A DNA stretch of 64,000 bases from a virus. Its lineage: Duplodnaviria > Caudoviricetes. How positions within the stretch are numbered: the first letter of the stretch is position 1; each line of letters starts with the position of its first letter. Positions 1-64,000 of the stretch are shown piece after piece. The stretch spans positions 32,001-96,000 of the IMG/VR virus record IMGVR_UViG_3300025357_000008, one strand, 5' to 3'. The notes under the pieces are model-generated. The model had not been told where the DNA came from. It did not search any database and was given only the letters and a program-made list of their open reading frames with translations. The translations under genes and the position numbers were made by a program.

Positions 1-26
1 ATTGAAGAACATTTCGGAGTTGAAGA

Positions 27-197
27 ATGAAACCTATATTACATATTATAATTGTTATATCATTCGGTGCGTTATTATTTTGGTTGCTATTTACATCCGA
101 AACTGTGTATGAATGTGTTGATGGTAAGTTATATGCGAGACACCTTAACTATTTGTTAGAAACTAAGTATTATTGTTTGCCGATATCTAAAGATTAA
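27..197 (+). CDS. small membrane-anchored hypothetical protein (56 aa)
   Basis: ATG27..TAA197 translated by hand (MKPILHIIIVISFGALLFWLLF...); overlaps the stop of an upstream truncated ORF ending IEEHFGVEE. Confidence 0.55.
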   Translation: MKPILHIIIVISFGALLFWLLFTSETVYECVDGKLYARHLNYLLETKYYCLPISKD

Positions 198-208
198 AGG
201 AGAAAATC

Positions 209-595
209 ATGGCTGAATGGATAATTGAACCTACAATGAAAAAATCACTTGTTGAGAGATTAGAGTACTTGAATGGTAAAAAGAGAATCGTAGTTGAAAC
301 TGGATGGCGTTGGGGTTCATTCAGTTGCACCACCGAAGGTGATGAGCCACCAGTAATCGAAGAAGGTGATGACCTATATGAGTGCGGATATGATGTTGAA
401 TTGATTGAGACATGGGACGGATGTTGGGAAGAGCATGAGTTCTATGGCTTTACAGAGAAACAGGAAGAGAAGATGCGTGAGTGGTTAGAAGAAAACTCAG
501 CCTTTGATTTAGAAGAAAAAGGTTTTGAATGTGGTGATACTCAAATGATTATTACCTGTGAGCCTGAAATTAAAAAGGTAGAAAATGAGTCCTGA
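209..595 (+). CDS. acidic hypothetical phage protein
   Basis: 128-aa ORF, AAGGAG RBS. Confidence 0.75.
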   Translation: MAEWIIEPTMKKSLVERLEYLNGKKRIVVETGWRWGSFSCTTEGDEPPVIEEGDDLYECGYDVELIETWDGCWEEHEFYGFTEKQEEKMREWLEENSAFDLEEKGFECGDTQMIITCEPEIKKVENES

Positions 596-983
596 ACTAG
601 ACGATAAACTATGCCAGGCATACCCTAAACTATTCTCTCAACGTAATGATGACCCTACTACAACTGCTATGTGTTGGGGATTAGAAGTTGGGGATGGATG
701 GTTTACATTAATAGATAATATGTGCTTCCTCATACAAAACCATATTGATTGGATGGAGAAGAAAAGTATTCCTATTCCTCAAGTGGTTGTAACACAAGTT
801 AAAGAGAAATTCGGCACACTAAGATTCTACTATGATGGTGGTGATGAACACATTGATGGTATTGTAAGACTGGCAGAGTCTATGTCAGGTTCTATGTGTG
901 AGAATTGTGGTGCCGTTGCTAAAACAGAAAACAATAATGGTTGGCTAAGTACTAAGTGTTTAAATTGTAGAGGAGCAAAATAA
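585..983 (+). CDS. conserved hypothetical phage protein (QVKEKFGTLRFY family, C-terminal CxxC..CxxC)
   Basis: GDGWF..I, QVKEKFGTLRFY and CENCG...CLNC motifs, a recurring phage family. Confidence 0.8.
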   Translation: MSPELDDKLCQAYPKLFSQRNDDPTTTAMCWGLEVGDGWFTLIDNMCFLIQNHIDWMEKKSIPIPQVVVTQVKEKFGTLRFYYDGGDEHIDGIVRLAESMSGSMCENCGAVAKTENNNGWLSTKCLNCRGAK

Positions 984-1180
984 TGAAAATTGATTTAAGT
1001 GATGATATGATTGACAAAATTGTGGTTGAGGCATGTACAAACTATAGAAACATATTAAAAGAAGAACTTGCATTGTATGATGAGGATCCGGATAAGTTTT
1101 GGATGCATGATAATGATGTGGTTCATGGCAAACATATGATTGTACACCTCGATGCCGTCATACGAGATTTTGGGGGATAA
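983..1180 (+). CDS. hypothetical protein
   Basis: 65-aa ORF, TAATG coupling with the upstream gene. Confidence 0.65.
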   Translation: MKIDLSDDMIDKIVVEACTNYRNILKEELALYDEDPDKFWMHDNDVVHGKHMIVHLDAVIRDFGG

Positions 1181-1354
1181 ATGTTTGAATTCTTAGAGTT
1201 ATTTTGGATTGAAATCAAAAGCCGTGTATTCTTAATGGTACTTGGTTGTATGATATTTGTGATTGGTTTTTTTAGTCCTCATGTATGCCTAGGAGCATTA
1301 TCGAGAATAAGAGTAATTAAGAAAAGAGATGGAGATTTTGATGTATCGAACTAA
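1181..1354 (+). CDS. small membrane protein (57 aa)
   Basis: Translated by hand: MFEFLELFWIEIKSRVFLMVLGCMIFVIGFF...; fills the gap between neighbours. Confidence 0.5.
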   Translation: MFEFLELFWIEIKSRVFLMVLGCMIFVIGFFSPHVCLGALSRIRVIKKRDGDFDVSN

Positions 1355-1634
1355 TTGGGATGATTTAAATGGTAAAGAGCAATATGTTCAAATTCTAAAA
1401 GATGAAGTTGAAGAACTTAAAACAAGGTTGCGTGAACATGATACCGGACACATCCGTACCACTATTGATGTGATGCAGGATCGCATAGCCGAACTACAGT
1501 TACCACAATGGTCTGTTCATATATACGAGGGTGAAAATGATAATTCGATTGAATCTTTCAACAATTATGGGGATGTAATAAACTATTTGATGAAAAAGAA
1601 ATTTGCACGACAAATTAAAATTGTAAGAAAATAA
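1329..1634 (+). CDS. hypothetical protein
   Basis: 101-aa ORF; true start may be ATG1341 (GGAG upstream). Confidence 0.65.
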   Translation: MEILMYRTNWDDLNGKEQYVQILKDEVEELKTRLREHDTGHIRTTIDVMQDRIAELQLPQWSVHIYEGENDNSIESFNNYGDVINYLMKKKFARQIKIVRK

Positions 1635-1663
1635 TAAATATTAGACCTACAAGGAGAACTATT

Positions 1664-1966
1664 ATGAAAAAGATTTTACTTGCAATTCTATTAGTATCTA
1701 CATTCACCGTTGCTGATGCATGTTGCTATCGAGGATATAATCGTGGTGGTTATTATTGGGGTGGTAATGGTTGGGTAGCACCAGCATTAATTGGTGGTGT
1801 AATCGGTTACGAACTTGCCCGTCCACCATTGTATGTGGAACAACCAGTAATTGTACAACCACCTGTTGTAATTCCGCAACAAACTGTAGCACCAGTTGGC
1901 TACCATTTTGTGACTATTCAGGATCCATCCTGTAATTGCTACAAACAGGCATTAGTACCGAATTAA
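1664..1966 (+). CDS. secreted Pro/Gly/Tyr-rich small protein
   Basis: Sec signal peptide MKKILLAILL...ADA, glycine-zipper-like APALIGGVIG, Pro-rich tail; AAGGAG RBS. Confidence 0.75.
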   Translation: MKKILLAILLVSTFTVADACCYRGYNRGGYYWGGNGWVAPALIGGVIGYELARPPLYVEQPVIVQPPVVIPQQTVAPVGYHFVTIQDPSCNCYKQALVPN

Positions 1967-2028
1967 TGTTGTATACCGACAACAAATTGGTAAATAGTGC
2001 TTGACATTTTCGGTGGTTATGATACAAT
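1967..2028 (+). promoter_or_regulatory. sigma70-type early promoter with upstream TGTTG-N8-CAACA box
   Basis: TGTTG1967-CAACA1984; TTGACA 2001-2006; 16 bp; TGn-TACAAT 2023-2028. Confidence 0.8.
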
Positions 2029-2059
2029 AGAGTTTTAAATGTGTGAATAAAGGTACATT

Positions 2060-3205
2060 ATGATTAAATTGAATGACAATCAACGCCAGTTTGTAGTCGC
2101 CGCTGAAAAGCATTATGGTGCTAATGCCGTCTTAACCAGAGACAATATTAGCCATGTAGTAAGTGAGGAAGATGTATCATATCCTTACTGGTTAACTAAT
2201 CGTACCGAACACCGTGCAGGTCGAGGTACATATCAACTACCAAGTCTAGGTAACACATCAATGAAAACTCCTGAGCCAGAATTAGAAGTTGCATTGTCTG
2301 CCCAAGTGATGGCATTCAAACAACCTAAGTTACTTGATGAATCCGATCCATCAGTACCAGAACCTTATCCTGACTTTGTTCCTTTCGGTTTCTACAATGA
2401 CCTTAGAACTATTATCAAGTCTAAAGATTTCTATCCTGTATTTGTTACCGGCATGTCAGGTAACGGTAAGACCTTGATGGTCGAGCAAGTTTGTGCAACT
2501 TTAAAAAGAGAATGTATCCGTGTTAACATATCTATTGAAACTGATGAGTCCGATTTACTTGGCGGTCCTACTCTGGTCAACGGTAATGTTGTCAATCGTG
2601 ATGGTCCTGTGCTTACAGCTATGAAACGTGGCGCTATCTTGTTGATTGACGAGGTAGACCGTGGTTCTAATAAACTTATGTGTTTACAAGGTATCCTTGA
2701 AGGTAAACCTTACTACAATAAGAAAAACGGTGAGTTAGTGCATCCAGCACCTGGCTTCAACGTAGTTGCTACTGCTAATACTAAAGGTCGTGGCTCTGAA
2801 GAAGGTCGTTACCTGTCTCAAATCCTCGATGATGCGTTCCTTGAGCGTTTTGTAGTTACCGTTGAGCAAGAATATCCTCCCGTATCAACTGAGAAGAAAA
2901 TCCTCAAGCCGTTGATTGATGATGAAGAGTTTGTTGAAAATCTTGTGAATTGGGCTGACGTTGTACGTGCCTCATTCAAGCAAGATGCCGTAGATGAAAT
3001 CATATCTACTCGCCGCCTTGTGCATATTGCCAAGACGTACAAGATTTTCAACGATAGAATGAAGGCGATAGAGTTGTGTGTGAATCGTTTTGATGAGCAA
3101 ACAAAAACTGCCTTCTTAGACCTGTACTCTAAAGTGGATGCAAAGGTTAATCCTCCTGCTCCTGTAGAGCCTACAGCAACACCAACTGATGAAATACCAT
3201 TCTAA
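2060..3205 (+). CDS. cobS: CobS/MoxR-like AAA+ ATPase of T4-like phages
   Basis: Walker A GMSGNGKT, Walker B LLIDEVD, ATANTKG, AFLERF, ISTRRL (CbbQ/NirQ-type C-terminus). Confidence 0.85.
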   Translation: MIKLNDNQRQFVVAAEKHYGANAVLTRDNISHVVSEEDVSYPYWLTNRTEHRAGRGTYQLPSLGNTSMKTPEPELEVALSAQVMAFKQPKLLDESDPSVPEPYPDFVPFGFYNDLRTIIKSKDFYPVFVTGMSGNGKTLMVEQVCATLKRECIRVNISIETDESDLLGGPTLVNGNVVNRDGPVLTAMKRGAILLIDEVDRGSNKLMCLQGILEGKPYYNKKNGELVHPAPGFNVVATANTKGRGSEEGRYLSQILDDAFLERFVVTVEQEYPPVSTEKKILKPLIDDEEFVENLVNWADVVRASFKQDAVDEIISTRRLVHIAKTYKIFNDRMKAIELCVNRFDEQTKTAFLDLYSKVDAKVNPPAPVEPTATPTDEIPF

Positions 3206-3207
3206 GT

Positions 3208-3260
3208 TGTTGTTAAAAAGCAACATAACTATTGACAATTGCCGGTAGTTATGTTACAAT
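3208..3260 (+). promoter_or_regulatory. sigma70-type early promoter with TGTTG-N8-CAACA box and -35-enclosing hairpin
   Basis: TGTTG3208-CAACA3225; TTGACA 3232-3237; 17 bp; TGt-TACAAT 3255-3260. Confidence 0.85.
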
Positions 3261-3305
3261 GAAGTGTGAGTTAAATTATTATTTGTTTTTGAAAAGGAAA
3301 TTAAA

Positions 3306-3620
3306 ATGGCTAAAGATAACAATCGTCACCAAAAGTTTGCCCAAGTTATGCTTACTGGTAAACCTGTAACACCGCAAGACTTTGCTGAAGTATTCAAAGG
3401 CACAGATACAGAACCTGTATTGTACCGTTTGTCTACCTATATCTATGATATTAAAAAGTATGAGCACGGTGTTATCAAAGTAATCAAAAACGGTAGAAAA
3501 GTTCAAGCCTACCAACTGGTAAACTTTGATGAGTTCAATGATGATGGTTCTTACCGTGGTCCTGTAACCGCAGTAAAAGCTCCTGTTGCAGTAGAGCAAA
3601 AAGAACCCCTAGCGGCCTAA
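3306..3620 (+). CDS. hypothetical (possibly DNA-binding) protein ending in ssrA-like LAA
   Basis: 104-aa ORF, AAGGA RBS, first gene after an early promoter; C-terminus EPLAA. Confidence 0.8.
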   Translation: MAKDNNRHQKFAQVMLTGKPVTPQDFAEVFKGTDTEPVLYRLSTYIYDIKKYEHGVIKVIKNGRKVQAYQLVNFDEFNDDGSYRGPVTAVKAPVAVEQKEPLAA

Positions 3621-3669
3621 ATATTAAGAGTGGTGCCTAGTGCACCACGATTAACTAAAGGAGAAAACA

Positions 3670-3909
3670 ATGAATGAATGGGATAAGAGTAATCTGTTAT
3701 TCATTATTCATAGTTCGCACAAGGAATTCGATGCTTGGATGGCTCAGGCAACTCCTGATGATATCAGGTATGCGTTAGAGTTAATTGCACTAGCAAAAAA
3801 AGAAAACACTCGTAGAGCATTGAATATTGATCCACCTCTTGAAGGTAGTAACTTCAAAGAGGCCAAGAATGTATTAAAGAAATTTATGTTAGGTAAAAAG
3901 AATGTATGA
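3670..3909 (+). CDS. hypothetical protein
   Basis: 79-aa ORF, AAGGAG RBS. Confidence 0.75.
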   Translation: MNEWDKSNLLFIIHSSHKEFDAWMAQATPDDIRYALELIALAKKENTRRALNIDPPLEGSNFKEAKNVLKKFMLGKKNV

Positions 3910-4069
3910 ATTGCGTTGGTATGTACCTAAAAGTGATAACGGCATTAAACCCGTCTTACAGTACCGCACTCAATTAGATATGGATGAATGGGATGAACAC
4001 CTAAGAATCAATGTCAGATTAAAAGTGTGGTCAGACTGGAAGAATGTTCCAACTGTAGAGGAAAAATAA
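3902..4069 (+). CDS. small hypothetical protein (55 aa)
   Basis: Translated by hand: MYELRWYVP...VLQYR...WSDWKNVPTV. Confidence 0.6.
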   Translation: MYELRWYVPKSDNGIKPVLQYRTQLDMDEWDEHLRINVRLKVWSDWKNVPTVEEK

Positions 4070-4070
4070 A

Positions 4071-4298
4071 ATGAAATATTCGTTATGTTTTGTTCTTTTA
4101 TTGACTGCCTGTGGTAGTCCTAAACTAAAGAACTATGATGGTCCTGTTGCTATGGATAGAGGCTCAGTTGTATCCGGTGCAAGAGATTGTATCAATGGTA
4201 GAATGAAGCCAGAGGTACAATATGTATCTCAGAAAACACCACAAGGTGTTGTGTTAGTTCCAGTTGAAGTTTTATGTACTCCCTATGCATCAAGGTGA
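4071..4298 (+). CDS. putative lipoprotein
   Basis: Lipobox LLLTAC after a short hydrophobic signal. Confidence 0.65.
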   Translation: MKYSLCFVLLLTACGSPKLKNYDGPVAMDRGSVVSGARDCINGRMKPEVQYVSQKTPQGVVLVPVEVLCTPYASR

Positions 4299-4301
4299 TT
4301 T

Positions 4302-4700
4302 ATGCTTGAACAATTTGGTATTCATCAAGGTACCGCAGAGGTACTAATCATAGTCTGCATGGCTGTAGCGGCCTGCGGTGTCATACTAATGATGTTTTGG
4401 AAATATATTGCCGCAGGTCTTGTAGCTGTATTTTGCCTCTACACATTCGCTCAACGTATACCAGAACAACCAGCAAAAGAAGTTGCAAAGGCAGTCGCAC
4501 CTATCGAAACTGCCGTTGTAGAAGATACAAAGAAAATCCTAGCCGATGCTAAAGAAGAAGAAAGAAAATTCTTTATGCGTGATTGTATGAAGATTGCCGA
4601 TTACACAGAGGATCAATGTAAAGAGCATTGGGAAGACAGACAATCCGAAGAGTTTATGGTAAGAAACGGAAAGGATGAAAAATGGGTAGTCAATCGTTAA
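4302..4700 (+). CDS. membrane protein (2 TM segments)
   Basis: Two hydrophobic segments in the N-terminal half. Confidence 0.7.
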   Translation: MLEQFGIHQGTAEVLIIVCMAVAACGVILMMFWKYIAAGLVAVFCLYTFAQRIPEQPAKEVAKAVAPIETAVVEDTKKILADAKEEERKFFMRDCMKIADYTEDQCKEHWEDRQSEEFMVRNGKDEKWVVNR

Positions 4701-4921
4701 GTAATGAAGAAATACGGCAACTAGCAGGAGACGTTGACGATTTCTTTCATAAAATAGCCCTCACATACAATTGTGATTACATGCAAATGAGTGCTACCAT
4801 ACTCGCCAGATTAGTCAGGTTAGGGTTGGAATCATTCAATGAGGAAGGACTTGAAATGCTATTGGAGTCCGCTCAAAACACGTTAAAACAATCAAAAAAG
4901 AGACCTGGTAGGATGCAATAG
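4682..4921 (+). CDS. hypothetical protein
   Basis: 79-aa ORF, AAGGA RBS. Confidence 0.6.
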   Translation: MGSQSLSNEEIRQLAGDVDDFFHKIALTYNCDYMQMSATILARLVRLGLESFNEEGLEMLLESAQNTLKQSKKRPGRMQ

Positions 4922-4975
4922 TGTTGCTAAAATACAACACAATAGATTGACACTACCAGTTTATTGTGTTATAAT
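4922..4975 (+). promoter_or_regulatory. sigma70-type early promoter with TGTTG-N8-CAACA box and -35-enclosing hairpin
   Basis: TGTTG4922-CAACA4939; TTGACA 4947-4952; 17 bp; TGt-TATAAT 4970-4975. Confidence 0.9.
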
Positions 4976-4994
4976 ATAATTTTAAAGGATAAAA

Positions 4995-5843
4995 ATGAGA
5001 GTAGCACTAGCATCCGATGTACACTTAGAGTTTGGTGATTTGAATTTGAAAAATGATGACAATGCGGATGTATTGTTGTTGGCCGGAGATATTTGTGTTG
5101 CTAAAGAGTTGCCATTTACCGATAGCCGTTATTATGATAGATTTCACGATTTCTTTGCTCGTTGTGCATCCGAATTCAAAGATATAATCTACATTGCCGG
5201 TAACCATGAGCATTATCATGGCACTTATGATGAGACCCATCCTATCATCCGTACCGCACTAGAAAAACACACCAATATCCATGTACTAGACAGAGAACAT
5301 ATTACCATTGGTGATACGTTATTCTTTGGTGGTACATTGTGGACTGATTTCAACAATGAAGATCCAAGTACAATGAGGTCTATCCGTGAGATGATGAATG
5401 ATTTTAGAATCATTTCTGCACCTGGTGACCGTAAGTCCTCTTGGAAAGATGCTGAAGGTAATTTACATTACAGGATTTCCAAATTGACACCTGAAGATGT
5501 ATTAGTTGACCATAAAGACTTCTTAGATAAGTTGAATCAGCTGTTACTTGCACAAAGGCTGTTGAATTCGCATAACAAAGTTGTGGTTGTGGGTCACCAC
5601 TCACCAAGCAAATTGTCTACAAAACCCCAATACGAAGATGATTGGGAAATGAATGGTGGGTATAGTTCAGATTTGAATGACTTTATTATGGATCATCCTG
5701 AGATTAATCTTTGGGTGCACGGACATACCCACCATGCCTTTGACTATATGGTAGGTAAAACACGTATCTTATGTAATCCTAGAGGTTATGTTGGCTATGA
5801 GGTTAATGAAGATGAATTTAAATTGGTGACTGTTGAGGTGTAA
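4995..5843 (+). CDS. calcineurin-like metallophosphoesterase
   Basis: SDVH, AGDI, GNHE, GHH, HGHTH, NPRGY motifs. Confidence 0.9.
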   Translation: MRVALASDVHLEFGDLNLKNDDNADVLLLAGDICVAKELPFTDSRYYDRFHDFFARCASEFKDIIYIAGNHEHYHGTYDETHPIIRTALEKHTNIHVLDREHITIGDTLFFGGTLWTDFNNEDPSTMRSIREMMNDFRIISAPGDRKSSWKDAEGNLHYRISKLTPEDVLVDHKDFLDKLNQLLLAQRLLNSHNKVVVVGHHSPSKLSTKPQYEDDWEMNGGYSSDLNDFIMDHPEINLWVHGHTHHAFDYMVGKTRILCNPRGYVGYEVNEDEFKLVTVEV

Positions 5844-6066
5844 TATGAATAATGCGATTAAAACAATAATTAAAACTGCTACAGGTAGAAACGCCCCCTA
5901 TGACGAGGTAACAACACTTGAACTTGAAAGCATAATTAGATTGACATTGGATGATATTGATGCTATAATATTTGAATTGCATCAAGAATCCGAATCGGAT
6001 AAAGCGATGATTTTAACTGAATTGACTGCAAGAATTATGAAACATTTCTATAGTAAGGAAATTTAA
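5833..6066 (+). CDS. hypothetical protein
   Basis: 77-aa ORF; start probably the second Met (GAGGT RBS). Confidence 0.6.
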   Translation: MRCNMNNAIKTIIKTATGRNAPYDEVTTLELESIIRLTLDDIDAIIFELHQESESDKAMILTELTARIMKHFYSKEI

Positions 6067-6068
6067 AA

Positions 6069-6377
6069 ATGGTTGATAAGACTGAACGTAAGAATAAAGA
6101 CCGTAAGATTTTCATTGTTGAATCGGTAAGTATGTTTCGGTTAAGATATGCGGTGTTTGCAACCTGTGCAGAAGATGCAATGGATGAATTCACATTGAGG
6201 ACAGAGGATGCAGATTTCCATGAGATGTCACAACAACATATTGGTGAGAATATTATATCTGTTCGCAAAGTATCAGAGAAAAAATTCTTAAAACAATACG
6301 ACAATGACAATGGTCCTTGCACTTGGACTGACGACCAGAAACTGGGGGTAATAAACGTAATTGATTATGAAGAGTAA
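6069..6377 (+). CDS. hypothetical protein
   Basis: 102-aa ORF, AAGGA RBS. Confidence 0.7.
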   Translation: MVDKTERKNKDRKIFIVESVSMFRLRYAVFATCAEDAMDEFTLRTEDADFHEMSQQHIGENIISVRKVSEKKFLKQYDNDNGPCTWTDDQKLGVINVIDYEE

Positions 6378-6540
6378 CATTAGGGAAATTAAAACCTATG
6401 ACGGTAAACAACACCGTAGCCGTGACCCATACGATACTAGATTACAAACTGAAGTAAAGGTTGATAAACTGTATCAATGTATGGATTGCGGTGAATACAT
6501 GACAAAGAAACCTGAAGAGCATATTTGCAAAAAATCATAA
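6367..6540 (+). CDS. small putative Zn-finger protein (57 aa)
   Basis: Translated by hand: ...YQCMDCGEYMTKKPEEHICKKS; TAATG coupling with the next gene. Confidence 0.5.
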   Translation: MKSNIREIKTYDGKQHRSRDPYDTRLQTEVKVDKLYQCMDCGEYMTKKPEEHICKKS

Positions 6541-7145
6541 TGAATACATTACAAAATTACCTATCACTAGACCTTGAGTTGAATAATGCTGAGGATGGAT
6601 CTACGCCTAATCCAAAAATAATTCAAGTAGGTATAGCGGTAGGTTCATATGAAGATTACTTTAATGGTACGTTGTACAAACAGAAATGGTACATAGACCC
6701 ACAAGAGGCAATCTTTCCGTTTATCACAGAACTAACTGGTATAACTGATGATGATATTGCCAGAAATGCCGTACCACATGAGCATGTAGCAAAAGAACTG
6801 AGTGCATTAATCAAGGCAAGAGATTGCTTTGTTAATCCTATCACATGGGGTGGTGGTGATTCTGTTGAATTAAAAGATGAATTCAAAGCAAGAGGTATAT
6901 ACTTTCCTTGTTTCGGTCGTAGATGGATAGATGTGAAAACATGGTATACATTTTTGAGATTTTCTAAAGGTCAAGAGGCTAAAGCAGGACTAAAGTCTGC
7001 CGTGCGTGAGTTTAAATTAAATTTTGATGGCGAACCTCATCGTGCAGATGATGATGCATTAAATACATTGAGATTGTTTTTCAAGTTCTTAGAATTACAA
7101 GGTGAGATGAATATCGTTATTAATATGGCAAAGAGGATACAATGA
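6540..7145 (+). CDS. DEDDh 3'-5' exonuclease (DnaQ/ERI-1/KapD-like)
   Basis: ExoI LDLE, ITELTGI, WGGGD, ExoIII HRADDDA. Confidence 0.85.
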   Translation: MNTLQNYLSLDLELNNAEDGSTPNPKIIQVGIAVGSYEDYFNGTLYKQKWYIDPQEAIFPFITELTGITDDDIARNAVPHEHVAKELSALIKARDCFVNPITWGGGDSVELKDEFKARGIYFPCFGRRWIDVKTWYTFLRFSKGQEAKAGLKSAVREFKLNFDGEPHRADDDALNTLRLFFKFLELQGEMNIVINMAKRIQ

Positions 7146-7804
7146 AGATATACAAAAGCAATTACAGAGACCATTGGGTTTCTCCCTATACAATACTTGA
7201 GAAGGTTTGTTTTTGGGAAAAAGATACTGACGTATTCTATGAAGACGGTGGTGTATACGAAAAGATAACCGACTTATTGGTGCCTGTTTCTAAGGCAATG
7301 AAATGGGTACTAAACCTCATCTATCCAAGAATCAACTATGTTAAGATTGACCGTTGGGATACTTATTCAATGGATCATACATTGGGTGACATTATTTTAC
7401 CAATGTTAAGACAATTGAAAGAAAAAAATCATGGTGCACCATATGTTGATGACGAAGATGTGCCATATGAATTAAAATCTATCAATGATTCACCATATGT
7501 TAAAGAATACAGTATTGATGAATGTAGGCATTTTGCTCGATGGGATTATGTAATGAATCAAATGATATTTGCCTTTGAATGTAAGGTTGATGATTCATGG
7601 GAAGATTTGTTCCGTTCCGGTAAACATGATATGAAAAGTGTACCATGTCAATGGGATGAAAACGGTAAACCAACAATGCACACCTTTGAAAAAGGTCCTA
7701 ATGATACCTATGTGTGTGACTATGAAGGCATAAGAGAGTATGAAAAGCGTATACAGAATGGTTTTAGACTATTCGGTAAATATTATCAAAACTTATGGGA
7801 TTAA
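7142..7804 (+). CDS. conserved hypothetical phage protein
   Basis: 220-aa ORF with recurring phage motifs DTYSMDHTL and GFRLFGKYYQNLWD. Confidence 0.8.
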   Translation: MKIYKSNYRDHWVSPYTILEKVCFWEKDTDVFYEDGGVYEKITDLLVPVSKAMKWVLNLIYPRINYVKIDRWDTYSMDHTLGDIILPMLRQLKEKNHGAPYVDDEDVPYELKSINDSPYVKEYSIDECRHFARWDYVMNQMIFAFECKVDDSWEDLFRSGKHDMKSVPCQWDENGKPTMHTFEKGPNDTYVCDYEGIREYEKRIQNGFRLFGKYYQNLWD

Positions 7805-7807
7805 ATT

Positions 7808-8080
7808 ATGAAGGTAAAAATTTATAAGAGTGAATGGCATCAAATGGAAAGAAAATATGTTGTCGAAATTGATGAAGATTTGGTCAATGAACTTTATCCC
7901 GATAACACCAAAAAGAAAAACAAAGAAATTCTAAAAGGTTTAAAAGATGGCACCACAGATATTGATGAGTTTATGGGTGATGCTTTTGGTGAGATAGATA
8001 TTGATTGGGACCATGTGGAAGATGATTTATGGACGGACCGTAAAGGCGGATATGAAATAACTTATGAGGTAGAACAATGA
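7808..8080 (+). CDS. hypothetical protein
   Basis: 90-aa ORF in a compact operon. Confidence 0.7.
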   Translation: MKVKIYKSEWHQMERKYVVEIDEDLVNELYPDNTKKKNKEILKGLKDGTTDIDEFMGDAFGEIDIDWDHVEDDLWTDRKGGYEITYEVEQ

Positions 8081-8499
8081 ACAAGTATATACATGAAAGA
8101 TATGAAAATAAACTCGGCTATGGGCAAGTAAGTCAGACTGCACGAGATGAAAGAAATTATGAAAACTATGCCGGCGAACATGTTTCAACGGAAGAAATAT
8201 TGAGAAAACGTAGTTATGCACAGAGTTACCAAGAAAGCCAAGTTGCGGAACCTAAAATTTCTCTAATGGAAATGCTTACTATTATTGAAAAGTCTTTAGA
8301 TGTATTGGGTGAGCATATGCAAACATTGAATCTTAATTTCTTTCCAGTAATGAGAAGTGGTATTGGTTTGGAAGCAAAACAGGAAGCCGTAACGAGACCT
8401 CATCATTCAGAAGCGGTATTATACGCAATCAATATTAATGAAAAAATTGGTGAGTTACAGGACAGAGTTTTACAAATGTTGGATAGGAATGAACTATGA
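8077..8499 (+). CDS. hypothetical protein
   Basis: 140-aa ORF, ATGA overlap, GAGGT RBS. Confidence 0.65.
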   Translation: MNKYIHERYENKLGYGQVSQTARDERNYENYAGEHVSTEEILRKRSYAQSYQESQVAEPKISLMEMLTIIEKSLDVLGEHMQTLNLNFFPVMRSGIGLEAKQEAVTRPHHSEAVLYAININEKIGELQDRVLQMLDRNEL

Positions 8500-8693
8500 G
8501 TGAGAAAATGAGTCTAGAAGAATTTCTAAATCACAATGCACCATCAGAAGAGGCTATTGAAGAGATTGCTTTCAATACACTATCAAGACGGTATATTAAT
8601 AAAGAAGAAATTGATTTCAATATTGAATTTAACAAAGCAGTCGATGCGTTAGTGAATGAAATGTACCGTTTATATGTGGAGTCTGATGAATGA
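8496..8693 (+). CDS. hypothetical protein
   Basis: 65-aa ORF, ATGA overlap. Confidence 0.6.
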   Translation: MSEKMSLEEFLNHNAPSEEAIEEIAFNTLSRRYINKEEIDFNIEFNKAVDALVNEMYRLYVESDE

Positions 8694-8953
8694 TGTCTTT
8701 AATACATTTATTGTCCGCTAAACGTAGGTTAAAAGAGTTGCAAAAAACTGTTACTATGTTAAAGCATGACAAGTATAAAGAAGATGATGTACCGACAATG
8801 ATACTTGCACAAAGAGATTTTGTTAAGTTAGAAGTAGAATACTATCAAGATGAGGTAAGAAATCTTTTAGCGTATACTCTTTTTGCCATAGGCGTTTTGT
8901 TTCTTATCGGGGTGGCTTCGTATCCGTTTCTTATTAACTATGGAGTAATATAA
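8690..8953 (+). CDS. membrane protein (C-terminal TM)
   Basis: Hydrophobic C-terminal helix. Confidence 0.65.
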   Translation: MMSLIHLLSAKRRLKELQKTVTMLKHDKYKEDDVPTMILAQRDFVKLEVEYYQDEVRNLLAYTLFAIGVLFLIGVASYPFLINYGVI

Positions 8954-9201
8954 TGTTGGATAAAATCAAATTGTATATAAAACCAATCCTTCAACTTATA
9001 GTCGGTGTTTTTATTATTGCTATAATAGGACAGTTTTTTTCAGACAGACTAAATAATAATACACCTGAGGCTCTCAAAGAGTTCAAAGATGGAGTTCAGA
9101 ATCATTTAGTGTGGTCAATCAGAGGAGAATGTTTCTTTGTTAGACCTCATTCTGATGTGACTGTGTATTTAATTCGAGTAACGGATTGTGATAAAAAATA
9201 A
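8953..9201 (+). CDS. membrane protein (N-terminal TM)
   Basis: TM helix, GGAG RBS. Confidence 0.65.
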   Translation: MLDKIKLYIKPILQLIVGVFIIAIIGQFFSDRLNNNTPEALKEFKDGVQNHLVWSIRGECFFVRPHSDVTVYLIRVTDCDKK

Positions 9202-9210
9202 GGAGATAAT

Positions 9211-9537
9211 ATGAGTTTATTTGTAGAAGTTGATTCCGTAGAAAAAGGTTGCCCTGTCATTATCAATCTAGATAATGTATTAGAGATTGCCCCATTACGT
9301 ACCGGTGGCGTAACAATATTTTTTGCAGATGCCGCATCTGTTAACGGTAAACATGCAATGAAGGTTCACAATGAATACGATGAGTTTAAACAGTTCGTAT
9401 TGCAAAGAGTTTCTTCAGAAGATATTGCAAAAACAATCGAACGAATTACACCTAAGGATGCTAAAACAAAAGCAAAACCGGCACCCGCAAAGTCTTTCGC
9501 TGAAATTACAAATTCATTAGAACAAGGTAAACTGTGA
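9211..9537 (+). CDS. hypothetical protein
   Basis: 108-aa ORF, AAGGAG RBS. Confidence 0.75.
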   Translation: MSLFVEVDSVEKGCPVIINLDNVLEIAPLRTGGVTIFFADAASVNGKHAMKVHNEYDEFKQFVLQRVSSEDIAKTIERITPKDAKTKAKPAPAKSFAEITNSLEQGKL

Positions 9538-9570
9538 AGTTTACTGAGACGCTTGATATTATAAAGGAAG

Positions 9571-10317
9571 ATGATGGCACGAGTACGCAAAATTGAAACT
9601 GAGGTTGAAAAACCAAAAGGTGTTAAAACTAAAAAGACTAAGAAATCCTCTGATGTGGTAATCATTGATACTGATGACAAAAAGTATGATAACCCGTCAG
9701 AAGATAAAACTGAAATACCACAATCTAATGGTGGCTCATGGCCATTTATGAATGACCAGTTAGAAAATTGGGCATTTTGGGACAAGGCGTTTACACTAGA
9801 AGAATGTAAAAAGATTATTGATATTGGTGAAAGACGTAGGAAAATAATTGCTAAAGTCGGTGGTGGTGTAGAAGGTGTTGCAAATCCTGATATCAGACGT
9901 AGTGATATTGTTTGGTTATTTCCACAAGATGATATGGCATGGGTATTTCAAAAGATGACCGGTTATATTATGGCACTCAACGAAAAGTTCTTTAAGTTTG
10001 ACCTATGGGGTTTCAATGAAGGCTTTCAGTTTACCAAATATGATTCTAAACAAAAAGGATTCTATGGTCAACATGTTGATAGAACTTACTTAGGTCCTGC
10101 ACCACGTAAACTATCAATAACTTTACAGTTATCTGATCCTGATGAGTATGAAGGTGGTAATTTGAATCTGTATTTTGGTAAAGAACCGACCCCATCCAAG
10201 CGTGACCAAGGGTTTTTGACAGTCTTTCCTAGCTATACAATGCATGAGGTTACGCCAGTAACTAAAGGCACCAGATACTCGCTGGTAGCGTGGATAACGG
10301 GTCCTCAGTTCAAATAA
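9571..10317 (+). CDS. 2OG-Fe(II) oxygenase (PKHD/prolyl-4-hydroxylase-like)
   Basis: HVD, RKLSITLQLSDPDEYEGG, FPSYTMHEVTPVTKGTRYSLVAW. Confidence 0.9.
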   Translation: MMARVRKIETEVEKPKGVKTKKTKKSSDVVIIDTDDKKYDNPSEDKTEIPQSNGGSWPFMNDQLENWAFWDKAFTLEECKKIIDIGERRRKIIAKVGGGVEGVANPDIRRSDIVWLFPQDDMAWVFQKMTGYIMALNEKFFKFDLWGFNEGFQFTKYDSKQKGFYGQHVDRTYLGPAPRKLSITLQLSDPDEYEGGNLNLYFGKEPTPSKRDQGFLTVFPSYTMHEVTPVTKGTRYSLVAWITGPQFK

Positions 10318-10319
10318 AG

Positions 10320-10372
10320 TGTCTCTTTTAAGCAACATTCGTGTTGCTTTTTTGTCTCAACTGTGATATAAT
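10320..10372 (+). promoter_or_regulatory. sigma70-type promoter with degenerate TGTct-N8-CAACA box
   Basis: CAACA 10333-10337; TTGCTT 10344-10349; 17 bp; TGa-TATAAT 10367-10372. Confidence 0.7.
10330..10353 (+). terminator. intrinsic terminator overlapping the next promoter
   Basis: AAGCAACA-TTCG-TGTTGCTT followed by a T run. Confidence 0.75.
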
Positions 10373-10378
10373 TATATT

Positions 10379-10684
10379 ATGAATACTACATTATCTACCG
10401 GCAAACTTGTATGTACTTACAATTCTTCAAACCAAACTCTCAATGTTGGCTCATTAACTGATTTCAAAATACCGGCACCTGAGATATGGATACCTCATAT
10501 ACCTACCTACAATTTCCGTGTAGCCGAGTATGTGAATAAAGAAGACAAAATCACTTCGGTCGGTTTACAATATCAAGTTGTAATGCACAATCAATATGGT
10601 AGTGTAGAGTCTACAGGTCCTTGGGTATCTGTAGATAGAGTTAAAATAGATGAATTAGGAAACGTTATAGGCACAAACGCATGA
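10379..10684 (+). CDS. hypothetical protein (possibly leaderless)
   Basis: 101-aa ORF; ATG lies 7 nt after the -10 box. Confidence 0.6.
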   Translation: MNTTLSTGKLVCTYNSSNQTLNVGSLTDFKIPAPEIWIPHIPTYNFRVAEYVNKEDKITSVGLQYQVVMHNQYGSVESTGPWVSVDRVKIDELGNVIGTNA

Positions 10685-11247
10685 ACATTTTTTACCTCCA
10701 CAATGACCCAAAAATCTGTGCAGAAATGCATACCGATAAACATTCCATTAAAATGATCCTTGAATATGCTCAACTTTTATCAACTGCTCACCGTGTACTT
10801 GATGGGACTCCTACCGTGGGTCTGTCTAAGATGGGAAGAAAGAAAACCTCTTATGTTCTTTCTGATTTTCGTGATTCTATTTTGTATAGTGCAACTCACT
10901 TAAATCATCCTTCTGCCATATGGGCAAGACGAAGTAAAGCAAACTATCAATGGCTACATTCATTATTGATTGAGTTGTGCAAAGAATACACCTACAGATA
11001 CGGCAAAGTTCACCTATGCGAACGTTCAGGTTTAGTTACCGCATTGACTATGGTACCTAAAAATCTTGAGACTGTAGATAGAAATTTTGAAGAGCCTTTT
11101 CCTGCCATGCCGGACGAGGTAAAAGTTCCTGGTAATTCTATACAATCGTACCGCAACTACTATATAAATAATAAACAGCACCTCGCATCATGGCGAGGCA
11201 AAGTAAATTCTAGACCTACACCGGAGTGGTTTCATGCCAATGTATGA
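10681..11247 (+). CDS. pyrimidine-dimer DNA glycosylase/DenV-like protein
   Basis: MNIFYL...HTDKH..KMILEYAQLLSTAH, HLNHPS, Y..RYGKVH, AMPD motifs. Confidence 0.75.
   Translation: MNIFYLHNDPKICAEMHTDKHSIKMILEYAQLLSTAHRVLDGTPTVGLSKMGRKKTSYVLSDFRDSILYSATHLNHPSAIWARRSKANYQWLHSLLIELCKEYTYRYGKVHLCERSGLVTALTMVPKNLETVDRNFEEPFPAMPDEVKVPGNSIQSYRNYYINNKQHLASWRGKVNSRPTPEWFHANV
11163..11170 (+). promoter_or_regulatory. T4-type late promoter
   Basis: TATAAATA about 60 nt upstream of ORF 11234. Confidence 0.55.
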
Positions 11248-11515
11248 TTTTATGAATAAGAATACGAATGAAGTCGAAGTTCATTCTATGTCTTATAAAG
11301 ACCTTGACAAGTTTAAAGAAGACAATCCCCATTTAGAGAGATACTTTTCTGCCGAGACTTTACCAGGTTTCGGTGATGGTATGCGTATGAGTACACCAGG
11401 TACAGGTAAAGCCGATTCAACTTTCGAGAAATATGTCATTAATCGTATGAAAGAAACGATTCCTGGCAATACAATCAAGGCCGGTCATAAAACAAAGATG
11501 CAAAGAGAATGGTAA
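11234..11515 (+). CDS. FmdB-like protein of T4-like phages (Cys-less variant)
   Basis: MPMYDF...EV...MS...NPHL N-terminus; usual position after the DenV-like gene. Confidence 0.6.
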   Translation: MPMYDFMNKNTNEVEVHSMSYKDLDKFKEDNPHLERYFSAETLPGFGDGMRMSTPGTGKADSTFEKYVINRMKETIPGNTIKAGHKTKMQREW

Positions 11516-11629
11516 AAGTGACACAAATCCCAGCCTTATTTCTACCCCCAATTAGGAGTGCCGATGACAAGAAGCCTAATGTAATACCCAATGTTAAAAG
11601 AAAAAAATCTAATAACAATGGGAGAAAGA

Positions 11630-11779
11630 ATGAGCAAAAAACGAATGATGCCAAAAGCTGTGCGTATCTACTACGAACAAATGAAGAAAGAACGTTTAAT
11701 CAAGGAATTGGCAGAATATGCTAGACAGAAACAAGAGTATGAGATGGCGAATCACATAACACCAAATATAAGACAATAA
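11630..11779 (+). CDS. small hypothetical protein
   Basis: GGAG RBS before ATG11630 (MSKKRMMPKAV...); stop abuts the next ATG. Confidence 0.45.
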   Translation: MSKKRMMPKAVRIYYEQMKKERLIKELAEYARQKQEYEMANHITPNIRQ

Positions 11780-13315
11780 ATGAGTTTAAATTCCACAGGG
11801 CCAATAAGTTTAGGTGGTTCTACATCAGGACAATCAATTGAACTAGAATTAGGAGAAACAGGGACACAACCTATTTCGATGGGAGATTCTATTGTTAGGG
11901 GATTTCTTGGAGTGCCATCTGGTGCAATCTCTTTAGACATTGCCCACGGTAAAAGTTTATTTGCAGGCACACTACAAACAACTATAACACAACCCTCTAA
12001 TGCCTATGCTAATACATACGCAGGATTTGGTTATTCAAATGCAATATCGGATGATGGTTTGACAATGATAATTGGTGGGCCTAATGATTATGCTTTTGGG
12101 TATGGCGGTACTGGTCACCCAACAACATTAGGTGCGGCATGGATATTCACTAGAGCAAACACCAATACAACGACTTGGACTCAGCAAGCGAAGTTATTAG
12201 GTAGTGGTGGTGTTGGTGCAATGACTGCTTCACAATACACTACAGGTTTTTCAGTATCGGTCGGATGGTCAGTTGCAATTTCAAATGATGGAAATACTGT
12301 TGCTATTGGTAGTCCTCCACGGGTAGAAAATCCACCATCTGGTGGTGTTGACTATGGAGTTGGTGGTGTATGGGTGTACACTAGGTCAGGAACTACATGG
12401 TCTCAACAAGCAGGACCTTTAACTTATACTAGCAATAATTGCGGCACAAATTCATGGGGTATCGGATGGTCATTAGCAATTTCAGGTGATGGTAATACAA
12501 TTGCGGCAGGTCAACCAAATTATGGAACAAATTCAGGAGGTAATGCTAATCAAGGTGGTGTTGTAGTTTTTGTTAGGTCGGGAACTACGTGGTCGGCGCA
12601 AAGCGGCCTTTTACAAGGTTCTGACACCACAAGAGCATTAGGTACTTTTATGGGATGGTCTGTTAGTTTGTCTAAAGACGGCAACACATTAGCGTTTGGT
12701 GGTTTTGGTGATGGGTATAATTCTACTACTGGTGTCGCTGTAGGGGCAACATGGATATTTACTAGATCCGGTTCAACATGGTCGCAACAAGGAACAAAAA
12801 AAATAGGTACCGGTGGAGTTCCTGGATCAGGACAGGGTAGTGTAGTGGCCTTATCTGGTGATGGAACTGTATTAGCAACTTCCGATCCTACAGATAATTC
12901 AAATGTAGGGGCAATATGGATATTTACTAGATCCGGTTCAACATGGACTCAACAAGGATCTAAACTTGTTGGTACTGGAGGATCGACTGCATCAGGATCA
13001 GTAGGGCAAGGAAGTGCATTGGCATTAAATTATGCGGGAACACTATTGGCCGTAGGTGCCTATCAAGATAGCGGATCAGGCACAACTGCAAATGGTGCTA
13101 TGTGGATGTTCAAATCAAATGCTGATGCCGGTACATTTACTCAATTAGGTTCAAAAATTGTTGGTAATAATCAACAAGGCGTATTCTTAGGTGAAGGTAT
13201 TTCAATTGCAAATACCGCCGGTACTGTCGTAGTAAGTGGTGCTGGTGCCGGTGCACCATACGGTGATGCCGGATATTCAACAATTGCAAATCAACAGGTT
13301 TTAGTTTATAATTAA
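11780..13315 (+). CDS. FG-GAP-repeat beta-propeller, putative tail-tip adhesin
   Basis: About 7 repeats G.SVAISxDGNT.A.G...GA.WIFTRSGxTWxQQ; N-terminal SGPISLG..QSIELELG..GAISL..HGKS anchor module. Confidence 0.8.
   Translation: MSLNSTGPISLGGSTSGQSIELELGETGTQPISMGDSIVRGFLGVPSGAISLDIAHGKSLFAGTLQTTITQPSNAYANTYAGFGYSNAISDDGLTMIIGGPNDYAFGYGGTGHPTTLGAAWIFTRANTNTTTWTQQAKLLGSGGVGAMTASQYTTGFSVSVGWSVAISNDGNTVAIGSPPRVENPPSGGVDYGVGGVWVYTRSGTTWSQQAGPLTYTSNNCGTNSWGIGWSLAISGDGNTIAAGQPNYGTNSGGNANQGGVVVFVRSGTTWSAQSGLLQGSDTTRALGTFMGWSVSLSKDGNTLAFGGFGDGYNSTTGVAVGATWIFTRSGSTWSQQGTKKIGTGGVPGSGQGSVVALSGDGTVLATSDPTDNSNVGAIWIFTRSGSTWTQQGSKLVGTGGSTASGSVGQGSALALNYAGTLLAVGAYQDSGSGTTANGAMWMFKSNADAGTFTQLGSKIVGNNQQGVFLGEGISIANTAGTVVVSGAGAGAPYGDAGYSTIANQQVLVYN
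12739..12946 (+). repeat. 43-nt near-identical direct repeat between propeller blades
   Basis: TGTAGGGGCAA(C/T)ATGGATATTTACTAGATCCGGTTCAACATGG at 12739-12781 and 12904-12946. Confidence 0.85.
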
Positions 13316-13324
13316 AAAAGTATT

Positions 13325-13978
13325 ATGTTTATATCATGTAAGCCAAAAGAGATTGAAGACTTAAAATCAGTAACACAAAAAGACGGTAAAAGAATTTATA
13401 CGTTACCTGATGGTACTAAACTTCTTTCTGTTACTACTGTTATTGGTCTAAAATCAAGAGAGAAGTTCTTTGACTGGCGCCAACAGGTTGGTGAAGAAGA
13501 AGCCAATAGAATTTCAAAGATAGCATCAACAAGAGGTACATCTGTTCATAGTCTCTGTGAGGCTTATCTGAACAATGAAAAGTTACCTACAGCAATGCCT
13601 GATGCAAGAGCATCATTCATACAAATAAAACACATACTTGATAAGATTAACAATATACACTATCAAGAACAGGCCCTATGGTCTACTAAATTAAAATTAG
13701 CTGGCCGTGTCGATTGTATTGCTGAGTTTGAAGGTGAGTTATCTGTTATCGACTTTAAGACTTCTAAACGTTTCAAAGCAATCGAAGACATTCAAGATTA
13801 CTTTTGGCAAACTGCCGCTTATGCGTTGATGTATGAAGAACTGGTAGGTCAACCAATACATAATCTTGTTATCATAATGGCTGTTGATGACGGACCACCT
13901 ATCATATATAAACAAAAGACTAAAGACCATATACATGGTTTGATTGATGCAATTCGTTATTACAATAGGAAGAATTAA
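13325..13978 (+). CDS. PD-(D/E)XK exonuclease of T4-like phages
   Basis: SVTTVI, RGTSVH, AGRVDCI, IDFKTS, Q.AAYA motifs. Confidence 0.85.
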   Translation: MFISCKPKEIEDLKSVTQKDGKRIYTLPDGTKLLSVTTVIGLKSREKFFDWRQQVGEEEANRISKIASTRGTSVHSLCEAYLNNEKLPTAMPDARASFIQIKHILDKINNIHYQEQALWSTKLKLAGRVDCIAEFEGELSVIDFKTSKRFKAIEDIQDYFWQTAAYALMYEELVGQPIHNLVIIMAVDDGPPIIYKQKTKDHIHGLIDAIRYYNRKN

Positions 13979-14677
13979 ATGGCTAAAGTGAAAAAAGTCA
14001 AAGCAAAAGTTGAAGAGAAGGTAATCTTAAATGAAATGATGGCGTATTCATATTTTCCATCATTAATTTACATAGTAGAAGAACCTAAATTTTTAGACAA
14101 TGCAAGAACGGTTGCAAGAGAATACCTTAAAGAAGCCAGAAAGAATCAAGGCAACACTTTACATAAATTGTATCCTGTTGTGATGTCGAATACATTTCAG
14201 AATGATCTTAGAGTTGAAGAGTTAGTTCAATATACCGCACAAGCGGGTTGGAATATCCTTGACAGTCAAGGTTATGACATGCAACACTATAATGTGTATG
14301 TACAAGACTTTTGGGCGCAAGAACACCACGAACATTCACATAATGAAGAGCATATTCACCCGTTTGGTGCTCAATTAACCGGTTTTTATATGTTAGAGTG
14401 TCCACAAGATTGCTCTAATATTATTTTTCACGACCCAAGACCTGGTAAGAAACAGATTAATCTACCTGAAAAGAACATGTCAGAGGTAACCCCGGCAAGT
14501 ATTGCAGTTAATTTTCCTGCTAAATCTGGTACCTTTATGTTTTCTAATGCTTGGTTGCCCCATGCATTTGGTAGACATGGTTCTGATAGCCCCTTTATAT
14601 TCATTCACTTTAACTTAAGTATTGTTCCGGTAGGTATGACAGGTCAAGTTTGTCAACCAAGAGCGGAGGTAATATGA
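13979..14677 (+). CDS. putative 2OG-Fe(II) oxygenase (TIGR02466-like)
   Basis: HIHP...LTGFYML...FHDPRP...F.NAWLPH...FNL pattern. Confidence 0.75.
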   Translation: MAKVKKVKAKVEEKVILNEMMAYSYFPSLIYIVEEPKFLDNARTVAREYLKEARKNQGNTLHKLYPVVMSNTFQNDLRVEELVQYTAQAGWNILDSQGYDMQHYNVYVQDFWAQEHHEHSHNEEHIHPFGAQLTGFYMLECPQDCSNIIFHDPRPGKKQINLPEKNMSEVTPASIAVNFPAKSGTFMFSNAWLPHAFGRHGSDSPFIFIHFNLSIVPVGMTGQVCQPRAEVI

Positions 14678-14922
14678 ATAAATACCATATTAGGTTCAAT
14701 AAATCACGAGGACAACCAGGACGAGGTTCGATGGAACACGTATGGCGAGTCTTTGAAAATGGTAAAAAAGAATATCTTGTCAAACATTTTAAACTAAATG
14801 TTGATGCACATGATGAAGTCACAGGTAATGGTCAAGGAAATGATGACTGGAATATCTGTTGTGAAGGTTATATTAAATTTGACAAGGAAACCTCAACTGC
14901 AATAATATCAAATAAAAAATAA
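14674..14922 (+). CDS. conserved small hypothetical protein
   Basis: GGAGG RBS, ATGA overlap; YHIRFNKSRGQPGRG..HVWRVFENG. Confidence 0.7.
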   Translation: MNKYHIRFNKSRGQPGRGSMEHVWRVFENGKKEYLVKHFKLNVDAHDEVTGNGQGNDDWNICCEGYIKFDKETSTAIISNKK

Positions 14923-16284
14923 ATGGCAATTATACCTGCATCAAATCCTGGACCAAAATCAATTGCGTTAGGTGGCAATTTAAGTTGCGGCACACTTAAT
15001 CAATCTATTGAAAAAGAATTAGGTGTCGGTGCAACCCCAAACTATAATCCTACATATACTGGTGCAATATCATTTTATTGTGGTGTCGTAAAGAATATGC
15101 TAGGCGGTTCACCTACTGGAGTATTTTCAATGCAATGTGCATACGGAAAACATGCATTCCCAGGAAAAATGGCGGTTTTAGCTGTTGGTGGTGGCGGTGG
15201 TGGTGGACAACTCGGTGGTGGCGGTGGTGGTGGTTTTTATTCTAGTAACTTTGGTGTGGTAACAGGTGGCATGACGTTCAATGTTACTATTGGTGCTGGT
15301 GGGGCTAGTTTTGCCTATACTGGTTGTAGTCCAGCTCCACAATTAAGTAGAGGAACCGCAGGTACGCCAACTACAATAGCCGGACCTGATCCTTCTATGT
15401 CGATTACTGCATATGGAGGTGGGGGTGGTGGTGGAGGTAATAATCCAGGTAGAGGCGGAACATTTTCTCCAACACCGACAGGAGGTATATATTATTGTCC
15501 TGGTACAGTACTTGAAGGGGGTGGATATGGCCTCCCATCTGCATATATTGCGGCGGGACCTGGTGGTGGTGCCGGAGTACTTATAAGTTGCCAAAAAAGT
15601 CCTACACCGACAACTGTTTTAGGTGGGTATACATGTCTCACACCAATGAAAGGTGGTAATGTTATTTTAGGAACAGGTTTGACTGGTACAATGTATCTTG
15701 GTGCAGGTGGCGGAGGTGCATTTGTTGGGGGAGGAAATTCAACATTAGCACCTCAATCATGTAATGGTCCAAATAGGCTTACTGTAGGGGCTGGAGGTAC
15801 AGGCGCACAATGGTATGATGGTTCTTACTACGGTGGTGGTGGAGGAGGTAGTTCGAGCGGAATATATGATTTGACTCAACCCCCATCAGGTAATCAATAT
15901 CTACCGAGTTGCTCACGCTATGTGGGTGCAGGTGGTGCAGGTGGTGGCGGACGAGGTACTTACACTTATAAATGTCTTACTAACCCAACAGCAGGTGGGC
16001 ATAAAATATGTCAAGGTAGTGGAGGCACACCAGGAACAGGAGGTGGTGCAGGTGGTGGGGTACAAACACCAGGCACTAATACGATTACAGGAGGACCTGG
16101 AGTTGCGATATTCATTTACTCAAACCCAAAACAACTTGCAACTGGCGGAAATTCAATTGTAAACGTTACCACCTTGGTTTCCGGAACATGCGGTACTTTA
16201 CCAGCACCATATGTACCTTCTGTAATAGGTTCTGGTCCTTATTGGATACATAAATTTACTTCACCAGGAACACTCATAACATGA
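14923..16284 (+). CDS. glycine-rich putative tail-tip adhesin (polyglycine type)
   Basis: LAVGGGGGGG, YYGGGGGG, GAGGG repeats, C-terminal IHKFTSPGTL; N-terminal anchor similar to ORF 11780. Confidence 0.75.
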   Translation: MAIIPASNPGPKSIALGGNLSCGTLNQSIEKELGVGATPNYNPTYTGAISFYCGVVKNMLGGSPTGVFSMQCAYGKHAFPGKMAVLAVGGGGGGGQLGGGGGGGFYSSNFGVVTGGMTFNVTIGAGGASFAYTGCSPAPQLSRGTAGTPTTIAGPDPSMSITAYGGGGGGGGNNPGRGGTFSPTPTGGIYYCPGTVLEGGGYGLPSAYIAAGPGGGAGVLISCQKSPTPTTVLGGYTCLTPMKGGNVILGTGLTGTMYLGAGGGGAFVGGGNSTLAPQSCNGPNRLTVGAGGTGAQWYDGSYYGGGGGGSSSGIYDLTQPPSGNQYLPSCSRYVGAGGAGGGGRGTYTYKCLTNPTAGGHKICQGSGGTPGTGGGAGGGVQTPGTNTITGGPGVAIFIYSNPKQLATGGNSIVNVTTLVSGTCGTLPAPYVPSVIGSGPYWIHKFTSPGTLIT

Positions 16285-16532
16285 AATCCGTATTATATAC
16301 TTTTAACAACTTAACTAATGAACAGACCATTGTTACTAATAAATGGTCTGAGGCTCAATATTTTATTGATATATTTGAGAGTAAAGAACATCGTTACGGT
16401 TTAACTGTATTTTGTGAATATGAAGATGGTAGAATTTGTTTCTGTTTCGTAGATACAAAGACTGGTATTCATTATGTCAGACAAGGACATGCGGATGGGC
16501 AGATGTTTACACCAGACGAAACGTTTGGATAA
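16281..16532 (+). CDS. hypothetical protein
   Basis: 83-aa ORF, ATGA overlap with the adhesin. Confidence 0.55.
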   Translation: MKSVLYTFNNLTNEQTIVTNKWSEAQYFIDIFESKEHRYGLTVFCEYEDGRICFCFVDTKTGIHYVRQGHADGQMFTPDETFG

Positions 16533-16537
16533 TTACC

Positions 16538-16566
16538 TTGACAAACAAACCTAAATAGAGTACAAT
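16538..16566 (+). promoter_or_regulatory. sigma70 promoter upstream of tmRNA with embedded late-like CTAAATA
   Basis: TTGACA 16538-16543, 17 bp, TACAAT 16561-16566; CTAAATA 16551-16557. Confidence 0.75.
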
Positions 16567-16567
16567 A

Positions 16568-16699
16568 ATGAAAACGAACAAATTAATCTTTAAGCTAAAC
16601 AAAGCAGAGTTCAAGCATCAAAAACGTAAAGCTAAGAAACTGTGGCTTAAGATTTTAAGAAAGTCATTTAAGAGAAAGCAAACGCAATCTGTTAGATGA
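16568..16699 (+). CDS. 43-aa highly basic peptide
   Basis: Translated by hand: MKTNKLIFKLNKAEFKHQKRKAKKLWLKILRKSFKRKQTQSVR; no SD. Confidence 0.4.
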   Translation: MKTNKLIFKLNKAEFKHQKRKAKKLWLKILRKSFKRKQTQSVR

Positions 16700-16703
16700 T
16701 TAT

Positions 16704-16991
16704 GGTTGTATGAAGTAAATCAAAAGGTGCTCTGGACGGGAGTTCGAATCTCCCCACCTCCACCAAAAGCATACTGTGAGTCGGCTTGCTGATAAACTTT
16801 AAGTAGAGATAGTATGCTTTTGATGGGGGTGCACTTGGTTTCGACAGGGTAAATAGTAGAGGCACAGACAACTCGTCAGGAGTAGACGTAAAAAGCAAAA
16901 TTTAATAACTGCAAACGATGAGTTATTCGCATTAGCCGCCTAAACGTGGCTTAGGGTTTCGGTTAGTTTCCTCGTAACAGAATAACTAACC
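16704..16991 (+). ncRNA. ssrA: circularly permuted (two-piece) tmRNA, tag ANDELFALAA
   Basis: Acceptor piece first: T-arm GGGAGTTCGAATCTCCC then CACCTCC-ACCA ending 16765; intervening segment; then GGGGGTG at 16825 with G3.U wobble and GGTTTCGAC; resume codon GCA16911 to TAA16943; closing hairpin GGTTAGTT/AACTAACC plus T run. The 5' boundary is approximate. Confidence 0.93.
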
Positions 16992-17016
16992 AATTTTTTT
17001 AACTTAAGGAGAAAAG

Positions 17017-17565
17017 ATGAGAAAGACAATTGTTGCAATCGCCACTATGGCAGTTCTAGGAATGGCATCTGCCGCTGATTTCGTATCAGTAGGTGTTGAT
17101 GCAAACCAAAGCCGTTCTGATAAGTCTCAACATGCTACAGTAGAAACTATTCGTGCAGGTAAAGATATCGGTGCAGGTTTTGATGTCGTGATTCAAGACC
17201 GTACTCAAGTTCAAACTCAAGGCGGAATGTATAATAGTATTGAAGGTACTTTAGGTTTTCAAGCAAGTGTTTTAAACGTGTATGCAGGTCTTGGTCGTGA
17301 CCAAGGTTTGAATGCCGCTAAAGATACAGCATACAACTATGGTTTAGTTGGTGGTACTTTGGGTAGCAAAGTTGGTCCTGTTTATGCATTTGCTGGTGCA
17401 AAGACACACGCTAACTGGGACAAAGATGCACCTAAGCAAACTGTAGCATATACAGGCGTTTCATATCCAGTAACTAAATCTTTAGCTGTTGAATTGAACG
17501 CATCTGCATCATTCCAAGACATTAAAGACAAACAAGCTGGCGTTGCCGCTCGTGTAAGTTTCTAA
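17017..17565 (+). CDS. outer-membrane beta-barrel (porin-like) protein
   Basis: Signal peptide (..ASAA|D), alternating amphipathic strands, C-terminal Phe (AARVSF). Confidence 0.75.
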   Translation: MRKTIVAIATMAVLGMASAADFVSVGVDANQSRSDKSQHATVETIRAGKDIGAGFDVVIQDRTQVQTQGGMYNSIEGTLGFQASVLNVYAGLGRDQGLNAAKDTAYNYGLVGGTLGSKVGPVYAFAGAKTHANWDKDAPKQTVAYTGVSYPVTKSLAVELNASASFQDIKDKQAGVAARVSF

Positions 17566-17707
17566 TAGTCTAAATAAATCAATGAGTTAAGGGACTCTCA
17601 ATAAAAGTCCCAATTATGAATCTACGCTATTCATAATCTCATCCTCCACACACCATATAGGAGGCCGGCAACTCATCAGAGTTATGCCCAATCATCAAGG
17701 AGACCGA

Positions 17708-18199
17708 ATGAAGTTCCTAAACAAGACTTTGTTTCTAATTCTATCATTGGCATTAATTACTACTAATGCAAAAGAGTCACCATCTATAACTCAAGCAGTT
17801 AAAGATGATTTCAATAAACAAGTGCTTTGCATGGCAAAGAATCTATACTATGAAGCCGCTACCGAGCCATATGAGGGAAAGTTGGCCGTAGCACAAGTCG
17901 TTATGAATCGTACACAAAACAAAAACTATCCATCAGATATCTGTGGGGTTGTGTATCAGAAAACAGGTGACACATGCCAATTTACATGGGTATGTGAAAA
18001 AGTATCAAATATTCGCAACGAATATGCATGGGAAGAATCTCTGTTAGTTGCAAAGAAAGCGATGACAGAAAGTATCTTACATAAAGATATTGCTAAGGCA
18101 AAGATTCTATTCTATCACGCCAATTACGTCCATCCTGCATGGAGTAATATACATCCGGTAAAGACTATTGGCAATCATATCTTTTATGCCAAATATTAA
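17708..18199 (+). CDS. cell wall hydrolase, SleB/Hydrolase_2 family
   Basis: CMAKNLYYEA, AVAQVVMNR, ICGVVYQ, CQFTW, FYHANYVHPAW, IGNHIFY; AAGGAG before ATG17708. Confidence 0.9.
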   Translation: MKFLNKTLFLILSLALITTNAKESPSITQAVKDDFNKQVLCMAKNLYYEAATEPYEGKLAVAQVVMNRTQNKNYPSDICGVVYQKTGDTCQFTWVCEKVSNIRNEYAWEESLLVAKKAMTESILHKDIAKAKILFYHANYVHPAWSNIHPVKTIGNHIFYAKY

Positions 18200-18200
18200 C

Positions 18201-18229
18201 TTGACTTGAATCACTTAGTGTGATATAAT
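18201..18229 (+). promoter_or_regulatory. sigma70 promoter for gp33-gp59
   Basis: TTGACT 18201, 17 bp, TGa-TATAAT 18224-18229; ATG 7 nt later (leaderless-like). Confidence 0.75.
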
Positions 18230-18235
18230 TATATT

Positions 18236-18463
18236 ATGACAACACCTACTAAATCTGAAATAAGCAACTTTTCTCTTTTGATTGAAACAATATCAAAGGA
18301 TAAAGGTTTATCTAAAATGGAAGCTATTCTTTGGCATTGTGAGCAAACGGGACTAGAGGTTGATGTAGCATCAAAGCTAATCACCTCTGCCCTTAAAGCA
18401 AAGATACGAGAAGAGGCGCAAGAACTTAATTTACTTAAGAGAACCTCTAAACTACCTATATGA
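18236..18463 (+). CDS. gp33: late-transcription coactivator gp33
   Basis: FSLLIE..MEAILWHCE...KLI...LKAKIREEA..LNLL; synteny with gp59 and gp32. Confidence 0.85.
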   Translation: MTTPTKSEISNFSLLIETISKDKGLSKMEAILWHCEQTGLEVDVASKLITSALKAKIREEAQELNLLKRTSKLPI

Positions 18464-19062
18464 TTGACGAGAACACAGGCTTTGCGGCATGTTCATTATA
18501 TAATGCGATTAAACTTCATTTTACTACTGATTCTTACGATTACTTTAAGTACAACGGTAAAACCAATGTCTCAAAGGATCAATTTTCAAAACGAAAAGAC
18601 AAGTTTCAGTTTTACAAATTAGCCAAAAAGTATAGTTATGATGAACTGAAAGACTTCTTAGTTGCCAATTTTTTAGTAACTAATGTTAAGTGGGCCGGTA
18701 ATCTTTTAGAGAATGATGCACATGAGAACTATCTCAAATGGCAGAAAAGAAATCAAGCATTGACTTATAACTTCAAACAAGATATAATGCATCTCAGAGA
18801 CTTGGTTGAAGAGCCAAGAGAGTTATTATATGTTAACAATGGTGAGTATCCTATATTGCTGAGAGAGTTAATGCATGATGATGTGAAAATTGAAACGGTA
18901 TGCATTATGGAGAATCTTCTGCAATTCATACCGATGTGGAGTGAGAAGATAAGCGATTCAATAATATGGCCAAATTACAGACTTCAGATTTTAAAATACA
19001 CACCGTTTTTAAAATATGATAAAGATGACTTTAAGAAAACTTTGAAAGATATTTTATTATGA
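18460..19062 (+). CDS. gp59: helicase loader gp59
   Basis: AIKLHFT..YDYFKYNGK, F.KRKDKF.F.KL, KYTPFL. Confidence 0.85.
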   Translation: MIDENTGFAACSLYNAIKLHFTTDSYDYFKYNGKTNVSKDQFSKRKDKFQFYKLAKKYSYDELKDFLVANFLVTNVKWAGNLLENDAHENYLKWQKRNQALTYNFKQDIMHLRDLVEEPRELLYVNNGEYPILLRELMHDDVKIETVCIMENLLQFIPMWSEKISDSIIWPNYRLQILKYTPFLKYDKDDFKKTLKDILL

Positions 19063-19538
19063 TTGAAACTATTTACCTTGATATGGATGGTGTTATCTGT
19101 GACTTTCAAAAACGGTACATTGACTTGTACAAGAATCACACAGACATGGCAGAACGTAAAGGTACATTTGGTACATGTTTTACGCATTTCATTAACACTC
19201 GTCAGTTTGAAACGCTAGAACCTATGGAAGACATGAAAGAACTCATCAAGTTCTTAGATGAAGCCTACCCACCTGTACACATTCTATCCTCATCTGCAAG
19301 AGAAGATTCACATGAAACAATCTCTGAGCAAAAGACAGTATGGCTAAAGAATCATGGTATTGAATACCCAAGACACTTTGTACCTGGTAAGTCTCTCAAG
19401 TACAAATATGCGAATAAGGACTCAATCATTATTGATGACACTAGAAGTGTTATTGACGATTGGATTGAAGCCGGTGGAATTGCTATTTGGCATAAAAGTG
19501 CCAAAGAAACAATAGAAGAGTTACAAAAACTCTTATAA
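19059..19538 (+). CDS. HAD-family 5'(3')-deoxyribonucleotidase-like protein
   Basis: YLDMDGVICDF, ILSS, K..WL, IIIDD..W...GG. Confidence 0.85.
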   Translation: MIETIYLDMDGVICDFQKRYIDLYKNHTDMAERKGTFGTCFTHFINTRQFETLEPMEDMKELIKFLDEAYPPVHILSSSAREDSHETISEQKTVWLKNHGIEYPRHFVPGKSLKYKYANKDSIIIDDTRSVIDDWIEAGGIAIWHKSAKETIEELQKLL

Positions 19539-19604
19539 ATAGACTATATTATGAATAATGCGAAATAAGTCGAAATACAACGTATACAACGAAAGGAAAT
19601 ACAT
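19534..19604 (+). promoter_or_regulatory. late promoter and A-rich repetitive leader of gene 32
   Basis: TATAAATA 19534-19541; CGAAATA x2 and ATACAACG x2 before AAGGA-ATG. Confidence 0.6.
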
Positions 19605-20486
19605 ATGGTAGATTTTTCTAAACTAAAGAAAAGAGCGGAAGAAGGTTCAAATCTAGACCGTCTTGCAAAAGCCGCTGAAGCACTCAACACCTCATTCGAT
19701 GGTGCACAAAACAAAGAACTATTTTGGAAACCTGAAGTCGATAAGGCTGGCAATGGTATGGCCGAAATTCGTTTCTTACCTACACCTCCACAAGATGGTG
19801 AAGATGGTTTACAATGGGTCAAATACTTTCATCACGGCTTTCAAGGTCCTGGTGGCTGGTTAATTGATAATTGTTTGACAACTCACGGTAAGAACTGTCC
19901 TGTTTGTGAGAGCAATAGTTTGTTATGGAACTCCGGTATTGAAGCCAATAAACAAGTAGCAAGAGATAGAAAGCGTAAGTTAAATTACGTATCTAATGTC
20001 TACATTGTTTCTGACCCAAAACATCCAGAGAATGAAGGTAAGGTATTCTTATTCAAATACGGTAAGAAAATCTACGAAAAATTGGTAGAGGCATGGAACC
20101 CATCATTCCCTGATGAGAAGCCATTTGATCCATTTGATTTGTGGAAAGGTGCCAACTTCAAGTTGAAGATTCGTAAAGTTGATGGTTACCAATCTTATGA
20201 TAAGTCTGAGTTTACATCACCAGCACCATTGAGTAATGATGATGACGAACTTGAAAAGATTTATAACTCTGAGCACTCTTTACAAGTACTTGTAGGCGAT
20301 AAAGAGTTCAAGTCTTATGATGACCTCAAAAAGCGTTTAGACAAGGTCCTAGGGGTTTCTGATACGCCTAAGACTACTGTAGAAACAATCAAAGCGGAAG
20401 CTCCTAAAGCAAAGTTTAAAGATGCCGAATTGGTAGCAGAAGACGATGACTTAGATTACTTCTCACGCTTGGCAGAGGAAGATTGA
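19605..20486 (+). CDS. gp32: single-stranded DNA-binding protein gp32
   Basis: WKPEVDKAGNG.A.IRFLP, HGFQGPGGW..NCLTT...CPVC, GANFKLKI, acidic tail. Confidence 0.95.
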   Translation: MVDFSKLKKRAEEGSNLDRLAKAAEALNTSFDGAQNKELFWKPEVDKAGNGMAEIRFLPTPPQDGEDGLQWVKYFHHGFQGPGGWLIDNCLTTHGKNCPVCESNSLLWNSGIEANKQVARDRKRKLNYVSNVYIVSDPKHPENEGKVFLFKYGKKIYEKLVEAWNPSFPDEKPFDPFDLWKGANFKLKIRKVDGYQSYDKSEFTSPAPLSNDDDELEKIYNSEHSLQVLVGDKEFKSYDDLKKRLDKVLGVSDTPKTTVETIKAEAPKAKFKDAELVAEDDDLDYFSRLAEED

Positions 20487-20547
20487 GTCAACTAATAACA
20501 TTCATAGAAAAAATCAATTAGATTTTAATATGAAATTGTGATAAACT

Positions 20548-20584
20548 ATGATAAGTAGTCCATAAGATTACTTATCATTTTTTA
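20548..20584 (+). terminator. intrinsic terminator after gp32
   Basis: ATGATAAGTAGTC-CATAA-GATTACTTATCAT plus T run. Confidence 0.65.
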
Positions 20585-20598
20585 ACTAAGGAGATTAT

Positions 20599-21051
20599 AT
20601 GAGTGGAACGTTAAACAATCTTGAAAGTGCATTGGCCGGTGAGTCAATGGCACATATCAAGTATAGATACTTTGCTAAGATTGCAAGGGAAGAAGGCTTT
20701 GAAGATGTTGCAAAACACTTTGAGCATACAGCAGACCAAGAAATCAAACACGCATGGGGTCATTTAGAATTGCTAATTGGTAAACCTTCTACGAAAGAAT
20801 GCCTACAAAAAGCAATTGACGGTGAAACGTATGAGTTTACCGAAATGTATCCTAAGTTTCATACTATTGCAGTAGCCGAAGGTAAGTCTGAAATTATGAA
20901 AGAGTTTCAGGATCAAATTACCGAATCAAAAGAACATGCAGAGCAATTTTCATTAGTTCTTAAGAAAGCGGAAAAGAGATTTGCGGCTCTTGCTAAAGTA
21001 GAAAAGAAACATGCGGAAGCATATCAAGCAGTATTAGGAGGTTTACAATGA
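20599..21051 (+). CDS. rbr: rubrerythrin (ferritin-like diiron protein)
   Basis: NL..ALAGES.A...Y..FA..AREEG, QEIKHA, GETYE...MYP, ESKEHA. Confidence 0.9.
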   Translation: MSGTLNNLESALAGESMAHIKYRYFAKIAREEGFEDVAKHFEHTADQEIKHAWGHLELLIGKPSTKECLQKAIDGETYEFTEMYPKFHTIAVAEGKSEIMKEFQDQITESKEHAEQFSLVLKKAEKRFAALAKVEKKHAEAYQAVLGGLQ

Positions 21052-21179
21052 GATATTACCGTTGTGTAGTTTGTGGACACATTCTTTCTGAAGAAGATTA
21101 TGCATCTTTACCCGACTCTGTTGGATGCCCTGAGTGTGGTGTTTCTAAAGAAGATTACGAACTCGTTATCGAAGATTAA
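21048..21179 (+). CDS. short rubredoxin (43 aa)
   Basis: Translated by hand: MRYYRCVVCGHILSEEDYASLPDSVGCPECGVSKEDY; GGAGG RBS, ATGA overlap; missing from the ORF track. Confidence 0.85.
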   Translation: MRYYRCVVCGHILSEEDYASLPDSVGCPECGVSKEDYELVIED

Positions 21180-21215
21180 AACTCTTTCTTCTTAAGTGTC
21201 TTCTGGAGAGTTTTG

Positions 21216-21238
21216 ACCCACCGCAAGGTGGGTTTTTT
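21216..21238 (+). terminator. intrinsic terminator at the convergence point
   Basis: ACCCACC-GCAA-GGTGGGT-TTTTT. Confidence 0.85.
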
Positions 21239-21239
21239 G

Positions 21240-23216
21240 TTAGCAGGCTATAGCATAATTCAACTGACATTGACGTAGTGACGTATCGGTACTTCTAACA
21301 AGACCGATACCATCACCTTCCTTACGTTTTAAACCTGGACCTTCTGTAGTATTTGTGACGGTAGGCATTATAATAGTTGCACCGTTGTTCATGTCGGTAT
21401 CAGTTGCAAGATTTTCAACTTTTTTAAGCATTATTTGTGCATTACTCAGTAAATCATTATAACCGGATCTCATATTATTTTTCGCAATATGAGTTTCTTT
21501 GTTTACAGAAGTTATTGCATTTTGTTCTAATTGCACAGACCAATTTTTTAATTTGTTAACATCAAATCCGGTAAGTTCTTTGAGTTTATCGAATTGTGTA
21601 TTGGCTTTTTTCTGAAGAATTTCCTCAAGTGTTCTTGAAAGTAATTCTTTTGAGTCAACTTGATTGCCTTCTTCATCATAAAAATACGGCTTCATTTGAG
21701 TCATATCATAACGCAGTTCATTTGTCTTTGGATTTGCTAATCTCAAACCTTGACGTACCATATCAGGAACAAGATGTTCTTTTTGGTAGTTCATAATCAT
21801 TTTAGATATTTCTGGATCAGTAGGACCTTTACCTGTGTTATCCATTTCCATTGTTGCTTCAGGTCCATAATATAATAATTTTTCTTTACTCTCTGCACTT
21901 TGATTAGTTTCTGCAAATGCTTTTTTATATTCGGCGGCACCTAAAGCAAAACCTGCCATACCAGCACCTTTTGCACCTTCAATTATTATATTCGCTAAAG
22001 CTACTTCTGGTGCCGCTGGTCCAGCCTTTGGAGCCTTTATACGACTCTCTACCGCACCAACACCAGCCCCTGCAACTTCTCCAACAACACCCCCTTGCAT
22101 TGCGGCACCTAAAACACCCAAAAGTTTATCTACCGTACTTGCATTAGTATACGGATTTTCTTGTTCTTTCTTTAAAATTTCAAGAAGGTCATATTTTTGT
22201 TTTTCTTCTTCAGGAGTTGGCATAGTTGTATTTTGCAAAATTGCCATTCCTGCTTTTAACAAAAGTCTTCGTCTCGCAATTTTATTTTTTTCTTCTGCCT
22301 CAGATTGAGAACCACCTTCACCTGTACCGGTTAATGCTTGAAGGGCTTTCATAGCACCAAGTTTAGCCTCATGTTTCGATAACCATTTAAAAATTTCTTC
22401 AATAGCCAAACCGATAGCGGCAAATGTTTTATTGAAGATAGGTCCTATTAACCCTACGACTTTTAAAACTGCTTTACCAACCATCTCAGCAAAATCTAAT
22501 CCTATTTCACCCACAAATTTAAGAACATCAACAAGACCTTTACCAATTTCAAAAAGAGTTTTACCAATATTCAAAAAGATTTTTTCGACAAACTTGAATA
22601 CATCTTTAAAGAATTCACCAATTGCTTCAATCGGTTTCATTATATCTTTAAATAGAGCCTCAAGTTTTTCCTTGAGTGATTTAGATTTTTTCTTTTCATC
22701 ATCATTATCAACTTTTACTGTAGTATGACCCATACCAGCAATTGCTTTTAATAACTCTTGATGTCTCTTTTCTTCATCATCTTTTCTTTGTTGTGAATGT
22801 TCCGATTCAAGTTCCCAACGTTTTAGACTTTCATCATGTTCTTTTTGCATCAAATTAAACATCTTTGCAAGAATATCTGCACTAGAATCACCAATACGTA
22901 ATTTAGTTGCACGACCAGGACCAACTTTGGTATAGTTTGGATTTTTATTACGTTTTTGTTTGTCGAGATAATATCTAATCGTACTAGATTTCCTACCAAA
23001 TAATCTACCAACAATAGCAGTAGTCAACGGTGAGTTAAGCATATTAACCCAATTCAATGGGTCAAATTTCTCTTGCAACTTAGTTGCTCTAGCTTTAAAT
23101 TTAGAACCGATAGCAGTTTTATATGAACCAACAATACTACCTCCATTGGCAATATTTTGAATTGTTAATTCTTTAACACTTCTACCTCTGACTCTTCGTG
23201 CTGTTTCGTAATCCAT
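21240..23216 (-). CDS. baseplate hub/tape-measure-like helical protein (gp29-like position)
   Basis: 658 aa, mainly helical with amphipathic F/L repeats; downstream of gp26-gp51. Confidence 0.55.
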   Translation of the reverse strand: MDYETARRVRGRSVKELTIQNIANGGSIVGSYKTAIGSKFKARATKLQEKFDPLNWVNMLNSPLTTAIVGRLFGRKSSTIRYYLDKQKRNKNPNYTKVGPGRATKLRIGDSSADILAKMFNLMQKEHDESLKRWELESEHSQQRKDDEEKRHQELLKAIAGMGHTTVKVDNDDEKKKSKSLKEKLEALFKDIMKPIEAIGEFFKDVFKFVEKIFLNIGKTLFEIGKGLVDVLKFVGEIGLDFAEMVGKAVLKVVGLIGPIFNKTFAAIGLAIEEIFKWLSKHEAKLGAMKALQALTGTGEGGSQSEAEEKNKIARRRLLLKAGMAILQNTTMPTPEEEKQKYDLLEILKKEQENPYTNASTVDKLLGVLGAAMQGGVVGEVAGAGVGAVESRIKAPKAGPAAPEVALANIIIEGAKGAGMAGFALGAAEYKKAFAETNQSAESKEKLLYYGPEATMEMDNTGKGPTDPEISKMIMNYQKEHLVPDMVRQGLRLANPKTNELRYDMTQMKPYFYDEEGNQVDSKELLSRTLEEILQKKANTQFDKLKELTGFDVNKLKNWSVQLEQNAITSVNKETHIAKNNMRSGYNDLLSNAQIMLKKVENLATDTDMNNGATIIMPTVTNTTEGPGLKRKEGDGIGLVRSTDTSLRQCQLNYAIAC

Positions 23217-24601
23217 TATTGTAATCCAAATTGTTTAACTATGTGAGCAGGTATCTCTTTGTTTGCTTGCCAGTTTCTAGCTTCAACATCTTGTATACCT
23301 TGTTTCACATCTTCAGTTTTATAGATATTGTACAAATCTTGTTTGATAATTGTGACTTTAGGTTTTCTCGGTTGACCTTTTGCATCTTGCATCGCTTTAA
23401 CTTTAACATCAGCATCTGCAAGTGGTGCTGTTTTTGGTACTAATTGTAGTTTAGTTGGTGTTTCAGGTTTTACGGCATTTGTTTCTGGTGCTTGAATGTC
23501 AGTAGTTTTTGACTCTATCTCAGGCTGTGCCATAGGCTTAGGTGTTTGTAAATGGTAATGTCCAGTCGGATTAGCACCACTTTTATCTGGTGGCTCATAT
23601 ATAACTTTTGTACCTGGTACTGTGCTTTGAAGTTCTGATTGAAGTTTCATTGCACCTTCACTTGTTAATTTTTCCGATGGTATGTTAATATCAGCACCAA
23701 ATCCACCTGGGTGCGGATGACTCATATCTTGATGTAATATATCTTGATGGTATTTGTCATTTAGTGCATTGATTTTTACATCAGGATGCATTTCTTTGAT
23801 TTTATTCATCACGGCAAGTAATTCTGGTGTTGATCCACCACCTGCAACTGCTTCTGGTGATTTTAAATTATCTACAAGATTGCCAAAATCTGTTTTGAGT
23901 TTACTAAATTTTGGTACTTTTTGTTCCATTGATTTAAGTAACTCACCTAAATCAGGAAATTTAAAGTCACTTACATTTTTCTTAAAACCCGCAAATGCTT
24001 TATCCATGCCAAATAAACCTAATCCCGCTAAACTAGCAAAAGCGGCATACTTAAGCCATGAATAGTTTTCAACATACTTTTGTTTTTTCTTTTTAGGTTG
24101 TTGATGACCTAATGCTTCAAGTAGTTTTTTGTTTCTATTATTCTTATGTTCATCTTCTAATTTTAACATTTTATCGCTTTCGAGTTGCGATTTTCTTTTC
24201 TTATCATAATTCTCGTTCATCATGTTTAACATTTTGGCAAGAATGTCGGCTTCCGAATCACCTTTTTTCAACTTTAAATGTGTGTTGGGTGCAACTTTAG
24301 ATATTTGTGGGTCTTTTTTAGGGCTAGAAATCTCTTCTTCTTCATTTTCTTGCATATTATCATCAGTCTTACCTTTTAATTTAGAGTTGCCGGTCATTGC
24401 TTTTGCAACTCTTTGAGGTTCAAATTTTTGTTGAACGTTTTCAACATACTCATTCATTACCGGTGATTCTTTTTGTCCCTTACGAATACCCAAGCCAATT
24501 TCAACAGACCTTTTTTGTTCGGGTGTGAGAGTCTCTAAGTTACTATAGAGAACTTCTAATTCACCCCCACCAAATAGTTTGTTGAATATTTCTTTTTCCA
24601 T
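23216..24601 (-). CDS. tail hub/tape-associated protein with M15-like metallopeptidase domain
   Basis: Hx6D (HPGGFGAD) and HxH (HYH) motifs; TM segment; paralogous block shared with ORF 21240. Confidence 0.6.
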   Translation of the reverse strand: MEKEIFNKLFGGGELEVLYSNLETLTPEQKRSVEIGLGIRKGQKESPVMNEYVENVQQKFEPQRVAKAMTGNSKLKGKTDDNMQENEEEEISSPKKDPQISKVAPNTHLKLKKGDSEADILAKMLNMMNENYDKKRKSQLESDKMLKLEDEHKNNRNKKLLEALGHQQPKKKKQKYVENYSWLKYAAFASLAGLGLFGMDKAFAGFKKNVSDFKFPDLGELLKSMEQKVPKFSKLKTDFGNLVDNLKSPEAVAGGGSTPELLAVMNKIKEMHPDVKINALNDKYHQDILHQDMSHPHPGGFGADINIPSEKLTSEGAMKLQSELQSTVPGTKVIYEPPDKSGANPTGHYHLQTPKPMAQPEIESKTTDIQAPETNAVKPETPTKLQLVPKTAPLADADVKVKAMQDAKGQPRKPKVTIIKQDLYNIYKTEDVKQGIQDVEARNWQANKEIPAHIVKQFGLQ

Positions 24602-24604
24602 TTA

Positions 24605-24787
24605 TTACTTCTTAGCCCTTTGTTTTGCTTTCTCGTTTTCTTCTTCAATATATTGCATCAACAAAGTGATATAGATGTCTCTTTCCCAAGGTATCATTGT
24701 TTCAAGTTCGGTTAAACTATATTTGTGGTGTTGCAAAAGGGAAAAATTTGTCATATAGTAGTTTTTTAAACTATCATAACCGAACAT
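24605..24787 (-). CDS. gp51: baseplate hub assembly protein gp51
   Basis: NF.L.QHHKYSLTELE.MIPWERDIY. Confidence 0.85.
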   Translation of the reverse strand: MFGYDSLKNYYMTNFSLLQHHKYSLTELETMIPWERDIYITLLMQYIEEENEKAKQRAKK

Positions 24788-25509
24788 TATCCGAAAAAAT
24801 TCTCTAGCCCTTCTACATCCATTGAATGATCAAAACCACATTTACTACATTTCATATCAACATGTTGTCTAATTCTTGGTAAATTTGAAAAGAAGTCTTC
24901 TAGTTTACTGAATTGTTCTTGACTCAAAGATTCTACAAATTCTGTAAGTTCTTCTTTTGTGCTATCAACCGCATAAAAGTATTGTTGCCCATCAAAGATG
25001 TATTCAATAGATTCAATCATAATATCAAATGCAACGTCTACCGCAGAATCTTTCTGTGCAAGTTTAGTTAGAATTGAGAACTTTGGGTATTTCAATTTAA
25101 TTGACATGGTATCTGTCAACTGTATTACATCTGGTTGATCCGGCATCTCAACATTGACTTCGAGCAAGTTGAGTTTGATTTCCATCTTGTTACCACATTG
25201 ACTTTCCCCAACTGTATTTGTACAGATATATTTGTTCTCTACAATCTCACCGACTGACCTTGCTCTTAAGTTTATGAAATAATACTCAATATCAGTAACC
25301 GGTAAGTCTTCAATGTCTAAATCTTTTGTTAAAGTACAATTCACTAATACTTGTCGAACATTACGCTCTAAAGTTTCTTTTTCATCGGCTTCTAAAGCCA
25401 TCATTAAGTTTCTTTGTTCTTTTACTAAAAAAGGTCTGAACAAAACTTCTTTTTTACTTACCGGTAAAACCAACGTATACGTTGGTGTATCAATTTTAGG
25501 CAATGCCAT
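24787..25509 (-). CDS. gp26: baseplate hub subunit gp26
   Basis: MALPKI..PTY.L.LP, FRPFLVKE, DIEY.F..LRARSVGE, C.KCG, GLENFF. Confidence 0.9.
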   Translation of the reverse strand: MALPKIDTPTYTLVLPVSKKEVLFRPFLVKEQRNLMMALEADEKETLERNVRQVLVNCTLTKDLDIEDLPVTDIEYYFINLRARSVGEIVENKYICTNTVGESQCGNKMEIKLNLLEVNVEMPDQPDVIQLTDTMSIKLKYPKFSILTKLAQKDSAVDVAFDIMIESIEYIFDGQQYFYAVDSTKEELTEFVESLSQEQFSKLEDFFSNLPRIRQHVDMKCSKCGFDHSMDVEGLENFFG

Positions 25510-25526
25510 AATAATCTCCAATCAAT

Positions 25527-26111
25527 TTAAAATGTTAATAGTGCTTGTTTTGCTGTTTGTCCTATTGACTTCAGGCTTATTGGGCTTGAAGTAGTGTTTG
25601 TCCAATATGTATATGCAAAATCTACAGAAACTCTATGAAAGTCTTCTGAATTCCATGCTAGATCCATTTGATTGACTGTCGTAGGAAACGCATCAATCAA
25701 TTTTACCTGATATGTTTTATTACCAGACATATCATATTGTGTAATTAAAATATCTACCACATAACTTGATTTGTAGTTGAAATTGAAATCTGTAGATGGG
25801 TTTACTAAATCCATCCATGCATCAAAGAAAACTTTCTCACCCATGTTACCGTTAACGATAAAATCTAATACGACATCGTTATAAGAAGTATGATACGGAA
25901 ACTTTTCTACCGGTGCAGAACCGATTTTCTTATCCATCATGGCAATGTTTCTGCCTGGTAACATTGCATTGTCGCAACGAAACGTTAATTGTCTACCGGT
26001 ACTAGCATAACTTGCAAGTGCAAGAGGTACTGGTATTGTCACATCAAACATAAACTTTCTGGCTACGTCTGAGCCAAAAGTGCTAATGAAATTACTGATT
26101 GGTGACGGCAT
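25527..26111 (-). CDS. tail-tube family protein (gp54/gp19-like tube initiator)
   Basis: C....LPGRN, PY...Y.D..L.F, FF.AWM, L.DAFP.....L.W. Confidence 0.75.
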   Translation of the reverse strand: MPSPISNFISTFGSDVARKFMFDVTIPVPLALASYASTGRQLTFRCDNAMLPGRNIAMMDKKIGSAPVEKFPYHTSYNDVVLDFIVNGNMGEKVFFDAWMDLVNPSTDFNFNYKSSYVVDILITQYDMSGNKTYQVKLIDAFPTTVNQMDLAWNSEDFHRVSVDFAYTYWTNTTSSPISLKSIGQTAKQALLTF

Positions 26112-26711
26112 TTATGAGTTCCTTATCTCGTTTAATGAATCGTGCCACACTTCTTTTGCCGTGGCTTTCTTAAATTGTTGTACTGGTAATGCTAAAGCGA
26201 CATCCCATTCTTCTGGTTGTACCGCCAAAATCCTTGAACGAGTATGTTCGTACAGGTATCGTTTTAAACAGGGTCTAAACTCTTTCAGAGTGCGTGTGGC
26301 GTTGAGTATGTCATAAGTGACGGTCAAACGCTTAATCTCTTCCTCCTCGTTTTTAACGGCTCCATGACGTACCAGTTTTGACATCAATGCCACTCTATAA
26401 TTAAACGGCAAGTAATGCATGTTTAAACCTAAGAAACCATCGTTATACTTTTCAAGCATTAATACCAGTGGAAACTTATCGTAGTACGGCAACTCTTCTT
26501 TCATCTTAGGATCATAGTAGAAGAAGTACATCGCACCTTTTCTAACTGTTTTGGTATTCCTAGAATCTTCTTTTCTAATTGCGGCCGGTATTAATGTAGG
26601 ATTACGCAATTCGGTAATCTTATGTCCGAGCCATTTCAAAGAATCTTGGGACATTGATTTATGTCCAAGAGCCTTTCTTTCGTTTGAGAGTATTGTTAGT
26701 TTTGATGCCAT
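26112..26711 (-). CDS. gp2: DNA end protector gp2
   Basis: YFF.YDPK.K..LPYYDKFPLV, GFLGLNMHYLP, CLKRYL. Confidence 0.9.
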   Translation of the reverse strand: MASKLTILSNERKALGHKSMSQDSLKWLGHKITELRNPTLIPAAIRKEDSRNTKTVRKGAMYFFYYDPKMKEELPYYDKFPLVLMLEKYNDGFLGLNMHYLPFNYRVALMSKLVRHGAVKNEEEEIKRLTVTYDILNATRTLKEFRPCLKRYLYEHTRSRILAVQPEEWDVALALPVQQFKKATAKEVWHDSLNEIRNS

Positions 26712-26714
26712 CTA

Positions 26715-27155
26715 TTATTTAGACAGGCCTAAGTCATCTTCGGTAAGTACTTTGAACTCCCAACCACGGTCTAAACAGTACTCTGTAGCGGCTTTCCATT
26801 TGTTTTGATTGACACCATAAGTATATACTTCATTAACATACTTCTTAGTGATTCGCTGTTGTTTCTTAGGTTCCATAGTCTGAACCTTCGGTTTAATCTC
26901 TATTAAATAAGACTTAATAGTGCCGTCCTTTGTTTTCATTTGAGCATAGAAATCAACAAAGTATCGTCTAGGTCTGCCATCAGATGGGTCACGATACGGT
27001 ATCACAATCTCTTCACTTGCCCAAGATACTACGGCATCGGTCTCATCGAGCCATTTCATATATCGGTATTCCCAAGTAGAACGCCATCTGATGTTTTTGT
27101 GGTCGCCACGATACTTTTGTGGGTTTCGTGGGACAAATTTTCCGCTATAAGCCAT
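26715..27155 (-). CDS. gp4: head completion nuclease gp4
   Basis: YSGKF.P.NP.KY.GD, RS.WE, WASEE..IPY, RYFVDF, EIKP, NQNKWKAA. Confidence 0.92.
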   Translation of the reverse strand: MAYSGKFVPRNPQKYRGDHKNIRWRSTWEYRYMKWLDETDAVVSWASEEIVIPYRDPSDGRPRRYFVDFYAQMKTKDGTIKSYLIEIKPKVQTMEPKKQQRITKKYVNEVYTYGVNQNKWKAATEYCLDRGWEFKVLTEDDLGLSK

Positions 27156-27182
27156 ATTATTACCAATTATTGAATGTCCCGT

Positions 27183-27199
27183 TATTTATGATATAAATA
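27183..27199. promoter_or_regulatory. back-to-back late promoters for gp4 (-) and gp48 (+)
   Basis: CATAAATA on the minus strand (27183-27190) and TATAAATA on the plus strand (27192-27199). Confidence 0.75.
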
Positions 27200-27224
27200 C
27201 CTCTAACAACTATTCTCTAGGCAC

Positions 27225-28568
27225 ATGTCATTTATTACCAATCCAGCCAAAAACGGGCTACAAGTACCATTTAAGCAACTTGCAGGCCCTCTAGCAAAAC
27301 TTTTTAATAAAGAAGGTTCTGGCAATTTTGTTTATCCATCAGATTTAACAACAAATCCGGCAATGAGTCATGCCGTACAGTTTTCAATTTACGATTGGAA
27401 CACACCTTTTGCAGAATCTATTAGTAATGCCCCATATACTGCAAGTGCGGCCGCTCAAACTGCTGTCGGTGCATATCAAGAAGCGGTAACAAAATTTAAT
27501 GAGGCAAGAAGTGCGTATTCAAAAGAAGGTGGTTCGATACCAGCTAATCTTGAAGCATTACAAGCCGCTACAACTTCATTAGAAGCAAAATTAGTTAGTG
27601 CCGCTCCTGCACTTTTCAGTTTATTTCAATCTAGTTATTCAGCAACAACATATAAGCCAAGAAAAAAATCAAACATACTTTCAAAAATATCTTTGTATTT
27701 ACCGGATACATTAACTGCATCTTGGGATTCAAATTACAATTCGGTAAGTATGACTCAAGAACTTGGCAAACTTGGTTTTTTAGCGAGTGCGGCAGATTCT
27801 ATTAAAAGTCTTTCTAAGAATGGTATTTCAAATATAACTGCATCAGATATTCTATCCGATCCTAATGCTAAATCTGCAATATCAACACTATTAGGTACGT
27901 TAGGTGGTAAATTAGGTGGTTCTGCCGATAATCAAACACAATTATTAGAACAAGCCCTAGGTCAGTTTGTTAATCCTCAAACTCAATTAATATATCAAGG
28001 TAGAGACTTCAGAAACTTTACGATGACCTTTATATTCACACCAAAAAGTTCTGCTGAGGCTGAGACTGTTCAAAATATTATTGACACATTCACATACTAT
28101 TCTTCACCTGGTCTAATAAATGCTGGTTCAACAGATGCCGGTAGATACTTAACACCACCACAACTAATGTCTGTAAAAATGGTATTCACAGGACAAAATG
28201 GTATTACTGGTTCTGTTATCACTCAACTCAAAAGTGCATTAAATAATGCAGGATTAGGTTTCTTAAATTCAAATCATAGTCTAACTGATACAATTTCAAG
28301 CGGACAAAAAGCAAAGATTTTTGATATTAAAGAATGTGTAATCACAAACGTTGCGGTTGATTATGCACCTAACGGTTGGGCCGCATTTAGTGATGGTTAT
28401 CCTGTTCAAACTACAATGACACTTAGTATGATGGAAACATCTATCTTTACAAAAGCAGACGTTAAGAATAGTAAAGTTAGTAAAAACTATCAAGATTATC
28501 AAGCCGCACTTGCAAAACAAGCGGCTGAAGACCAGCAACATTATCTTGGTGGAGGTTACGGCGCATGA
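27225..28568 (+). CDS. gp48: baseplate tail-tube cap gp48
   Basis: ISLYLP, NPQTQLIYQG..FRNF..TF.FTPKS..EA..V..II, C.ITNV.VDYAPNG. Confidence 0.8.
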   Translation: MSFITNPAKNGLQVPFKQLAGPLAKLFNKEGSGNFVYPSDLTTNPAMSHAVQFSIYDWNTPFAESISNAPYTASAAAQTAVGAYQEAVTKFNEARSAYSKEGGSIPANLEALQAATTSLEAKLVSAAPALFSLFQSSYSATTYKPRKKSNILSKISLYLPDTLTASWDSNYNSVSMTQELGKLGFLASAADSIKSLSKNGISNITASDILSDPNAKSAISTLLGTLGGKLGGSADNQTQLLEQALGQFVNPQTQLIYQGRDFRNFTMTFIFTPKSSAEAETVQNIIDTFTYYSSPGLINAGSTDAGRYLTPPQLMSVKMVFTGQNGITGSVITQLKSALNNAGLGFLNSNHSLTDTISSGQKAKIFDIKECVITNVAVDYAPNGWAAFSDGYPVQTTMTLSMMETSIFTKADVKNSKVSKNYQDYQAALAKQAAEDQQHYLGGGYGA

Positions 28569-29194
28569 AATACTTTAGTACTTTGCCGGCAACAGCAGTC
28601 TTAGACCAGAACAATAATATTATTGGTGCAGTAGATTTAACTGCAAGAGCATCATTAATACCAAAGTTATCTTTACAGCCTTTATTGTTCTATCAATATA
28701 CAATACAAGAGCAAGATACACCGGAAAATATTGCATACAAATATTATAATGACCAGTACAGATACTGGATGATATTTTATGCAAATAATATTATGGATCC
28801 CAAAGGCGATTGGCCTATGAGCAATCGAGATTTTACAGCATATTTGAATGACAAGTATGGTACTTTAGCGGCGGCAAACAATCAAACCGTGACTGCATAT
28901 TGTCAATCTACAATATATAGCTATCAAAAAGTTATAACTACATACGATAGTTCATCAACACAAACGTCAATTAAAACGGTAACTATTGATGCACCAACGT
29001 ATGCAAATACTGCAATATCAAGTTCAACTGCAACGTTCCCAAGCGGTACTGTAACGTATACTGTTTCAAAAAATATCATATCAGTTTTAGATTATGAAAA
29101 TCAACTGAATGAATCTAAAAGAAATATAAACATAATCAATAGTATATACGCAAACGATATTGAAAATCAATTTACTTCGTTAATGAATAGTTAA
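28565..29194 (+). CDS. gp53: baseplate wedge gp53
   Basis: MKYF, DTPENIAYKYY....YW.I...N.I.DP..DWP, YE..LNE.KR.I. Confidence 0.85.
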   Translation: MKYFSTLPATAVLDQNNNIIGAVDLTARASLIPKLSLQPLLFYQYTIQEQDTPENIAYKYYNDQYRYWMIFYANNIMDPKGDWPMSNRDFTAYLNDKYGTLAAANNQTVTAYCQSTIYSYQKVITTYDSSSTQTSIKTVTIDAPTYANTAISSSTATFPSGTVTYTVSKNIISVLDYENQLNESKRNINIINSIYANDIENQFTSLMNS

Positions 29195-29195
29195 A

Positions 29196-30650
29196 ATGGC
29201 AGACCAAATTTCGTCACTTAAAAGTGTCATAGATTTTGAGTTAGATTACATCAATCTATTGACTCCATCTTTAGCAAATCCTTTACCATTAAAGGAACAA
29301 TTTAAAGAGTTAAATTATTATGAAGACATCTATAGTAGCACAATTTATGGTGAATTGGTATTGTTTGATGCAACGAATATTATCTCTAATTTGAGATTAA
29401 ACGGTACAGAGTTTATCGAATTTAAATTAAGAAAACATAAAAACGATAATGTAGCAATCGAAAGAACGTTCAGGATTTATAAAATCGGTGAACGTATTAT
29501 GGATGTTTCAAAGAATCAAGAATCATTCATTGTATATTTCTGCTCTGAAGAATTAATGTTATCTGAAAGATACAGAATATCAAAATCATTTAAGAATTCT
29601 CAAATAAGTGATATCGTAAACGATATATTTACCACATATCTTAAACTCACACCACAGTCGGTAACTTTAACAAGACCTAAGAACGCACAAACGAAACGTT
29701 TTTATATTGACCCAACACTAGGTCTGTATGATTTTATTCTGCCAAACAAAAAAATATTTGAGACCTTACATTGGTTAACATTGTATGCAAGACCGGCAAC
29801 ATTAAATCCTGGTGCAGATTATCTGTTCTTCGAGAACATTAATGGTTATAACTTTGTGTCATTGCAGTCTCTGTTTACAAAAGAACCATTCAAAACTTTC
29901 TATTACAATCCGCAGAACGTCTCAATTGAAATCTCTGCTCAAGCAGTTGCGGTAAATCATATGGAAGTGGTAAAGTTTTTTGATGTTTTAGAAGCGACAT
30001 CACAAGGTATTTTTAATAATCGTTTGATAAGTATTGACCCATTGACACGAAATGTTAATGTAACAGATTTCTTTTATGACCAGTACTTTGCATTATCGCA
30101 AACATTAAACAAAGCACCGTTAACTACATCATTACAAAATCGTTGGGGTGATGTAATGTATCATTCACCTAATGATTCTAGAATGGAAGTCGGTGCTTTA
30201 AGGCTTGCCCCAACTAATTATAATGAGAAACAACTTTTCACTTCACCTGAAACTAATTCATCTGTCGCACATGACATACATATTGAACAATATATACCGA
30301 ATAGAGTTGCTCAGTTAGGTCTTGCAAACTATATGAAAATTAAGATTATTATTCCTGGTGACAGTCAAATTTATGTTGGTATGGTTTTGAATTTCAAAAC
30401 ATATGATTTGACACCGACACAATTATCTACACCGAATAGTGAGGCAAAGAAATATGATTTATTCTATTCTGGTAAATATCTTGTTACTGGTGTAAGACAC
30501 ATAGTCGGTAAGACAGAATACAAAACAATAATTGAAATGGTAAAAGAAAGTTTTGGTACTAATGATAAACATTATTTGCCAGCACCACCAAATCCTTTAA
30601 CGCAAGGCTTTCAGAATGCCGTGAACGGAATACAAAATGTCGAATCGTAA
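29196..30650 (+). CDS. baseplate hub protein (gp27-like)
   Basis: YEDIYS..IYG, YLFFEN..GYNF.S, IPGD....VG, YSGKYLVT.VRH; lies between gp53 and gp5. Confidence 0.7.
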   Translation: MADQISSLKSVIDFELDYINLLTPSLANPLPLKEQFKELNYYEDIYSSTIYGELVLFDATNIISNLRLNGTEFIEFKLRKHKNDNVAIERTFRIYKIGERIMDVSKNQESFIVYFCSEELMLSERYRISKSFKNSQISDIVNDIFTTYLKLTPQSVTLTRPKNAQTKRFYIDPTLGLYDFILPNKKIFETLHWLTLYARPATLNPGADYLFFENINGYNFVSLQSLFTKEPFKTFYYNPQNVSIEISAQAVAVNHMEVVKFFDVLEATSQGIFNNRLISIDPLTRNVNVTDFFYDQYFALSQTLNKAPLTTSLQNRWGDVMYHSPNDSRMEVGALRLAPTNYNEKQLFTSPETNSSVAHDIHIEQYIPNRVAQLGLANYMKIKIIIPGDSQIYVGMVLNFKTYDLTPTQLSTPNSEAKKYDLFYSGKYLVTGVRHIVGKTEYKTIIEMVKESFGTNDKHYLPAPPNPLTQGFQNAVNGIQNVES

Positions 30651-30960
30651 TACTTTTTTTGGTTTCAATGGTTTTGTTTGGTGGGTTGGTGTCATCACTA
30701 ACAATTCAGACCCATTAACAATAGGTAGATGTCAAGTTAGAATTTTTGGTTGGCATTCACCTTTACAAGAGATGCTTCCTGATTCGGATTTGCCTTGGGC
30801 ACATCCATTACTACCTATAAATAATTCGACTTCATTTGAGACGCCTGATATAGGTGAATGGGTGATGGGTTTCTTTATGGACGGTGAGTCAGGACAATTT
30901 CCAATAATGATGGGTATTTTACCTAAAGCGACAACAGACGGTATCACACCGAATGAATAA
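30637..30960 (+). CDS. gp5: gp5 N-terminal OB-fold part
   Basis: FVWWVGV...DPL..GRCQVRIFGWH, LPWA, GEWVMGFFMDGESGQFP..MG. Confidence 0.85.
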   Translation: MSNRNTFFGFNGFVWWVGVITNNSDPLTIGRCQVRIFGWHSPLQEMLPDSDLPWAHPLLPINNSTSFETPDIGEWVMGFFMDGESGQFPIMMGILPKATTDGITPNE

Positions 30961-30970
30961 GGAGTAATAA

Positions 30971-31702
30971 ATGGCAGATTCAACAACACAAGGTTCTACA
31001 GGTTCGCAACCAGTTTCAGATTTACAAAAAGCAAGAGAGTTCTATGCGGCTCAACCTTTGTCACCTCTTGCAAATACAAATGCCTCCGCTACAAGTGTTC
31101 TACCGGCAGGTGTGAATCTTGAAGCTGTATCTGCACCAGCAACAGCAGGAACTAATCCATTTGATATTGCGGGTAATGCCACAGTCGTTGAGGTACCTAA
31201 TGTATCAGCGACATCAGCAAGTAATAATACAAACCCAAATATTGCACAGAAAACAGGTACAAGCGGAACAACACCTGCTACTGCAACAGGTGTGACAAAA
31301 GGTACGCCAGTAGCAAACGCAAATTCAAAAACAGTTCACGTATGTGATATTTGTAATGGTATGGCGAGTACAATTGCACAAGCAAGGTCTGCAATTCTAA
31401 AAGCGTTGAAAGAACTTAGAACTGCAATTCTTAAAGCATTGGGCTTAGGTGATGTTGAGGCTCAAATTAAAGCGGCTAAGGCCGCCGCCGCTTGGGTTAA
31501 GAAAGTAATTAAAACAATACAAGATACAATTCAAACCATTCAAGCATACATAAAGTGGATTACAAATTTGATTGAGACACTTAAGAAGGCAATTGAAGAT
31601 GCAATTAAGAACGGTCTTCAACATCTAGTGGATCAATTTAAACAATGTCTTGCTGAAGCAGAAGCATCAGCGGCAAAAGCAGTTTCCGCATCGAAAGCAT
31701 AA
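30971..31702 (+). CDS. middle gene of the split gp5 locus (Thr/Ala-rich plus amphipathic helices)
   Basis: AAGGAG RBS; HVCDIC motif followed by long amphipathic helices. Confidence 0.7.
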   Translation: MADSTTQGSTGSQPVSDLQKAREFYAAQPLSPLANTNASATSVLPAGVNLEAVSAPATAGTNPFDIAGNATVVEVPNVSATSASNNTNPNIAQKTGTSGTTPATATGVTKGTPVANANSKTVHVCDICNGMASTIAQARSAILKALKELRTAILKALGLGDVEAQIKAAKAAAAWVKKVIKTIQDTIQTIQAYIKWITNLIETLKKAIEDAIKNGLQHLVDQFKQCLAEAEASAAKAVSASKA

Positions 31703-31714
31703 TAGGATTAAATT

Positions 31715-32467
31715 ATGACAATACCTGATAGTTCATGGTCTGAACCGTTTTCAACGGCAAAACCACAGTACCCCTACAACAATGTAAAGCAGACTAGGGG
31801 TGGTCATCTATTTGAAATGGATGATACACCTGGTGCAGAAAGAATTCGTTTGCAACATGGAACGGCAAACAATTTTACAGAATGGCAAGCAGACGGCACA
31901 GGAATTACTAAGATTTTCGGTAATGGTTATCAAATTACAATGGCAAACAACAATGTCTACATAGGTGGACAATGTAATATTACCGTTGTAGGTCCTTCAG
32001 TCATGCACGTTCAAGGTGATTCCTATATACAAGTTGACGGTAATGTTAATCAGACTGTTGGTGGTGATATGATAACTCATGTTACCGGTAATGCTGAGAT
32101 TATTGGTGAAGGTGATTTAGATATTTCAACAAATGGTGCGTTAACTCTTTCAGCAGACTCATTACTTTTAAATTCTGATTTGACTGTAAATGGTAGTGTA
32201 ACAGCTCTAGGCGGTATTTCAGCAGTAAGTTCAATATCTTCTTCAACTGGTAGTATACTTGCACCTCTAGGTTCAGTTGCAGTCGGCCTTAAAGCATTGA
32301 CACCTGCGGTTCTTGTACCAGGAAACATTTATGATGCAGGACCTTTAGCAACACCTGATACCTCAACACTTTCTGCATTAAGAACTTTCTACGATACACA
32401 TACTCATATTGCAATTGGTTTAGGCTCACCAACAGCACCTCCAATACCATTAGACCCATCCGTTTAA
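31715..32467 (+). CDS. gp5: gp5 C-terminal beta-helix spike
   Basis: YPYNNV..T.GGHLFEMDDTPGAERIRLQHG, V.G beta-helix repeats, terminal HTH(HxH). Confidence 0.85.
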   Translation: MTIPDSSWSEPFSTAKPQYPYNNVKQTRGGHLFEMDDTPGAERIRLQHGTANNFTEWQADGTGITKIFGNGYQITMANNNVYIGGQCNITVVGPSVMHVQGDSYIQVDGNVNQTVGGDMITHVTGNAEIIGEGDLDISTNGALTLSADSLLLNSDLTVNGSVTALGGISAVSSISSSTGSILAPLGSVAVGLKALTPAVLVPGNIYDAGPLATPDTSTLSALRTFYDTHTHIAIGLGSPTAPPIPLDPSV

Positions 32468-32480
32468 ACATAAATAGAAA

Positions 32481-32870
32481 ATGGCAAGTACAATTATATA
32501 CTCAGACTTAGACTTACGTTTCCTTCCCAACCCGGTGACGGGCGATATATCTATGAGTTATAATGAGCAGGCAGTCATTCGTTCTATCAAAAATATTCTT
32601 TATACTGCACCGTATGAAAGATTATTTGACCCAACAATCGGTAGCGGTCTACCAGCATTATTGTTTGAGCCAGTTTCACCACTTACCGCAAGTAGTATTG
32701 AGGATGAAATTATCAGACTCATTTCAAATTATGAGCCAAGAGCAACAATTTATCAGTTAAACGTTTCTGCAAATGCAGACCAAGATAGTTTTCAAGTCAG
32801 TCTTTCTGTTTTTATTGGTAATAATACGACACCGACTGCTATCAATCTAATACTTCAAAGGAATAGATAA
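32481..32870 (+). CDS. gp25: baseplate wedge gp25
   Basis: YSDLDL.F..NPVTGD, SIKNI..T..YERLF.P.IGS, NYEPR; CATAAATA late promoter upstream. Confidence 0.9.
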   Translation: MASTIIYSDLDLRFLPNPVTGDISMSYNEQAVIRSIKNILYTAPYERLFDPTIGSGLPALLFEPVSPLTASSIEDEIIRLISNYEPRATIYQLNVSANADQDSFQVSLSVFIGNNTTPTAINLILQRNR

Positions 32871-34942
32871 TGGCTGGAGCCAATTCTAACATTCAACTAA
32901 CTGCTCTAGATTTTAACACAATCAAGCAGAACTTTATTACCTATCTACAAGGTCAGTCTCAGTTTAAAGATTACAACTTTGAAGGTTCTGCTATTGATAC
33001 CCTATTAGATGTTTTTGCTTATAATACACAGTATAATGCTTTCTATCTTAATATGGTAGCTAATGAGATGTTCTTAGATTCTGCTGTGCAAAGACGTTCT
33101 GTCGTTTCACATGCAAAGTTATTAGACTATACACCCAAATCTGCAATATGTCCTGTTGCATTTGTCAATATGAGATTTACAGGAGTTACAACACCGACTG
33201 TAACTTTACCATCATTCTCAACGTTTTTGTCTGAACAAATCAATGGCGTTAATTATGTTTTTACAAATATTAATCCTGTAACAGCAACAACAAATTTAAT
33301 TACTAATGTTTGTACATTTTCTAATGTTGCAATATATCAAGGTGTACTTGCATCTTACTCATTTACCGTAGATTCTACAAGTAACCCAACATATACATTT
33401 GAAATACCTGATAATGCTATTGATACCACAACATTGAAAGTTGTTGTTCAACAATCTTCATCAAATTCAGCAGTTCAAGTATATCAACCAGCATCAAATA
33501 GTTTATATTTAAATGGTTCTTCTACTGTTTATTTCATCAATGAAGCATTAACCGGCAACTATGAAATTTCTTTTGGTGACGGTATTCTTGGTAAACAATT
33601 GACAGATGGTAATATTATTACAGTTTCTTATTTGTCAACAGAAGGTTCTTCAGCGGCAGGTGCAAATAGTTTCTCATTAATGACTAACGTTGGTGGATTT
33701 AATGGTATTGTTACTGGTCGTTTACCGGCAACAAAAGGCTCGAACAAAGAATCAATTTCTTCTATTAAGTATCAAGCACCTAAAGCATATGCCGCTCAAG
33801 GTCGTGCAGTAACTAAAGACGATTACATCTCTGCTATTCAACAGAATACATTATTCGGTTTTGATGCTGTAAATGTTTGGGGTGGACAAGAAAATGATCC
33901 GCCAGTATATGGACAAGTATTTGTTTGCTTGAAGCCCTCAGGTGCATATACATTAACTCAAACACAAAAGACTGTTATTACCGACCAGATTTTAAAACCT
34001 ATTTCAATGATGACTGTTGTTCCGGTAATCGTTGATCCTGATTACAATTACATTAAGATAACATCTAATGTTTTGTTTAATTCAACACAGACAACATATA
34101 GTGCATCACAAATGGGTTCTTTGGTATTCAATTCAATTAAGAATTTTGCCAACACAACATTAAACACATTCAATTCAACATTCTCTGGCTCCGATTTAAT
34201 TGTAACAGTTCAAAATGCAAATCAAGCTATTTTAGGTAATGAAATTGCAATTCAGTTACAGAAAAAATTCTATCCTAGTTTAACTGGTTCTCAATCTTAT
34301 AAATTTAACTTTGGTGTACCACTTCAAAGAGGTGTATTACTAAGTGGTGTTACAAGTTATCCTGGCATTCAATACACAGACCCAACAAACATTACAAATA
34401 TAATTGATGGTGTTTATATTGATGAAATGCCAGAAGTGACATCAGGTATTCAATCCATTTCAATTATCAATCCTGGCTATTCATATCAGTATCAACCAAC
34501 TGTCACAATCTATGGTGATGGTACAGGTGCAACTGCTGAGGCAATTCTTACAAATGGCTCTCTGAGTGCAATTAATGTGACTAATGCAGGTTCAGGTTAT
34601 ACTGCCGCTTCAATCGTAATCACACCCGCAATTAATGACACCTCAGGTACAAATGGTGCCGCTGTTGCTACATTAGAAGGTCAGTATGGCACATTACGTT
34701 TATACTATTATAACGGCAATAATGTCAAAACTATTTTAAACCCAAACATCGGTGTAATTGATTATATAAATGGTATCGTCACATTAAATGCATTTAATCC
34801 TGTAAATGTTGACAATGCTCTTGCTCAATTGTCTATTACAGTTAATCCTGCATCGACTATGTTCTCATCTACATACAATAGGATTATCACGGTTGATCCT
34901 AATGATCCGACTGCTATCACAGTTAATGTAACCGCAAAATAA
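32870..34942 (+). CDS. gp6: baseplate wedge gp6
   Basis: LDF.TIK, F.DYNFEGS, AYNT.YNAFY.NM..NE.FLDSA, FGDG.LG, Q.RAVT.DDY. Confidence 0.92.
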   Translation: MAGANSNIQLTALDFNTIKQNFITYLQGQSQFKDYNFEGSAIDTLLDVFAYNTQYNAFYLNMVANEMFLDSAVQRRSVVSHAKLLDYTPKSAICPVAFVNMRFTGVTTPTVTLPSFSTFLSEQINGVNYVFTNINPVTATTNLITNVCTFSNVAIYQGVLASYSFTVDSTSNPTYTFEIPDNAIDTTTLKVVVQQSSSNSAVQVYQPASNSLYLNGSSTVYFINEALTGNYEISFGDGILGKQLTDGNIITVSYLSTEGSSAAGANSFSLMTNVGGFNGIVTGRLPATKGSNKESISSIKYQAPKAYAAQGRAVTKDDYISAIQQNTLFGFDAVNVWGGQENDPPVYGQVFVCLKPSGAYTLTQTQKTVITDQILKPISMMTVVPVIVDPDYNYIKITSNVLFNSTQTTYSASQMGSLVFNSIKNFANTTLNTFNSTFSGSDLIVTVQNANQAILGNEIAIQLQKKFYPSLTGSQSYKFNFGVPLQRGVLLSGVTSYPGIQYTDPTNITNIIDGVYIDEMPEVTSGIQSISIINPGYSYQYQPTVTIYGDGTGATAEAILTNGSLSAINVTNAGSGYTAASIVITPAINDTSGTNGAAVATLEGQYGTLRLYYYNGNNVKTILNPNIGVIDYINGIVTLNAFNPVNVDNALAQLSITVNPASTMFSSTYNRIITVDPNDPTAITVNVTAK

Positions 34943-37900
34943 TGATACAAAGTAATCAGAAAACATCGTTATTCATACCATCGCAGTTACCTGAGTATCT
35001 ATTAGATACTTCGGTATATGGGAATAACTTCGTAACGTTTTTACAAGCGTATTACGAATGGATGGAACTCGCTAATACTGCAAATGCTAATACAGTAACA
35101 GCAGACACTAACGGTACTCAAGGTGCTCTATATGCATCAAAGAGTCTATGGGATTATACAGATATCGACAATACTCTTGAAGGTTTTCAACAGTATTTCA
35201 TTAATGATTTCTTACAATACTTTCCAGCAGAATCTTTAATATCACCTACGACTGCGGTAAAAATTGCAAGACAATTGTACCAGTCTAAAGGTACTCCTGC
35301 ATCGTATCAATTTTTATTCAGAGTTTTGTTTGATTCAGACTTTGATTATTTCTATACAAAAGATGCCGTCCTTGCCGCATCTTCAGGTAAATGGTATGTA
35401 CCTAAGAGTATTCTTTTAGAAACATCAGATACAAACTTTCTTGCCGCAGTCAACTATAAAGTATTTGGTTTAATATCAAAATCATTTGCTACGATTGAAA
35501 ATGTTATTTTAGCTGACAATAAAATTGAAATTTTTATTTCTGATATTGAACGTTTGTTTCAATCAGGTGAATCAGTAACTATTGTAGATGCTTACAATCA
35601 ACCGGTTTACTTTTTAAATGGTAAAGTGGTACCAGCAGGCACATCTGGTGCAGAAACTTTAACTGCTGTTATTCTTGGTCAGATTAGTCAAATCAATATC
35701 AACCCAACAGCGAGAGGTCTTGGTTATAACGTAGCAGACCCTGTGATTGTATATGGTGGTTTGAATTCTAACGTTGCAAACCCTATCGGTGCAATTGCTG
35801 AAGTCGCTTCAGTTACAACAGGTTCTATTCAAGATATTACTGTTGTAAACGGTGGTTATGGATATTCAACATTTCCACCAAGCGGTACATCATTGTATCC
35901 AGGTAATGCAGTTTCATTAATCTCTATTACTGGTCAGCAAACATCAGGCGCAAATGCCACAGTATTTTCTGTAGCATCTGGTGGTGAGGCGACAATAACT
36001 ATACCTATTGATTCTATTGCAGTTTCTAATGGTTTTAGTATTGGTAACACATTAAGTTTCTTATCAGCAAACACAAGTGCAACTGCAAATGCAACACTTG
36101 CAAACGCACTAACATTCACGACAATACAAACTAACCCAATCGGCTCTGTTGTATTGAATAATGGTGGCGGTGGTATTAATTATGTTCCTGTAGCAACAGC
36201 ACAGTCACAGTATGTTTCAAACGACACTACAAACAATATTTTTGGTAGTATCAGTTCTTTAGGTATTCTTGCACCTATTCAGATTGCAAATACAGGAACA
36301 GGATACAGTAATAATGACACAATCGTATTTACCGGTGGCTGCGGTTACGGTGCAAATGCAAGAATTCGTGTTAATGCAAATGGTAGTATCATAAACGTAA
36401 TGTATCAAGCAGTTTCAGGTTTACCGTCTGGCGGCTTAGGATATATTGGTGGTGTTTTACCTAACGTTTCAATACAAACATCTACAGGTTCTAATGCTAC
36501 TATATACGTACCTGGCACACTTGGTTCTGGTGCAACATTCTCATTAACATTGAATCAGATTGGTGCAGTAAGTTTAATTAATGTACTGCAAGGCGGTGAA
36601 GATTATACTGGAACACCGAATGTATCATTAGTCGTACAAGATATCGTAGTCTCAAATCTTATCCCTGCACTTCTACCAGTATCTGGTGAGACCTTGTATC
36701 AAGGTGCAAACGTAAACGTTGCATCATATATCGCAACTGTTAACTCTATTTCATTGCTACAGCAAAACGGAAACCCTAGACAATCTGTTTATAATTTAAG
36801 AGTCTTCAATTATACATCACAACCTAATCCAACATTACCATTATTAATTAAAAATACAAATATTAATATGGCAATGGTTAATACTGCTTACGGTGCTACT
36901 CAGTATACACAGTCAGTTTATAATCAATATGGTGTAAGAAACTATGGTGACGGTAACGCAAGAGCATCAACAAAATATTTAAACGGTCTTGTGATTGGAC
37001 AAGGTCAATATCTAACATCATCAGGTCAACTAAGTTCTTATGATGTATTGCAGAGTAAAGACTATAATAATTTCACATATCAAATTACAGTTGAGAAAGC
37101 AATCTCTGATTATAGAAGTACTCTATTAAATCTATTGCACCCATCCGGTGTTAATTTAATTGGCAGATATGCGCTAAAATCTAACACAGTAGTTGATTAT
37201 GATATCGAAGATACACTAGCAACACAAGAATATTTGAACAAGATTATAGGCACAAATAACGTACAAGGTACGATGAACGTTGCAGACAATCAGTATGTCG
37301 CATCTGCTAATATATACTATCACGGTTATAATTATCAAGCAAACGATATTCTGACAATCTCTGGCGGTACAAGTGTATACCCTGCACAAATTAAAGTCTT
37401 AAGTGTATACGGTTCAGCAAATGACATCGGTTCATTTGTGGTAAGTAATGTCGGTAACTATAGCGTATTCCCAACAAATCCAGTTTCAGTTACTGGTGGG
37501 GCAGGTTCGACTGCACAGTTTAATCTGGCACCAGATTATCTAAACTACTCTGCAAATACAATCTCTATTGGTTATTTACCAACTGGTAACTATATAAACT
37601 ATTCTACGTTTGTAACTATGACAACCGCAAACAATTTCAATGTTGTTTCAGGTCTTGCTAATGTAAACTTTGCCGCTAATACAGTTACATTAACGGATAG
37701 TGTTTGGGTACGATTTGCGAATGTTGCTTATGGTACCGGTAACAGTAATTCAAGCATAATAAATATATCAAACGTATACACAGATGTATATAACATCATC
37801 AATGATGGTGTCTATTCAAACACTTCTTATCCGATAATTGATGTCATTCAAACGAATGATGTCTTAAGTAGTAATGGTTATTATATCGGTAAAGTTCAGT

Positions 37901-38109
37901 ATGTTGATTATGCAAACAGTATCGTATATTTAACTTCAAACTCAGCATTGACGTTTACTTCAAACATTGCAGTTAAGAAGATTCCTGTTGCAAACGCAAA
38001 TCAAATTCTACTAACAGGACCAATAGGTGTACAATACATACCATACATAATAACAGAAGACGGTTACCAATTGGTGACAGAAGACGGTCAAAATATTCTA
38101 TTAGGATAA
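34942..38109 (+). CDS. gp7: baseplate wedge gp7-like
   Basis: FV.FLQAYYEW, Y.SKGT..SY.FLFR.LF, LQSKDYNNFTY, LLHPSG; C-terminal TEDG..L.TEDG. Confidence 0.8.
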   Translation: MIQSNQKTSLFIPSQLPEYLLDTSVYGNNFVTFLQAYYEWMELANTANANTVTADTNGTQGALYASKSLWDYTDIDNTLEGFQQYFINDFLQYFPAESLISPTTAVKIARQLYQSKGTPASYQFLFRVLFDSDFDYFYTKDAVLAASSGKWYVPKSILLETSDTNFLAAVNYKVFGLISKSFATIENVILADNKIEIFISDIERLFQSGESVTIVDAYNQPVYFLNGKVVPAGTSGAETLTAVILGQISQININPTARGLGYNVADPVIVYGGLNSNVANPIGAIAEVASVTTGSIQDITVVNGGYGYSTFPPSGTSLYPGNAVSLISITGQQTSGANATVFSVASGGEATITIPIDSIAVSNGFSIGNTLSFLSANTSATANATLANALTFTTIQTNPIGSVVLNNGGGGINYVPVATAQSQYVSNDTTNNIFGSISSLGILAPIQIANTGTGYSNNDTIVFTGGCGYGANARIRVNANGSIINVMYQAVSGLPSGGLGYIGGVLPNVSIQTSTGSNATIYVPGTLGSGATFSLTLNQIGAVSLINVLQGGEDYTGTPNVSLVVQDIVVSNLIPALLPVSGETLYQGANVNVASYIATVNSISLLQQNGNPRQSVYNLRVFNYTSQPNPTLPLLIKNTNINMAMVNTAYGATQYTQSVYNQYGVRNYGDGNARASTKYLNGLVIGQGQYLTSSGQLSSYDVLQSKDYNNFTYQITVEKAISDYRSTLLNLLHPSGVNLIGRYALKSNTVVDYDIEDTLATQEYLNKIIGTNNVQGTMNVADNQYVASANIYYHGYNYQANDILTISGGTSVYPAQIKVLSVYGSANDIGSFVVSNVGNYSVFPTNPVSVTGGAGSTAQFNLAPDYLNYSANTISIGYLPTGNYINYSTFVTMTTANNFNVVSGLANVNFAANTVTLTDSVWVRFANVAYGTGNSNSSIINISNVYTDVYNIINDGVYSNTSYPIIDVIQTNDVLSSNGYYIGKVQYVDYANSIVYLTSNSALTFTSNIAVKKIPVANANQILLTGPIGVQYIPYIITEDGYQLVTEDGQNILLG

Positions 38110-38112
38110 TAA

Positions 38113-39597
38113 ATGTCAACAGTAAAAATTACAGCATTACCATCACTATCAGCTTTTGCTGGTGCCAACACCGGCAACGCAACTTTTATTGGTGTTGATA
38201 TATCGCAAGATAAAACAGTTCAATTCACAGGAACGACTCTTGCTCAACAATTGTATCTAAACAATTCTTTAGTTGTTGGTAATAATACTATTCAGTTACC
38301 AAATACTATTGCACAGTTCTCAGGCAATTCAAATAGTTATTTGCAAATTAATGCACAAAACTTTAATCCTAACGGGTCTATTGATGTCGTTTTAACTGCT
38401 GATGATGGTACTGATTTGGGCGGTTATATTGATTTGGGTCTGAATAATTCTCAATTTAATGCTAATGCCGTTGGTCAAACATCACAGTTTCCGCATGACG
38501 GTTATTTGATTGTCGATGGACCTGGTGCGAATTCTACAGGTAATCTTGTAATAGGTACTGCAAATCCTGGTACTAATGTTGTATTTGCAGTTGGTGGTTA
38601 TCAGTCAAACAATATCGTTGCAGTTGTAGCCGCTAACGGTATTGTAATGAACACTAATACGTTTATTACTTTTGCAGATGGCACAAAAATAACAACAGCA
38701 AACGTAATTACAAATTTAAACACATATGCATACTCTGCTTATTCTGAAGCAAACGCCGCATGGACACTTGCAAATGCCGCTTTTGCTTTAGCTAATACAG
38801 ATACCTCTGGTCTTGTTACTACGATTAATTTTGTAAATGCAATGGCTAATACGACAAACTTAGCGTACACACAAGCTAATAATGCCGCTTCGTTTGCTAA
38901 TGCCGCTTTCACAGAAGCAAATACAACATATTCTTCATTAATTTCAGTCGCAACTTTTTTAAATTCAATTGCTAATACTGCTAATTTAGCATACACCGAA
39001 GCCAATTCCGCATCTGCATGGGCTAATGCTATCAATGCAACACAGAATACTAATATAACTGCCGCTTATGCCCAAGCAAACGTTGCAAACTCAATTGCAA
39101 ATACAGCAGTTCAGAATACATCAACTATTCAAATAAACAATTTAAATGTATCAGGTAACGTAGTTTCATCAGGAAATATTAATGGTGCTTACATGTTTGG
39201 TAATCAAAGTTACATGACAGGTTCTGTTACTGCAACTACTATTATTGCAAACTCGTATACATACAGTTCAAATACAACAGCAACTGCAATTCAAACTGGT
39301 AGTAGAACAACTTTAGTGTATGCAAACGGAACTTCTGGTGTCATTGTAGGTTACAATGCAAGTGCATTACAACATCAAACAGGTTATGTATTTACTGTGT
39401 ATAACAGCTCAGTTTTACATCCTTCTGATATTGTTATTGTTTCTGTTCAGAGTACAAACTGCCCAGTACTTCAAGTTTCTACAGCAAATACTAGAGCAGG
39501 AAGTTTTGATGTTGCAGTTTACAATGCTTCAAGTGCCGGTAACGATGCCGCATACACAATGAATCTTAACTTTGGTATTATTAGGGTCGGATCTTAA
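38113..39597 (+). CDS. baseplate-associated fibre-like protein
   Basis: N-terminal VKITALP, central AN.A(F/Y) heptads, C-terminal beta domain. Confidence 0.65.
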   Translation: MSTVKITALPSLSAFAGANTGNATFIGVDISQDKTVQFTGTTLAQQLYLNNSLVVGNNTIQLPNTIAQFSGNSNSYLQINAQNFNPNGSIDVVLTADDGTDLGGYIDLGLNNSQFNANAVGQTSQFPHDGYLIVDGPGANSTGNLVIGTANPGTNVVFAVGGYQSNNIVAVVAANGIVMNTNTFITFADGTKITTANVITNLNTYAYSAYSEANAAWTLANAAFALANTDTSGLVTTINFVNAMANTTNLAYTQANNAASFANAAFTEANTTYSSLISVATFLNSIANTANLAYTEANSASAWANAINATQNTNITAAYAQANVANSIANTAVQNTSTIQINNLNVSGNVVSSGNINGAYMFGNQSYMTGSVTATTIIANSYTYSSNTTATAIQTGSRTTLVYANGTSGVIVGYNASALQHQTGYVFTVYNSSVLHPSDIVIVSVQSTNCPVLQVSTANTRAGSFDVAVYNASSAGNDAAYTMNLNFGIIRVGS

Positions 39598-39610
39598 AGA
39601 TAAATAGAAT

Positions 39611-40999
39611 ATGGCAAATCAAAATTTACTCACATACGCCGCTAGAATTGCATCAATCAATCAGGACTACTATAGTCCTGTTGCGGTTTTACCACCAGCG
39701 CATACAATACCATTACAATCAACTTATGCTTTCTTAGCAAACGTTGACCCATGGACAGACGATAACAATCCTCCGGCACCTACACAAGACCAGCAATCTA
39801 TTAAGAAGGTCTTTAATAATATATTTGCCGTTAAAAAGGTAACTTCTGGTGATATTTGCCCTGTCGTTCAACGTATAGATTGGTCTGCAAACACAGTTTA
39901 TAACTACTATCAAGATAATATTGATATGTTTGCCGTTGATTCTAATGGGTTTTTGCTGAATAATTTCTATGTGAGAAACAGTTACGACCAAGTCTTTAAG
40001 TGCCTGAGTAACAATAGCGTAGGTTCGACATCTACTGCGATGCCTTATTTTCAGCCAGGCCAATACAACACCTTCAATGTTTTTGAAGGCGCTGACGGCT
40101 ATAAGTGGAAATATTTATACACAATTAATACTGGACTTAAGACAACCTTCATGGACGCATCATGGATGCCGGTACCATTAGGTTACAATACACCAAACCC
40201 AACACTATCTCAATCATCTTATGGTGTTGGCGGTATAGATGCTCTTGTCATTACAAATGGTGGTTTCGGCTATAATCCTACGACTAATCCAATAACGGTA
40301 ACAATCACGGGTGACGGTACTGGTGCAACAGCAACAGTAAACGCACTTCAAGTTAACAATGTTGGCGCTATTACAGATATCACAATCACAAATCCTGGCT
40401 ACAATTACACATACGCTAATGTGACAATCACATCTGGCTTGGGTACTTCTGCAACTGCTATTGCACCTGTTTCACCTGTCGGTGGCCATGGTTTCGATCC
40501 TGTTTCTGATTTGGGTGCGACTAATGTAATGTACTCTGTAGCATTTAACTCTGATGAAAGCGGTAATATTCCAACAAATATATCATATCATCAGATAGGT
40601 TTGATGGTTAACCCAACAACATACACGTTATCACCCAATCCTGCAACTGGTAGCATATATAATACAACAACATCAATTGTTGTAGCACCAGGACCTGGAA
40701 CATTTGTAACAGACGAAATCATACAACAAATAGATTCATTCGGAAAAGTATTATTTTCTGCTAAGGTTGTTAGCTATAACGTTACAACCAATGTATTAAG
40801 TGTGATAAATACAAATGGTAATTACGTAACAAATCAAACAGTTCAAGGACTGACTTCAAAAGCAGTTAGAGTTTTGTTAACAGTTTCAAAACCAGATTTC
40901 GTTGCGTTCTCTGGTTACATCACATACATAGAAAATAGAAGTGCAGTACAACGTAGTGCTGACGGTATAGAACAATTCAAATTTGTACTAGGGTACTAA
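39611..40999 (+). CDS. gp8: baseplate wedge gp8
   Basis: RIDW...T.Y, FYV.N...QVFKCL.N, DGYKWKYLYTI, GGHG.DP..LG, YIENR...R...IEQ.K.V. Confidence 0.88.
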   Translation: MANQNLLTYAARIASINQDYYSPVAVLPPAHTIPLQSTYAFLANVDPWTDDNNPPAPTQDQQSIKKVFNNIFAVKKVTSGDICPVVQRIDWSANTVYNYYQDNIDMFAVDSNGFLLNNFYVRNSYDQVFKCLSNNSVGSTSTAMPYFQPGQYNTFNVFEGADGYKWKYLYTINTGLKTTFMDASWMPVPLGYNTPNPTLSQSSYGVGGIDALVITNGGFGYNPTTNPITVTITGDGTGATATVNALQVNNVGAITDITITNPGYNYTYANVTITSGLGTSATAIAPVSPVGGHGFDPVSDLGATNVMYSVAFNSDESGNIPTNISYHQIGLMVNPTTYTLSPNPATGSIYNTTTSIVVAPGPGTFVTDEIIQQIDSFGKVLFSAKVVSYNVTTNVLSVINTNGNYVTNQTVQGLTSKAVRVLLTVSKPDFVAFSGYITYIENRSAVQRSADGIEQFKFVLGY

Positions 41000-41008
41000 A
41001 GGAAAAAA

Positions 41009-44000
41009 ATGCTGAATTTTAATGTCTCTCCATACTATGATGATTTTGACCCATCAAAGAACTACCATCGCATTTTATTTAAACCTGGTTATGCAGTTCA
41101 AGCACGAGAAGTAACACAAGCACAAACAATTTTACAGAATCAAATTTCTGATTTTGCATCTGCAATCTACTCAACAAACACACCGGTTTCAGGTGGGCAA
41201 GTTACAACAAACTTGCAATGTTATTATATTAAATTGAACACAACATACGGTTCAACAACAATTAAAGCATCAGACTTTTTAGGTAAAGTTATTACCGGTA
41301 ACGATGCAAATACGGCAACAATTCAAGCAAAAGTTATTGCAACAGCAGAGGCTACAGGTACTGGCGGTGCCGCAGGTGATCCACCAACATTAGTTGTATC
41401 ATACTTATCAGGACCACAGTTTGGTGATAATATGGTGTTGACAACAATTGACGGTTCAAATTTATTTGCGACTGTTCAAGCATCAACATCAACATCAATT
41501 TCAACAGGTCAGTCTTCTACAGCATCAGTTTCAAACGGTGTTTTCTATATCGTCAACGGCTATTCACAAGCGGCTGATGGAACAGAGTACTCAATCGGTA
41601 ACTTTGTAAACGTTTCTCCACAAACAATCATTCTCGATAAGTATGATAATACACCATCTTATCGTGTCGGCCTTGAAATCACAGAACAAATTATTGATTA
41701 CATCACAGATCCAGCATTATTAGATCCTGCTGTAGGTGCATCAAACTATCAAGCACCAGGTGCAGATAGATATCAAATAACTTTAACTCTAACAACATTA
41801 CCATTGACTCTTGGTAGTGATAGTCAGTTCATTGAATTGTTAAGAATTGATAACGGTAGTGTCGTAAAACAGAATGATACTACTGTGTATTCAGCAATTG
41901 ATGACTACTTCTCAAAACGAGATTTTGAAACAAATGGTGATTATGTTGTAGAAGATTTCAAACTTACACCGGTTGCAAATACAGTCAATTCGGCAAAATA
42001 TGACTTGGGTATTAGTAAAGGTGTTGCGTATGTTCAGGGCTATCGTGTCGAGAATCAATCACAATTAACATTGACTTCAGATAGAGCATTAGCAACATCA
42101 AATATTGCTGGTAGCGAAACATTTATTGATTATGGTAATTATTTAAATGTGGCTGGTGTTAATGGCGACTTCAATGTAACAACATTGCCAAAAATCAATA
42201 TTCATTGCGTTAATACGAATAATGTTGCTCAAGGACAAGGTAGCACAAAATACAACTCAACATTAGTTGGTACTGCTTTCTTAAGAAACTTACAGTTTCA
42301 ACAGGCTAATGGCGGCTCAAACACAGGCTCTTATGTTTTTAATGCATCAATATCAGATATATTAGTAAACACTTTAGGTGCTTATGGTAATTCTTCACTA
42401 TGTACATCAAACACGATTGGTGTTTTTGATACGACAGGTGAATTCTCAGGTGTTGCTAATGCCTATTATGGTGTAACATTGTCTGTTAATTCTGGTTCAA
42501 GTGTTGGTGATGTCAGAACAATTACCAATTATACAGTAAGCGGTAATAACAAATATTTTACAGTCAATCAACCATTCTCTGTTTTACCAGATGCATCATC
42601 AGCATTTACGTTGAATTTCAAGATTGGTGATGCCGATGCAATTGCTATTGCAAACGGTAGTTATTATCTAACTGCTGGTGCTAATGTTGATATTACCACC
42701 GGTAAAACTACCGGTCTATGGACAGGTCAAGCAATTCTTCAGAATCCTGGACAAACAGAGTTAATCTTTCCAATAGGTGCGCCATGGGTTCAAAACGTTT
42801 ATAGTACTAGCTATACTACTACTAAGATTTTCCGCTCTGGCGTTCTTTCTGGTTCATCTGGTCAGTTAAATTTAAGTCTTGGAAGTACACCTTATAAATT
42901 CATTCAAGGTTCTGGTGTAGGTTTTGTTGAAAACAATTTTAACATTGTCAATACTTCATCAGGGGCTTTATTAGATTTCACAACATCAGGCAACACAGTT
43001 GTTGTTAGTTCTGATGGTGTGACGGCAAACATTTCTTCGTCATATTATGCTGGTAATACTGTTGATGTTATTGCAACTGTAAATGTATACAACGGTGACA
43101 GTACATCTATTACAAAAGTTAAAACGACTGTTACAGGTAATAATACAGGTGTTAGTTCAACCGGTGGTACTTCAGGTACTCAACTCAATACAAATACGTA
43201 TGTCGATTTAAATAACGGTCAAGTCTTTATTTCTAAAGCAGGCGTTACAAATTCAAATTGCTTGTATATTTCCGATATTAGAAATATTGTTGCAATCTAT
43301 GATACTAAAAACGTCAACTTAATTACACCTTCAGAAATAAATGCAGGAAATATAATTGGCAACCCTTTGTATGACGTTACAAATCATTTTACATTAGACA
43401 ATGGTCAACGTGATACGTTCTATGATTTTGGTTATGTCAATCTAATTCCTGGTGCTCCTGGTATTATCGGTAACTTGATTGTTGTTTTGAACTACTACTC
43501 ACATACCGGTGGTGACGGATTCTTTACTGGTAATTCATACCCACAATCTGATTATACAATCATACCATCTTACACTTCAAAGTCTAGCGGTATCACATAT
43601 CAACTAAGAGATTCAGTTGACTTCAGACCTACAAGAGTTAATGCACAGACTTCTTACACTTGGAACTATACATCTAGCCCAACAATAAGCCAAAGTTCTG
43701 CTGGTGTTGCTATACCTAGAAACGGTAGTTACTTTAATAATTCTTATAATTTCTATCTTGGTAGAAAAGATAAACTTGTTCTTACAAAAGATAACAGCTT
43801 TAAGATTGTTGAAGGTGTACCATCAATTAATCCAAGACCACCAACAGAGCCAACAGGTTCTCTAGTTCTTGCAAATCTAACTTTAGATCCATATACTGCT
43901 ATTGTTGGTAATCAAACTGTTAATGGTCAGTCAAATCTTTCAATACAGAAAGTTGTTCATAAACGTTGGGCTAAGAGTGATATCACGGACTTAGAAACAA

Positions 44001-46219
44001 GAATCAATAACTTAGAATATTATTCTGCACTAAGTCAACTTGAAGCAACTGCCGCCTCAACCCAAGTATCAGATAGTAATGGTATTTCAAGACCAAACTA
44101 TGGTATTCTTGTTGATTCATTCACATCATTTGCTACAGCGGATACATACAATCCAGATTTTGCGGCAAACATCAATATTCGAACAAATCGTTTGTCTCCT
44201 GCCGCATTAGTTGATAACTATCAATTACAAAATCCTACAGTAATGGCCTCATTAGGTACATTAGCAAACACTTATGATTTTGCAATCTCTAGTATCTCTG
44301 GTACTGGAACAAACATCTTTACATTACCATATACTACAGCAAATCTTATTGTTCAACCTCTTGCAAGTAGTGCAGTATCAGTTAATCCTTTCAACGTTAT
44401 TGTTGACAAAGGTGTTGCATCGTTGACACCACCTATTGACAATTGGGTTGATAATCAACAAGTTGTGCCAGTAGTTACACAGACACAAGCCACAGCAGTT
44501 AATCAACAGGCTTTTGGTAAAACCTTGACTAACATGGGCGACTTTGCATCAATTCCTGGTACTTCAAGTGTAACAATTACATCATTGAATTCTACTGGAA
44601 ATACTGCAACATATGCAAGTCAATTAAGTACAACAACGTCTTCAATTAGCACACCAGCCGCATTGAATACTGTTAACGGATACTTGGTTAACGACACAAT
44701 TTTACCATATATTAGACCACAACAAATTATTGTTGAAGCAAAAGGTCTGTTAGCAAACCAAAACGTACATTGCTGGTTTGATGGTATAAATGTTGACAAG
44801 TATATGATTGCCCCAAACACAATCGAATTGCAGAATGTACATGGTTCTTTCCAAGTAGATGACATTATAGGTTATTATCAATCTGGTTCACAATCATTCT
44901 ATCCATCTGGTCGTGTTATGAACGTGTATAACTATCCAGGTACATCAAACACTAGATTGTATGTGTCAGACTTTATGAGACTTGCTAATAGAGCAAATTT
45001 AGCATCACCTCAGTTGTATAATGGTATGTTTGATGCTAATGGTGATTATATTGCCAACAGTTGGACCGCATATGGTACACCAGTAAATGCGTCCGTAATT
45101 TCTATGGCAACATCAGGTACAGTCTCTGGTGTTGGTGGTGCATACACGACAGCAGTAGGACCTACTTATAGCGGTAACTTATATAAAATGAACTATGGTG
45201 CACAGAACTTCTCAGATTTCTTAAACACAAATGGTGTTTGGGATGTAAGTAATGCCACTGGTTCATTAACAACATTTAATGCCACTTTCCCAATTTTCTT
45301 CCCAATAGGAACTGGAAACACATATGTAATGACTGCACAATGTAATGGTACTGCAACGGTTAGTGTTAACAATGCAACAATCGTAACATTATCAGCAGGA
45401 ACATATGGACAAAATCAACAAACTAAAGTCACATTTAACCCAACACAGAACGTATTAAGTAACATTAGTATTTCTGCTACATGTTCAGATGGTGTGCCAA
45501 GTATTGCAGTTGTTGTTACAGACCCAACTACAAATACCGTAATTTGGAACGCAACACAACCTCAAGGTATGACATATGCCGGTTCTGGTCAACAAATTGC
45601 AATGCCATATGGCGGTATATTATTTACCGGTGCAACAAAAGTTAAATTAGATCCTACAATATCAAGTACACTTGATTTCACGGGTTCACAAATTAACTTC
45701 TTTACAAAAGAAGTTACTCAAACAGAGTCATTGACTACATGGACTCCTCCACCAGCCACACCATCTGGAAGTTCTGGTGGTTCAACATCAATTGCAGGTG
45801 CACCAGGAAGTTGGTTCATACAATTAGATACTGCAATTTGGGGAGCAAATTCACCATGGACTAAAGTTGATTCGGCAATTGTACATGCCGGAACAGCAGT
45901 TCTTGGTGCTGTTAGCAACGTAGTAAATACTGTTTCCCATGATGTCACTAACATTGTAAACAAAGTTTCATCATGGTTCTCTGATAGACGTTTGAAACGC
46001 TCTATTAAATATATCAAGACACTTGATAATGGAATTAAAATTTACAGTTTCAAATATTTGTGGAGTAATCAAACCTTTGTTGGTGTGATGGCTCAAGATT
46101 TAATTGGTACTGAATTCGAATCTGCTATTAAAACACACATAGGTATCTACATAGTTGACTATAGTAAACTTGGTTTTAATATGATGACTCTTGAAGAATA
46201 TGAAGCAACAACCGTATAA
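41009..46219 (+). CDS. VrlC/DUF4815-like large virion protein, N-terminal part, with C-terminal S74 intramolecular chaperone
   Basis: FNVSPYYDDFD..KNY.RILFKPG.AVQARE, APGADRY, DNGQRD, DFRP, RI.NLEYY..LS.LE; ends SDRRLK...GVMAQD...VDYSKL. Confidence 0.8.
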   Translation: MLNFNVSPYYDDFDPSKNYHRILFKPGYAVQAREVTQAQTILQNQISDFASAIYSTNTPVSGGQVTTNLQCYYIKLNTTYGSTTIKASDFLGKVITGNDANTATIQAKVIATAEATGTGGAAGDPPTLVVSYLSGPQFGDNMVLTTIDGSNLFATVQASTSTSISTGQSSTASVSNGVFYIVNGYSQAADGTEYSIGNFVNVSPQTIILDKYDNTPSYRVGLEITEQIIDYITDPALLDPAVGASNYQAPGADRYQITLTLTTLPLTLGSDSQFIELLRIDNGSVVKQNDTTVYSAIDDYFSKRDFETNGDYVVEDFKLTPVANTVNSAKYDLGISKGVAYVQGYRVENQSQLTLTSDRALATSNIAGSETFIDYGNYLNVAGVNGDFNVTTLPKINIHCVNTNNVAQGQGSTKYNSTLVGTAFLRNLQFQQANGGSNTGSYVFNASISDILVNTLGAYGNSSLCTSNTIGVFDTTGEFSGVANAYYGVTLSVNSGSSVGDVRTITNYTVSGNNKYFTVNQPFSVLPDASSAFTLNFKIGDADAIAIANGSYYLTAGANVDITTGKTTGLWTGQAILQNPGQTELIFPIGAPWVQNVYSTSYTTTKIFRSGVLSGSSGQLNLSLGSTPYKFIQGSGVGFVENNFNIVNTSSGALLDFTTSGNTVVVSSDGVTANISSSYYAGNTVDVIATVNVYNGDSTSITKVKTTVTGNNTGVSSTGGTSGTQLNTNTYVDLNNGQVFISKAGVTNSNCLYISDIRNIVAIYDTKNVNLITPSEINAGNIIGNPLYDVTNHFTLDNGQRDTFYDFGYVNLIPGAPGIIGNLIVVLNYYSHTGGDGFFTGNSYPQSDYTIIPSYTSKSSGITYQLRDSVDFRPTRVNAQTSYTWNYTSSPTISQSSAGVAIPRNGSYFNNSYNFYLGRKDKLVLTKDNSFKIVEGVPSINPRPPTEPTGSLVLANLTLDPYTAIVGNQTVNGQSNLSIQKVVHKRWAKSDITDLETRINNLEYYSALSQLEATAASTQVSDSNGISRPNYGILVDSFTSFATADTYNPDFAANINIRTNRLSPAALVDNYQLQNPTVMASLGTLANTYDFAISSISGTGTNIFTLPYTTANLIVQPLASSAVSVNPFNVIVDKGVASLTPPIDNWVDNQQVVPVVTQTQATAVNQQAFGKTLTNMGDFASIPGTSSVTITSLNSTGNTATYASQLSTTTSSISTPAALNTVNGYLVNDTILPYIRPQQIIVEAKGLLANQNVHCWFDGINVDKYMIAPNTIELQNVHGSFQVDDIIGYYQSGSQSFYPSGRVMNVYNYPGTSNTRLYVSDFMRLANRANLASPQLYNGMFDANGDYIANSWTAYGTPVNASVISMATSGTVSGVGGAYTTAVGPTYSGNLYKMNYGAQNFSDFLNTNGVWDVSNATGSLTTFNATFPIFFPIGTGNTYVMTAQCNGTATVSVNNATIVTLSAGTYGQNQQTKVTFNPTQNVLSNISISATCSDGVPSIAVVVTDPTTNTVIWNATQPQGMTYAGSGQQIAMPYGGILFTGATKVKLDPTISSTLDFTGSQINFFTKEVTQTESLTTWTPPPATPSGSSGGSTSIAGAPGSWFIQLDTAIWGANSPWTKVDSAIVHAGTAVLGAVSNVVNTVSHDVTNIVNKVSSWFSDRRLKRSIKYIKTLDNGIKIYSFKYLWSNQTFVGVMAQDLIGTEFESAIKTHIGIYIVDYSKLGFNMMTLEEYEATTV

Positions 46220-46234
46220 CTTGGAAGAAAATAA

Positions 46235-48415
46235 ATGACATCAGCCGTAACAACGCAATCAACAGTAAATCAATCAGCAACGATTACTGCATTTGATCCG
46301 ACAACGAGAGTTGCAACACTTTCTCAGCCAGTAAATTTATCATTAGGATATAATCAAAATTTTGGTGATATCACAACGACATATAATATTGTTGGTACAA
46401 ATTATAATATGTCTCATGCTTTAACAAATGGTGGATTGCCACAGTTGTCAACCGATGAGCAAGGTAATTTTAATGCTATCTTCAATGTACCATCAAACAC
46501 ATTTCAGATTGGTACTAGAGTTTTTCGAATTGATAATAGATTAAATGTTGGTGATACTGATGGTACTTCAGCAACAACTTATGCCGAAGCAACATTTACT
46601 GCATCTGGTCTTCAAATCAATGCAACTCAAGCAAATTTTGCGCCTTCTTTAGATTCTAGTGCATCAACATATGTACCGACAACTACTATTAATAGTCAAT
46701 CAGTTTTAGGTAATCAGACAGCGGCATTCTCACCTTTTGATCCTATTGCACAATCATTCATTGTTTCTAAAGATAATTACCCTAATGGTGTATTTTTAAG
46801 TTCTGTCAAGTTATTTTTCCAAAACAAACCAGCAACAAATATACCGATTACTGTTTCTCTTGTTGCAACTTTAAATGGTGTACCTAACGGTCAAACGTTA
46901 GACTATTCCACAGTCACATTGTTCCCAAATCAAGTTAAAGTTTCACAAACACCACAGTATCTTGATGCTAATACAGCAACTACATTTACATTTAATGCTC
47001 CGGTTTATGTACAACCTGGTGTATTGTATGCTATTTTAATTAATTCTAGAACATCAGATTATACTTTATGGTACGGTCAACAGAATTCTTCTGCATTACC
47101 TTCTACTGCAAAAGCAAAACCTTCAGACCCAAATCCATCAAACCCAACAAGAATCGGTGCCGCACCTTATGTTGGTGGTCTATTTGAATCACAAAATGCT
47201 CTGCAATGGTCTGTTGACCAAACTAAAGATTTAATGTTTGTAATTGACCAATGCGTTTTCAATACTAATATTACAGGAATTATACCATTCGATTTACCTT
47301 ATGGTGCTCCTTATAGAAAACTTGGTATTAATGATGTTAGACATAAGAGCGATCCTGCTATAGTATCACAAGTTATGGGTAACTATTCACAAGTATCTGA
47401 AATTGACGAATTCAACGTCACTACTACAGAATTTGTACCGACACAAACTAAAACATCTTATACATATCAATCAATACTTGCTGATGGTACAAAGACCACT
47501 ACAGCAACAGTTATACCTGGTAATTATGCAACACCGACATATCAAAATATTAAATTGAATGATGGTTTAGGTGCAAGATTTGTAAATCCTAATTCTAATT
47601 CTTCATTCGTTATGACTGCAACATTGTCATCTAATGATCCTAATGTAAGTCCTATCATCTCCGATGACGGAATGACTCTGTATACGATAACATATGCTAT
47701 CAATAATATGGGTCTTTCAAACAATGTTATTCAAGTTTTAAATGCTGGTACAGGCTATTCAACAAATACATATGCAACAGTTTCAGCACCTGACGTTGCC
47801 GGTGGTGTTCAATCCGCAGTCGGTGTAAACTTAGACACTAATGGTAATGTTACTTCTGTATATGTTCAAACTCAAGGTAGCGGTTATATTAAAACACCGA
47901 CAATCACAATTATCGACCAAAACAATACACGTGGCGGTAACGCTAACGCATCTATCGTAGTTGGTGGTGAAACATCATCATCTGGTGGTAACAGTCGTGC
48001 AAAGTATTTTACTAAGCCAGTTATCCTACAACCAGGAAATGATTCTGGTGACTTAAGAGTTTATTGTACTGCTTATCAACCAGTAGGAACAGCAATCTAT
48101 GTATACTATAAGATTCTAAGTTCACAAGATACATCAACATTTGCATCACAAAATTGGCAATTAATGACACCAACAACAAACGCCAACAATTTTGCAAGCG
48201 TTCAGGATCAATTAATTGAATATGAATATGCTCCTGGTATTTTTGGTTCTGGTCAAGCAAACAACAGCATTTCTTATTTGAGTACAAACGGTACGACATA
48301 CAATAACTTCATTCAATTTGCAATCAAAGTTGTAATGGCTTCAAGCGATGCAACAAACGTACCTTATCTAAATGATATTCGTGCGATTGCATTACCACCA
48401 GGTACGAGAATCTAA
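46235..48415 (+). CDS. VrlC/DUF4815-like virion protein, C-terminal part
   Basis: DPIAQSF, GVFLSSVKLFF..K, G.LFESQN...W, SPII, FAIKVVM, P.L.DIRAIAL. Confidence 0.8.
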   Translation: MTSAVTTQSTVNQSATITAFDPTTRVATLSQPVNLSLGYNQNFGDITTTYNIVGTNYNMSHALTNGGLPQLSTDEQGNFNAIFNVPSNTFQIGTRVFRIDNRLNVGDTDGTSATTYAEATFTASGLQINATQANFAPSLDSSASTYVPTTTINSQSVLGNQTAAFSPFDPIAQSFIVSKDNYPNGVFLSSVKLFFQNKPATNIPITVSLVATLNGVPNGQTLDYSTVTLFPNQVKVSQTPQYLDANTATTFTFNAPVYVQPGVLYAILINSRTSDYTLWYGQQNSSALPSTAKAKPSDPNPSNPTRIGAAPYVGGLFESQNALQWSVDQTKDLMFVIDQCVFNTNITGIIPFDLPYGAPYRKLGINDVRHKSDPAIVSQVMGNYSQVSEIDEFNVTTTEFVPTQTKTSYTYQSILADGTKTTTATVIPGNYATPTYQNIKLNDGLGARFVNPNSNSSFVMTATLSSNDPNVSPIISDDGMTLYTITYAINNMGLSNNVIQVLNAGTGYSTNTYATVSAPDVAGGVQSAVGVNLDTNGNVTSVYVQTQGSGYIKTPTITIIDQNNTRGGNANASIVVGGETSSSGGNSRAKYFTKPVILQPGNDSGDLRVYCTAYQPVGTAIYVYYKILSSQDTSTFASQNWQLMTPTTNANNFASVQDQLIEYEYAPGIFGSGQANNSISYLSTNGTTYNNFIQFAIKVVMASSDATNVPYLNDIRAIALPPGTRI

Positions 48416-48416
48416 T

Positions 48417-48635
48417 ATGTTAGTAAAAGTAGAAGGAACTTCTTATGTGAGAGACATCAATACGATGGCTCTCATTAACACTAATGTCGCAGAAAAAAAT
48501 GATTATCTTTCTAAAATCACAATGATGAAGACTCAAAAAGAAGAAATAAATACCGTGAAGAATGAAATAGATTCAATCAAAAATGATATGAAAGAGATTA
48601 AAGAATTACTTTTGGCTATGAATAATAACAAATAA
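48417..48635 (+). CDS. small conserved coiled-coil protein
   Basis: KVEG...VRD..T.A.IN..., D..EIK.LL; usual position after VrlC-like genes. Confidence 0.75.
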   Translation: MLVKVEGTSYVRDINTMALINTNVAEKNDYLSKITMMKTQKEEINTVKNEIDSIKNDMKEIKELLLAMNNNK

Positions 48636-48643
48636 AGGTCCAA

Positions 48644-51580
48644 ATGGCTACGATTTTTACAGCAACAATTTTACCAACTCTAACATATGCAAATACTTTT
48701 GTAGATTGGTTTACAACAACGAATACAATTGTTGTTGATTTTAATAACTTCTCTGCTAATGCATATGCAAAAAACACAGGTACTCTGTATCTTAATGAGG
48801 CTACTACTGCTTTAGTTGTAGGTAACGGTGTTGCACAATTCGGTAATCAAGTTCAGATTACTGGTACAGGTTCTTATCTAACAGTTGATAATAATATTGT
48901 AATGAACTATGGACAGTTGGTAGTTTCAAATGCCAACTCAAGTATTATTGCTTCTGGTGTCGTACAAGTCGGTAATACAGTATATGCTAATGGTGCTAAT
49001 ACAGGTTTGTTTGTTGCTAACAATGCAACTTTAAATTCAAACGCATACATTACAGGTAACGCATATTTTGGTAAACAAATTTTTGTTACCGGCCCTGTTA
49101 CTCTTAACGCATTAACTGTTCAAGGTACCACATCAATACAAAACACTTTGACGATTAGCGGTACAACAAACGTTAATAATACTCTTACTGCAACCGGTAA
49201 CGTAAATGCTTTATGGTTCAATGCGACAAACGGACTTACTGGTACTCTTGCAAACATTAGCGGTTATGCTAACTCTGGTCGTTTAGCTACAACATTAACT
49301 GGTCAGATTGGTACTCAGTTGTATGTTGGTGATTCAATCTATACAACAAATAGCACATTCGCAAATATAAACTATTCTAATACAGTTGTTGCTAACACAT
49401 CTGTAACGTCAAATGTCATCACAGCAAATACAATTCAAGGAAACTTGAATGTCAATACTGCAACTGTAACTGCATCTGTTGGTAATATTGTTTCTTTAAA
49501 TGCAACTACTATTACAACAGGTAGTTTGTATGCTAACAATATTACAGCATATCAAAATTTAAACGCTAACAATGAATATGCAAACGTAATCGTTGCTAAT
49601 ACATCTATTCTCACACCAGCATTAAATGTTTCGGTATCGTTGACAGCAAATACTGCTAATGCATACTTCAGTAATGTATTCGCAACAAACTTAACATTGA
49701 GTGGTAATCTTGCAATCAGTTACCCAATTGTTTCAACATCAAATTCATTTACATTAAACGCTAACAATACCACAGCAACACCTTTTGCACAGTTTGTTAT
49801 CAATCGTGGTACAGGTTCTAATACTGCACAAATTCAATGGTATGAATCTGGTAAACAATGGCAGATTAATGATGTAACAACAAATCAGTTCTATTCAATT
49901 CTAACTTCTGAAGTTGCAAACAGTAGCCTAGTATTAAATAGTACATCTAATATTGCAACATCTCAAGCAGTCTATACTGCAAATCTATTTGCTCAAGCCG
50001 CATTTAACGTTGCAAATGCCGCATATACATCTGCAAATAACGTTGCCCCACAGATTCAACCTGCATTTAATCAAGCAAACTCTGCTTCAAATATTGCCAA
50101 TTCAGCATTTGCAGAAGCTAATATTGTATACACATTAGCAAACACAATAAGCAACACTACTAACTCAGCATACGCAAGAGCAAATGCATCCGCTAATTTG
50201 TTTACTGCAAACGGTAATACAGCATCACCAAGCAACGGCGGTATATCTTTTGCAAGCCTTTACGGTGAGTCTATCAATGCCTCAGGCAATACAATTACGA
50301 TTGGCACTTCACAAGATTTAAGGTCTTCTGCATCACCAACATTCAACACACTAACACTAACAGGCAACTTAGCAGTCGGACAAGGTGGTACAGGTTCTAC
50401 AACAGCCGCTGGTGCTGTTCAAAATCTATTACCTGCAAACACTAATCAAATCGGTTTCTTCTTGCAGACAACAGGTCCTGGTAACTTTGGATGGATTTCT
50501 AATACTGCTAACAGTCTTGCTTATACAGTACCTACTGGTGTTGCGGCAACTAATAATAACGTTCAACTAGCATTGAATGATTTGTATTTTAACAAAGCAA
50601 ACTTAGCATCACCACAGTTTACTGGAACACCTAATTCAGTAACTCAAGCAACTACAACACAGAATACTACTATTGCAACTACTGGCTTTGTAGGTGCTCT
50701 CGCAAACTCTGGTTATTATTTCTCTCACAATATTACCGGTACTGCTCAGTACGCAAACAATTTATATCAAACAACATATAGTACAGCAGGTAGTGTTCCT
50801 TATCAATCCGCTCAAGGTACAACAGCATTTACTGCCGCTGGTGCAACATCTCAAGTTCTGATTGGTGGTACTTCACCATCATGGCTGAATATGAGTTCTA
50901 TGACAGTCGGTGCCGCTACTCTTGCAAATGCAACATCTAATATTGCCGGTGGTGGTGCAGGTCAGATACCATATAACACAGCATATGGTGCGACATCATT
51001 TATTGGTGCCGGTACTGCTGGTCAAGTTTTAGTTTCTGCTGGTACAGGAACACCAGTGTGGTCAAGTTCCGTACAGCAAAGTTCAGTCACAGCATCTGGC
51101 GCTGGTATATTTTCAACTTTAACATCTAACAATGCAGTAAATGCAGTTAGCATTAATGCAACAACTTCAGCAAATATTGCAAACGTCACAGCAAGTTTCA
51201 TCACTAATACTGGTAACTATTATAGTGGCGGATTAATCAGCGTAGTCGGTAATATTATTGCTTACTCTGGTTCTGATAGAAAATGGAAAGAAAATATCAG
51301 AGACATTGAAGGTGCTCTTGATATTGTTGATGCTGTTGGTGGTAAATTATTTGATTGGACAGATGAATATATTGCACAGAATGGTGGTCTGAATGATTAT
51401 TCAATGCAGAAATCTGATTTCGGTGTTGTTGCTCAAGACCTGAGAGAAGTTTTCCCAGTTGCAACAAGGGTAAGACCAGACGGCTCTCTTGCAGTTGACT
51501 ATGAAAAATTATGTGCTGTAGCATTTGCCGCTATCAAAGATTTACGTGCAGAAGTTGAAGCATTAAAGCAATCAAAGTAA
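48644..51580 (+). CDS. tail fibre with C-terminal S74 chaperone
   Basis: NTF..W...TN N-terminus, beta-repeat shaft, SP.FTGTP, SDRKWKENI...GVVAQD...VDYEKL. Confidence 0.85.
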   Translation: MATIFTATILPTLTYANTFVDWFTTTNTIVVDFNNFSANAYAKNTGTLYLNEATTALVVGNGVAQFGNQVQITGTGSYLTVDNNIVMNYGQLVVSNANSSIIASGVVQVGNTVYANGANTGLFVANNATLNSNAYITGNAYFGKQIFVTGPVTLNALTVQGTTSIQNTLTISGTTNVNNTLTATGNVNALWFNATNGLTGTLANISGYANSGRLATTLTGQIGTQLYVGDSIYTTNSTFANINYSNTVVANTSVTSNVITANTIQGNLNVNTATVTASVGNIVSLNATTITTGSLYANNITAYQNLNANNEYANVIVANTSILTPALNVSVSLTANTANAYFSNVFATNLTLSGNLAISYPIVSTSNSFTLNANNTTATPFAQFVINRGTGSNTAQIQWYESGKQWQINDVTTNQFYSILTSEVANSSLVLNSTSNIATSQAVYTANLFAQAAFNVANAAYTSANNVAPQIQPAFNQANSASNIANSAFAEANIVYTLANTISNTTNSAYARANASANLFTANGNTASPSNGGISFASLYGESINASGNTITIGTSQDLRSSASPTFNTLTLTGNLAVGQGGTGSTTAAGAVQNLLPANTNQIGFFLQTTGPGNFGWISNTANSLAYTVPTGVAATNNNVQLALNDLYFNKANLASPQFTGTPNSVTQATTTQNTTIATTGFVGALANSGYYFSHNITGTAQYANNLYQTTYSTAGSVPYQSAQGTTAFTAAGATSQVLIGGTSPSWLNMSSMTVGAATLANATSNIAGGGAGQIPYNTAYGATSFIGAGTAGQVLVSAGTGTPVWSSSVQQSSVTASGAGIFSTLTSNNAVNAVSINATTSANIANVTASFITNTGNYYSGGLISVVGNIIAYSGSDRKWKENIRDIEGALDIVDAVGGKLFDWTDEYIAQNGGLNDYSMQKSDFGVVAQDLREVFPVATRVRPDGSLAVDYEKLCAVAFAAIKDLRAEVEALKQSK

Positions 51581-51624
51581 TCCTCTCTTACTAAATAGAG
51601 TAAGAACAATTAGAATAAGAAAAC

Positions 51625-51978
51625 ATGGCCGCAGGATATCAAAATCTCTACCTAGAACAAGGTGCATCTTTTGCATTTACAATCACATTAGATGATGTAT
51701 ATGGAGAGGCCTACTCTCTTTCTGGCGCCAATGTGTATAGTAAAATGAGGTATTCTTACTATACACCTAACGTAGCGGCAACTTTTGCCACAACAATTTC
51801 GGCAAATACAGGTCAAGTTACGTTTTCTTTAGACTCAGCCAATACGGCAAACATCACACCAGGTCGTTATGTATACGATGCTGTGCTTTCTTTCTACGCT
51901 GGTAGTGGTCAAGCGAACACAGTCATTAGAATCCTTGAAGGAATTGCAGAAGTTGCTCCTGGTGTAACATCGGGGTAA
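51625..51978 (+). CDS. virion structural adaptor protein
   Basis: NL.LEQGA.F...GRYVYD....RILEG...V.PGVT; CTAAATA late promoter at 51591. Confidence 0.75.
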   Translation: MAAGYQNLYLEQGASFAFTITLDDVYGEAYSLSGANVYSKMRYSYYTPNVAATFATTISANTGQVTFSLDSANTANITPGRYVYDAVLSFYAGSGQANTVIRILEGIAEVAPGVTSG

Positions 51979-51981
51979 CAT

Positions 51982-52206
51982 ATGGCAACTAATCCACCTT
52001 CATCAGTCAAAGTAACCATTGGTCAAAACACACCAAAAGTAACTGCGGTTTCTTATGGTGGTCTTCGTTCGCTTGCAGGTTCAACAGATTTGAATCTTGC
52101 CGGTGCTCAAGACGGTGACGTTATTGTTTACTCGCAATCACAGAAATTGTTTTACGTTGAAAATATTGGCAACGCTATTACATCTATTGATAACGGATAC
52201 TTTTAA
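51982..52206 (+). CDS. small virion linker protein ending IDNGYF
   Basis: L....D.......DG.VIVY motif; C-terminal DNGYF. Confidence 0.7.
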   Translation: MATNPPSSVKVTIGQNTPKVTAVSYGGLRSLAGSTDLNLAGAQDGDVIVYSQSQKLFYVENIGNAITSIDNGYF

Positions 52207-54329
52207 TGTCATCAAATACAGTTAATGTACAGATACTAAGGTCCTATGGATCTTATCAACCAACAAACTTACTTGATGGGCAGTTAGCGTATTCCTTTCA
52301 ATCTAATACACTATACATCGGTACAAATAGTAATGGTATTGTTACTATTGGTGGTGTCACACCTTTAGCTCGTATTCAAACTGCCTTCAATGCGGCAAAT
52401 AGTTCAGGTGATTTTGCAAACTCTGCTTTCACACGTGCTAATCTTGCCTATGCGGCCGCTAATGCCGCTGGTTCATCAACAACAATAAACTTAGCATATC
52501 AAACTGCTAACTCGGCATTTAGTCAGGCTAATCTTGCCTATGCGGCCGCTAATGCCGCCGGTTCATCTACTACAACTAACAATGCTTATGCAACTGCTAA
52601 CTTAGCTTTTGCACAAGCGAATGCCGCTTTCAATGCGGCTAATAGTGGTGTAACTGCATCATATGCTTTTAATCAAGCTAACAGCGCATACAATCAAGCC
52701 AACGTAGCATTTGCGGCGGCTAATGCGGCAGGTTCTTCTACGACTGTAAATGCGGCCTTCTTAACTGCTAACTCTGCTTTTACACAATCAAATAACGCAT
52801 ATAACAAAGCAAACTCAGCAAACGTTCTAGCACAGTCTGCTTTTGGTGCCGCTAACGTAGGTAACACATTTGTTACTACTGGAGGTACTGTAACAGGTAA
52901 CGTAACAGTTTCAAACAATCTAACTGTATCTGGTAACTTATATGTACTAGGTAACTTAACTGCTATCAATACAACACAAGAAGAAACAAACGCACCGTTA
53001 ATCTTCTTAGCAAACAATAACACATCTTCTGATACAGTTGACATCGGTTTTGTTGGTAACTATAATGCAACAGGTAATGCGTTTACTGGTTTGTTTAGAA
53101 ACCCAACCCTTAAAGAGTTTATATTCTTTCAGAACTATGCATCACCTATTGGCTCAAACAATCTAATTAATATTAGTGACCCTAGTTTTGCATATGCAAA
53201 CGTGTACTCAAATTACTTCAAAGGTAATGTAATAAGTCACGGTGTAGATGTATTCTATTATTCTAACTCTGCTTTCTCAGTTGCAAATACGGCATCATCA
53301 AATACTGTAGCACTTCAAGGTATTGAAAATGCACAGAATACAAACATTGCGTATTCATGGACAACTGCAAATGCCGCTTTTGCAAATGCAAACTCTGCAA
53401 TTCTATATCAAACGGCAATTAGTAATTCGGTAAACAGTATTGCTGTTGGTGGTGCACCTGTACAGAACGCTCAAGTATGGTCTACACTAACTGTATCACA
53501 AGTCTTTGATGCAATTCTGTTCCCAACAATCGGTCCTACATATACAATACCTACAATATCTTTAAGCGGTACTGCTTCTGGTACTGTAGAAGTCGGTTCA
53601 ACAATCACTCAGACAATGACTCTGACTGGTACTAAGAACGATGCTGGTGCATTCCTTGCATTGTATATTCAACGTAATAGTGCGAACATTGCTACGATTA
53701 GTAACCCATCAGGTACAGCAACAACTAATATTGCATCTCAGTATGGCTATAGCGATCCTAACAATCAAAACTATTACTATACATTAAGTAATACAGATAC
53801 TGCTATTGCAACAACTGGTACATTCACATGGGCGGGTTACGGTAACTATAATGCTGGTGTTGCTAAGTTAACAAACAAAGGACAGACAGATGCAAACGGT
53901 GCTCAACTTCGTTCAACTGTTTATCCTCAAGCCGCTGGTTCAGCGTTCGGTTCAGGTTCTTATTCAGTAACTGGTATCTATCCATACTTTTGGGGTGTAT
54001 CATCAACGCAACCGACAGCCGCAAGTATTGCATCAGCAATTCAAGCAGGCACAGCAAACAAAGTACTTGCAGTTGGTTCAGGAACACTTACAATCACATT
54101 CAATGCAAGTTCTCAATACGTTTGGCTTGCAGTACAAAATAGCTATGCAACAAAGACAACATGGTATAATACTGCTCTAAATAACGGTAGTATTGGTGCA
54201 GGTCAATTTATATTGAGTCCTGTAACACAAGCAGTCACTTCACCAACATCTCTCTGGTCTGGCGTTAATTATAATATGTACATCTCTGGTTACTCAACGA
54301 CAACTAGCGGCTCAATACAGTTCTCATAA
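52206..54329 (+). CDS. fibre protein with N-terminal RS...GQLA domain and heptad repeats
   Basis: ILRS...P..L.DGQLAYSF..LYIG; AN.A(F/Y) heptads; DIGFVG domain. Confidence 0.8.
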   Translation: MSSNTVNVQILRSYGSYQPTNLLDGQLAYSFQSNTLYIGTNSNGIVTIGGVTPLARIQTAFNAANSSGDFANSAFTRANLAYAAANAAGSSTTINLAYQTANSAFSQANLAYAAANAAGSSTTTNNAYATANLAFAQANAAFNAANSGVTASYAFNQANSAYNQANVAFAAANAAGSSTTVNAAFLTANSAFTQSNNAYNKANSANVLAQSAFGAANVGNTFVTTGGTVTGNVTVSNNLTVSGNLYVLGNLTAINTTQEETNAPLIFLANNNTSSDTVDIGFVGNYNATGNAFTGLFRNPTLKEFIFFQNYASPIGSNNLINISDPSFAYANVYSNYFKGNVISHGVDVFYYSNSAFSVANTASSNTVALQGIENAQNTNIAYSWTTANAAFANANSAILYQTAISNSVNSIAVGGAPVQNAQVWSTLTVSQVFDAILFPTIGPTYTIPTISLSGTASGTVEVGSTITQTMTLTGTKNDAGAFLALYIQRNSANIATISNPSGTATTNIASQYGYSDPNNQNYYYTLSNTDTAIATTGTFTWAGYGNYNAGVAKLTNKGQTDANGAQLRSTVYPQAAGSAFGSGSYSVTGIYPYFWGVSSTQPTAASIASAIQAGTANKVLAVGSGTLTITFNASSQYVWLAVQNSYATKTTWYNTALNNGSIGAGQFILSPVTQAVTSPTSLWSGVNYNMYISGYSTTTSGSIQFS

Positions 54330-54332
54330 AAC

Positions 54333-57300
54333 ATGTCAATTATTCTAAACGACAATCTAAGTATACAGGCACCTAAGGGAGTTGATTCTCGTTTTGGCCC
54401 ATATGTAAATACAACTATTGCTTTATCGAGTGTTGGGTCTGCGGTTCGTTATCAAGGTTTAACAATTGGCATCAATTCTGCAAATGCAAGTGCGAATGGT
54501 GGTAATACTGTTATTGAGTATTGGTTTCGTGACGGTATTGCAGATGGTGATTTAACTTACAAAGTTGACCCTACTGCTAACTTAGCATATGCACAAGCTA
54601 ATGCCGCCTTTAATGCGGCCAATAGTTCAGGTGGCGGTAGTTCAGCGGCCGCTTTCAATCAAGCGAATGCCGCCTTTGCACAAGCTAATGCCGCCTTTGC
54701 ACAAGCAAACACAGGCTCTAGTTCTGCACCAGCTTTTAATCAAGCTAATGCCGCTTTCAGTCAAGCAAACGTAGCCTTTAATACTGCTAACTTAGCATAC
54801 ACACAAGCAAACTCAAGTTATACTGCACAAAATACAACAGCATCTTTTGCTAACGGTGCTTTTGTTGTTGCAAACTCGGGAGCATTATTTGCTAATAGTG
54901 CTTTTGCTACTGCAAATGCTTCCTATAATGCACAAAATATAACTGCTGGTTTCGCTAATGCCGCATATGCATATGCAAATACATTAGGAACAAATGAGGC
55001 ATCTGCATTTAATACTGCTAATGCCGCTTATGCACAAGCAAATACTGCTTATGCTAATTCAAATACGTTCATAACGTTTATCACAGGCGTTGAAACAAGT
55101 CAGAACAATAATATTTCTTCCGCATTTACTCAAGCTAATAATGCGGCCATATTTGCTAATGGTGCTTTCACAGTTGCCAATGCCGCTGTAAGACGTGCCG
55201 GTGATACAATGACTGGTAACTTAGTGATTGCTGGTGCTAATTTAACAGTAGGTACTGCACTTGCCGCTTATGCAAATGGTAACGTTGTAATCTCTCAAGC
55301 AACAGGACAAATTGTCCTTGCAGGAAATACATATGCAGGACATATGTTACCTGCCGCTAATGCTGATGGTACTGGTGTAGGATATGATTTAGGTTCCCCA
55401 ACAAGTCGTTGGAGAAAAATCTACGTTACTGGTACAACGATTGATATTGGTGGCGCTTTAATTCAAGCACAAGGTAATGCGATTTCACTAACCAGCGGAA
55501 CAGGCGCTACGTTTGCCGTTTCTGGTACAGGTGCAAACTCTGTAGGTTCTTTTGCAAGTTTAACAGCAAATGCCGGTATTGATTCAACTAATTCTGTTAG
55601 CGGTACAATTATCGTCACTGGTGGTGTTGGTATTTCTAATAATGCTTTCATCGGTGGTAATACAACTGTAGCATATCAATTAACTGCAAATCAACACACA
55701 TTCGGTATTGATGGTACAAGTCAGTACACAGCGGCCGCACCTTATGCATATTCTAATGCATCATTCTTGACTGCTAATAGTGCTTATACTGCACAGAATA
55801 TTACTGCTGGTTTTGCTAATGCCGCTTTCTTAGTCGCAAACAGTTCATTTGTTGCAGAAAACATTACTGCTTCGTTTGCCAACTCTGCTTATACACAAGC
55901 AAATGCGGCCTTTAATCAAGCAAATACGGCATCTTCTTTTGCTAATGGTTCGTTTACAACTGCAAATTCTGCATCTTCTAATACAGTAACATTGCAAGGT
56001 ATTGAAAATGTACAGAACACCAATATTACAGCATCGTTTGCACAAGCAAATGCATCTTACAATGCTCAAAATACAACTGCATCATTTGCAAATAGTGCCT
56101 TCGTAACAGCAAACTCTTCTTATTCTGCTCAAAACATAACTGCTGGTTTTGCAAACGCATCATATACGGCACAAAATACTACGGCAGGATTTGCCAACGG
56201 TGCATTTGTTACTGCTAATGCATCTTATGCGGCACAAAATATAACTGCTTCGTTTGCTAACAGCGCATATTCTTTTGCAAATTCAATTAATACTTATGCA
56301 TATGCCGCCTTTTCTTATGCAAATACATTAAATGCAGTAAACGTAGCATCAGCATGGAACACATCTAATGCCGCTTTCATTCAAGCAAATAGTGCTTTCA
56401 ATGCACAAAACATAACAGCAGGATTTGCAAATGCTTCTTACACGTTTGCTAATAGCATCAACATATATGCGTACTCTGCTTATGCGGCCGCTAATGTTGG
56501 TAATACATTCGTTTCAACTGGTGGTACAGTTGCTGGTTCTGTTGTTATCAGCACTGATTTACATGTCACTGGTAACTTGTATATTGCTGGTAATTCCACT
56601 TTTGTTAACGCAAATAATATATCAACAAACGATTCGATTATTTTAATTGGTACCAATAATACATCTAACGTTGTTGATTTGGGTATTGTCGGACACTTTA
56701 CAAATAACGGATATCAAAGAACTGGTTTTGTTCGTAATCACAATACAGGCATTTGGGGACTGTTCAGCAATCTAACATCAGAACCTTCAACAACAATCAA
56801 CTGGTCTGATGCCAATTTAATTTATGATAAGATTCAAACCGGTAACATTACGACTCCAGCAATATATGTTGCAGGTGTAGAACTTGGTGCTTATGCGAAT
56901 ACTGTTAATGCTTATTCTTATGCATCGTATGCATCTCAAAACATTACCGCATCGTTCGCTAACGGCGCTTTTGCTACTGCAAATGCATCATATGCATCTC
57001 AAAACATTACCGCATCGTTCGCTAACGGCGCTTTTGCTACTGCAAATGCTTCCTATAATGCACAGAACACTACCGCATCATTCGCTAATAGTGCCTTTGT
57101 AACAGCAAACGCATCATACAATTCGCAAAACACAACAGCATCTTTTGCTAACGGTGCATTTATAACTGCAAATGCATCATATAACTTTGCTAATAGTGTC
57201 AACACATATGCGTATGCCGCATTTGCAAAAGCAAATTCTCTCACAACTTCAGGCATTACAGTTGTTAATTTTACTGGTGACGGTGCAACTACATCATTTG

Positions 57301-58871
57301 CATTAGGCGTTACACCGTATTCTATCAATGCAACGTCTGTTAACTATAACGGTATTACATTACTAAGAAATAGTTATACATTGTCTGGTGCAAATATTGT
57401 CTTCTCAAGCCCACCTGCTAATACAGCATTAATTGAAGTTACAGTATCAACTCAAACTGTTTCAACTAATACTTCAATAAGTTCAGGTAATAACGGCAAC
57501 GTTCAATTTGCATTGGCAAATAATATAATTGGTTCTGATGCCAACTTTGTATATCTAACATCTAATACAACACTATTAGTACCAAACGCATATTATACCG
57601 GTAACGTAAGTATTCAAGGTAACTTGTATGTTAACGGTACTGTAACAACATTCAATAATGTAACTGTTAACACGACAGAAACAATTACAACAACACTAAC
57701 TCTTAGTGGTTTGAATGTCTATCCTTATATTACTTCAAGTTATGGTTTTTCTAACACAGTCAACACTTATGCATATGCATCATATTCAGCACAAAACATA
57801 ACTGCTGGTTTCGCTAATGCATCTTATACTGCACAAAATACAACAGCCTCATTCGCAAATAGTGCTTTTGGTCAAGCTAACTCTGCCGCTGTATTTGCAA
57901 ACGGTGCATTTACATTTGCTAACAGCGTAAATACCTATGCATATTCAGCATATGCTTTTGCAAATTCTGTTAACGTATACGCACGTGCCGCATTTGCACA
58001 AGACAATTTAGTATTCTCAGTTGCAAATTCTGCTGGTCTGTTTGCTAATGGTGCTTTTGTAACAGCAAACGCTTCTTTTATACAAGCAAATAATTCACTT
58101 GCAAACGTTGGTTCTTTAATAACTGTGAACGGTGTTTCGCAATTTGCGATAACGAATTCTCAAGTATCAACTTCAATAACTACTGGTGCATTAACAGTTG
58201 CTGGTGGTGTGGGTATTACTGGTAATACTTATGTCGGTGGTGATGTATTTGCAAATAATGGTGTCTATTCTGGCAATACATTCCAACCTGTGATAGGTTC
58301 ATTCAATGACGGTATTGTTATGGACTACGTTCAAGGTACAAATGGTATCGGTAGAATTTCAGTCGGTCCAAATGATTACATAACATTCTATACTGGCGGT
58401 GTCGGTACTACTCCTGTTGCAAACGTGTACAGTAACGGTGCGTTTACAAGTACAAACGTAACAGCAAGTAACAATATTACAACTAACACGTTTACTGCTA
58501 CTGGTCTTGTCACCATACAACAAACTACAGAAAATATTACGAACACTGGTAATCCTGGTTCTTCTGTGACTTATGATTTCAATGCTGGACCTACATACTA
58601 TAATACCGGTATGACACAAAACTGGACAGCAAACTTTACAAATGTACCAACAACACAAAATAAATCAGTTCTAGTTACTTTGATTAACAATCAAGGTAGC
58701 ACAGCATATTATCCAAGTACTATTCAAGTTAACGGAACAGGTTATACACCAAAATGGTTAGGCGGAACTTCTTACACTGGTAATGCAAGTCAATGGGATT
58801 TCCTCACATTTGCCATCATAAATATTGGTGGTACTATAACTGTTCTTGGTTCATACGCAACATATTATTAA
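54333..58871 (+). CDS. long fibre protein with extensive AN.A(F/Y) heptad coiled coils
   Basis: 1512 aa; GDTMTG.L, DLGSP..RW..IY, FTGDG.TTSF and C-terminal domains typical of T4-like fibres. Confidence 0.8.
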   Translation: MSIILNDNLSIQAPKGVDSRFGPYVNTTIALSSVGSAVRYQGLTIGINSANASANGGNTVIEYWFRDGIADGDLTYKVDPTANLAYAQANAAFNAANSSGGGSSAAAFNQANAAFAQANAAFAQANTGSSSAPAFNQANAAFSQANVAFNTANLAYTQANSSYTAQNTTASFANGAFVVANSGALFANSAFATANASYNAQNITAGFANAAYAYANTLGTNEASAFNTANAAYAQANTAYANSNTFITFITGVETSQNNNISSAFTQANNAAIFANGAFTVANAAVRRAGDTMTGNLVIAGANLTVGTALAAYANGNVVISQATGQIVLAGNTYAGHMLPAANADGTGVGYDLGSPTSRWRKIYVTGTTIDIGGALIQAQGNAISLTSGTGATFAVSGTGANSVGSFASLTANAGIDSTNSVSGTIIVTGGVGISNNAFIGGNTTVAYQLTANQHTFGIDGTSQYTAAAPYAYSNASFLTANSAYTAQNITAGFANAAFLVANSSFVAENITASFANSAYTQANAAFNQANTASSFANGSFTTANSASSNTVTLQGIENVQNTNITASFAQANASYNAQNTTASFANSAFVTANSSYSAQNITAGFANASYTAQNTTAGFANGAFVTANASYAAQNITASFANSAYSFANSINTYAYAAFSYANTLNAVNVASAWNTSNAAFIQANSAFNAQNITAGFANASYTFANSINIYAYSAYAAANVGNTFVSTGGTVAGSVVISTDLHVTGNLYIAGNSTFVNANNISTNDSIILIGTNNTSNVVDLGIVGHFTNNGYQRTGFVRNHNTGIWGLFSNLTSEPSTTINWSDANLIYDKIQTGNITTPAIYVAGVELGAYANTVNAYSYASYASQNITASFANGAFATANASYASQNITASFANGAFATANASYNAQNTTASFANSAFVTANASYNSQNTTASFANGAFITANASYNFANSVNTYAYAAFAKANSLTTSGITVVNFTGDGATTSFALGVTPYSINATSVNYNGITLLRNSYTLSGANIVFSSPPANTALIEVTVSTQTVSTNTSISSGNNGNVQFALANNIIGSDANFVYLTSNTTLLVPNAYYTGNVSIQGNLYVNGTVTTFNNVTVNTTETITTTLTLSGLNVYPYITSSYGFSNTVNTYAYASYSAQNITAGFANASYTAQNTTASFANSAFGQANSAAVFANGAFTFANSVNTYAYSAYAFANSVNVYARAAFAQDNLVFSVANSAGLFANGAFVTANASFIQANNSLANVGSLITVNGVSQFAITNSQVSTSITTGALTVAGGVGITGNTYVGGDVFANNGVYSGNTFQPVIGSFNDGIVMDYVQGTNGIGRISVGPNDYITFYTGGVGTTPVANVYSNGAFTSTNVTASNNITTNTFTATGLVTIQQTTENITNTGNPGSSVTYDFNAGPTYYNTGMTQNWTANFTNVPTTQNKSVLVTLINNQGSTAYYPSTIQVNGTGYTPKWLGGTSYTGNASQWDFLTFAIINIGGTITVLGSYATYY
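56928..57049 (+). repeat. tandem duplication, 63-nt period
   Basis: 59 nt identical at 56928-56986 and 56991-57049 (YASQNITASFANGAFATANA). Confidence 0.9.
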
Positions 58872-58873
58872 TT

Positions 58874-59908
58874 ATGAGTAGAATATCATCGTCAAGTGGC
58901 TTTGGGTTTTCAGGTGTTGGAATGGCTACTGCCAACTTAAAACCGATTCCAGTAACTGTTAATTATGTTTTGGTTGCCGGTGGTGGGTCAGGTGGTACTT
59001 TTGGTGGCGGTGGTGCTGGTGGTGTATTGTCTGGTCAAGTTACTTTTCCTAAAAAAGGTTCGACTGTAACAGTAACTATTGGTGGTGGAGGTGTTGCCGC
59101 AAATAATGGAGGACCTTTAGTATATCCTGGTAATGCTGGAGGTTATTATGTGAGAGGTACTAGCGGTTCAGGTTCTACAATATCGAATCCTTGCACATTA
59201 GGATCTGTAAGTTCAACAGGCGGTGGTGCCGGACGTGGTGGGTGGCCAGGTATGTGTTCAAGTTTTGGTGCATTAGGTGGAGGGTCTGGTGGTGGTGGTG
59301 CATCTGGCGGTAATCCTCAAAGTGCGCCCGGAGTACCAGGTCAAGGAAATCCTGGAGGTTCTGGAACCACCCCTTCAGGTATGTTTTTCGGTAGTGGTGG
59401 TGGAGCAGGAAGTGCAGGGACTTCAGGTGTAGGGGCAAATGGTGGTTCTGGACGAGTAATAACTATTATGGGTCCTAGTTCACCTGTAACAGTTGGTGGT
59501 GGAGGTGCGGCTGGCGGTTGCCAAGGGTGCAGACCAACATTTTATCCTAGTCCGTATTTTTTTTATACTGCAGGCGGTACAGGTGGCTCTGGTGGGGGCG
59601 GTAATGGTGGTAGTGGAGGTGTGCAAGGTGCATATGCGACTGGACGTACTGCTGGTACTGTAAATACTGGGGGTGGGGGTGGTGCTGGCGGATTTACAGG
59701 TTGGAACTTTATACAACCACCAACACATTCATGTTCTCCAAATGAGGAATGGTTTCCTGGTATGAATGGTGGTTCTGGTGTCGTCTTCATTTCAGCGAAT
59801 ACTGCAAAGAAAGGAACTGCCGGACCACCAACCGTTTTCACAACAGGAACTGACGGCCTAGGTAACACTTGGTTTAAATTCACTTCTTCTGGTACATATC
59901 GAGTATAA
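58874..59908 (+). CDS. glycine-rich putative receptor-binding adhesin
   Basis: YVLVAGGG.GG..GGGGAGG, NTGGGGG, GGSGVV, FTSSGT; likely start ATG58874 just after the fibre stop. Confidence 0.75.
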   Translation: MSRISSSSGFGFSGVGMATANLKPIPVTVNYVLVAGGGSGGTFGGGGAGGVLSGQVTFPKKGSTVTVTIGGGGVAANNGGPLVYPGNAGGYYVRGTSGSGSTISNPCTLGSVSSTGGGAGRGGWPGMCSSFGALGGGSGGGGASGGNPQSAPGVPGQGNPGGSGTTPSGMFFGSGGGAGSAGTSGVGANGGSGRVITIMGPSSPVTVGGGGAAGGCQGCRPTFYPSPYFFYTAGGTGGSGGGGNGGSGGVQGAYATGRTAGTVNTGGGGGAGGFTGWNFIQPPTHSCSPNEEWFPGMNGGSGVVFISANTAKKGTAGPPTVFTTGTDGLGNTWFKFTSSGTYRV

Positions 59909-59910
59909 AA

Positions 59911-60132
59911 ATGTCACTAACTGTAATAGAACCCTTCAATTTAGATAATTCCGCAAGTTATATTGTTAGCAGTTTAAATGCTGGTAACACTATAAATGTG
60001 GGAACCACACTTTATCTAAATAATATAGCGGTTAGTAACACTAATAACTCTCTGACGGTTAACTCTGCGATGACAATTTCTGGTAATGTTTATGCGAATT
60101 TGGTAGGCTACGTTGACGGCGGCTCATTTTAA
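59911..60132 (+). CDS. small virion protein ending VDGGSF
   Basis: 73-aa ORF, C-terminal DGGSF. Confidence 0.7.
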   Translation: MSLTVIEPFNLDNSASYIVSSLNAGNTINVGTTLYLNNIAVSNTNNSLTVNSAMTISGNVYANLVGYVDGGSF

Positions 60133-60159
60133 CATAAAACAACATAAAAGGAACATCAC

Positions 60160-62970
60160 ATGTCTGGTGGAGTCTCAAATTCAAGTATTCTAATTAAACG
60201 TTCCACGGCTACTGGTCGTCCTAGTTCGCTTAAATCCGGTGAGTTAGCTTACTCATATCTCTCAAACACAATCTTTATCGGTACATCCGATGGTACTAGC
60301 ACACTAAACGTTGGCGGTCAGTACTACACATCACAACTTGATTCAGCAACACCGTTAAACGTTGCGAACACAATCGTTAGACGAGATGCCGCAGGTAATT
60401 CGTATTTCGGTAACGTTGTTGTTTCTGGTTTCATTACCGGTACAATTCAAGGTACTTCTAATAACGCAACAGCACTTGCATCACCACAGAACTTTGGTAT
60501 TTCTGGTGGTGATATTACTGCTTCAAACATTGCTTTTAACGGTACTTCTGCTGTAATATTAAGCGCATCACTTAATAACGTTAGCGGTTTAAGTGGTGGT
60601 ACAGTCGGTTCTAATACTTCTATTCCTGTTATCACTTACGGTGCAAACGGTAGAATTTTAAACGTTTCTTCTGTAACAGTAAGTGCAAACTATCAACCCG
60701 CATTTGATTGGGCAAACTCTGCATACAATGCGGCAAATAGTTCAAGTAATACAGCATTTAGTGCTTATGCAAGAGCAAATGCCGCCTACAATCAAGCAAA
60801 TAGCGCATATTCTTTAGCAACCACAGCAGAATCAGATGCTCAGACAGGTATTACAAATGCGGCACAAGCATATTCAGCCGCTTGTACAGCACAACAACTT
60901 GCACAAAGTGCCTATACTGCACAAAATACAACAGCATCTTTTGCTAATAGCGCCTTTGGTCAAGCTAACTCTGCCGCTGTATTTGCTAACGGTGCGTTTG
61001 CATCAGCAAATGCTGTCCAGTTCACAATTACTGACGGCACACACTCTAATACATTCTATAGATCCGGTACATTAACAGTTACAGGAACTACTGGTGTAAC
61101 AGCAGTCGCTTCTGCAAACACATTAACATTTGGTACAGATAACACAGTATTACGTTCTAATACAACATCAGGTATCGGTGCTACACAAAATATTAATACT
61201 TCATTAAGTATAACAGGCAACTTGACAACAGGTAATATCATACCTTCGTCTGCTTACATGTCTATCGGTACATTTGCAAACCCTGTTCAAGAGTTGTATG
61301 TTTCTTCTAACTCATTGAATGTTGGTGGTATTTCTTTAAGCAATACAGGTAGTGTATTAACAATCGGTGGTGGTGTAACTGATTTAGCAGTAAGCACATC
61401 ATTTGGACCATTGTCTAACATTGCATCAGTCGCAAATACTGGTTACAACTTTGTTAATACTGGCGGTACAGTTAATGGTAACGTTAACATCGTTGGTAAC
61501 TTAGTAGTTCGTGGTACAACAACACAAGTCGATACTACAACAGAAACAACAACAGCAGGTACAATTGGTCTAGCCGCTAATAATACTGGTGACGTTATTG
61601 ATATCGGTCTATACGGAACATATGTTAACGGTACTACAAAACTTACCGGTTTGGTTAGAGGACCAGGAACAAGTAACTACTACTTGTTTAATAATATCAA
61701 TGCTACTGAACTTTCTGGTAACAACATTCCATCCGCAGACTTTACTGCCGCAAACTCAGCAACATTGTATGCTAACGTTGTTTCTTATCAAACATCATCT
61801 AGCGGCCAAGCAACATTCGGTTCTGTCGTATCAAATACTGCAATTGCTGTATCTTCTGGTGGTACTGGTGCCGCAACATTCTCTGCTGGTCAAATCTTAG
61901 TTGGTAACGGCACAGGTGCTCTACAAGTTCTTGCAAATACAGGTACTGCCGGTACATATGGTAATGCAAATACTATTGCAGTAACAACTACAGATGCTTA
62001 TGGTCGTGTTTCTGGCGTAACAAATACAGCAATATCCGGTCTAACAGTAACACAAGGTGGTACTGGTGCATCGTCATTCTCTGCTGGTCAGATTGTTATC
62101 GGAAACGGTTCTGGTGCATTACAAGTTCTTGCTAACACAGGAACTGCTGGTACATACGGTAATGCTAATACGATTGCAGTTACAACAACAGATGCATACG
62201 GACGTGTTTCTGGTATAACAGCAACACCAATTGCTATCACATCTGGTCAAATTACAAATACGACAGGTAATACAGGTACTTCAGTTGTCTTATCAGCTTC
62301 ACCAACATTAACTGGTACTACACAAGTTGCCACGATAGTTGCCGCAGTTGCTAATGCATCATCTGCTAATATTACAACAGCAAACGTTGGAACATTATAC
62401 GCTAATACAGTCTCAGTCGGTGGTGGTTTAACATATACCGCTTCAGGATTGTTTGCTGGATTCTCTTCTAATGCTAACAACTATCAGCAAGTTGTAATTG
62501 AGAACGCAAATACAGGTACTCAAGCATCAGCAGACTTCATTGTTTCTAACGGCATTTCAACTGATGGAGCCTTCTACGGTGACTTCGGTATGAACGGTCA
62601 GAACTTCTCTGGTTCTGGTTCATTGAATACTGCTAATACTGTTTACTTGTATGCCGCTAACGTTGATTTAGCAATCGGTACTACAACATCAAATGCTATT
62701 CACTTTGTTGTTAATAACGGTACAACAGATGCCGCCACAATTGCATCTAACGGTATGTTCTCATTAGCGACTGCTCTTGGTACTGCATACGGTGGTACTG
62801 GTGCTTCATCATTTACATCTGACGGTATTATCTACGGTAACGGTGGTGGTGCTCTACAAGCAACAGTAGCCGCTGGTACTTCAGACCAAGCATACACTAA
62901 CCAAGTGTTGACAGTTACTAACTCTGGTGTTCCAGTTTGGTCATCTGCTGTTGATGGAGGCACGTTCTAA
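60160..62970 (+). CDS. fibre protein with N-terminal KRS...GELA domain, ending VDGGTF
   Basis: ILIKRS....P.SL..GELAYSY; heptads; internal duplication of GGTGA..FSAGQI..GNG...DAYGRV. Confidence 0.8.
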   Translation: MSGGVSNSSILIKRSTATGRPSSLKSGELAYSYLSNTIFIGTSDGTSTLNVGGQYYTSQLDSATPLNVANTIVRRDAAGNSYFGNVVVSGFITGTIQGTSNNATALASPQNFGISGGDITASNIAFNGTSAVILSASLNNVSGLSGGTVGSNTSIPVITYGANGRILNVSSVTVSANYQPAFDWANSAYNAANSSSNTAFSAYARANAAYNQANSAYSLATTAESDAQTGITNAAQAYSAACTAQQLAQSAYTAQNTTASFANSAFGQANSAAVFANGAFASANAVQFTITDGTHSNTFYRSGTLTVTGTTGVTAVASANTLTFGTDNTVLRSNTTSGIGATQNINTSLSITGNLTTGNIIPSSAYMSIGTFANPVQELYVSSNSLNVGGISLSNTGSVLTIGGGVTDLAVSTSFGPLSNIASVANTGYNFVNTGGTVNGNVNIVGNLVVRGTTTQVDTTTETTTAGTIGLAANNTGDVIDIGLYGTYVNGTTKLTGLVRGPGTSNYYLFNNINATELSGNNIPSADFTAANSATLYANVVSYQTSSSGQATFGSVVSNTAIAVSSGGTGAATFSAGQILVGNGTGALQVLANTGTAGTYGNANTIAVTTTDAYGRVSGVTNTAISGLTVTQGGTGASSFSAGQIVIGNGSGALQVLANTGTAGTYGNANTIAVTTTDAYGRVSGITATPIAITSGQITNTTGNTGTSVVLSASPTLTGTTQVATIVAAVANASSANITTANVGTLYANTVSVGGGLTYTASGLFAGFSSNANNYQQVVIENANTGTQASADFIVSNGISTDGAFYGDFGMNGQNFSGSGSLNTANTVYLYAANVDLAIGTTTSNAIHFVVNNGTTDAATIASNGMFSLATALGTAYGGTGASSFTSDGIIYGNGGGALQATVAAGTSDQAYTNQVLTVTNSGVPVWSSAVDGGTF

Positions 62971-62999
62971 ATAGATTATTAATATATTAGGAGTTTGAA

Positions 63000-63566
63000 A
63001 TGGATAATGAAAAGTATTTGAGTGGTTATGTTGACATATTAAAAAATGCATCAAGTGAATTGCAAAATAATAATTTTACTTTACAAGCGAATTTGAAGTT
63101 TTTAGAGTCTGCTCTGAGAGAGCAAGGAGAGCAGACTCAAAAATACATGATGATGGTTGCCGATTATGAAAAAGAAAAAGCTGAAAAAAGTGACGATGAA
63201 AATGAAACATTAACACAATTAAAAGCTGACAATGAGAAATTGAAAAAAGAATTATCTGAAAAGAATGATTCTTTATCTCAAAGTCAAACGAAACTGGATA
63301 ATATTAAAATTGAATTGCGTGATGAAATTCAACGATTGAAAAATCAAGTTGAACATTTGAATCAAGTTAATGGTACACTAACGTCTGCACAAAATGAAAA
63401 TGCTCAATTAAAAACTGAGAACAGCAGTCTTAAAGGTGAAATTGAAAATTTGAAACAGACTATTGCAACAACAATTGCCGCTAACCAAACTCCACAAAAA
63501 ACGAAGTCGTTTGTTAAACAAAAGACTTTGCCGACACAATCAATAGAAGACGGTGGAAATTTCTAA
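63000..63566 (+). CDS. coiled-coil protein ending EDGGNF
   Basis: Continuous charged heptad pattern; AGGAG RBS; CTAAATA at 62967. Confidence 0.75.
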   Translation: MDNEKYLSGYVDILKNASSELQNNNFTLQANLKFLESALREQGEQTQKYMMMVADYEKEKAEKSDDENETLTQLKADNEKLKKELSEKNDSLSQSQTKLDNIKIELRDEIQRLKNQVEHLNQVNGTLTSAQNENAQLKTENSSLKGEIENLKQTIATTIAANQTPQKTKSFVKQKTLPTQSIEDGGNF

Positions 63567-63570
63567 GTAA

Positions 63571-64000
63571 ATGGCAAATACAATAGTAAAAATTAAAAAA
63601 TCAGGTGTAACTGGTAACGTACCAGGTTCACTAGCATTGGGTGAGTTAGCAATTAACTATACCGATGGATTATTGTATTTTGCTAATGCTACAGGTGTCA
63701 GAGCATTTTCGGCTAACGACTCAATTCTCGCAAACGCCGCCTTTGCACAAGCTAATGCCGCTTTCAATGCGGCTAATAGCAGTTCAGGTACAGCGGCCGC
63801 TTATAATCAAGCCAATGCCGCTTTTGCTCAAGCAAATAATATTTCTAGTTATGCTAATGCACAGATAGCAATTACACAAGGTGTTGATACAACTCAGAAT
63901 ACAAACATTAGTTCTGCTCAGTTGTTCGCTAACGGTGCATTTACTGCCGCTAATGCGGTTAATACTTACGCATATGCCGCTTATGCATCTCAAAATATTA
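63571..64000 (+). CDS. fibre protein with KKS...GELA domain (runs off the window)
   Basis: Translated by hand: MANTIVKIKKSGVTGNVPGSLALGELAINYTDGLLYF... then AN.AF heptads; open to the window end. Confidence 0.8.
   Translation, partial: MANTIVKIKKSGVTGNVPGSLALGELAINYTDGLLYFANATGVRAFSANDSILANAAFAQANAAFNAANSSSGTAAAYNQANAAFAQANNISSYANAQIAITQGVDTTQNTNISSAQLFANGAFTAANAVNTYAYAAYASQNI

Follow-up and report, generated by a model that had tools for sequence, protein, structure and literature searches.

Early promoters nested in stem-loops in a T4-like phage genome: most likely variants of the known PeSL cassettes

The analysed stretch of DNA (the window, 64,000 nt) is part of a complete 170 kb genome of a T4-like phage, an assignment based on a Gp23 match (E 5.5e-142) and on the presence of baseplate wedge and tube-cap genes in the genome. 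AsiA and MotA were sought and neither was found. The region described here is a run of small plus-strand open reading frames (ORFs) without family matches, flanked by strong promoters. Six ORFs lie between the two promoters of interest, P3232 and P4947; five were scanned, none of which had a PHROG match, and DNA matches to these ORFs are mostly absent in relatives. The 'phages' collection, searched at both the nucleotide and the protein level, yielded no close relative, and relatives for comparison were taken from IMG/VR. The features are as follows.

1967–2028, + strand: cobS promoter P2001, without a hairpin around the −35; its TGTTG-N8-CAACA is displaced upstream by one more helical turn
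2060–3205, + strand: gene for a CobS-like ATPase (phrog_249, E 4.9e-106), upstream of P3232 and co-directional with it
3208–3225, + strand: TGTTG-N8-CAACA upstream of P3232 (TGTTG 3208–3212, CAACA 3221–3225)
3222–3231, + strand: 5′ arm of hairpin 1, 10 nt, or up to 3234 when pairing includes the −35's TTG
3232–3237, + strand: −35 hexamer TTGACA of P3232, in the loop of hairpin 1
3246–3255, + strand: 3′ arm of hairpin 1, extendable from 3243
3255–3260, + strand: −10 hexamer TACAAT of P3232, an extended −10 with TG at −15/−14
3306–3620, + strand: gene for a 104-aa product without a family, served by P3232; anchor of the orthologous cassette set
4922–4939, + strand: TGTTG-N8-CAACA upstream of P4947 (TGTTG 4922–4926, CAACA 4935–4939)
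4936–4946, + strand: 5′ arm of hairpin 2, 11 nt, extendable to 4949
4947–4952, + strand: −35 hexamer TTGACA of P4947, in the loop of hairpin 2
4960–4970, + strand: 3′ arm of hairpin 2, with one G·T, extendable from 4957
4970–4975, + strand: −10 hexamer TATAAT of P4947, an extended −10
4995–5843, + strand: metallophosphoesterase gene (phrog_1649, E 2.3e-53), served by P4947
10330–10353, + strand: canonical intrinsic terminator with an 8-bp stem, TTCG loop and T run (−8.2 kcal/mol, z −4.6)

Both promoters have a near-consensus −35 and −10, a 17-bp spacer and an extended −10 (scores of 11/12 for P3232 and 12/12 for P4947), and each is built into a hairpin. Hairpin 1 is a perfect 10-bp inverted repeat (3222–3231/3246–3255) whose loop, 3232–3245, opens with TTGACA, and T3255 is at once the end of its 3′ arm and the first base of TACAAT. 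Hairpin 2 has 11 bp (4936–4946/4960–4970) with a single G·T at 4945/4961; its loop also opens with TTGACA, and T4970 is shared between the 3′ arm and TATAAT in the same way. This geometry had been described in an earlier sequence-only reading, the coordinates of which were confirmed. Both stems could gain three further pairs by taking in the −35's TTG, which would reduce the loops from 13–14 nt to 7–8 nt. The core stems are A+T-rich, with 2–3 G:C pairs per 10–11 bp, and no U tract or T run follows either of them. Since an intrinsic (Rho-independent) terminator consists of a G+C-rich stem, a loop of 3–8 nt and a U tract immediately after the stem, the window hairpins are not canonical intrinsic terminators. 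The earlier observation that the two stem sequences differ yet stay complementary was accurate as a description; however, outside the hexamers P3232 and P4947 are only 31% identical and are thus not homologous, so that they represent two independent instances, and mutual covariation of the two hairpins was rejected.

Folded as sense RNA, P3232 reached −12.9 kcal/mol (z −4.9) and P4947 −13.8 kcal/mol (z −5.1), and none of 200 dinucleotide shuffles folded as well. Genome-wide, stems of at least 9 bp enclose the −35 at 4 of 76 candidate promoters, compared with 0.68 expected, and in an independent test stems of at least 8 bp abutted the −35 at 2 of 35 other strong promoters (null 0.09, P 0.003). 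A structure enclosing the −35 is therefore present, and a chance origin is unlikely. A co-directional ORF precedes all four of the −35-enclosing stems in this genome. The antisense strand of P4947 reached only −6.9 kcal/mol as RNA and folded poorly (z −1.6 as RNA, −1.95 as DNA), whereas at P3232 a DNA fold is possible on both strands (−5.9 and −5.5 kcal/mol). With E values up to 1 allowed, Rfam 15 had no match to either strand of window positions 1800–10600. When wobble asymmetry was assessed by symmetric scoring over all promoters of the genome, spurious end extensions contributed both G·T and A·C.

Conservation was assessed on 37 distinct cassettes drawn from IMG/VR, all located at the cobS/orf104 junction. 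A permissive DNA pattern combining the cobS end with a −35 had more than 115 matches, mostly unrelated, of which filtering left 26 that were promoter-like and about half of these at true cobS ends. At least six minimum-energy pairs enclose the −35 in 34/37 cassettes (median z −4.5). When the cassettes were aligned with MAFFT, anchored on the promoter, 75.6% of cells were paired, compared with 59.5% in shuffles (0/500) and 34–48% when slid; both-sided changes were seen at 11 of the 12 pairs, and RNAalifold recovered the inner helix de novo. Throughout the 37 orthologues the hexamers are invariant or nearly so and their spacing is fixed, while the arm sequences are wholly different, both among orthologues and between the window promoters, with complementarity kept; register and loop length are shifted by 3–4 nt between the window and its relatives. 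Pairing kept through compensating mutations indicates a selected structure, and the orthologous sequences show that the helix around the −35 is retained by compensatory change, bearing out the covariation among homologous promoters to which the sequence-only reading had pointed as a check. Sense RNA was more stable than antisense in 24/37 cassettes, and mismatches were more often G·U (28) than A·C (17), both modest excesses in counts that ignore relatedness.

A second covarying helix, pairing the −35/spacer with the start-site region, was found in 23/37 cassettes, in pseudoknot topology and with variable spacing, but not in the window cassettes. Since MAFFT misaligned its columns, this helix was scored by a comparison of cognate, non-cognate and shuffled partners rather than by column counts. 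In the orthologue family helix 1 has 12 bp and helix 2 has 6–9 bp, and the bases left single-stranded between them are limited to the −35's TTG, a linker of one or a few nucleotides, and the −10 hexamer plus the 0–6 bases after it. The second helix is a concrete candidate for a promoter-overlapping pseudoknot.

Among 65 distinct IMG/VR junctions, the 28 without the cassette have neither promoter nor hairpin, only an intergenic spacer of about 10–30 nt. The window genome and G003 both carry the whole P3232 cassette; G001, G002, G004 and G005 lack it. On the evidence of these junction sequences, the cassette is gained and lost whole. At P4947, three of four orthologues keep the promoter without the stem (z above −1, not significant). 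The hairpin is thus dispensable, both in the 28 relatives lacking the cassette and in the three stemless P4947 orthologues, and the latter also weigh against the promoter switch proposed from the sequence alone, as there is no sign that promoter use depends on the fold.

The nearest known system, which the sequence-only reading had missed, is the promoter-early stem-loop (PeSL) of the T4-like phages RB49/phi1, PST/T4 and nt-1/KVP40 (Arbiol et al. 2010, PMC2839356; Comeau et al. 2014, PMC4122927). PeSLs combine a strong σ70 early promoter with a stem-loop and fall into five subclasses, in one of which the stem-loop overlaps the −35; one PeSL stem-loop lowered lacZ expression as much as rrnB T1 (PMC2839356, PMC4122927). 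The window cassettes resemble them in several respects: a near-consensus σ70-like early promoter is fused to a stable overlapping stem-loop of the published −35-overlapping subclass, in a T4-like genome, in intergenic positions among small genes of unknown function, and the P3232 cassette is gained and lost between relatives. In the phi1 reference cassettes, as in the window, the 3′ arm of the hairpin abuts the −10 and a U tract is absent. The phi1 stem, however, is G+C-rich, 7–8 bp long and contained in the spacer, whereas those of the window are A+T-rich and 10–14 bp long with a 5′ arm upstream of the −35. PeSL copies are also similar to each other over about 100 bp, allowing recombination, a similarity that the window pair lacks at 31%. 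A separate island upstream of the window has 47–72% identity among its own copies. Neither covariation among orthologues nor a second helix is part of the PeSL descriptions in PMC2839356 and PMC4122927. Taken together, these comparisons indicate that the window cassettes most likely belong with the PeSL cassettes already described, as a variant of them, and do not represent a novel type of promoter switch.

Since the whole structure lies upstream of its own start site, it can act only on the DNA or on read-through RNA, as the sequence-only reading had recognised. Read-through RNA appears to fit best, in view of the consistently co-directional upstream ORF, the somewhat better folding of the sense strand and the pseudoknot helix of the relatives. 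We therefore favour, with a probability of roughly 55%, PeSL-like cassettes in which an early promoter is nested in a stem-loop that acts on the sense read-through transcript. The near-consensus σ70 early promoter would lie inside the stem-loop just after the stop codon of the co-directional upstream gene, and a read-through transcript of the CobS-like gene would include hairpin 1. The hairpin would form in the sense transcript as RNA polymerase arrives at the embedded promoter, and would attenuate or terminate read-through or protect the 3′ end of the upstream mRNA. We infer that the action is as RNA rather than as DNA and that its effect is attenuation or 3′-end formation, so that every small early gene would form a separate transcription unit and occlusion of the downstream promoter would be avoided. 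The loop position of the −35, together with a 3′ arm that abuts the −10, would compact terminator and promoter, providing a model of about 35–70 nt for the insulation of neighbouring transcription units among dense phage early genes. PeSLs have so far mainly been described as recombination linkers with an attached terminator; in dozens of uncultivated phages from lakes, compensatory upkeep of a −35-wrapping stem-loop is direct evidence from evolution that function resides in the structure as well as in the promoter.

The window hairpins can also be compared with overlapping pairs of intrinsic terminators and promoters, which they resemble in following a stop codon directly and in having bases in common with the next promoter, but from which they differ in lacking a T run and a G+C-rich stem. 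Two such pairs occur in this genome (G000). The hairpin at 10330 (stem 10330–10337/10342–10349) has all three features of an intrinsic terminator, and its 3′ arm carries TTGCTT (10344–10349), 17 bp 5′ of an extended −10 (10364–10372); the TTCG hairpin terminator previously noted here was upheld, but the −35 that it was said to overlap is only a weak −35-like sequence. At 145026–145047 the loop of a canonical terminator contains the −35, and the terminator's T run lies within the spacer. The same arrangement, a −35 in a canonical terminator loop and a T run within the spacer, occurs in several unrelated phages that carry cobS. This continuum with terminators, in the last two cases, was counted in favour of the RNA-level reading.

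A sub-case of the RNA-level reading, which we regard as an outside possibility, is a module for RNA processing or protection. The A/U-rich −10 segment would be a single-stranded cleavage site between helices, and the two helices of the relatives might stack into a double-stranded RNase substrate, and the result would be separated cistrons and a 3′ hairpin left on the upstream mRNA. The narrow segments exposed between the helices of the orthologues and the lack of a U tract after the hairpin are consistent with such a module, but the window cassettes have no helix 2 and no Rfam family was matched.

A switch at the level of DNA is unlikely. The inverted repeat would extrude under negative supercoiling, or fold in single-stranded replication or recombination intermediates, placing the −35 in a loop where σ70 could not bind and tying promoter strength to DNA topology. 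The inverted repeats are real and conserved, and both strands of P3232 can fold; with loops of 7–14 nt and a DNA stability of only about −5 to −6 kcal/mol, however, extrusion would be costly, and the P4947 antisense strand folds poorly. In addition, the pseudoknot topology of helix 2 means that one cruciform could not hold both helices of the relatives together, and relatives drop the stem while keeping the promoter. We know of no natural cruciform-controlled σ70 promoter in T4-like phages, and such promoters, if real, would be rare natural examples gated by topology. In phage N4, inverted repeats with short stems and a GC-rich heptamer centred at −11 span −17 to +1; gyrase extrudes them, SSB stabilises them, and the virion polymerase that reads them is a phage single-subunit enzyme (PMC4496689). 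The likeness is limited to a DNA inverted repeat at a phage early promoter and the idea of structure-controlled initiation. The window arms lie at about −45 to −12 around a long loop containing the −35 of a σ70 consensus promoter, and the hairpin would hide a recognition element where that of N4 creates one; geometry and position differ, and the earlier analogy is not supported. The precedent for a DNA-level switch is an rrnB promoter with an N4 hairpin inserted between its −35 and −10; as summarised in PMC4496689 from Dai et al. (1997), the insertion abolished activity, which inhibiting gyrase with novobiocin restored. It indicates that an extruded inverted repeat within a σ70 promoter can shut it off, but that construct was engineered with a specially stable loop, whereas extrusion in the window is only hypothetical.

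It is rather improbable that the cassettes are a dedicated single-strand device around a σ70 promoter, either a true structural switch or a decoy. The two helices of many relatives pair almost all of about −47 to +5, exposing the −35's TTG, one or two linker bases and the −10 segment, and might do so as a DNA fold that silences the promoter under torsional stress or in single-stranded intermediates, or as a pseudoknot in read-through RNA that controls the passage of polymerase or sequesters a factor. If so, they would represent natural, evolutionarily maintained control of a promoter by nucleic-acid structure in a phage using the host polymerase.

We consider it very unlikely that the hairpin is kept solely as a recombination substrate, serving cassette insertion and excision in the manner of PeSL mini-circles with no role in transcription. 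In its favour, the cassette shows presence/absence polymorphism at a fixed gene junction, and in RB49 a crossover was mapped to the stem-loop's loop (PMC2839356); however, 31% similarity between the cassettes of this genome makes homologous exchange unlikely and a recombination role doubtful, and compensatory upkeep across divergent phages suggests a function in every generation. Least plausible is an operator in which the arms, on either side of the −35, would serve as half-sites for a dimeric phage or host repressor, since, despite the dyad symmetry of the arms across a promoter element and other operator-like palindromes in the genome, the arms keep complementarity without a common half-site consensus, differ in register and loop length between the window and relatives, and have mismatches leaning to G·U.

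TGTTG and CAACA are separated by 8 nt at both promoters, and in the genome such pairs occur nine times at this spacing compared with 0–3 times at most others. CAACA does overlap the 5′ arm of each hairpin, as had been noted, but the suggested competition with TGTTG/CAACA pairing was not borne out: the 5-bp stem with its 8-nt loop never appeared in minimum-energy folds, and as a competing RNA stem it was rejected, its changes being uncompensated. TGTTG-N8-CAACA behaves, as far as its sequence variation indicates, as a conserved sequence motif. A search for the Ogr/Delta zinc-finger family, as a possible reader of TGT-N12-ACA, found nothing above the cut-off. This motif and the palindromes of the island upstream of the window look like operators. 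TACCG-type words also recur in promoter spacers, with a genome-wide over-representation of only about 1.5–1.8-fold.

The window spans bases 32001-96000 of a virus record of 170,261 bp (37% G+C, rated complete). The major capsid protein of this virus is of the Gp23 type (E 5.5e-142) and its baseplate proteins are of the T4 type, which makes it a T4-like myovirus; searches of the record for AsiA and MotA found neither. Over the window's first 20 kb, small + strand ORFs, mostly without family hits, follow one another in series with near-consensus σ70 promoters between them. Two of these early promoters, P3232 and P4947 (named by the first base of the −35), lie within inverted repeats.

Inverted repeats at the two window promoters
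3222-3231 with 3246-3255, at P3232: 10 perfect pairs
4936-4946 with 4960-4970, at P4947: 11 pairs, one of them G.T

In both hairpins the −35 hexamer opens the loop and the first T of the −10 is the final base of the 3′ arm, exactly as a sequence-only reading had described, and three additional pairs are possible in each stem via the TTG of the −35. The predicted sense RNA folds have energies of −12.9 (P3232) and −13.8 kcal/mol (P4947), with z about −5 and none of 200 shuffles as good; the antisense values are −11.4 and −6.9 kcal/mol, and DNA folds of the two hairpins reach about −4.4 to −5.9 kcal/mol at best. Each hairpin lies entirely upstream of its own promoter's start site, and can therefore act only on DNA or on read-through transcripts from the upstream gene.

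A broad scan of 76 candidate promoters, permitting many registers and one G.T, found −35-enclosing stems of at least 9 bp at four, against 0.68 expected. When only the geometry proposed beforehand (5′ arm abutting the −35) was considered at the genome's other 35 strong promoters, two had stems of at least 8 bp (null mean 0.09, P 0.003).

Further −35-enclosing stems outside the window (coordinates of the whole genome, G000)
145026-145047: 5′ arm abuts the −35; G+C-rich, followed by seven T in the spacer
130123-130158: 9 bp, A+T-rich; 5′ arm abuts the −35 and sits inside the 3′ end of the preceding ORF

The first of these is a canonical terminator with the −35 as its loop. All four stems, two in the window and two elsewhere, are preceded by a co-directional ORF.

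The sequence-only reading had also held that the stems differ yet stay complementary. Complementarity is indeed present in both, but P3232 and P4947 are only 31% identical outside the hexamers, which equals background; since they are not homologous copies, they represent two independent instances rather than covariation. Covariation among homologous promoters was therefore sought at the P3232 junction, by searching IMG/VR with a profile of the 104-aa protein encoded downstream, which yielded 76 loci with 65 distinct junctions. A promoter is present at 37 of the 65; the other 28 lack both promoter and hairpin, their genes being separated by a short intergenic spacer alone. Of five syntenic IMG/VR contigs (G001-G005), G003 has the cassette between cobS and the 104-aa gene, with a wholly different stem sequence that is complementary throughout (12 pairs, one G.U); in G001, G002, G004 and G005 (L049, L048, L045 and L052) it is absent altogether and the two genes are ∼25 nt apart. 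The promoter and hairpin at this junction (window 3203-3305) are thus a presence/absence polymorphism as a unit.

At least six minimum-energy pairs enclose the −35 in 34 of the 37 cassettes, and the median z is −4.5 (95% below −2). On a promoter-anchored MAFFT alignment, fitted to no structure, a 12-pair helix is 75.6% paired; column shuffling lowers this to 59.5% (0/500) and sliding the partner to 34-48%. Both sides change in 11 of the 12 pairs (covariation score 0.375 versus 0.162), and RNAalifold found the inner seven pairs de novo. The window helix counts against these figures rather than for them, because its register is shifted by three columns. The helix around the −35 is thus kept by paired changes in the orthologous cassettes, and structural selection on it is real and stronger than the sequence-only reading could know.

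A second, covarying helix is predicted in 23 of the 37 cassettes (including L169, L174, L186, L192-L243, L225 and L238), and is absent from both window cassettes. It pairs the 3′ half of the −35 and the first spacer bases with 6-9 bases located 0-6 nt downstream of the −10 (about −32 to −25 with about −6 to +5), and occurs in 3.8% of shuffled sequences and 19% of non-cognate pairs. Seven sequence types are complementary in each case, for example CCAACAT/ATGTTGG, CCAACTG/CAGTTGG and ACAACTG/CAGTTGT, the last with an A-for-C change in the −35 compensated by a downstream T-for-G. Together the two helices have a pseudoknot topology in which only TTG, a linker of one or a few bases and the −10 segment stay unpaired.

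The hairpin is dispensable at P4947, where four distinct orthologues were compared, G001 and G002 counting as one. A significant fold is kept only in G003 (z −5.4), with a different inner stem; G001/G002, G004 and G005 show no fold there (z above −1) and retain the promoter and the upstream TGTTG-N8-CAACA. Of the five small ORFs between P3232 and P4947 (3670-4921), one (4071-4298) has a lipoprotein-like signal; most of the five are without a DNA match in the closest relatives, which marks a hyperplastic stretch.

Action of the window element on read-through RNA is the most likely reading. Four observations favor a single-stranded sense molecule: co-directional upstream genes, a sense fold more stable than the antisense (in 24 of 37 cassettes, and at P4947), more G.U than A.C mismatches (28 versus 17), and the variable spacing and pseudoknot topology of the second helix. 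None of them is decisive, the strand and mismatch asymmetries being modest and counted without phylogenetic correction. A promoter switch at the DNA level, by cruciform extrusion of the inverted repeat, is less likely: an internal inverted repeat can shut off a σ70 promoter in a gyrase-dependent manner (PMC4496689), but here the loops are 7-14 nt and the DNA energies weak. A protein operator at the hairpin arms is unlikely, since arm sequences and register vary freely while complementarity is retained.

The closest described system is the PeSL cassette of RB49, phi1 and other T4-like phages, a strong σ70 early promoter with a stem-loop among small variable genes; it has five positional subclasses, one overlapping the −35, and one stem-loop lowered lacZ expression to the same extent as rrnB T1 (PMC2839356; PMC4122927). 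Our scan of phi1 found in its cassettes a G+C-rich 7-8 bp hairpin within the spacer, its 3′ arm abutting the −10 and no U tract following. The window hairpins share this 3′ boundary and have similar stability, but they are A+T-rich and their 5′ arm precedes the −35; they are best filed under the PeSL class as a variant form. Unrelated cobS-carrying viral contigs (L054, L068, L087, L097, L139, L151 and L166) have a canonical terminator hairpin after the cobS stop codon, with a T run in the spacer and the −35 in the loop, or in the 3′ arm in L097. A terminator that overlaps the promoter is therefore a widespread arrangement at this junction, and there is a continuum from plain overlap to the window form.

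The genome strongly favors a spacing of 8 between TGTTG and CAACA: it has nine copies of TGTTG-N8-CAACA, whereas most other spacings give 0-3 (spacing 12 gives six).

Copies of TGTTG-N8-CAACA
Window: 1864-1881, 1967-1984, 3208-3225, 4922-4939, 13159-13176, 24429-24446
Elsewhere (G000): 28898, 145009, 145961

In at least six, the distance from the motif's end to a −35 or −35-like hexamer downstream is 5-7 nt, or 16 nt with one more helical turn. The proposal that TGTTG and CAACA pair in competition with the hairpin was not borne out: this pairing never formed in predicted folds, because the long stem takes up CAACA, and the motif is kept in relatives with single changes uncompensated. It behaves as a sequence motif, which fits a protein site better than a stem; a search for an Ogr/Delta-like gene as a possible reader found none above cut-off. 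TACCG/CGGTA-type words are also repeated across promoter spacers and the sequences upstream of them (window 2007-2022, 3238-3254 and 4953-4969; an island at G000 25302-27775), one spacer containing a perfect 12-bp palindrome of this word, and TACCGA is 1.8 times over-represented genome-wide (165 versus 92 expected). At window 10344-10381, only 6 nt separate an extended −10 (TG 10364-10365, hexamer 10367-10372) from the ATG at 10379, and a Shine-Dalgarno sequence is absent; either the mRNA of this 101-aa ORF may be leaderless, or the ORF may be mis-called.

Follow-up and report, generated by a model that had tools for sequence, protein, structure and literature searches.

Fibre proteins set the host range of a phage, and in uncultured phages it cannot be told which fibre-like genes form one fibre, nor in what order. 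The question is raised here by a fibre gene cluster of an uncultured T4-like phage with a genome of 170,261 bp (IMG/VR), from which a stretch of 64,000 nucleotides, hereafter the window, was analysed. A first-pass annotation of the window had pointed out four ORFs that end in the same short motif, and three genes that start with a common "GELA" domain and each follow such an ORF. It proposed that the terminal peptide docks into the N-terminal domain of the next protein, so that fibres are chained from separate genes. The coordinates and sequences were all confirmed. With the terminal motif termed plug and the N-terminal domain termed socket, it is probable that these genes specify joints by which fibre proteins made separately are linked end to end.

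Plugs and sockets in the genome

The genes of the cluster are listed below with their window coordinates.

51625..51978, + strand: LtfC-like β-sandwich protein, 117 aa (Pfam PF23926), probable virion-side anchor and root of the first chain
51982..52206, + strand: root adaptor, 74 aa, with plug IDNGYF at 52186-52203
52206..54329, + strand: fibre, 707 aa, with type-A socket at about 52227-52355 (VQILRSY..P..L.DGQLAYSF; profile E 3.1e-12), without plug
54333..58871, + strand: fibre, 1512 aa, without socket or plug, between the two chains; no Pfam or PHROG match
58874..59908, + strand: Gly-rich protein (PHROG 2295), without socket or plug
59911..60132, + strand: plug-only adaptor, 73 aa, with plug VDGGSF at 60112-60129
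60160..62970, + strand: fibre 1, 936 aa, with type-B socket at about 60184-60318 (ILIKRS..P.SL.SGELAYSY; profile E 1.3e-60) and plug VDGGTF at 62950-62967
63000..63566, + strand: coiled-coil protein, 188 aa, with conserved N-terminus, probably a flexible linker, and plug EDGGNF at 63546-63563
63571..64000, + strand: fibre 2, with type-C socket at about 63580-63705 (IVKIKKSG..P.SL.LGELAINY), without plug; the gene starts in the window, encodes 533 aa and extends to genome position 97172

The Gly-rich gene was listed with a start at 58793, inside the gene before it; an in-frame ATG at 58874 is a more likely start.

Among the 751 ATG-initiated ORFs of at least 30 aa in the whole 170,261-bp genome, exactly four end in the pattern D[GN]G.F (IDNGYF, VDGGSF, VDGGTF and EDGGNF), where amino-acid composition predicts about 6e-5 per ORF. 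A looser pattern (D.G.[FYWL].?$) returned the same four and no others. A profile of the N-terminal domain detected exactly three sockets in the whole genome, in ORFs 52206, 60160 and 63571, with the consensus (I/V)x(I/L)(L/K)(R/K)S...P..L..G(E/Q)LA. All three begin a gene that comes right after a plug-ending gene, with gaps of -1, 27 and 4 nt, respectively. The four plugs and three sockets of the genome all lie within this cluster. ORF 60160 indeed has both a socket and a plug, and the coiled-coil protein, which is not a fibre, also ends in a plug, as had been noted.

The plug of ORF 60160 adjoins the coiled-coil gene and not a GELA gene. As a point against the joint reading, the genome has four plugs for three sockets, and the protein that follows this plug lacks the GELA domain: either acceptors of another type exist as well, or plugs and sockets do not pair one-to-one. 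For the 936-aa fibre, the acceptor of the plug is probably the conserved N-terminus of the coiled-coil protein. The description of the four plug carriers as otherwise unrelated is not wholly accurate: a G.V(L/I)...(W/F) element, 10-25 residues ahead of the plug, is common to the 74-aa adaptor and the 936-aa fibre as well. Pfam gave no match for any plug or socket protein, and only generic coiled-coil families for the coiled coil.

The four plugs are written in different codons, which indicates a constraint on the protein and no DNA repeat. A reading of the motif as a DNA repeat or recombination cassette was rejected on these grounds.

Adjacency and subtype matching in related loci

The related set comprised 80 IMG/VR loci, all found via homology to the socket. 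A plug gene lies directly upstream of 114 of the 122 unique socket genes, against 46 of the 560 other genes; the odds ratio over the 80 loci is 159, with a p value that is only nominal, since the loci share ancestry and the counts are not independent. An enrichment of this adjacency, named in the first-pass annotation as a check on its proposal, is thus present. The 46 non-socket genes are almost all the coiled-coil gene behind fibre 1. Eight socket genes have no standard plug upstream: most of these follow plug variants (DGGIFS, DCGFF, VNDTF), and two follow a different protein.

The two elements keep strict positions. ORFs ending in D[GAN]G.[FY] make up 175 of the 1770 unique ORFs of the loci, where composition predicts 0.1. 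In 299,799 aa, D[GA]G.[FY] stands 174 times at a C-terminus and 12 times internally, the latter at chance level. Sockets start at or near residue 1 in all database matches listed, and searches for internal sockets gave only two regex matches, both apparently spurious. The socket family counts 14,796 cluster representatives in a library of 1.84 billion proteins. Polypeptides with a plug fused to a following socket were found neither in the loci nor among the 150 best database matches, so that there is no "Rosetta stone" evidence.

The carriers of the plug are diverse and otherwise share little; they include the root adaptor, the 73-aa β-rich protein, fibres of 330-1054 aa, coiled coils, proteins of 314 and 401 aa, and "mini" proteins of 64-88 aa that consist of a socket and a plug and nothing else. 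The socket of the 707-aa fibre is of the same subtype as that of the minis. Root adaptor homologues are 66-95 aa long, others 177-178 aa; they end in D(A/S/N)Gx(F) and precede all type-A sockets, the homologue in Limnohabitans phage DC31 ending in IESGQY. In every locus spanning that position, the root adaptor is preceded by a protein of 112-114 aa ending in V(T/S)xF or VTR, and a homologue also precedes the adaptor in DC31. The idea that small plug-only ORFs are adaptors fits this constant place of the 74-aa plug protein after the LtfC-like anchor gene. In the window, the 117-aa protein matches LtfC (PF23926) with E 2.3e-6 and 28.5 bits (cut-off 27) over model positions 5-95 of 100. The 73-aa adaptor is conserved in loci L002-L004, immediately 5' of the homologous fibre. 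In most related loci, fibre 1 and fibre 2 are separated by a coiled-coil homologue of 145-251 aa that ends in (K/E/R)DGGxF; in L078, L079, L081 and phage DC31, which lack it, a type-C socket comes directly after the plug of fibre 1.

Plug and socket subtypes go together. Type-A sockets are preceded by a D(A/S/N)G plug in 30 of 30 cases, type-B sockets by a hydrophobic-DGG plug in 37 of 50, and type-C sockets by a (K/E/R)DGG plug in 37 of 42. Within the root-adaptor family alone, DGG occurs before type-A sockets in 0 of 10 cases and before other sockets in 3 of 6 (p 0.036). Against the joint reading, the plug subtypes resemble one another closely enough that a protein bearing both socket and plug might polymerise with itself.

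The C-terminal motif might instead serve its own carrier, as a folding nucleus or trimer cap, and the adjacency would then be the conserved gene order of an inherited module. Folding of fibre proteins is believed to start close to the C-terminus (PMC3004832), the hairpin-like G.V(L/I)...W element before the plug is common to the adaptor and fibre 1, and synteny by descent inflates counts in loci that were all found by socket homology. This explanation is nevertheless considered improbable. The motif also ends the coiled coil after a variable linker, minimal proteins of only 64 aa and many other kinds of carrier, but is missing from the terminal fibre of each chain, which must fold as well. Moreover, plug subtype follows the subtype of the socket downstream, also inside a single adaptor family, and the pairing persists from T4 to freshwater phages with everything between plug and socket replaced.

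A signal in the nucleic acid was also considered, in the form of a ribosome-binding site in GGN GGN codons, or of a stop read-through or frameshift that fuses the proteins. Some gaps are indeed only 3-5 nt long, and Gly-Gly codons are purine-rich. Against this, codons differ between the copies, one plug having AAC GGA and not GGN GGN; gene 60160 has an AAAGGAA site of its own well after the motif; and the database matches and loci surveyed above contain no fused form. Across genomes, the distance from the plug gene to the socket gene varies between -1 and about 70 nt, with all three frames represented. On account of these varying spacings and frames, a ribosome-binding site and a read-through were both rejected, and a nucleic-acid or recoding signal is hardly credible here.

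Relation to the T4 gp36-gp37 joint

In the T4 genome, the sole match of a socket profile built from the window and related loci (A7) is gp37 residues 6-48, with E 1.4e-10. The profile of the fibre 2 family (A5) aligns with gp37 residues 1-100 at 94.8% probability (hhalign), and tblastn of the same stretch of gp37 leads to a socket gene of a cyanophage. On these profile matches, the window sockets are assigned to the T4 gp37-type N-terminal domain family. T4 gp36 is a trimer known to bind gp37 in its N-terminal region (PMC3004832). The C-terminus of gp36 is DFGYY, encoded 8 nt upstream of gene 37, and five further diverse gp36 proteins of the Straboviridae end in D(F/Y)Gx(F/Y) with the same gene order. 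In cyanophage S-B43, an ORF ending in GDGGTFE stands immediately before a socket.

Taken together, the homology of the socket with gp37, the plug-like end of gp36 and the known gp36-gp37 binding mean that the joint is very probably the same as that of T4, used three times. In T4, gene order matches fibre order, as it would in the window phage, and in both systems the upstream partner ends in D-x-G-x-aromatic. T4, however, has one such joint, whereas the window phage has three sockets and four plugs, and one of its proteins bears both. At its second position, the plug has G, A, S or N in the window phage and its relatives, compared with F or Y in T4. BLASTP of gp36 against the 74-aa, 73-aa and 188-aa proteins gave no match, and the fibre shafts gave repeat-like matches only; by analogy, the plug carriers may work like gp36 without being members of its family.

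Neither gp36 nor gp37 residues 1-100 have a structure in the PDB, and no peptide-level signature of their joint was found in the literature searched. Nor did the literature searches return a description of the plug and socket pattern; the paper on DC31 is silent on fibres. The T4 joint itself is known but not described at such detail.

Structure predictions

As modelled with AF2, residues 1-150 of the 936-aa fibre form a four-strand domain followed by a helix (pLDDT 81). For the joint itself, one pair was run as a multimer, namely a trimer of the type-C socket with a trimer of the C-terminus of the coiled-coil protein. The complex obtained an ipSAE of 0.54 (runs 0.54, 0.59 and 0.51), compared with 0.15 for the best of three controls. 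Of 80 solved complexes, 58 attain the mark applied to this score, as do 2 of 110 mismatched pairs. Scores at the mark but not above 0.60 are found for 7 of the 80 solved complexes and both passing mismatches, and the prediction, which lies above the mark in this weak band, was graded as weak support. Contacts are shared between the runs to at least 35%, and the fold of the partner itself is uncertain (pLDDT at least 46). Modelled as a monomer, a mini socket-plug protein has its plug at low confidence (pLDDT 52), and the fold leaves the plug unplaced. With the adjacency enrichment, the homology with gp37 and the plug-like end of gp36, the chained-fibre interpretation is supported; that the last five plug residues themselves contact the socket is inferred.

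The small proteins and the coiled-coil protein that bear plugs could also be assembly factors and not parts of the virion. Their plug would hold the socket of a nascent fibre temporarily, for example aligning three chains in register or blocking premature joining, and would later be displaced. The coiled coil is trimer-like, with some 20-30 residues of variable linker ahead of its plug, and small chaperones, gp57A among them, are required for assembly of the T4 fibre (PMC3004832). With four plugs for three sockets, those of the 936-aa fibre and of the coiled-coil protein could compete for one socket. Yet T4 gp36, which has a homologous end, belongs to the fibre structure itself, and the fibre-specific chaperone gene 38 of T4 lies downstream of gene 37, whereas the genes here lie upstream. 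The mini proteins, being only socket and plug, also suit a chain link better than a chaperone. A role limited to assembly is therefore thought unlikely.

Comparison with other systems

The first-pass annotation had likened the GELA domain to the N-terminal domain of phage tropism proteins. Trimeric receptor-binding proteins such as Mtd of Bordetella phage BPP-1 and HylP of a streptococcal phage do open with a small N-terminal β domain (Mtd_N, PF18454). The mini model superimposes on Mtd residues 5-49 with Z 3.0 and an rmsd of 2.9 Å over 42 residues (VIA), tied with collagen XVIII trimerisation domains (Z 3.7), and also aligns to HylP residues 7-69. Foldseek matched it to 1yu0 with E 0.31 and probability 0.80, and relatives in BFVD with up to 49% identity are named Mtd_N-containing. 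Mtd_N was not matched by the window proteins in Pfam at E 0.1 or better, and by only 2 of 44 relatives, weakly (best E 0.009); the socket profile does not detect BPP-1 Mtd. Bbp9, encoded upstream of mtd in BPP-1, ends in ADLGGIA and not in the D-G-G-x-F motif. A weak resemblance of the socket to the Mtd and HylP domains is suggested, T4 gp37 being the closer relative. A Foldseek search with the 150-residue model of the 936-aa fibre gave nothing significant. A PDB profile search with the socket returned a WD-repeat-like designed protein at E 0.08, judged spurious, and no other match.

At the root of the first chain, the LtfC-like protein directly before the first fibre-chain protein recalls the T5-like phage DT57C, in which an LtfC collar anchors the lateral tail fibre protein LtfA and holds the N-terminal strands of the fibre by β-sheet augmentation (PMC10713586). 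The partner of LtfC in DT57C is the fibre N-terminus itself, whereas a 74-aa plug adaptor lies between the two in the gene order of the window phage. In the Pakpunavirus P7-1, a fibre is held at its N-terminal end by attachment loops, short peptide stretches of a second protein (PMC13338283). That peptide is an internal loop of a baseplate protein and not a free C-terminus as here, and no sequence relation was found.

The nearest terminases are those of the cyanomyoviruses S-CAM4 and ACG-2014e (54% identity). Neither phage has a socket by profile, so the joint is not general among the nearest cultured relatives. Megablast of the region against cultured phages found nothing. In tblastn-type searches of cultured phages, DC31 was the only match of the 936-aa fibre, and the 707-aa and 533-aa fibres had none.

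Proposed joint and its implications

In the proposed joint, the socket is an N-terminal domain of about 45 residues, with four short strands followed by a helix, which probably forms a trimeric cap. The plug, of the form hydrophobic/charged-D-(G/A/S/N)-G-x-F-COOH, is the extreme C-terminus of the protein that the preceding gene encodes. The three tails of a trimeric plug carrier would bind the socket trimer of the protein after it, presumably in a 3:3 arrangement, and gene order would give the order of assembly from the virion outward. One chain would thus run from the LtfC-like anchor (51625) through the 74-aa adaptor to the 707-aa fibre, and a second from the 73-aa adaptor through the 936-aa fibre and the coiled-coil spacer to the 533-aa fibre. 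Natural connectors such as the 64-aa socket-plug units and the coiled-coil spacers could be studied as modular parts.

A broader proposal, put forward tentatively and with chances that fall short of even, is that a D-x-G-x-F tail and a gp37-type cap form a general docking code of phage fibres that can be read from sequence, with subtypes fixing the order of assembly. The matched subtypes of tail and cap would be D(A/S/N)G(F/Y)F with ILRSY, hydrophobic-DGGxF with IKRS, (K/E/R)DGGxF with KKSG, and D(F/Y)GxY/F with the T-even FKRS. If this docking code were true, the gp36-gp37 joint of T4 would be explained, and fibre architecture, with its spacers and branches, would become predictable from gene ends in thousands of uncultured phages.

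Organization of the fibre cluster

The window covers positions 32001–96000 of a single viral contig of 170,261 bp, whose terminase shares 54% identity with the T4-like cyanophage enzymes; a search against cultured phages found no close relative. Between 51.6 and 64 kb lies one row of genes, all in the same orientation:

51625 (start), +, LtfC-like protein, 117 aa, first of the row
51982, +, root adaptor, 74 aa, ending in IDNGYF
52206, +, fibre, 707 aa, N-terminal socket
58871 (stop), +, fibre, 1512 aa
58874 (likelier start than the listed 58793), +, Gly-rich protein
59911, +, adaptor, 73 aa, ending in VDGGSF
60160, +, fibre 1, 936 aa, socket, ending in VDGGTF
63000, +, coiled-coil protein, 188 aa, ending in EDGGNF
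63571–64000, continuing to genome position 97172, +, fibre 2, 533 aa, socket

The listed start of the Gly-rich ORF overlaps the 3' end of the gene for the 1512-aa fibre; an in-frame ATG is present at 58874. As the first-pass annotation had claimed, four proteins share a terminal motif (the plug), and the three genes starting with the GELA-type domain (the socket, (I/V)x(I/L)(L/K)(R/K)S..P..L..G(E/Q)LA) each lie directly 3' of a plug-ending gene, 3/3. It was also right that the 936-aa fibre carries both elements and the coiled-coil protein a plug. Plugs outnumber sockets by four to three, and the one on fibre 1 precedes the coiled-coil gene. The conserved N-terminus of the coiled-coil protein, EKY(L/V)NYYIE...RN.S.QAN, might accept this plug and so represent another type of acceptor.

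Among the 751 ORFs of the genome, D[GN]G.F termini occur in exactly these four, and the much looser pattern D.G.[FYWL].?$ retrieves the same four only. The N-domain, sought by regular expression and profile, is present in three proteins only. The codons of the four plug motifs differ, indicating that the constraint acts on the protein and ruling out a DNA repeat or a recent duplication as their origin.

Plug and socket adjacency in related loci

Scanning IMG/VR with the N-domain yielded 80 loci with 1770 unique ORFs of at least 50 aa, 175 of which end in D[GAN]G.[FY], against 0.1 expected from composition. Using a simple gene call and counting unique genes, a plug-ending gene was found directly upstream of 114 of 122 socket genes and of 46 of 560 other genes (odds ratio 159), which is the enrichment that had been proposed as a check; the nominal p value of 8e-81 is an overstatement because the loci are related. 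Nearly all of the 46 are the coiled-coil gene 3' of fibre 1. The eight socket genes lacking a standard plug upstream mostly follow plug variants (DGGIFS, DCGFF, VNDTF), and two follow a different protein. The plug motif occurs 174 times at C-termini versus 12 times internally in 299,799 residues, the latter being chance level, and the socket is strictly N-terminal. No fused plug–socket polypeptide was found in the related loci or the 150 best database matches.

Sockets fall into three subtypes, each present once in the window.

Socket subtypes and upstream plugs (pairing partly confounded with carrier family)
Type A, ILRSY...DGELAYSF: D(A/S/N)G, 30/30
Type B, IKRS...GELAYSY: hydrophobic-DGG, 37/50
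Type C, KKSG...GELA(L/I)NY: (K/E/R)DGG, 37/42

The trend persists within the root-adaptor family alone, where DGG precedes 0/10 A sockets and 3/6 other sockets (p = 0.036, small sample).

The usual gene order opens with an LtfC-like protein (about 113 aa) and a root adaptor whose C-terminus reads D(A/S/N)GxF. These are followed by a "mini" protein of 64–88 aa consisting of socket and plug alone, fibre 1 with socket and plug, the coiled-coil protein with a plug, and fibre 2 with a socket and no plug. When the coiled coil is missing, as in L078, L079, L081 and Limnohabitans phage DC31, a cultured phage whose chain genes are all annotated "hypothetical", the fibre 1 plug directly precedes a fibre 2-type socket. 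In L013 (3129–4421), an ORF of 203 aa bearing an HNH-like motif (HHIIPKSLGG) follows fibre 1 in the usual place of the coiled-coil gene, which comes next; the ORF resembles a homing-endonuclease gene inserted into the chain. Most coiled-coil homologues (L006–L070) contain a nearly invariant YLQL(T/P)PAKRKKI(D/E) 20–30 residues before the plug, of which the window protein has a diverged version, QTPQKTKSFVKQK.

Structure prediction

In AlphaFold2 monomer models the socket is confidently predicted as a small domain, with four short strands and then a helix (mean pLDDT 81 for residues 1–150 of the 936-aa fibre; above 90 for the socket core in a mini protein of 64 aa). The resemblance to a known fibre N-terminal domain noted at first pass holds for the T4 gp37 N-terminus; the likeness to Mtd (residues 5–49, Z 3.0) and HylP (Z 3.0) is weak and tied with collagen XVIII trimerisation domains (Z 3.7). 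Pfam Mtd_N weakly matches 2 of 44 relatives, and socket relatives in BFVD include "Mtd N-terminal domain-containing" proteins and T-even distal long-tail-fibre subunits.

The suggested multimer prediction was run for the type-C socket, with three copies of fibre 2 residues 1–100, three of the C-terminal 80 residues of the coiled-coil protein, and a 37-row alignment for each. The ipSAE was 0.54 (runs 0.54, 0.59 and 0.51), versus 0.15 for the best of three controls. Of 80 solved complexes, 58 reach the ipSAE mark, as do 2 of 110 mismatched pairs; the band up to 0.60, holding only 7 of the 80 and both passing mismatches, makes this weak support. Contact agreement between the runs is at least 35%, and partner pLDDT at least 46. 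The outcome is compatible with docking, the score leaving the seat of the peptide unlocated.

Relation to the T4 gp36–gp37 joint

In T4, the socket profile has a single match, the gp37 N-terminal stretch (E 1.4e-10; 94.8% probability by profile-to-sequence alignment). gp36, encoded 8 nt upstream, ends in ...SVQDFGYY. Its homologues in phages of Pseudomonas, Acinetobacter, Klebsiella and Morganella, and an unannotated Krischvirus upstream protein, end in DFGYY, DYGSF, DFGTY, DFGEF and DFGTF, each preceding a gp37 socket; in Synechococcus phage S-B43, a 78-aa ORF ending in GDGGTFE precedes a socket. According to a review of T4 tail morphogenesis, trimeric gp36 first binds the gp37 N-terminal region (PMC3004832), so the window joints are homologous, on the acceptor side, to an experimentally established joint. 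On the donor side only the terminal peptide is common, no similarity of gp36 to the 74-, 73- and 188-aa proteins being detectable. Neither gp36 nor the stretch of gp37 up to residue 100 has a structure in the PDB, and a 2026 T4 cryo-EM preprint describes the gp36/gp37 N-terminal part at low resolution only, from predicted structures.

Other possible joints and fibre systems

Fibre 2 ends in IHPLMFVGL and is followed by 109-aa and 1547-aa proteins (genome 97182–102154). Three further downstream proteins have similar hydrophobic ends (SVLFGAQ, NPFFLAGM, HPFLLSFL), and in each case a small protein (about 110 aa) comes next; such tails may form a second kind of joint continuing the chain. Several fibre 2 proteins (L008, L023, L031, L046, L054, L062, L063) end in (F/Y)DYG(T/Y/F)(L/V), sometimes with 1–2 extra residues. 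In L008 (8557–9372) the next gene starts with MATQVQLRRGNTSQTNAFTGAVAEITIDTDKETIVVHD, a classical Mtd/HylP-type N-terminus, and the two could be a further plug–socket pair with D-x-G near the C-terminus. In Bordetella phage BPP-1 (4599–6125 and 3438–4583, minus strand), the fibre-like Bbp9 directly upstream of mtd ends in ...ANIGLADLGGIA, a loosely plug-like D-x-G-G-x-hydrophobic before a classical Mtd_N domain.

Fibre-like proteins of 978 and 1736 aa (48644–51580 and 41009–46219), the latter also with DUF4815, have C-terminal Peptidase_S74 intramolecular-chaperone domains and lack both plug and socket. The phage therefore uses at least two different fibre-building systems.

Proposed chain assembly

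Multi-protein fibres and the gp36–gp37 joint are textbook knowledge. In the literature searched, no description was found of the peptide-plus-cap signature, of how it is conserved between T4 and freshwater and marine phages, of its recurrence in one fibre cluster or of its transfer to carriers without mutual similarity. The 117-aa protein is an LtfC-like beta-sandwich. In phage DT57C, LtfC secures the N-termini of the lateral fibres through strand augmentation (PMC10713586), so the 117-aa protein is the probable starting point of the first chain. Both the small proteins and the coiled-coil protein may act as structural parts or, alternatively, as transient assembly factors. Because of T4, the N-domain as the attachment site for the upstream-encoded protein is the more secure part of the reading. 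It is also fairly likely that the peptide at the C-terminus of an upstream trimer docks on the N-terminal cap, itself trimeric, of the protein that follows, in which case the order of the chain would be read from the order of the genes.
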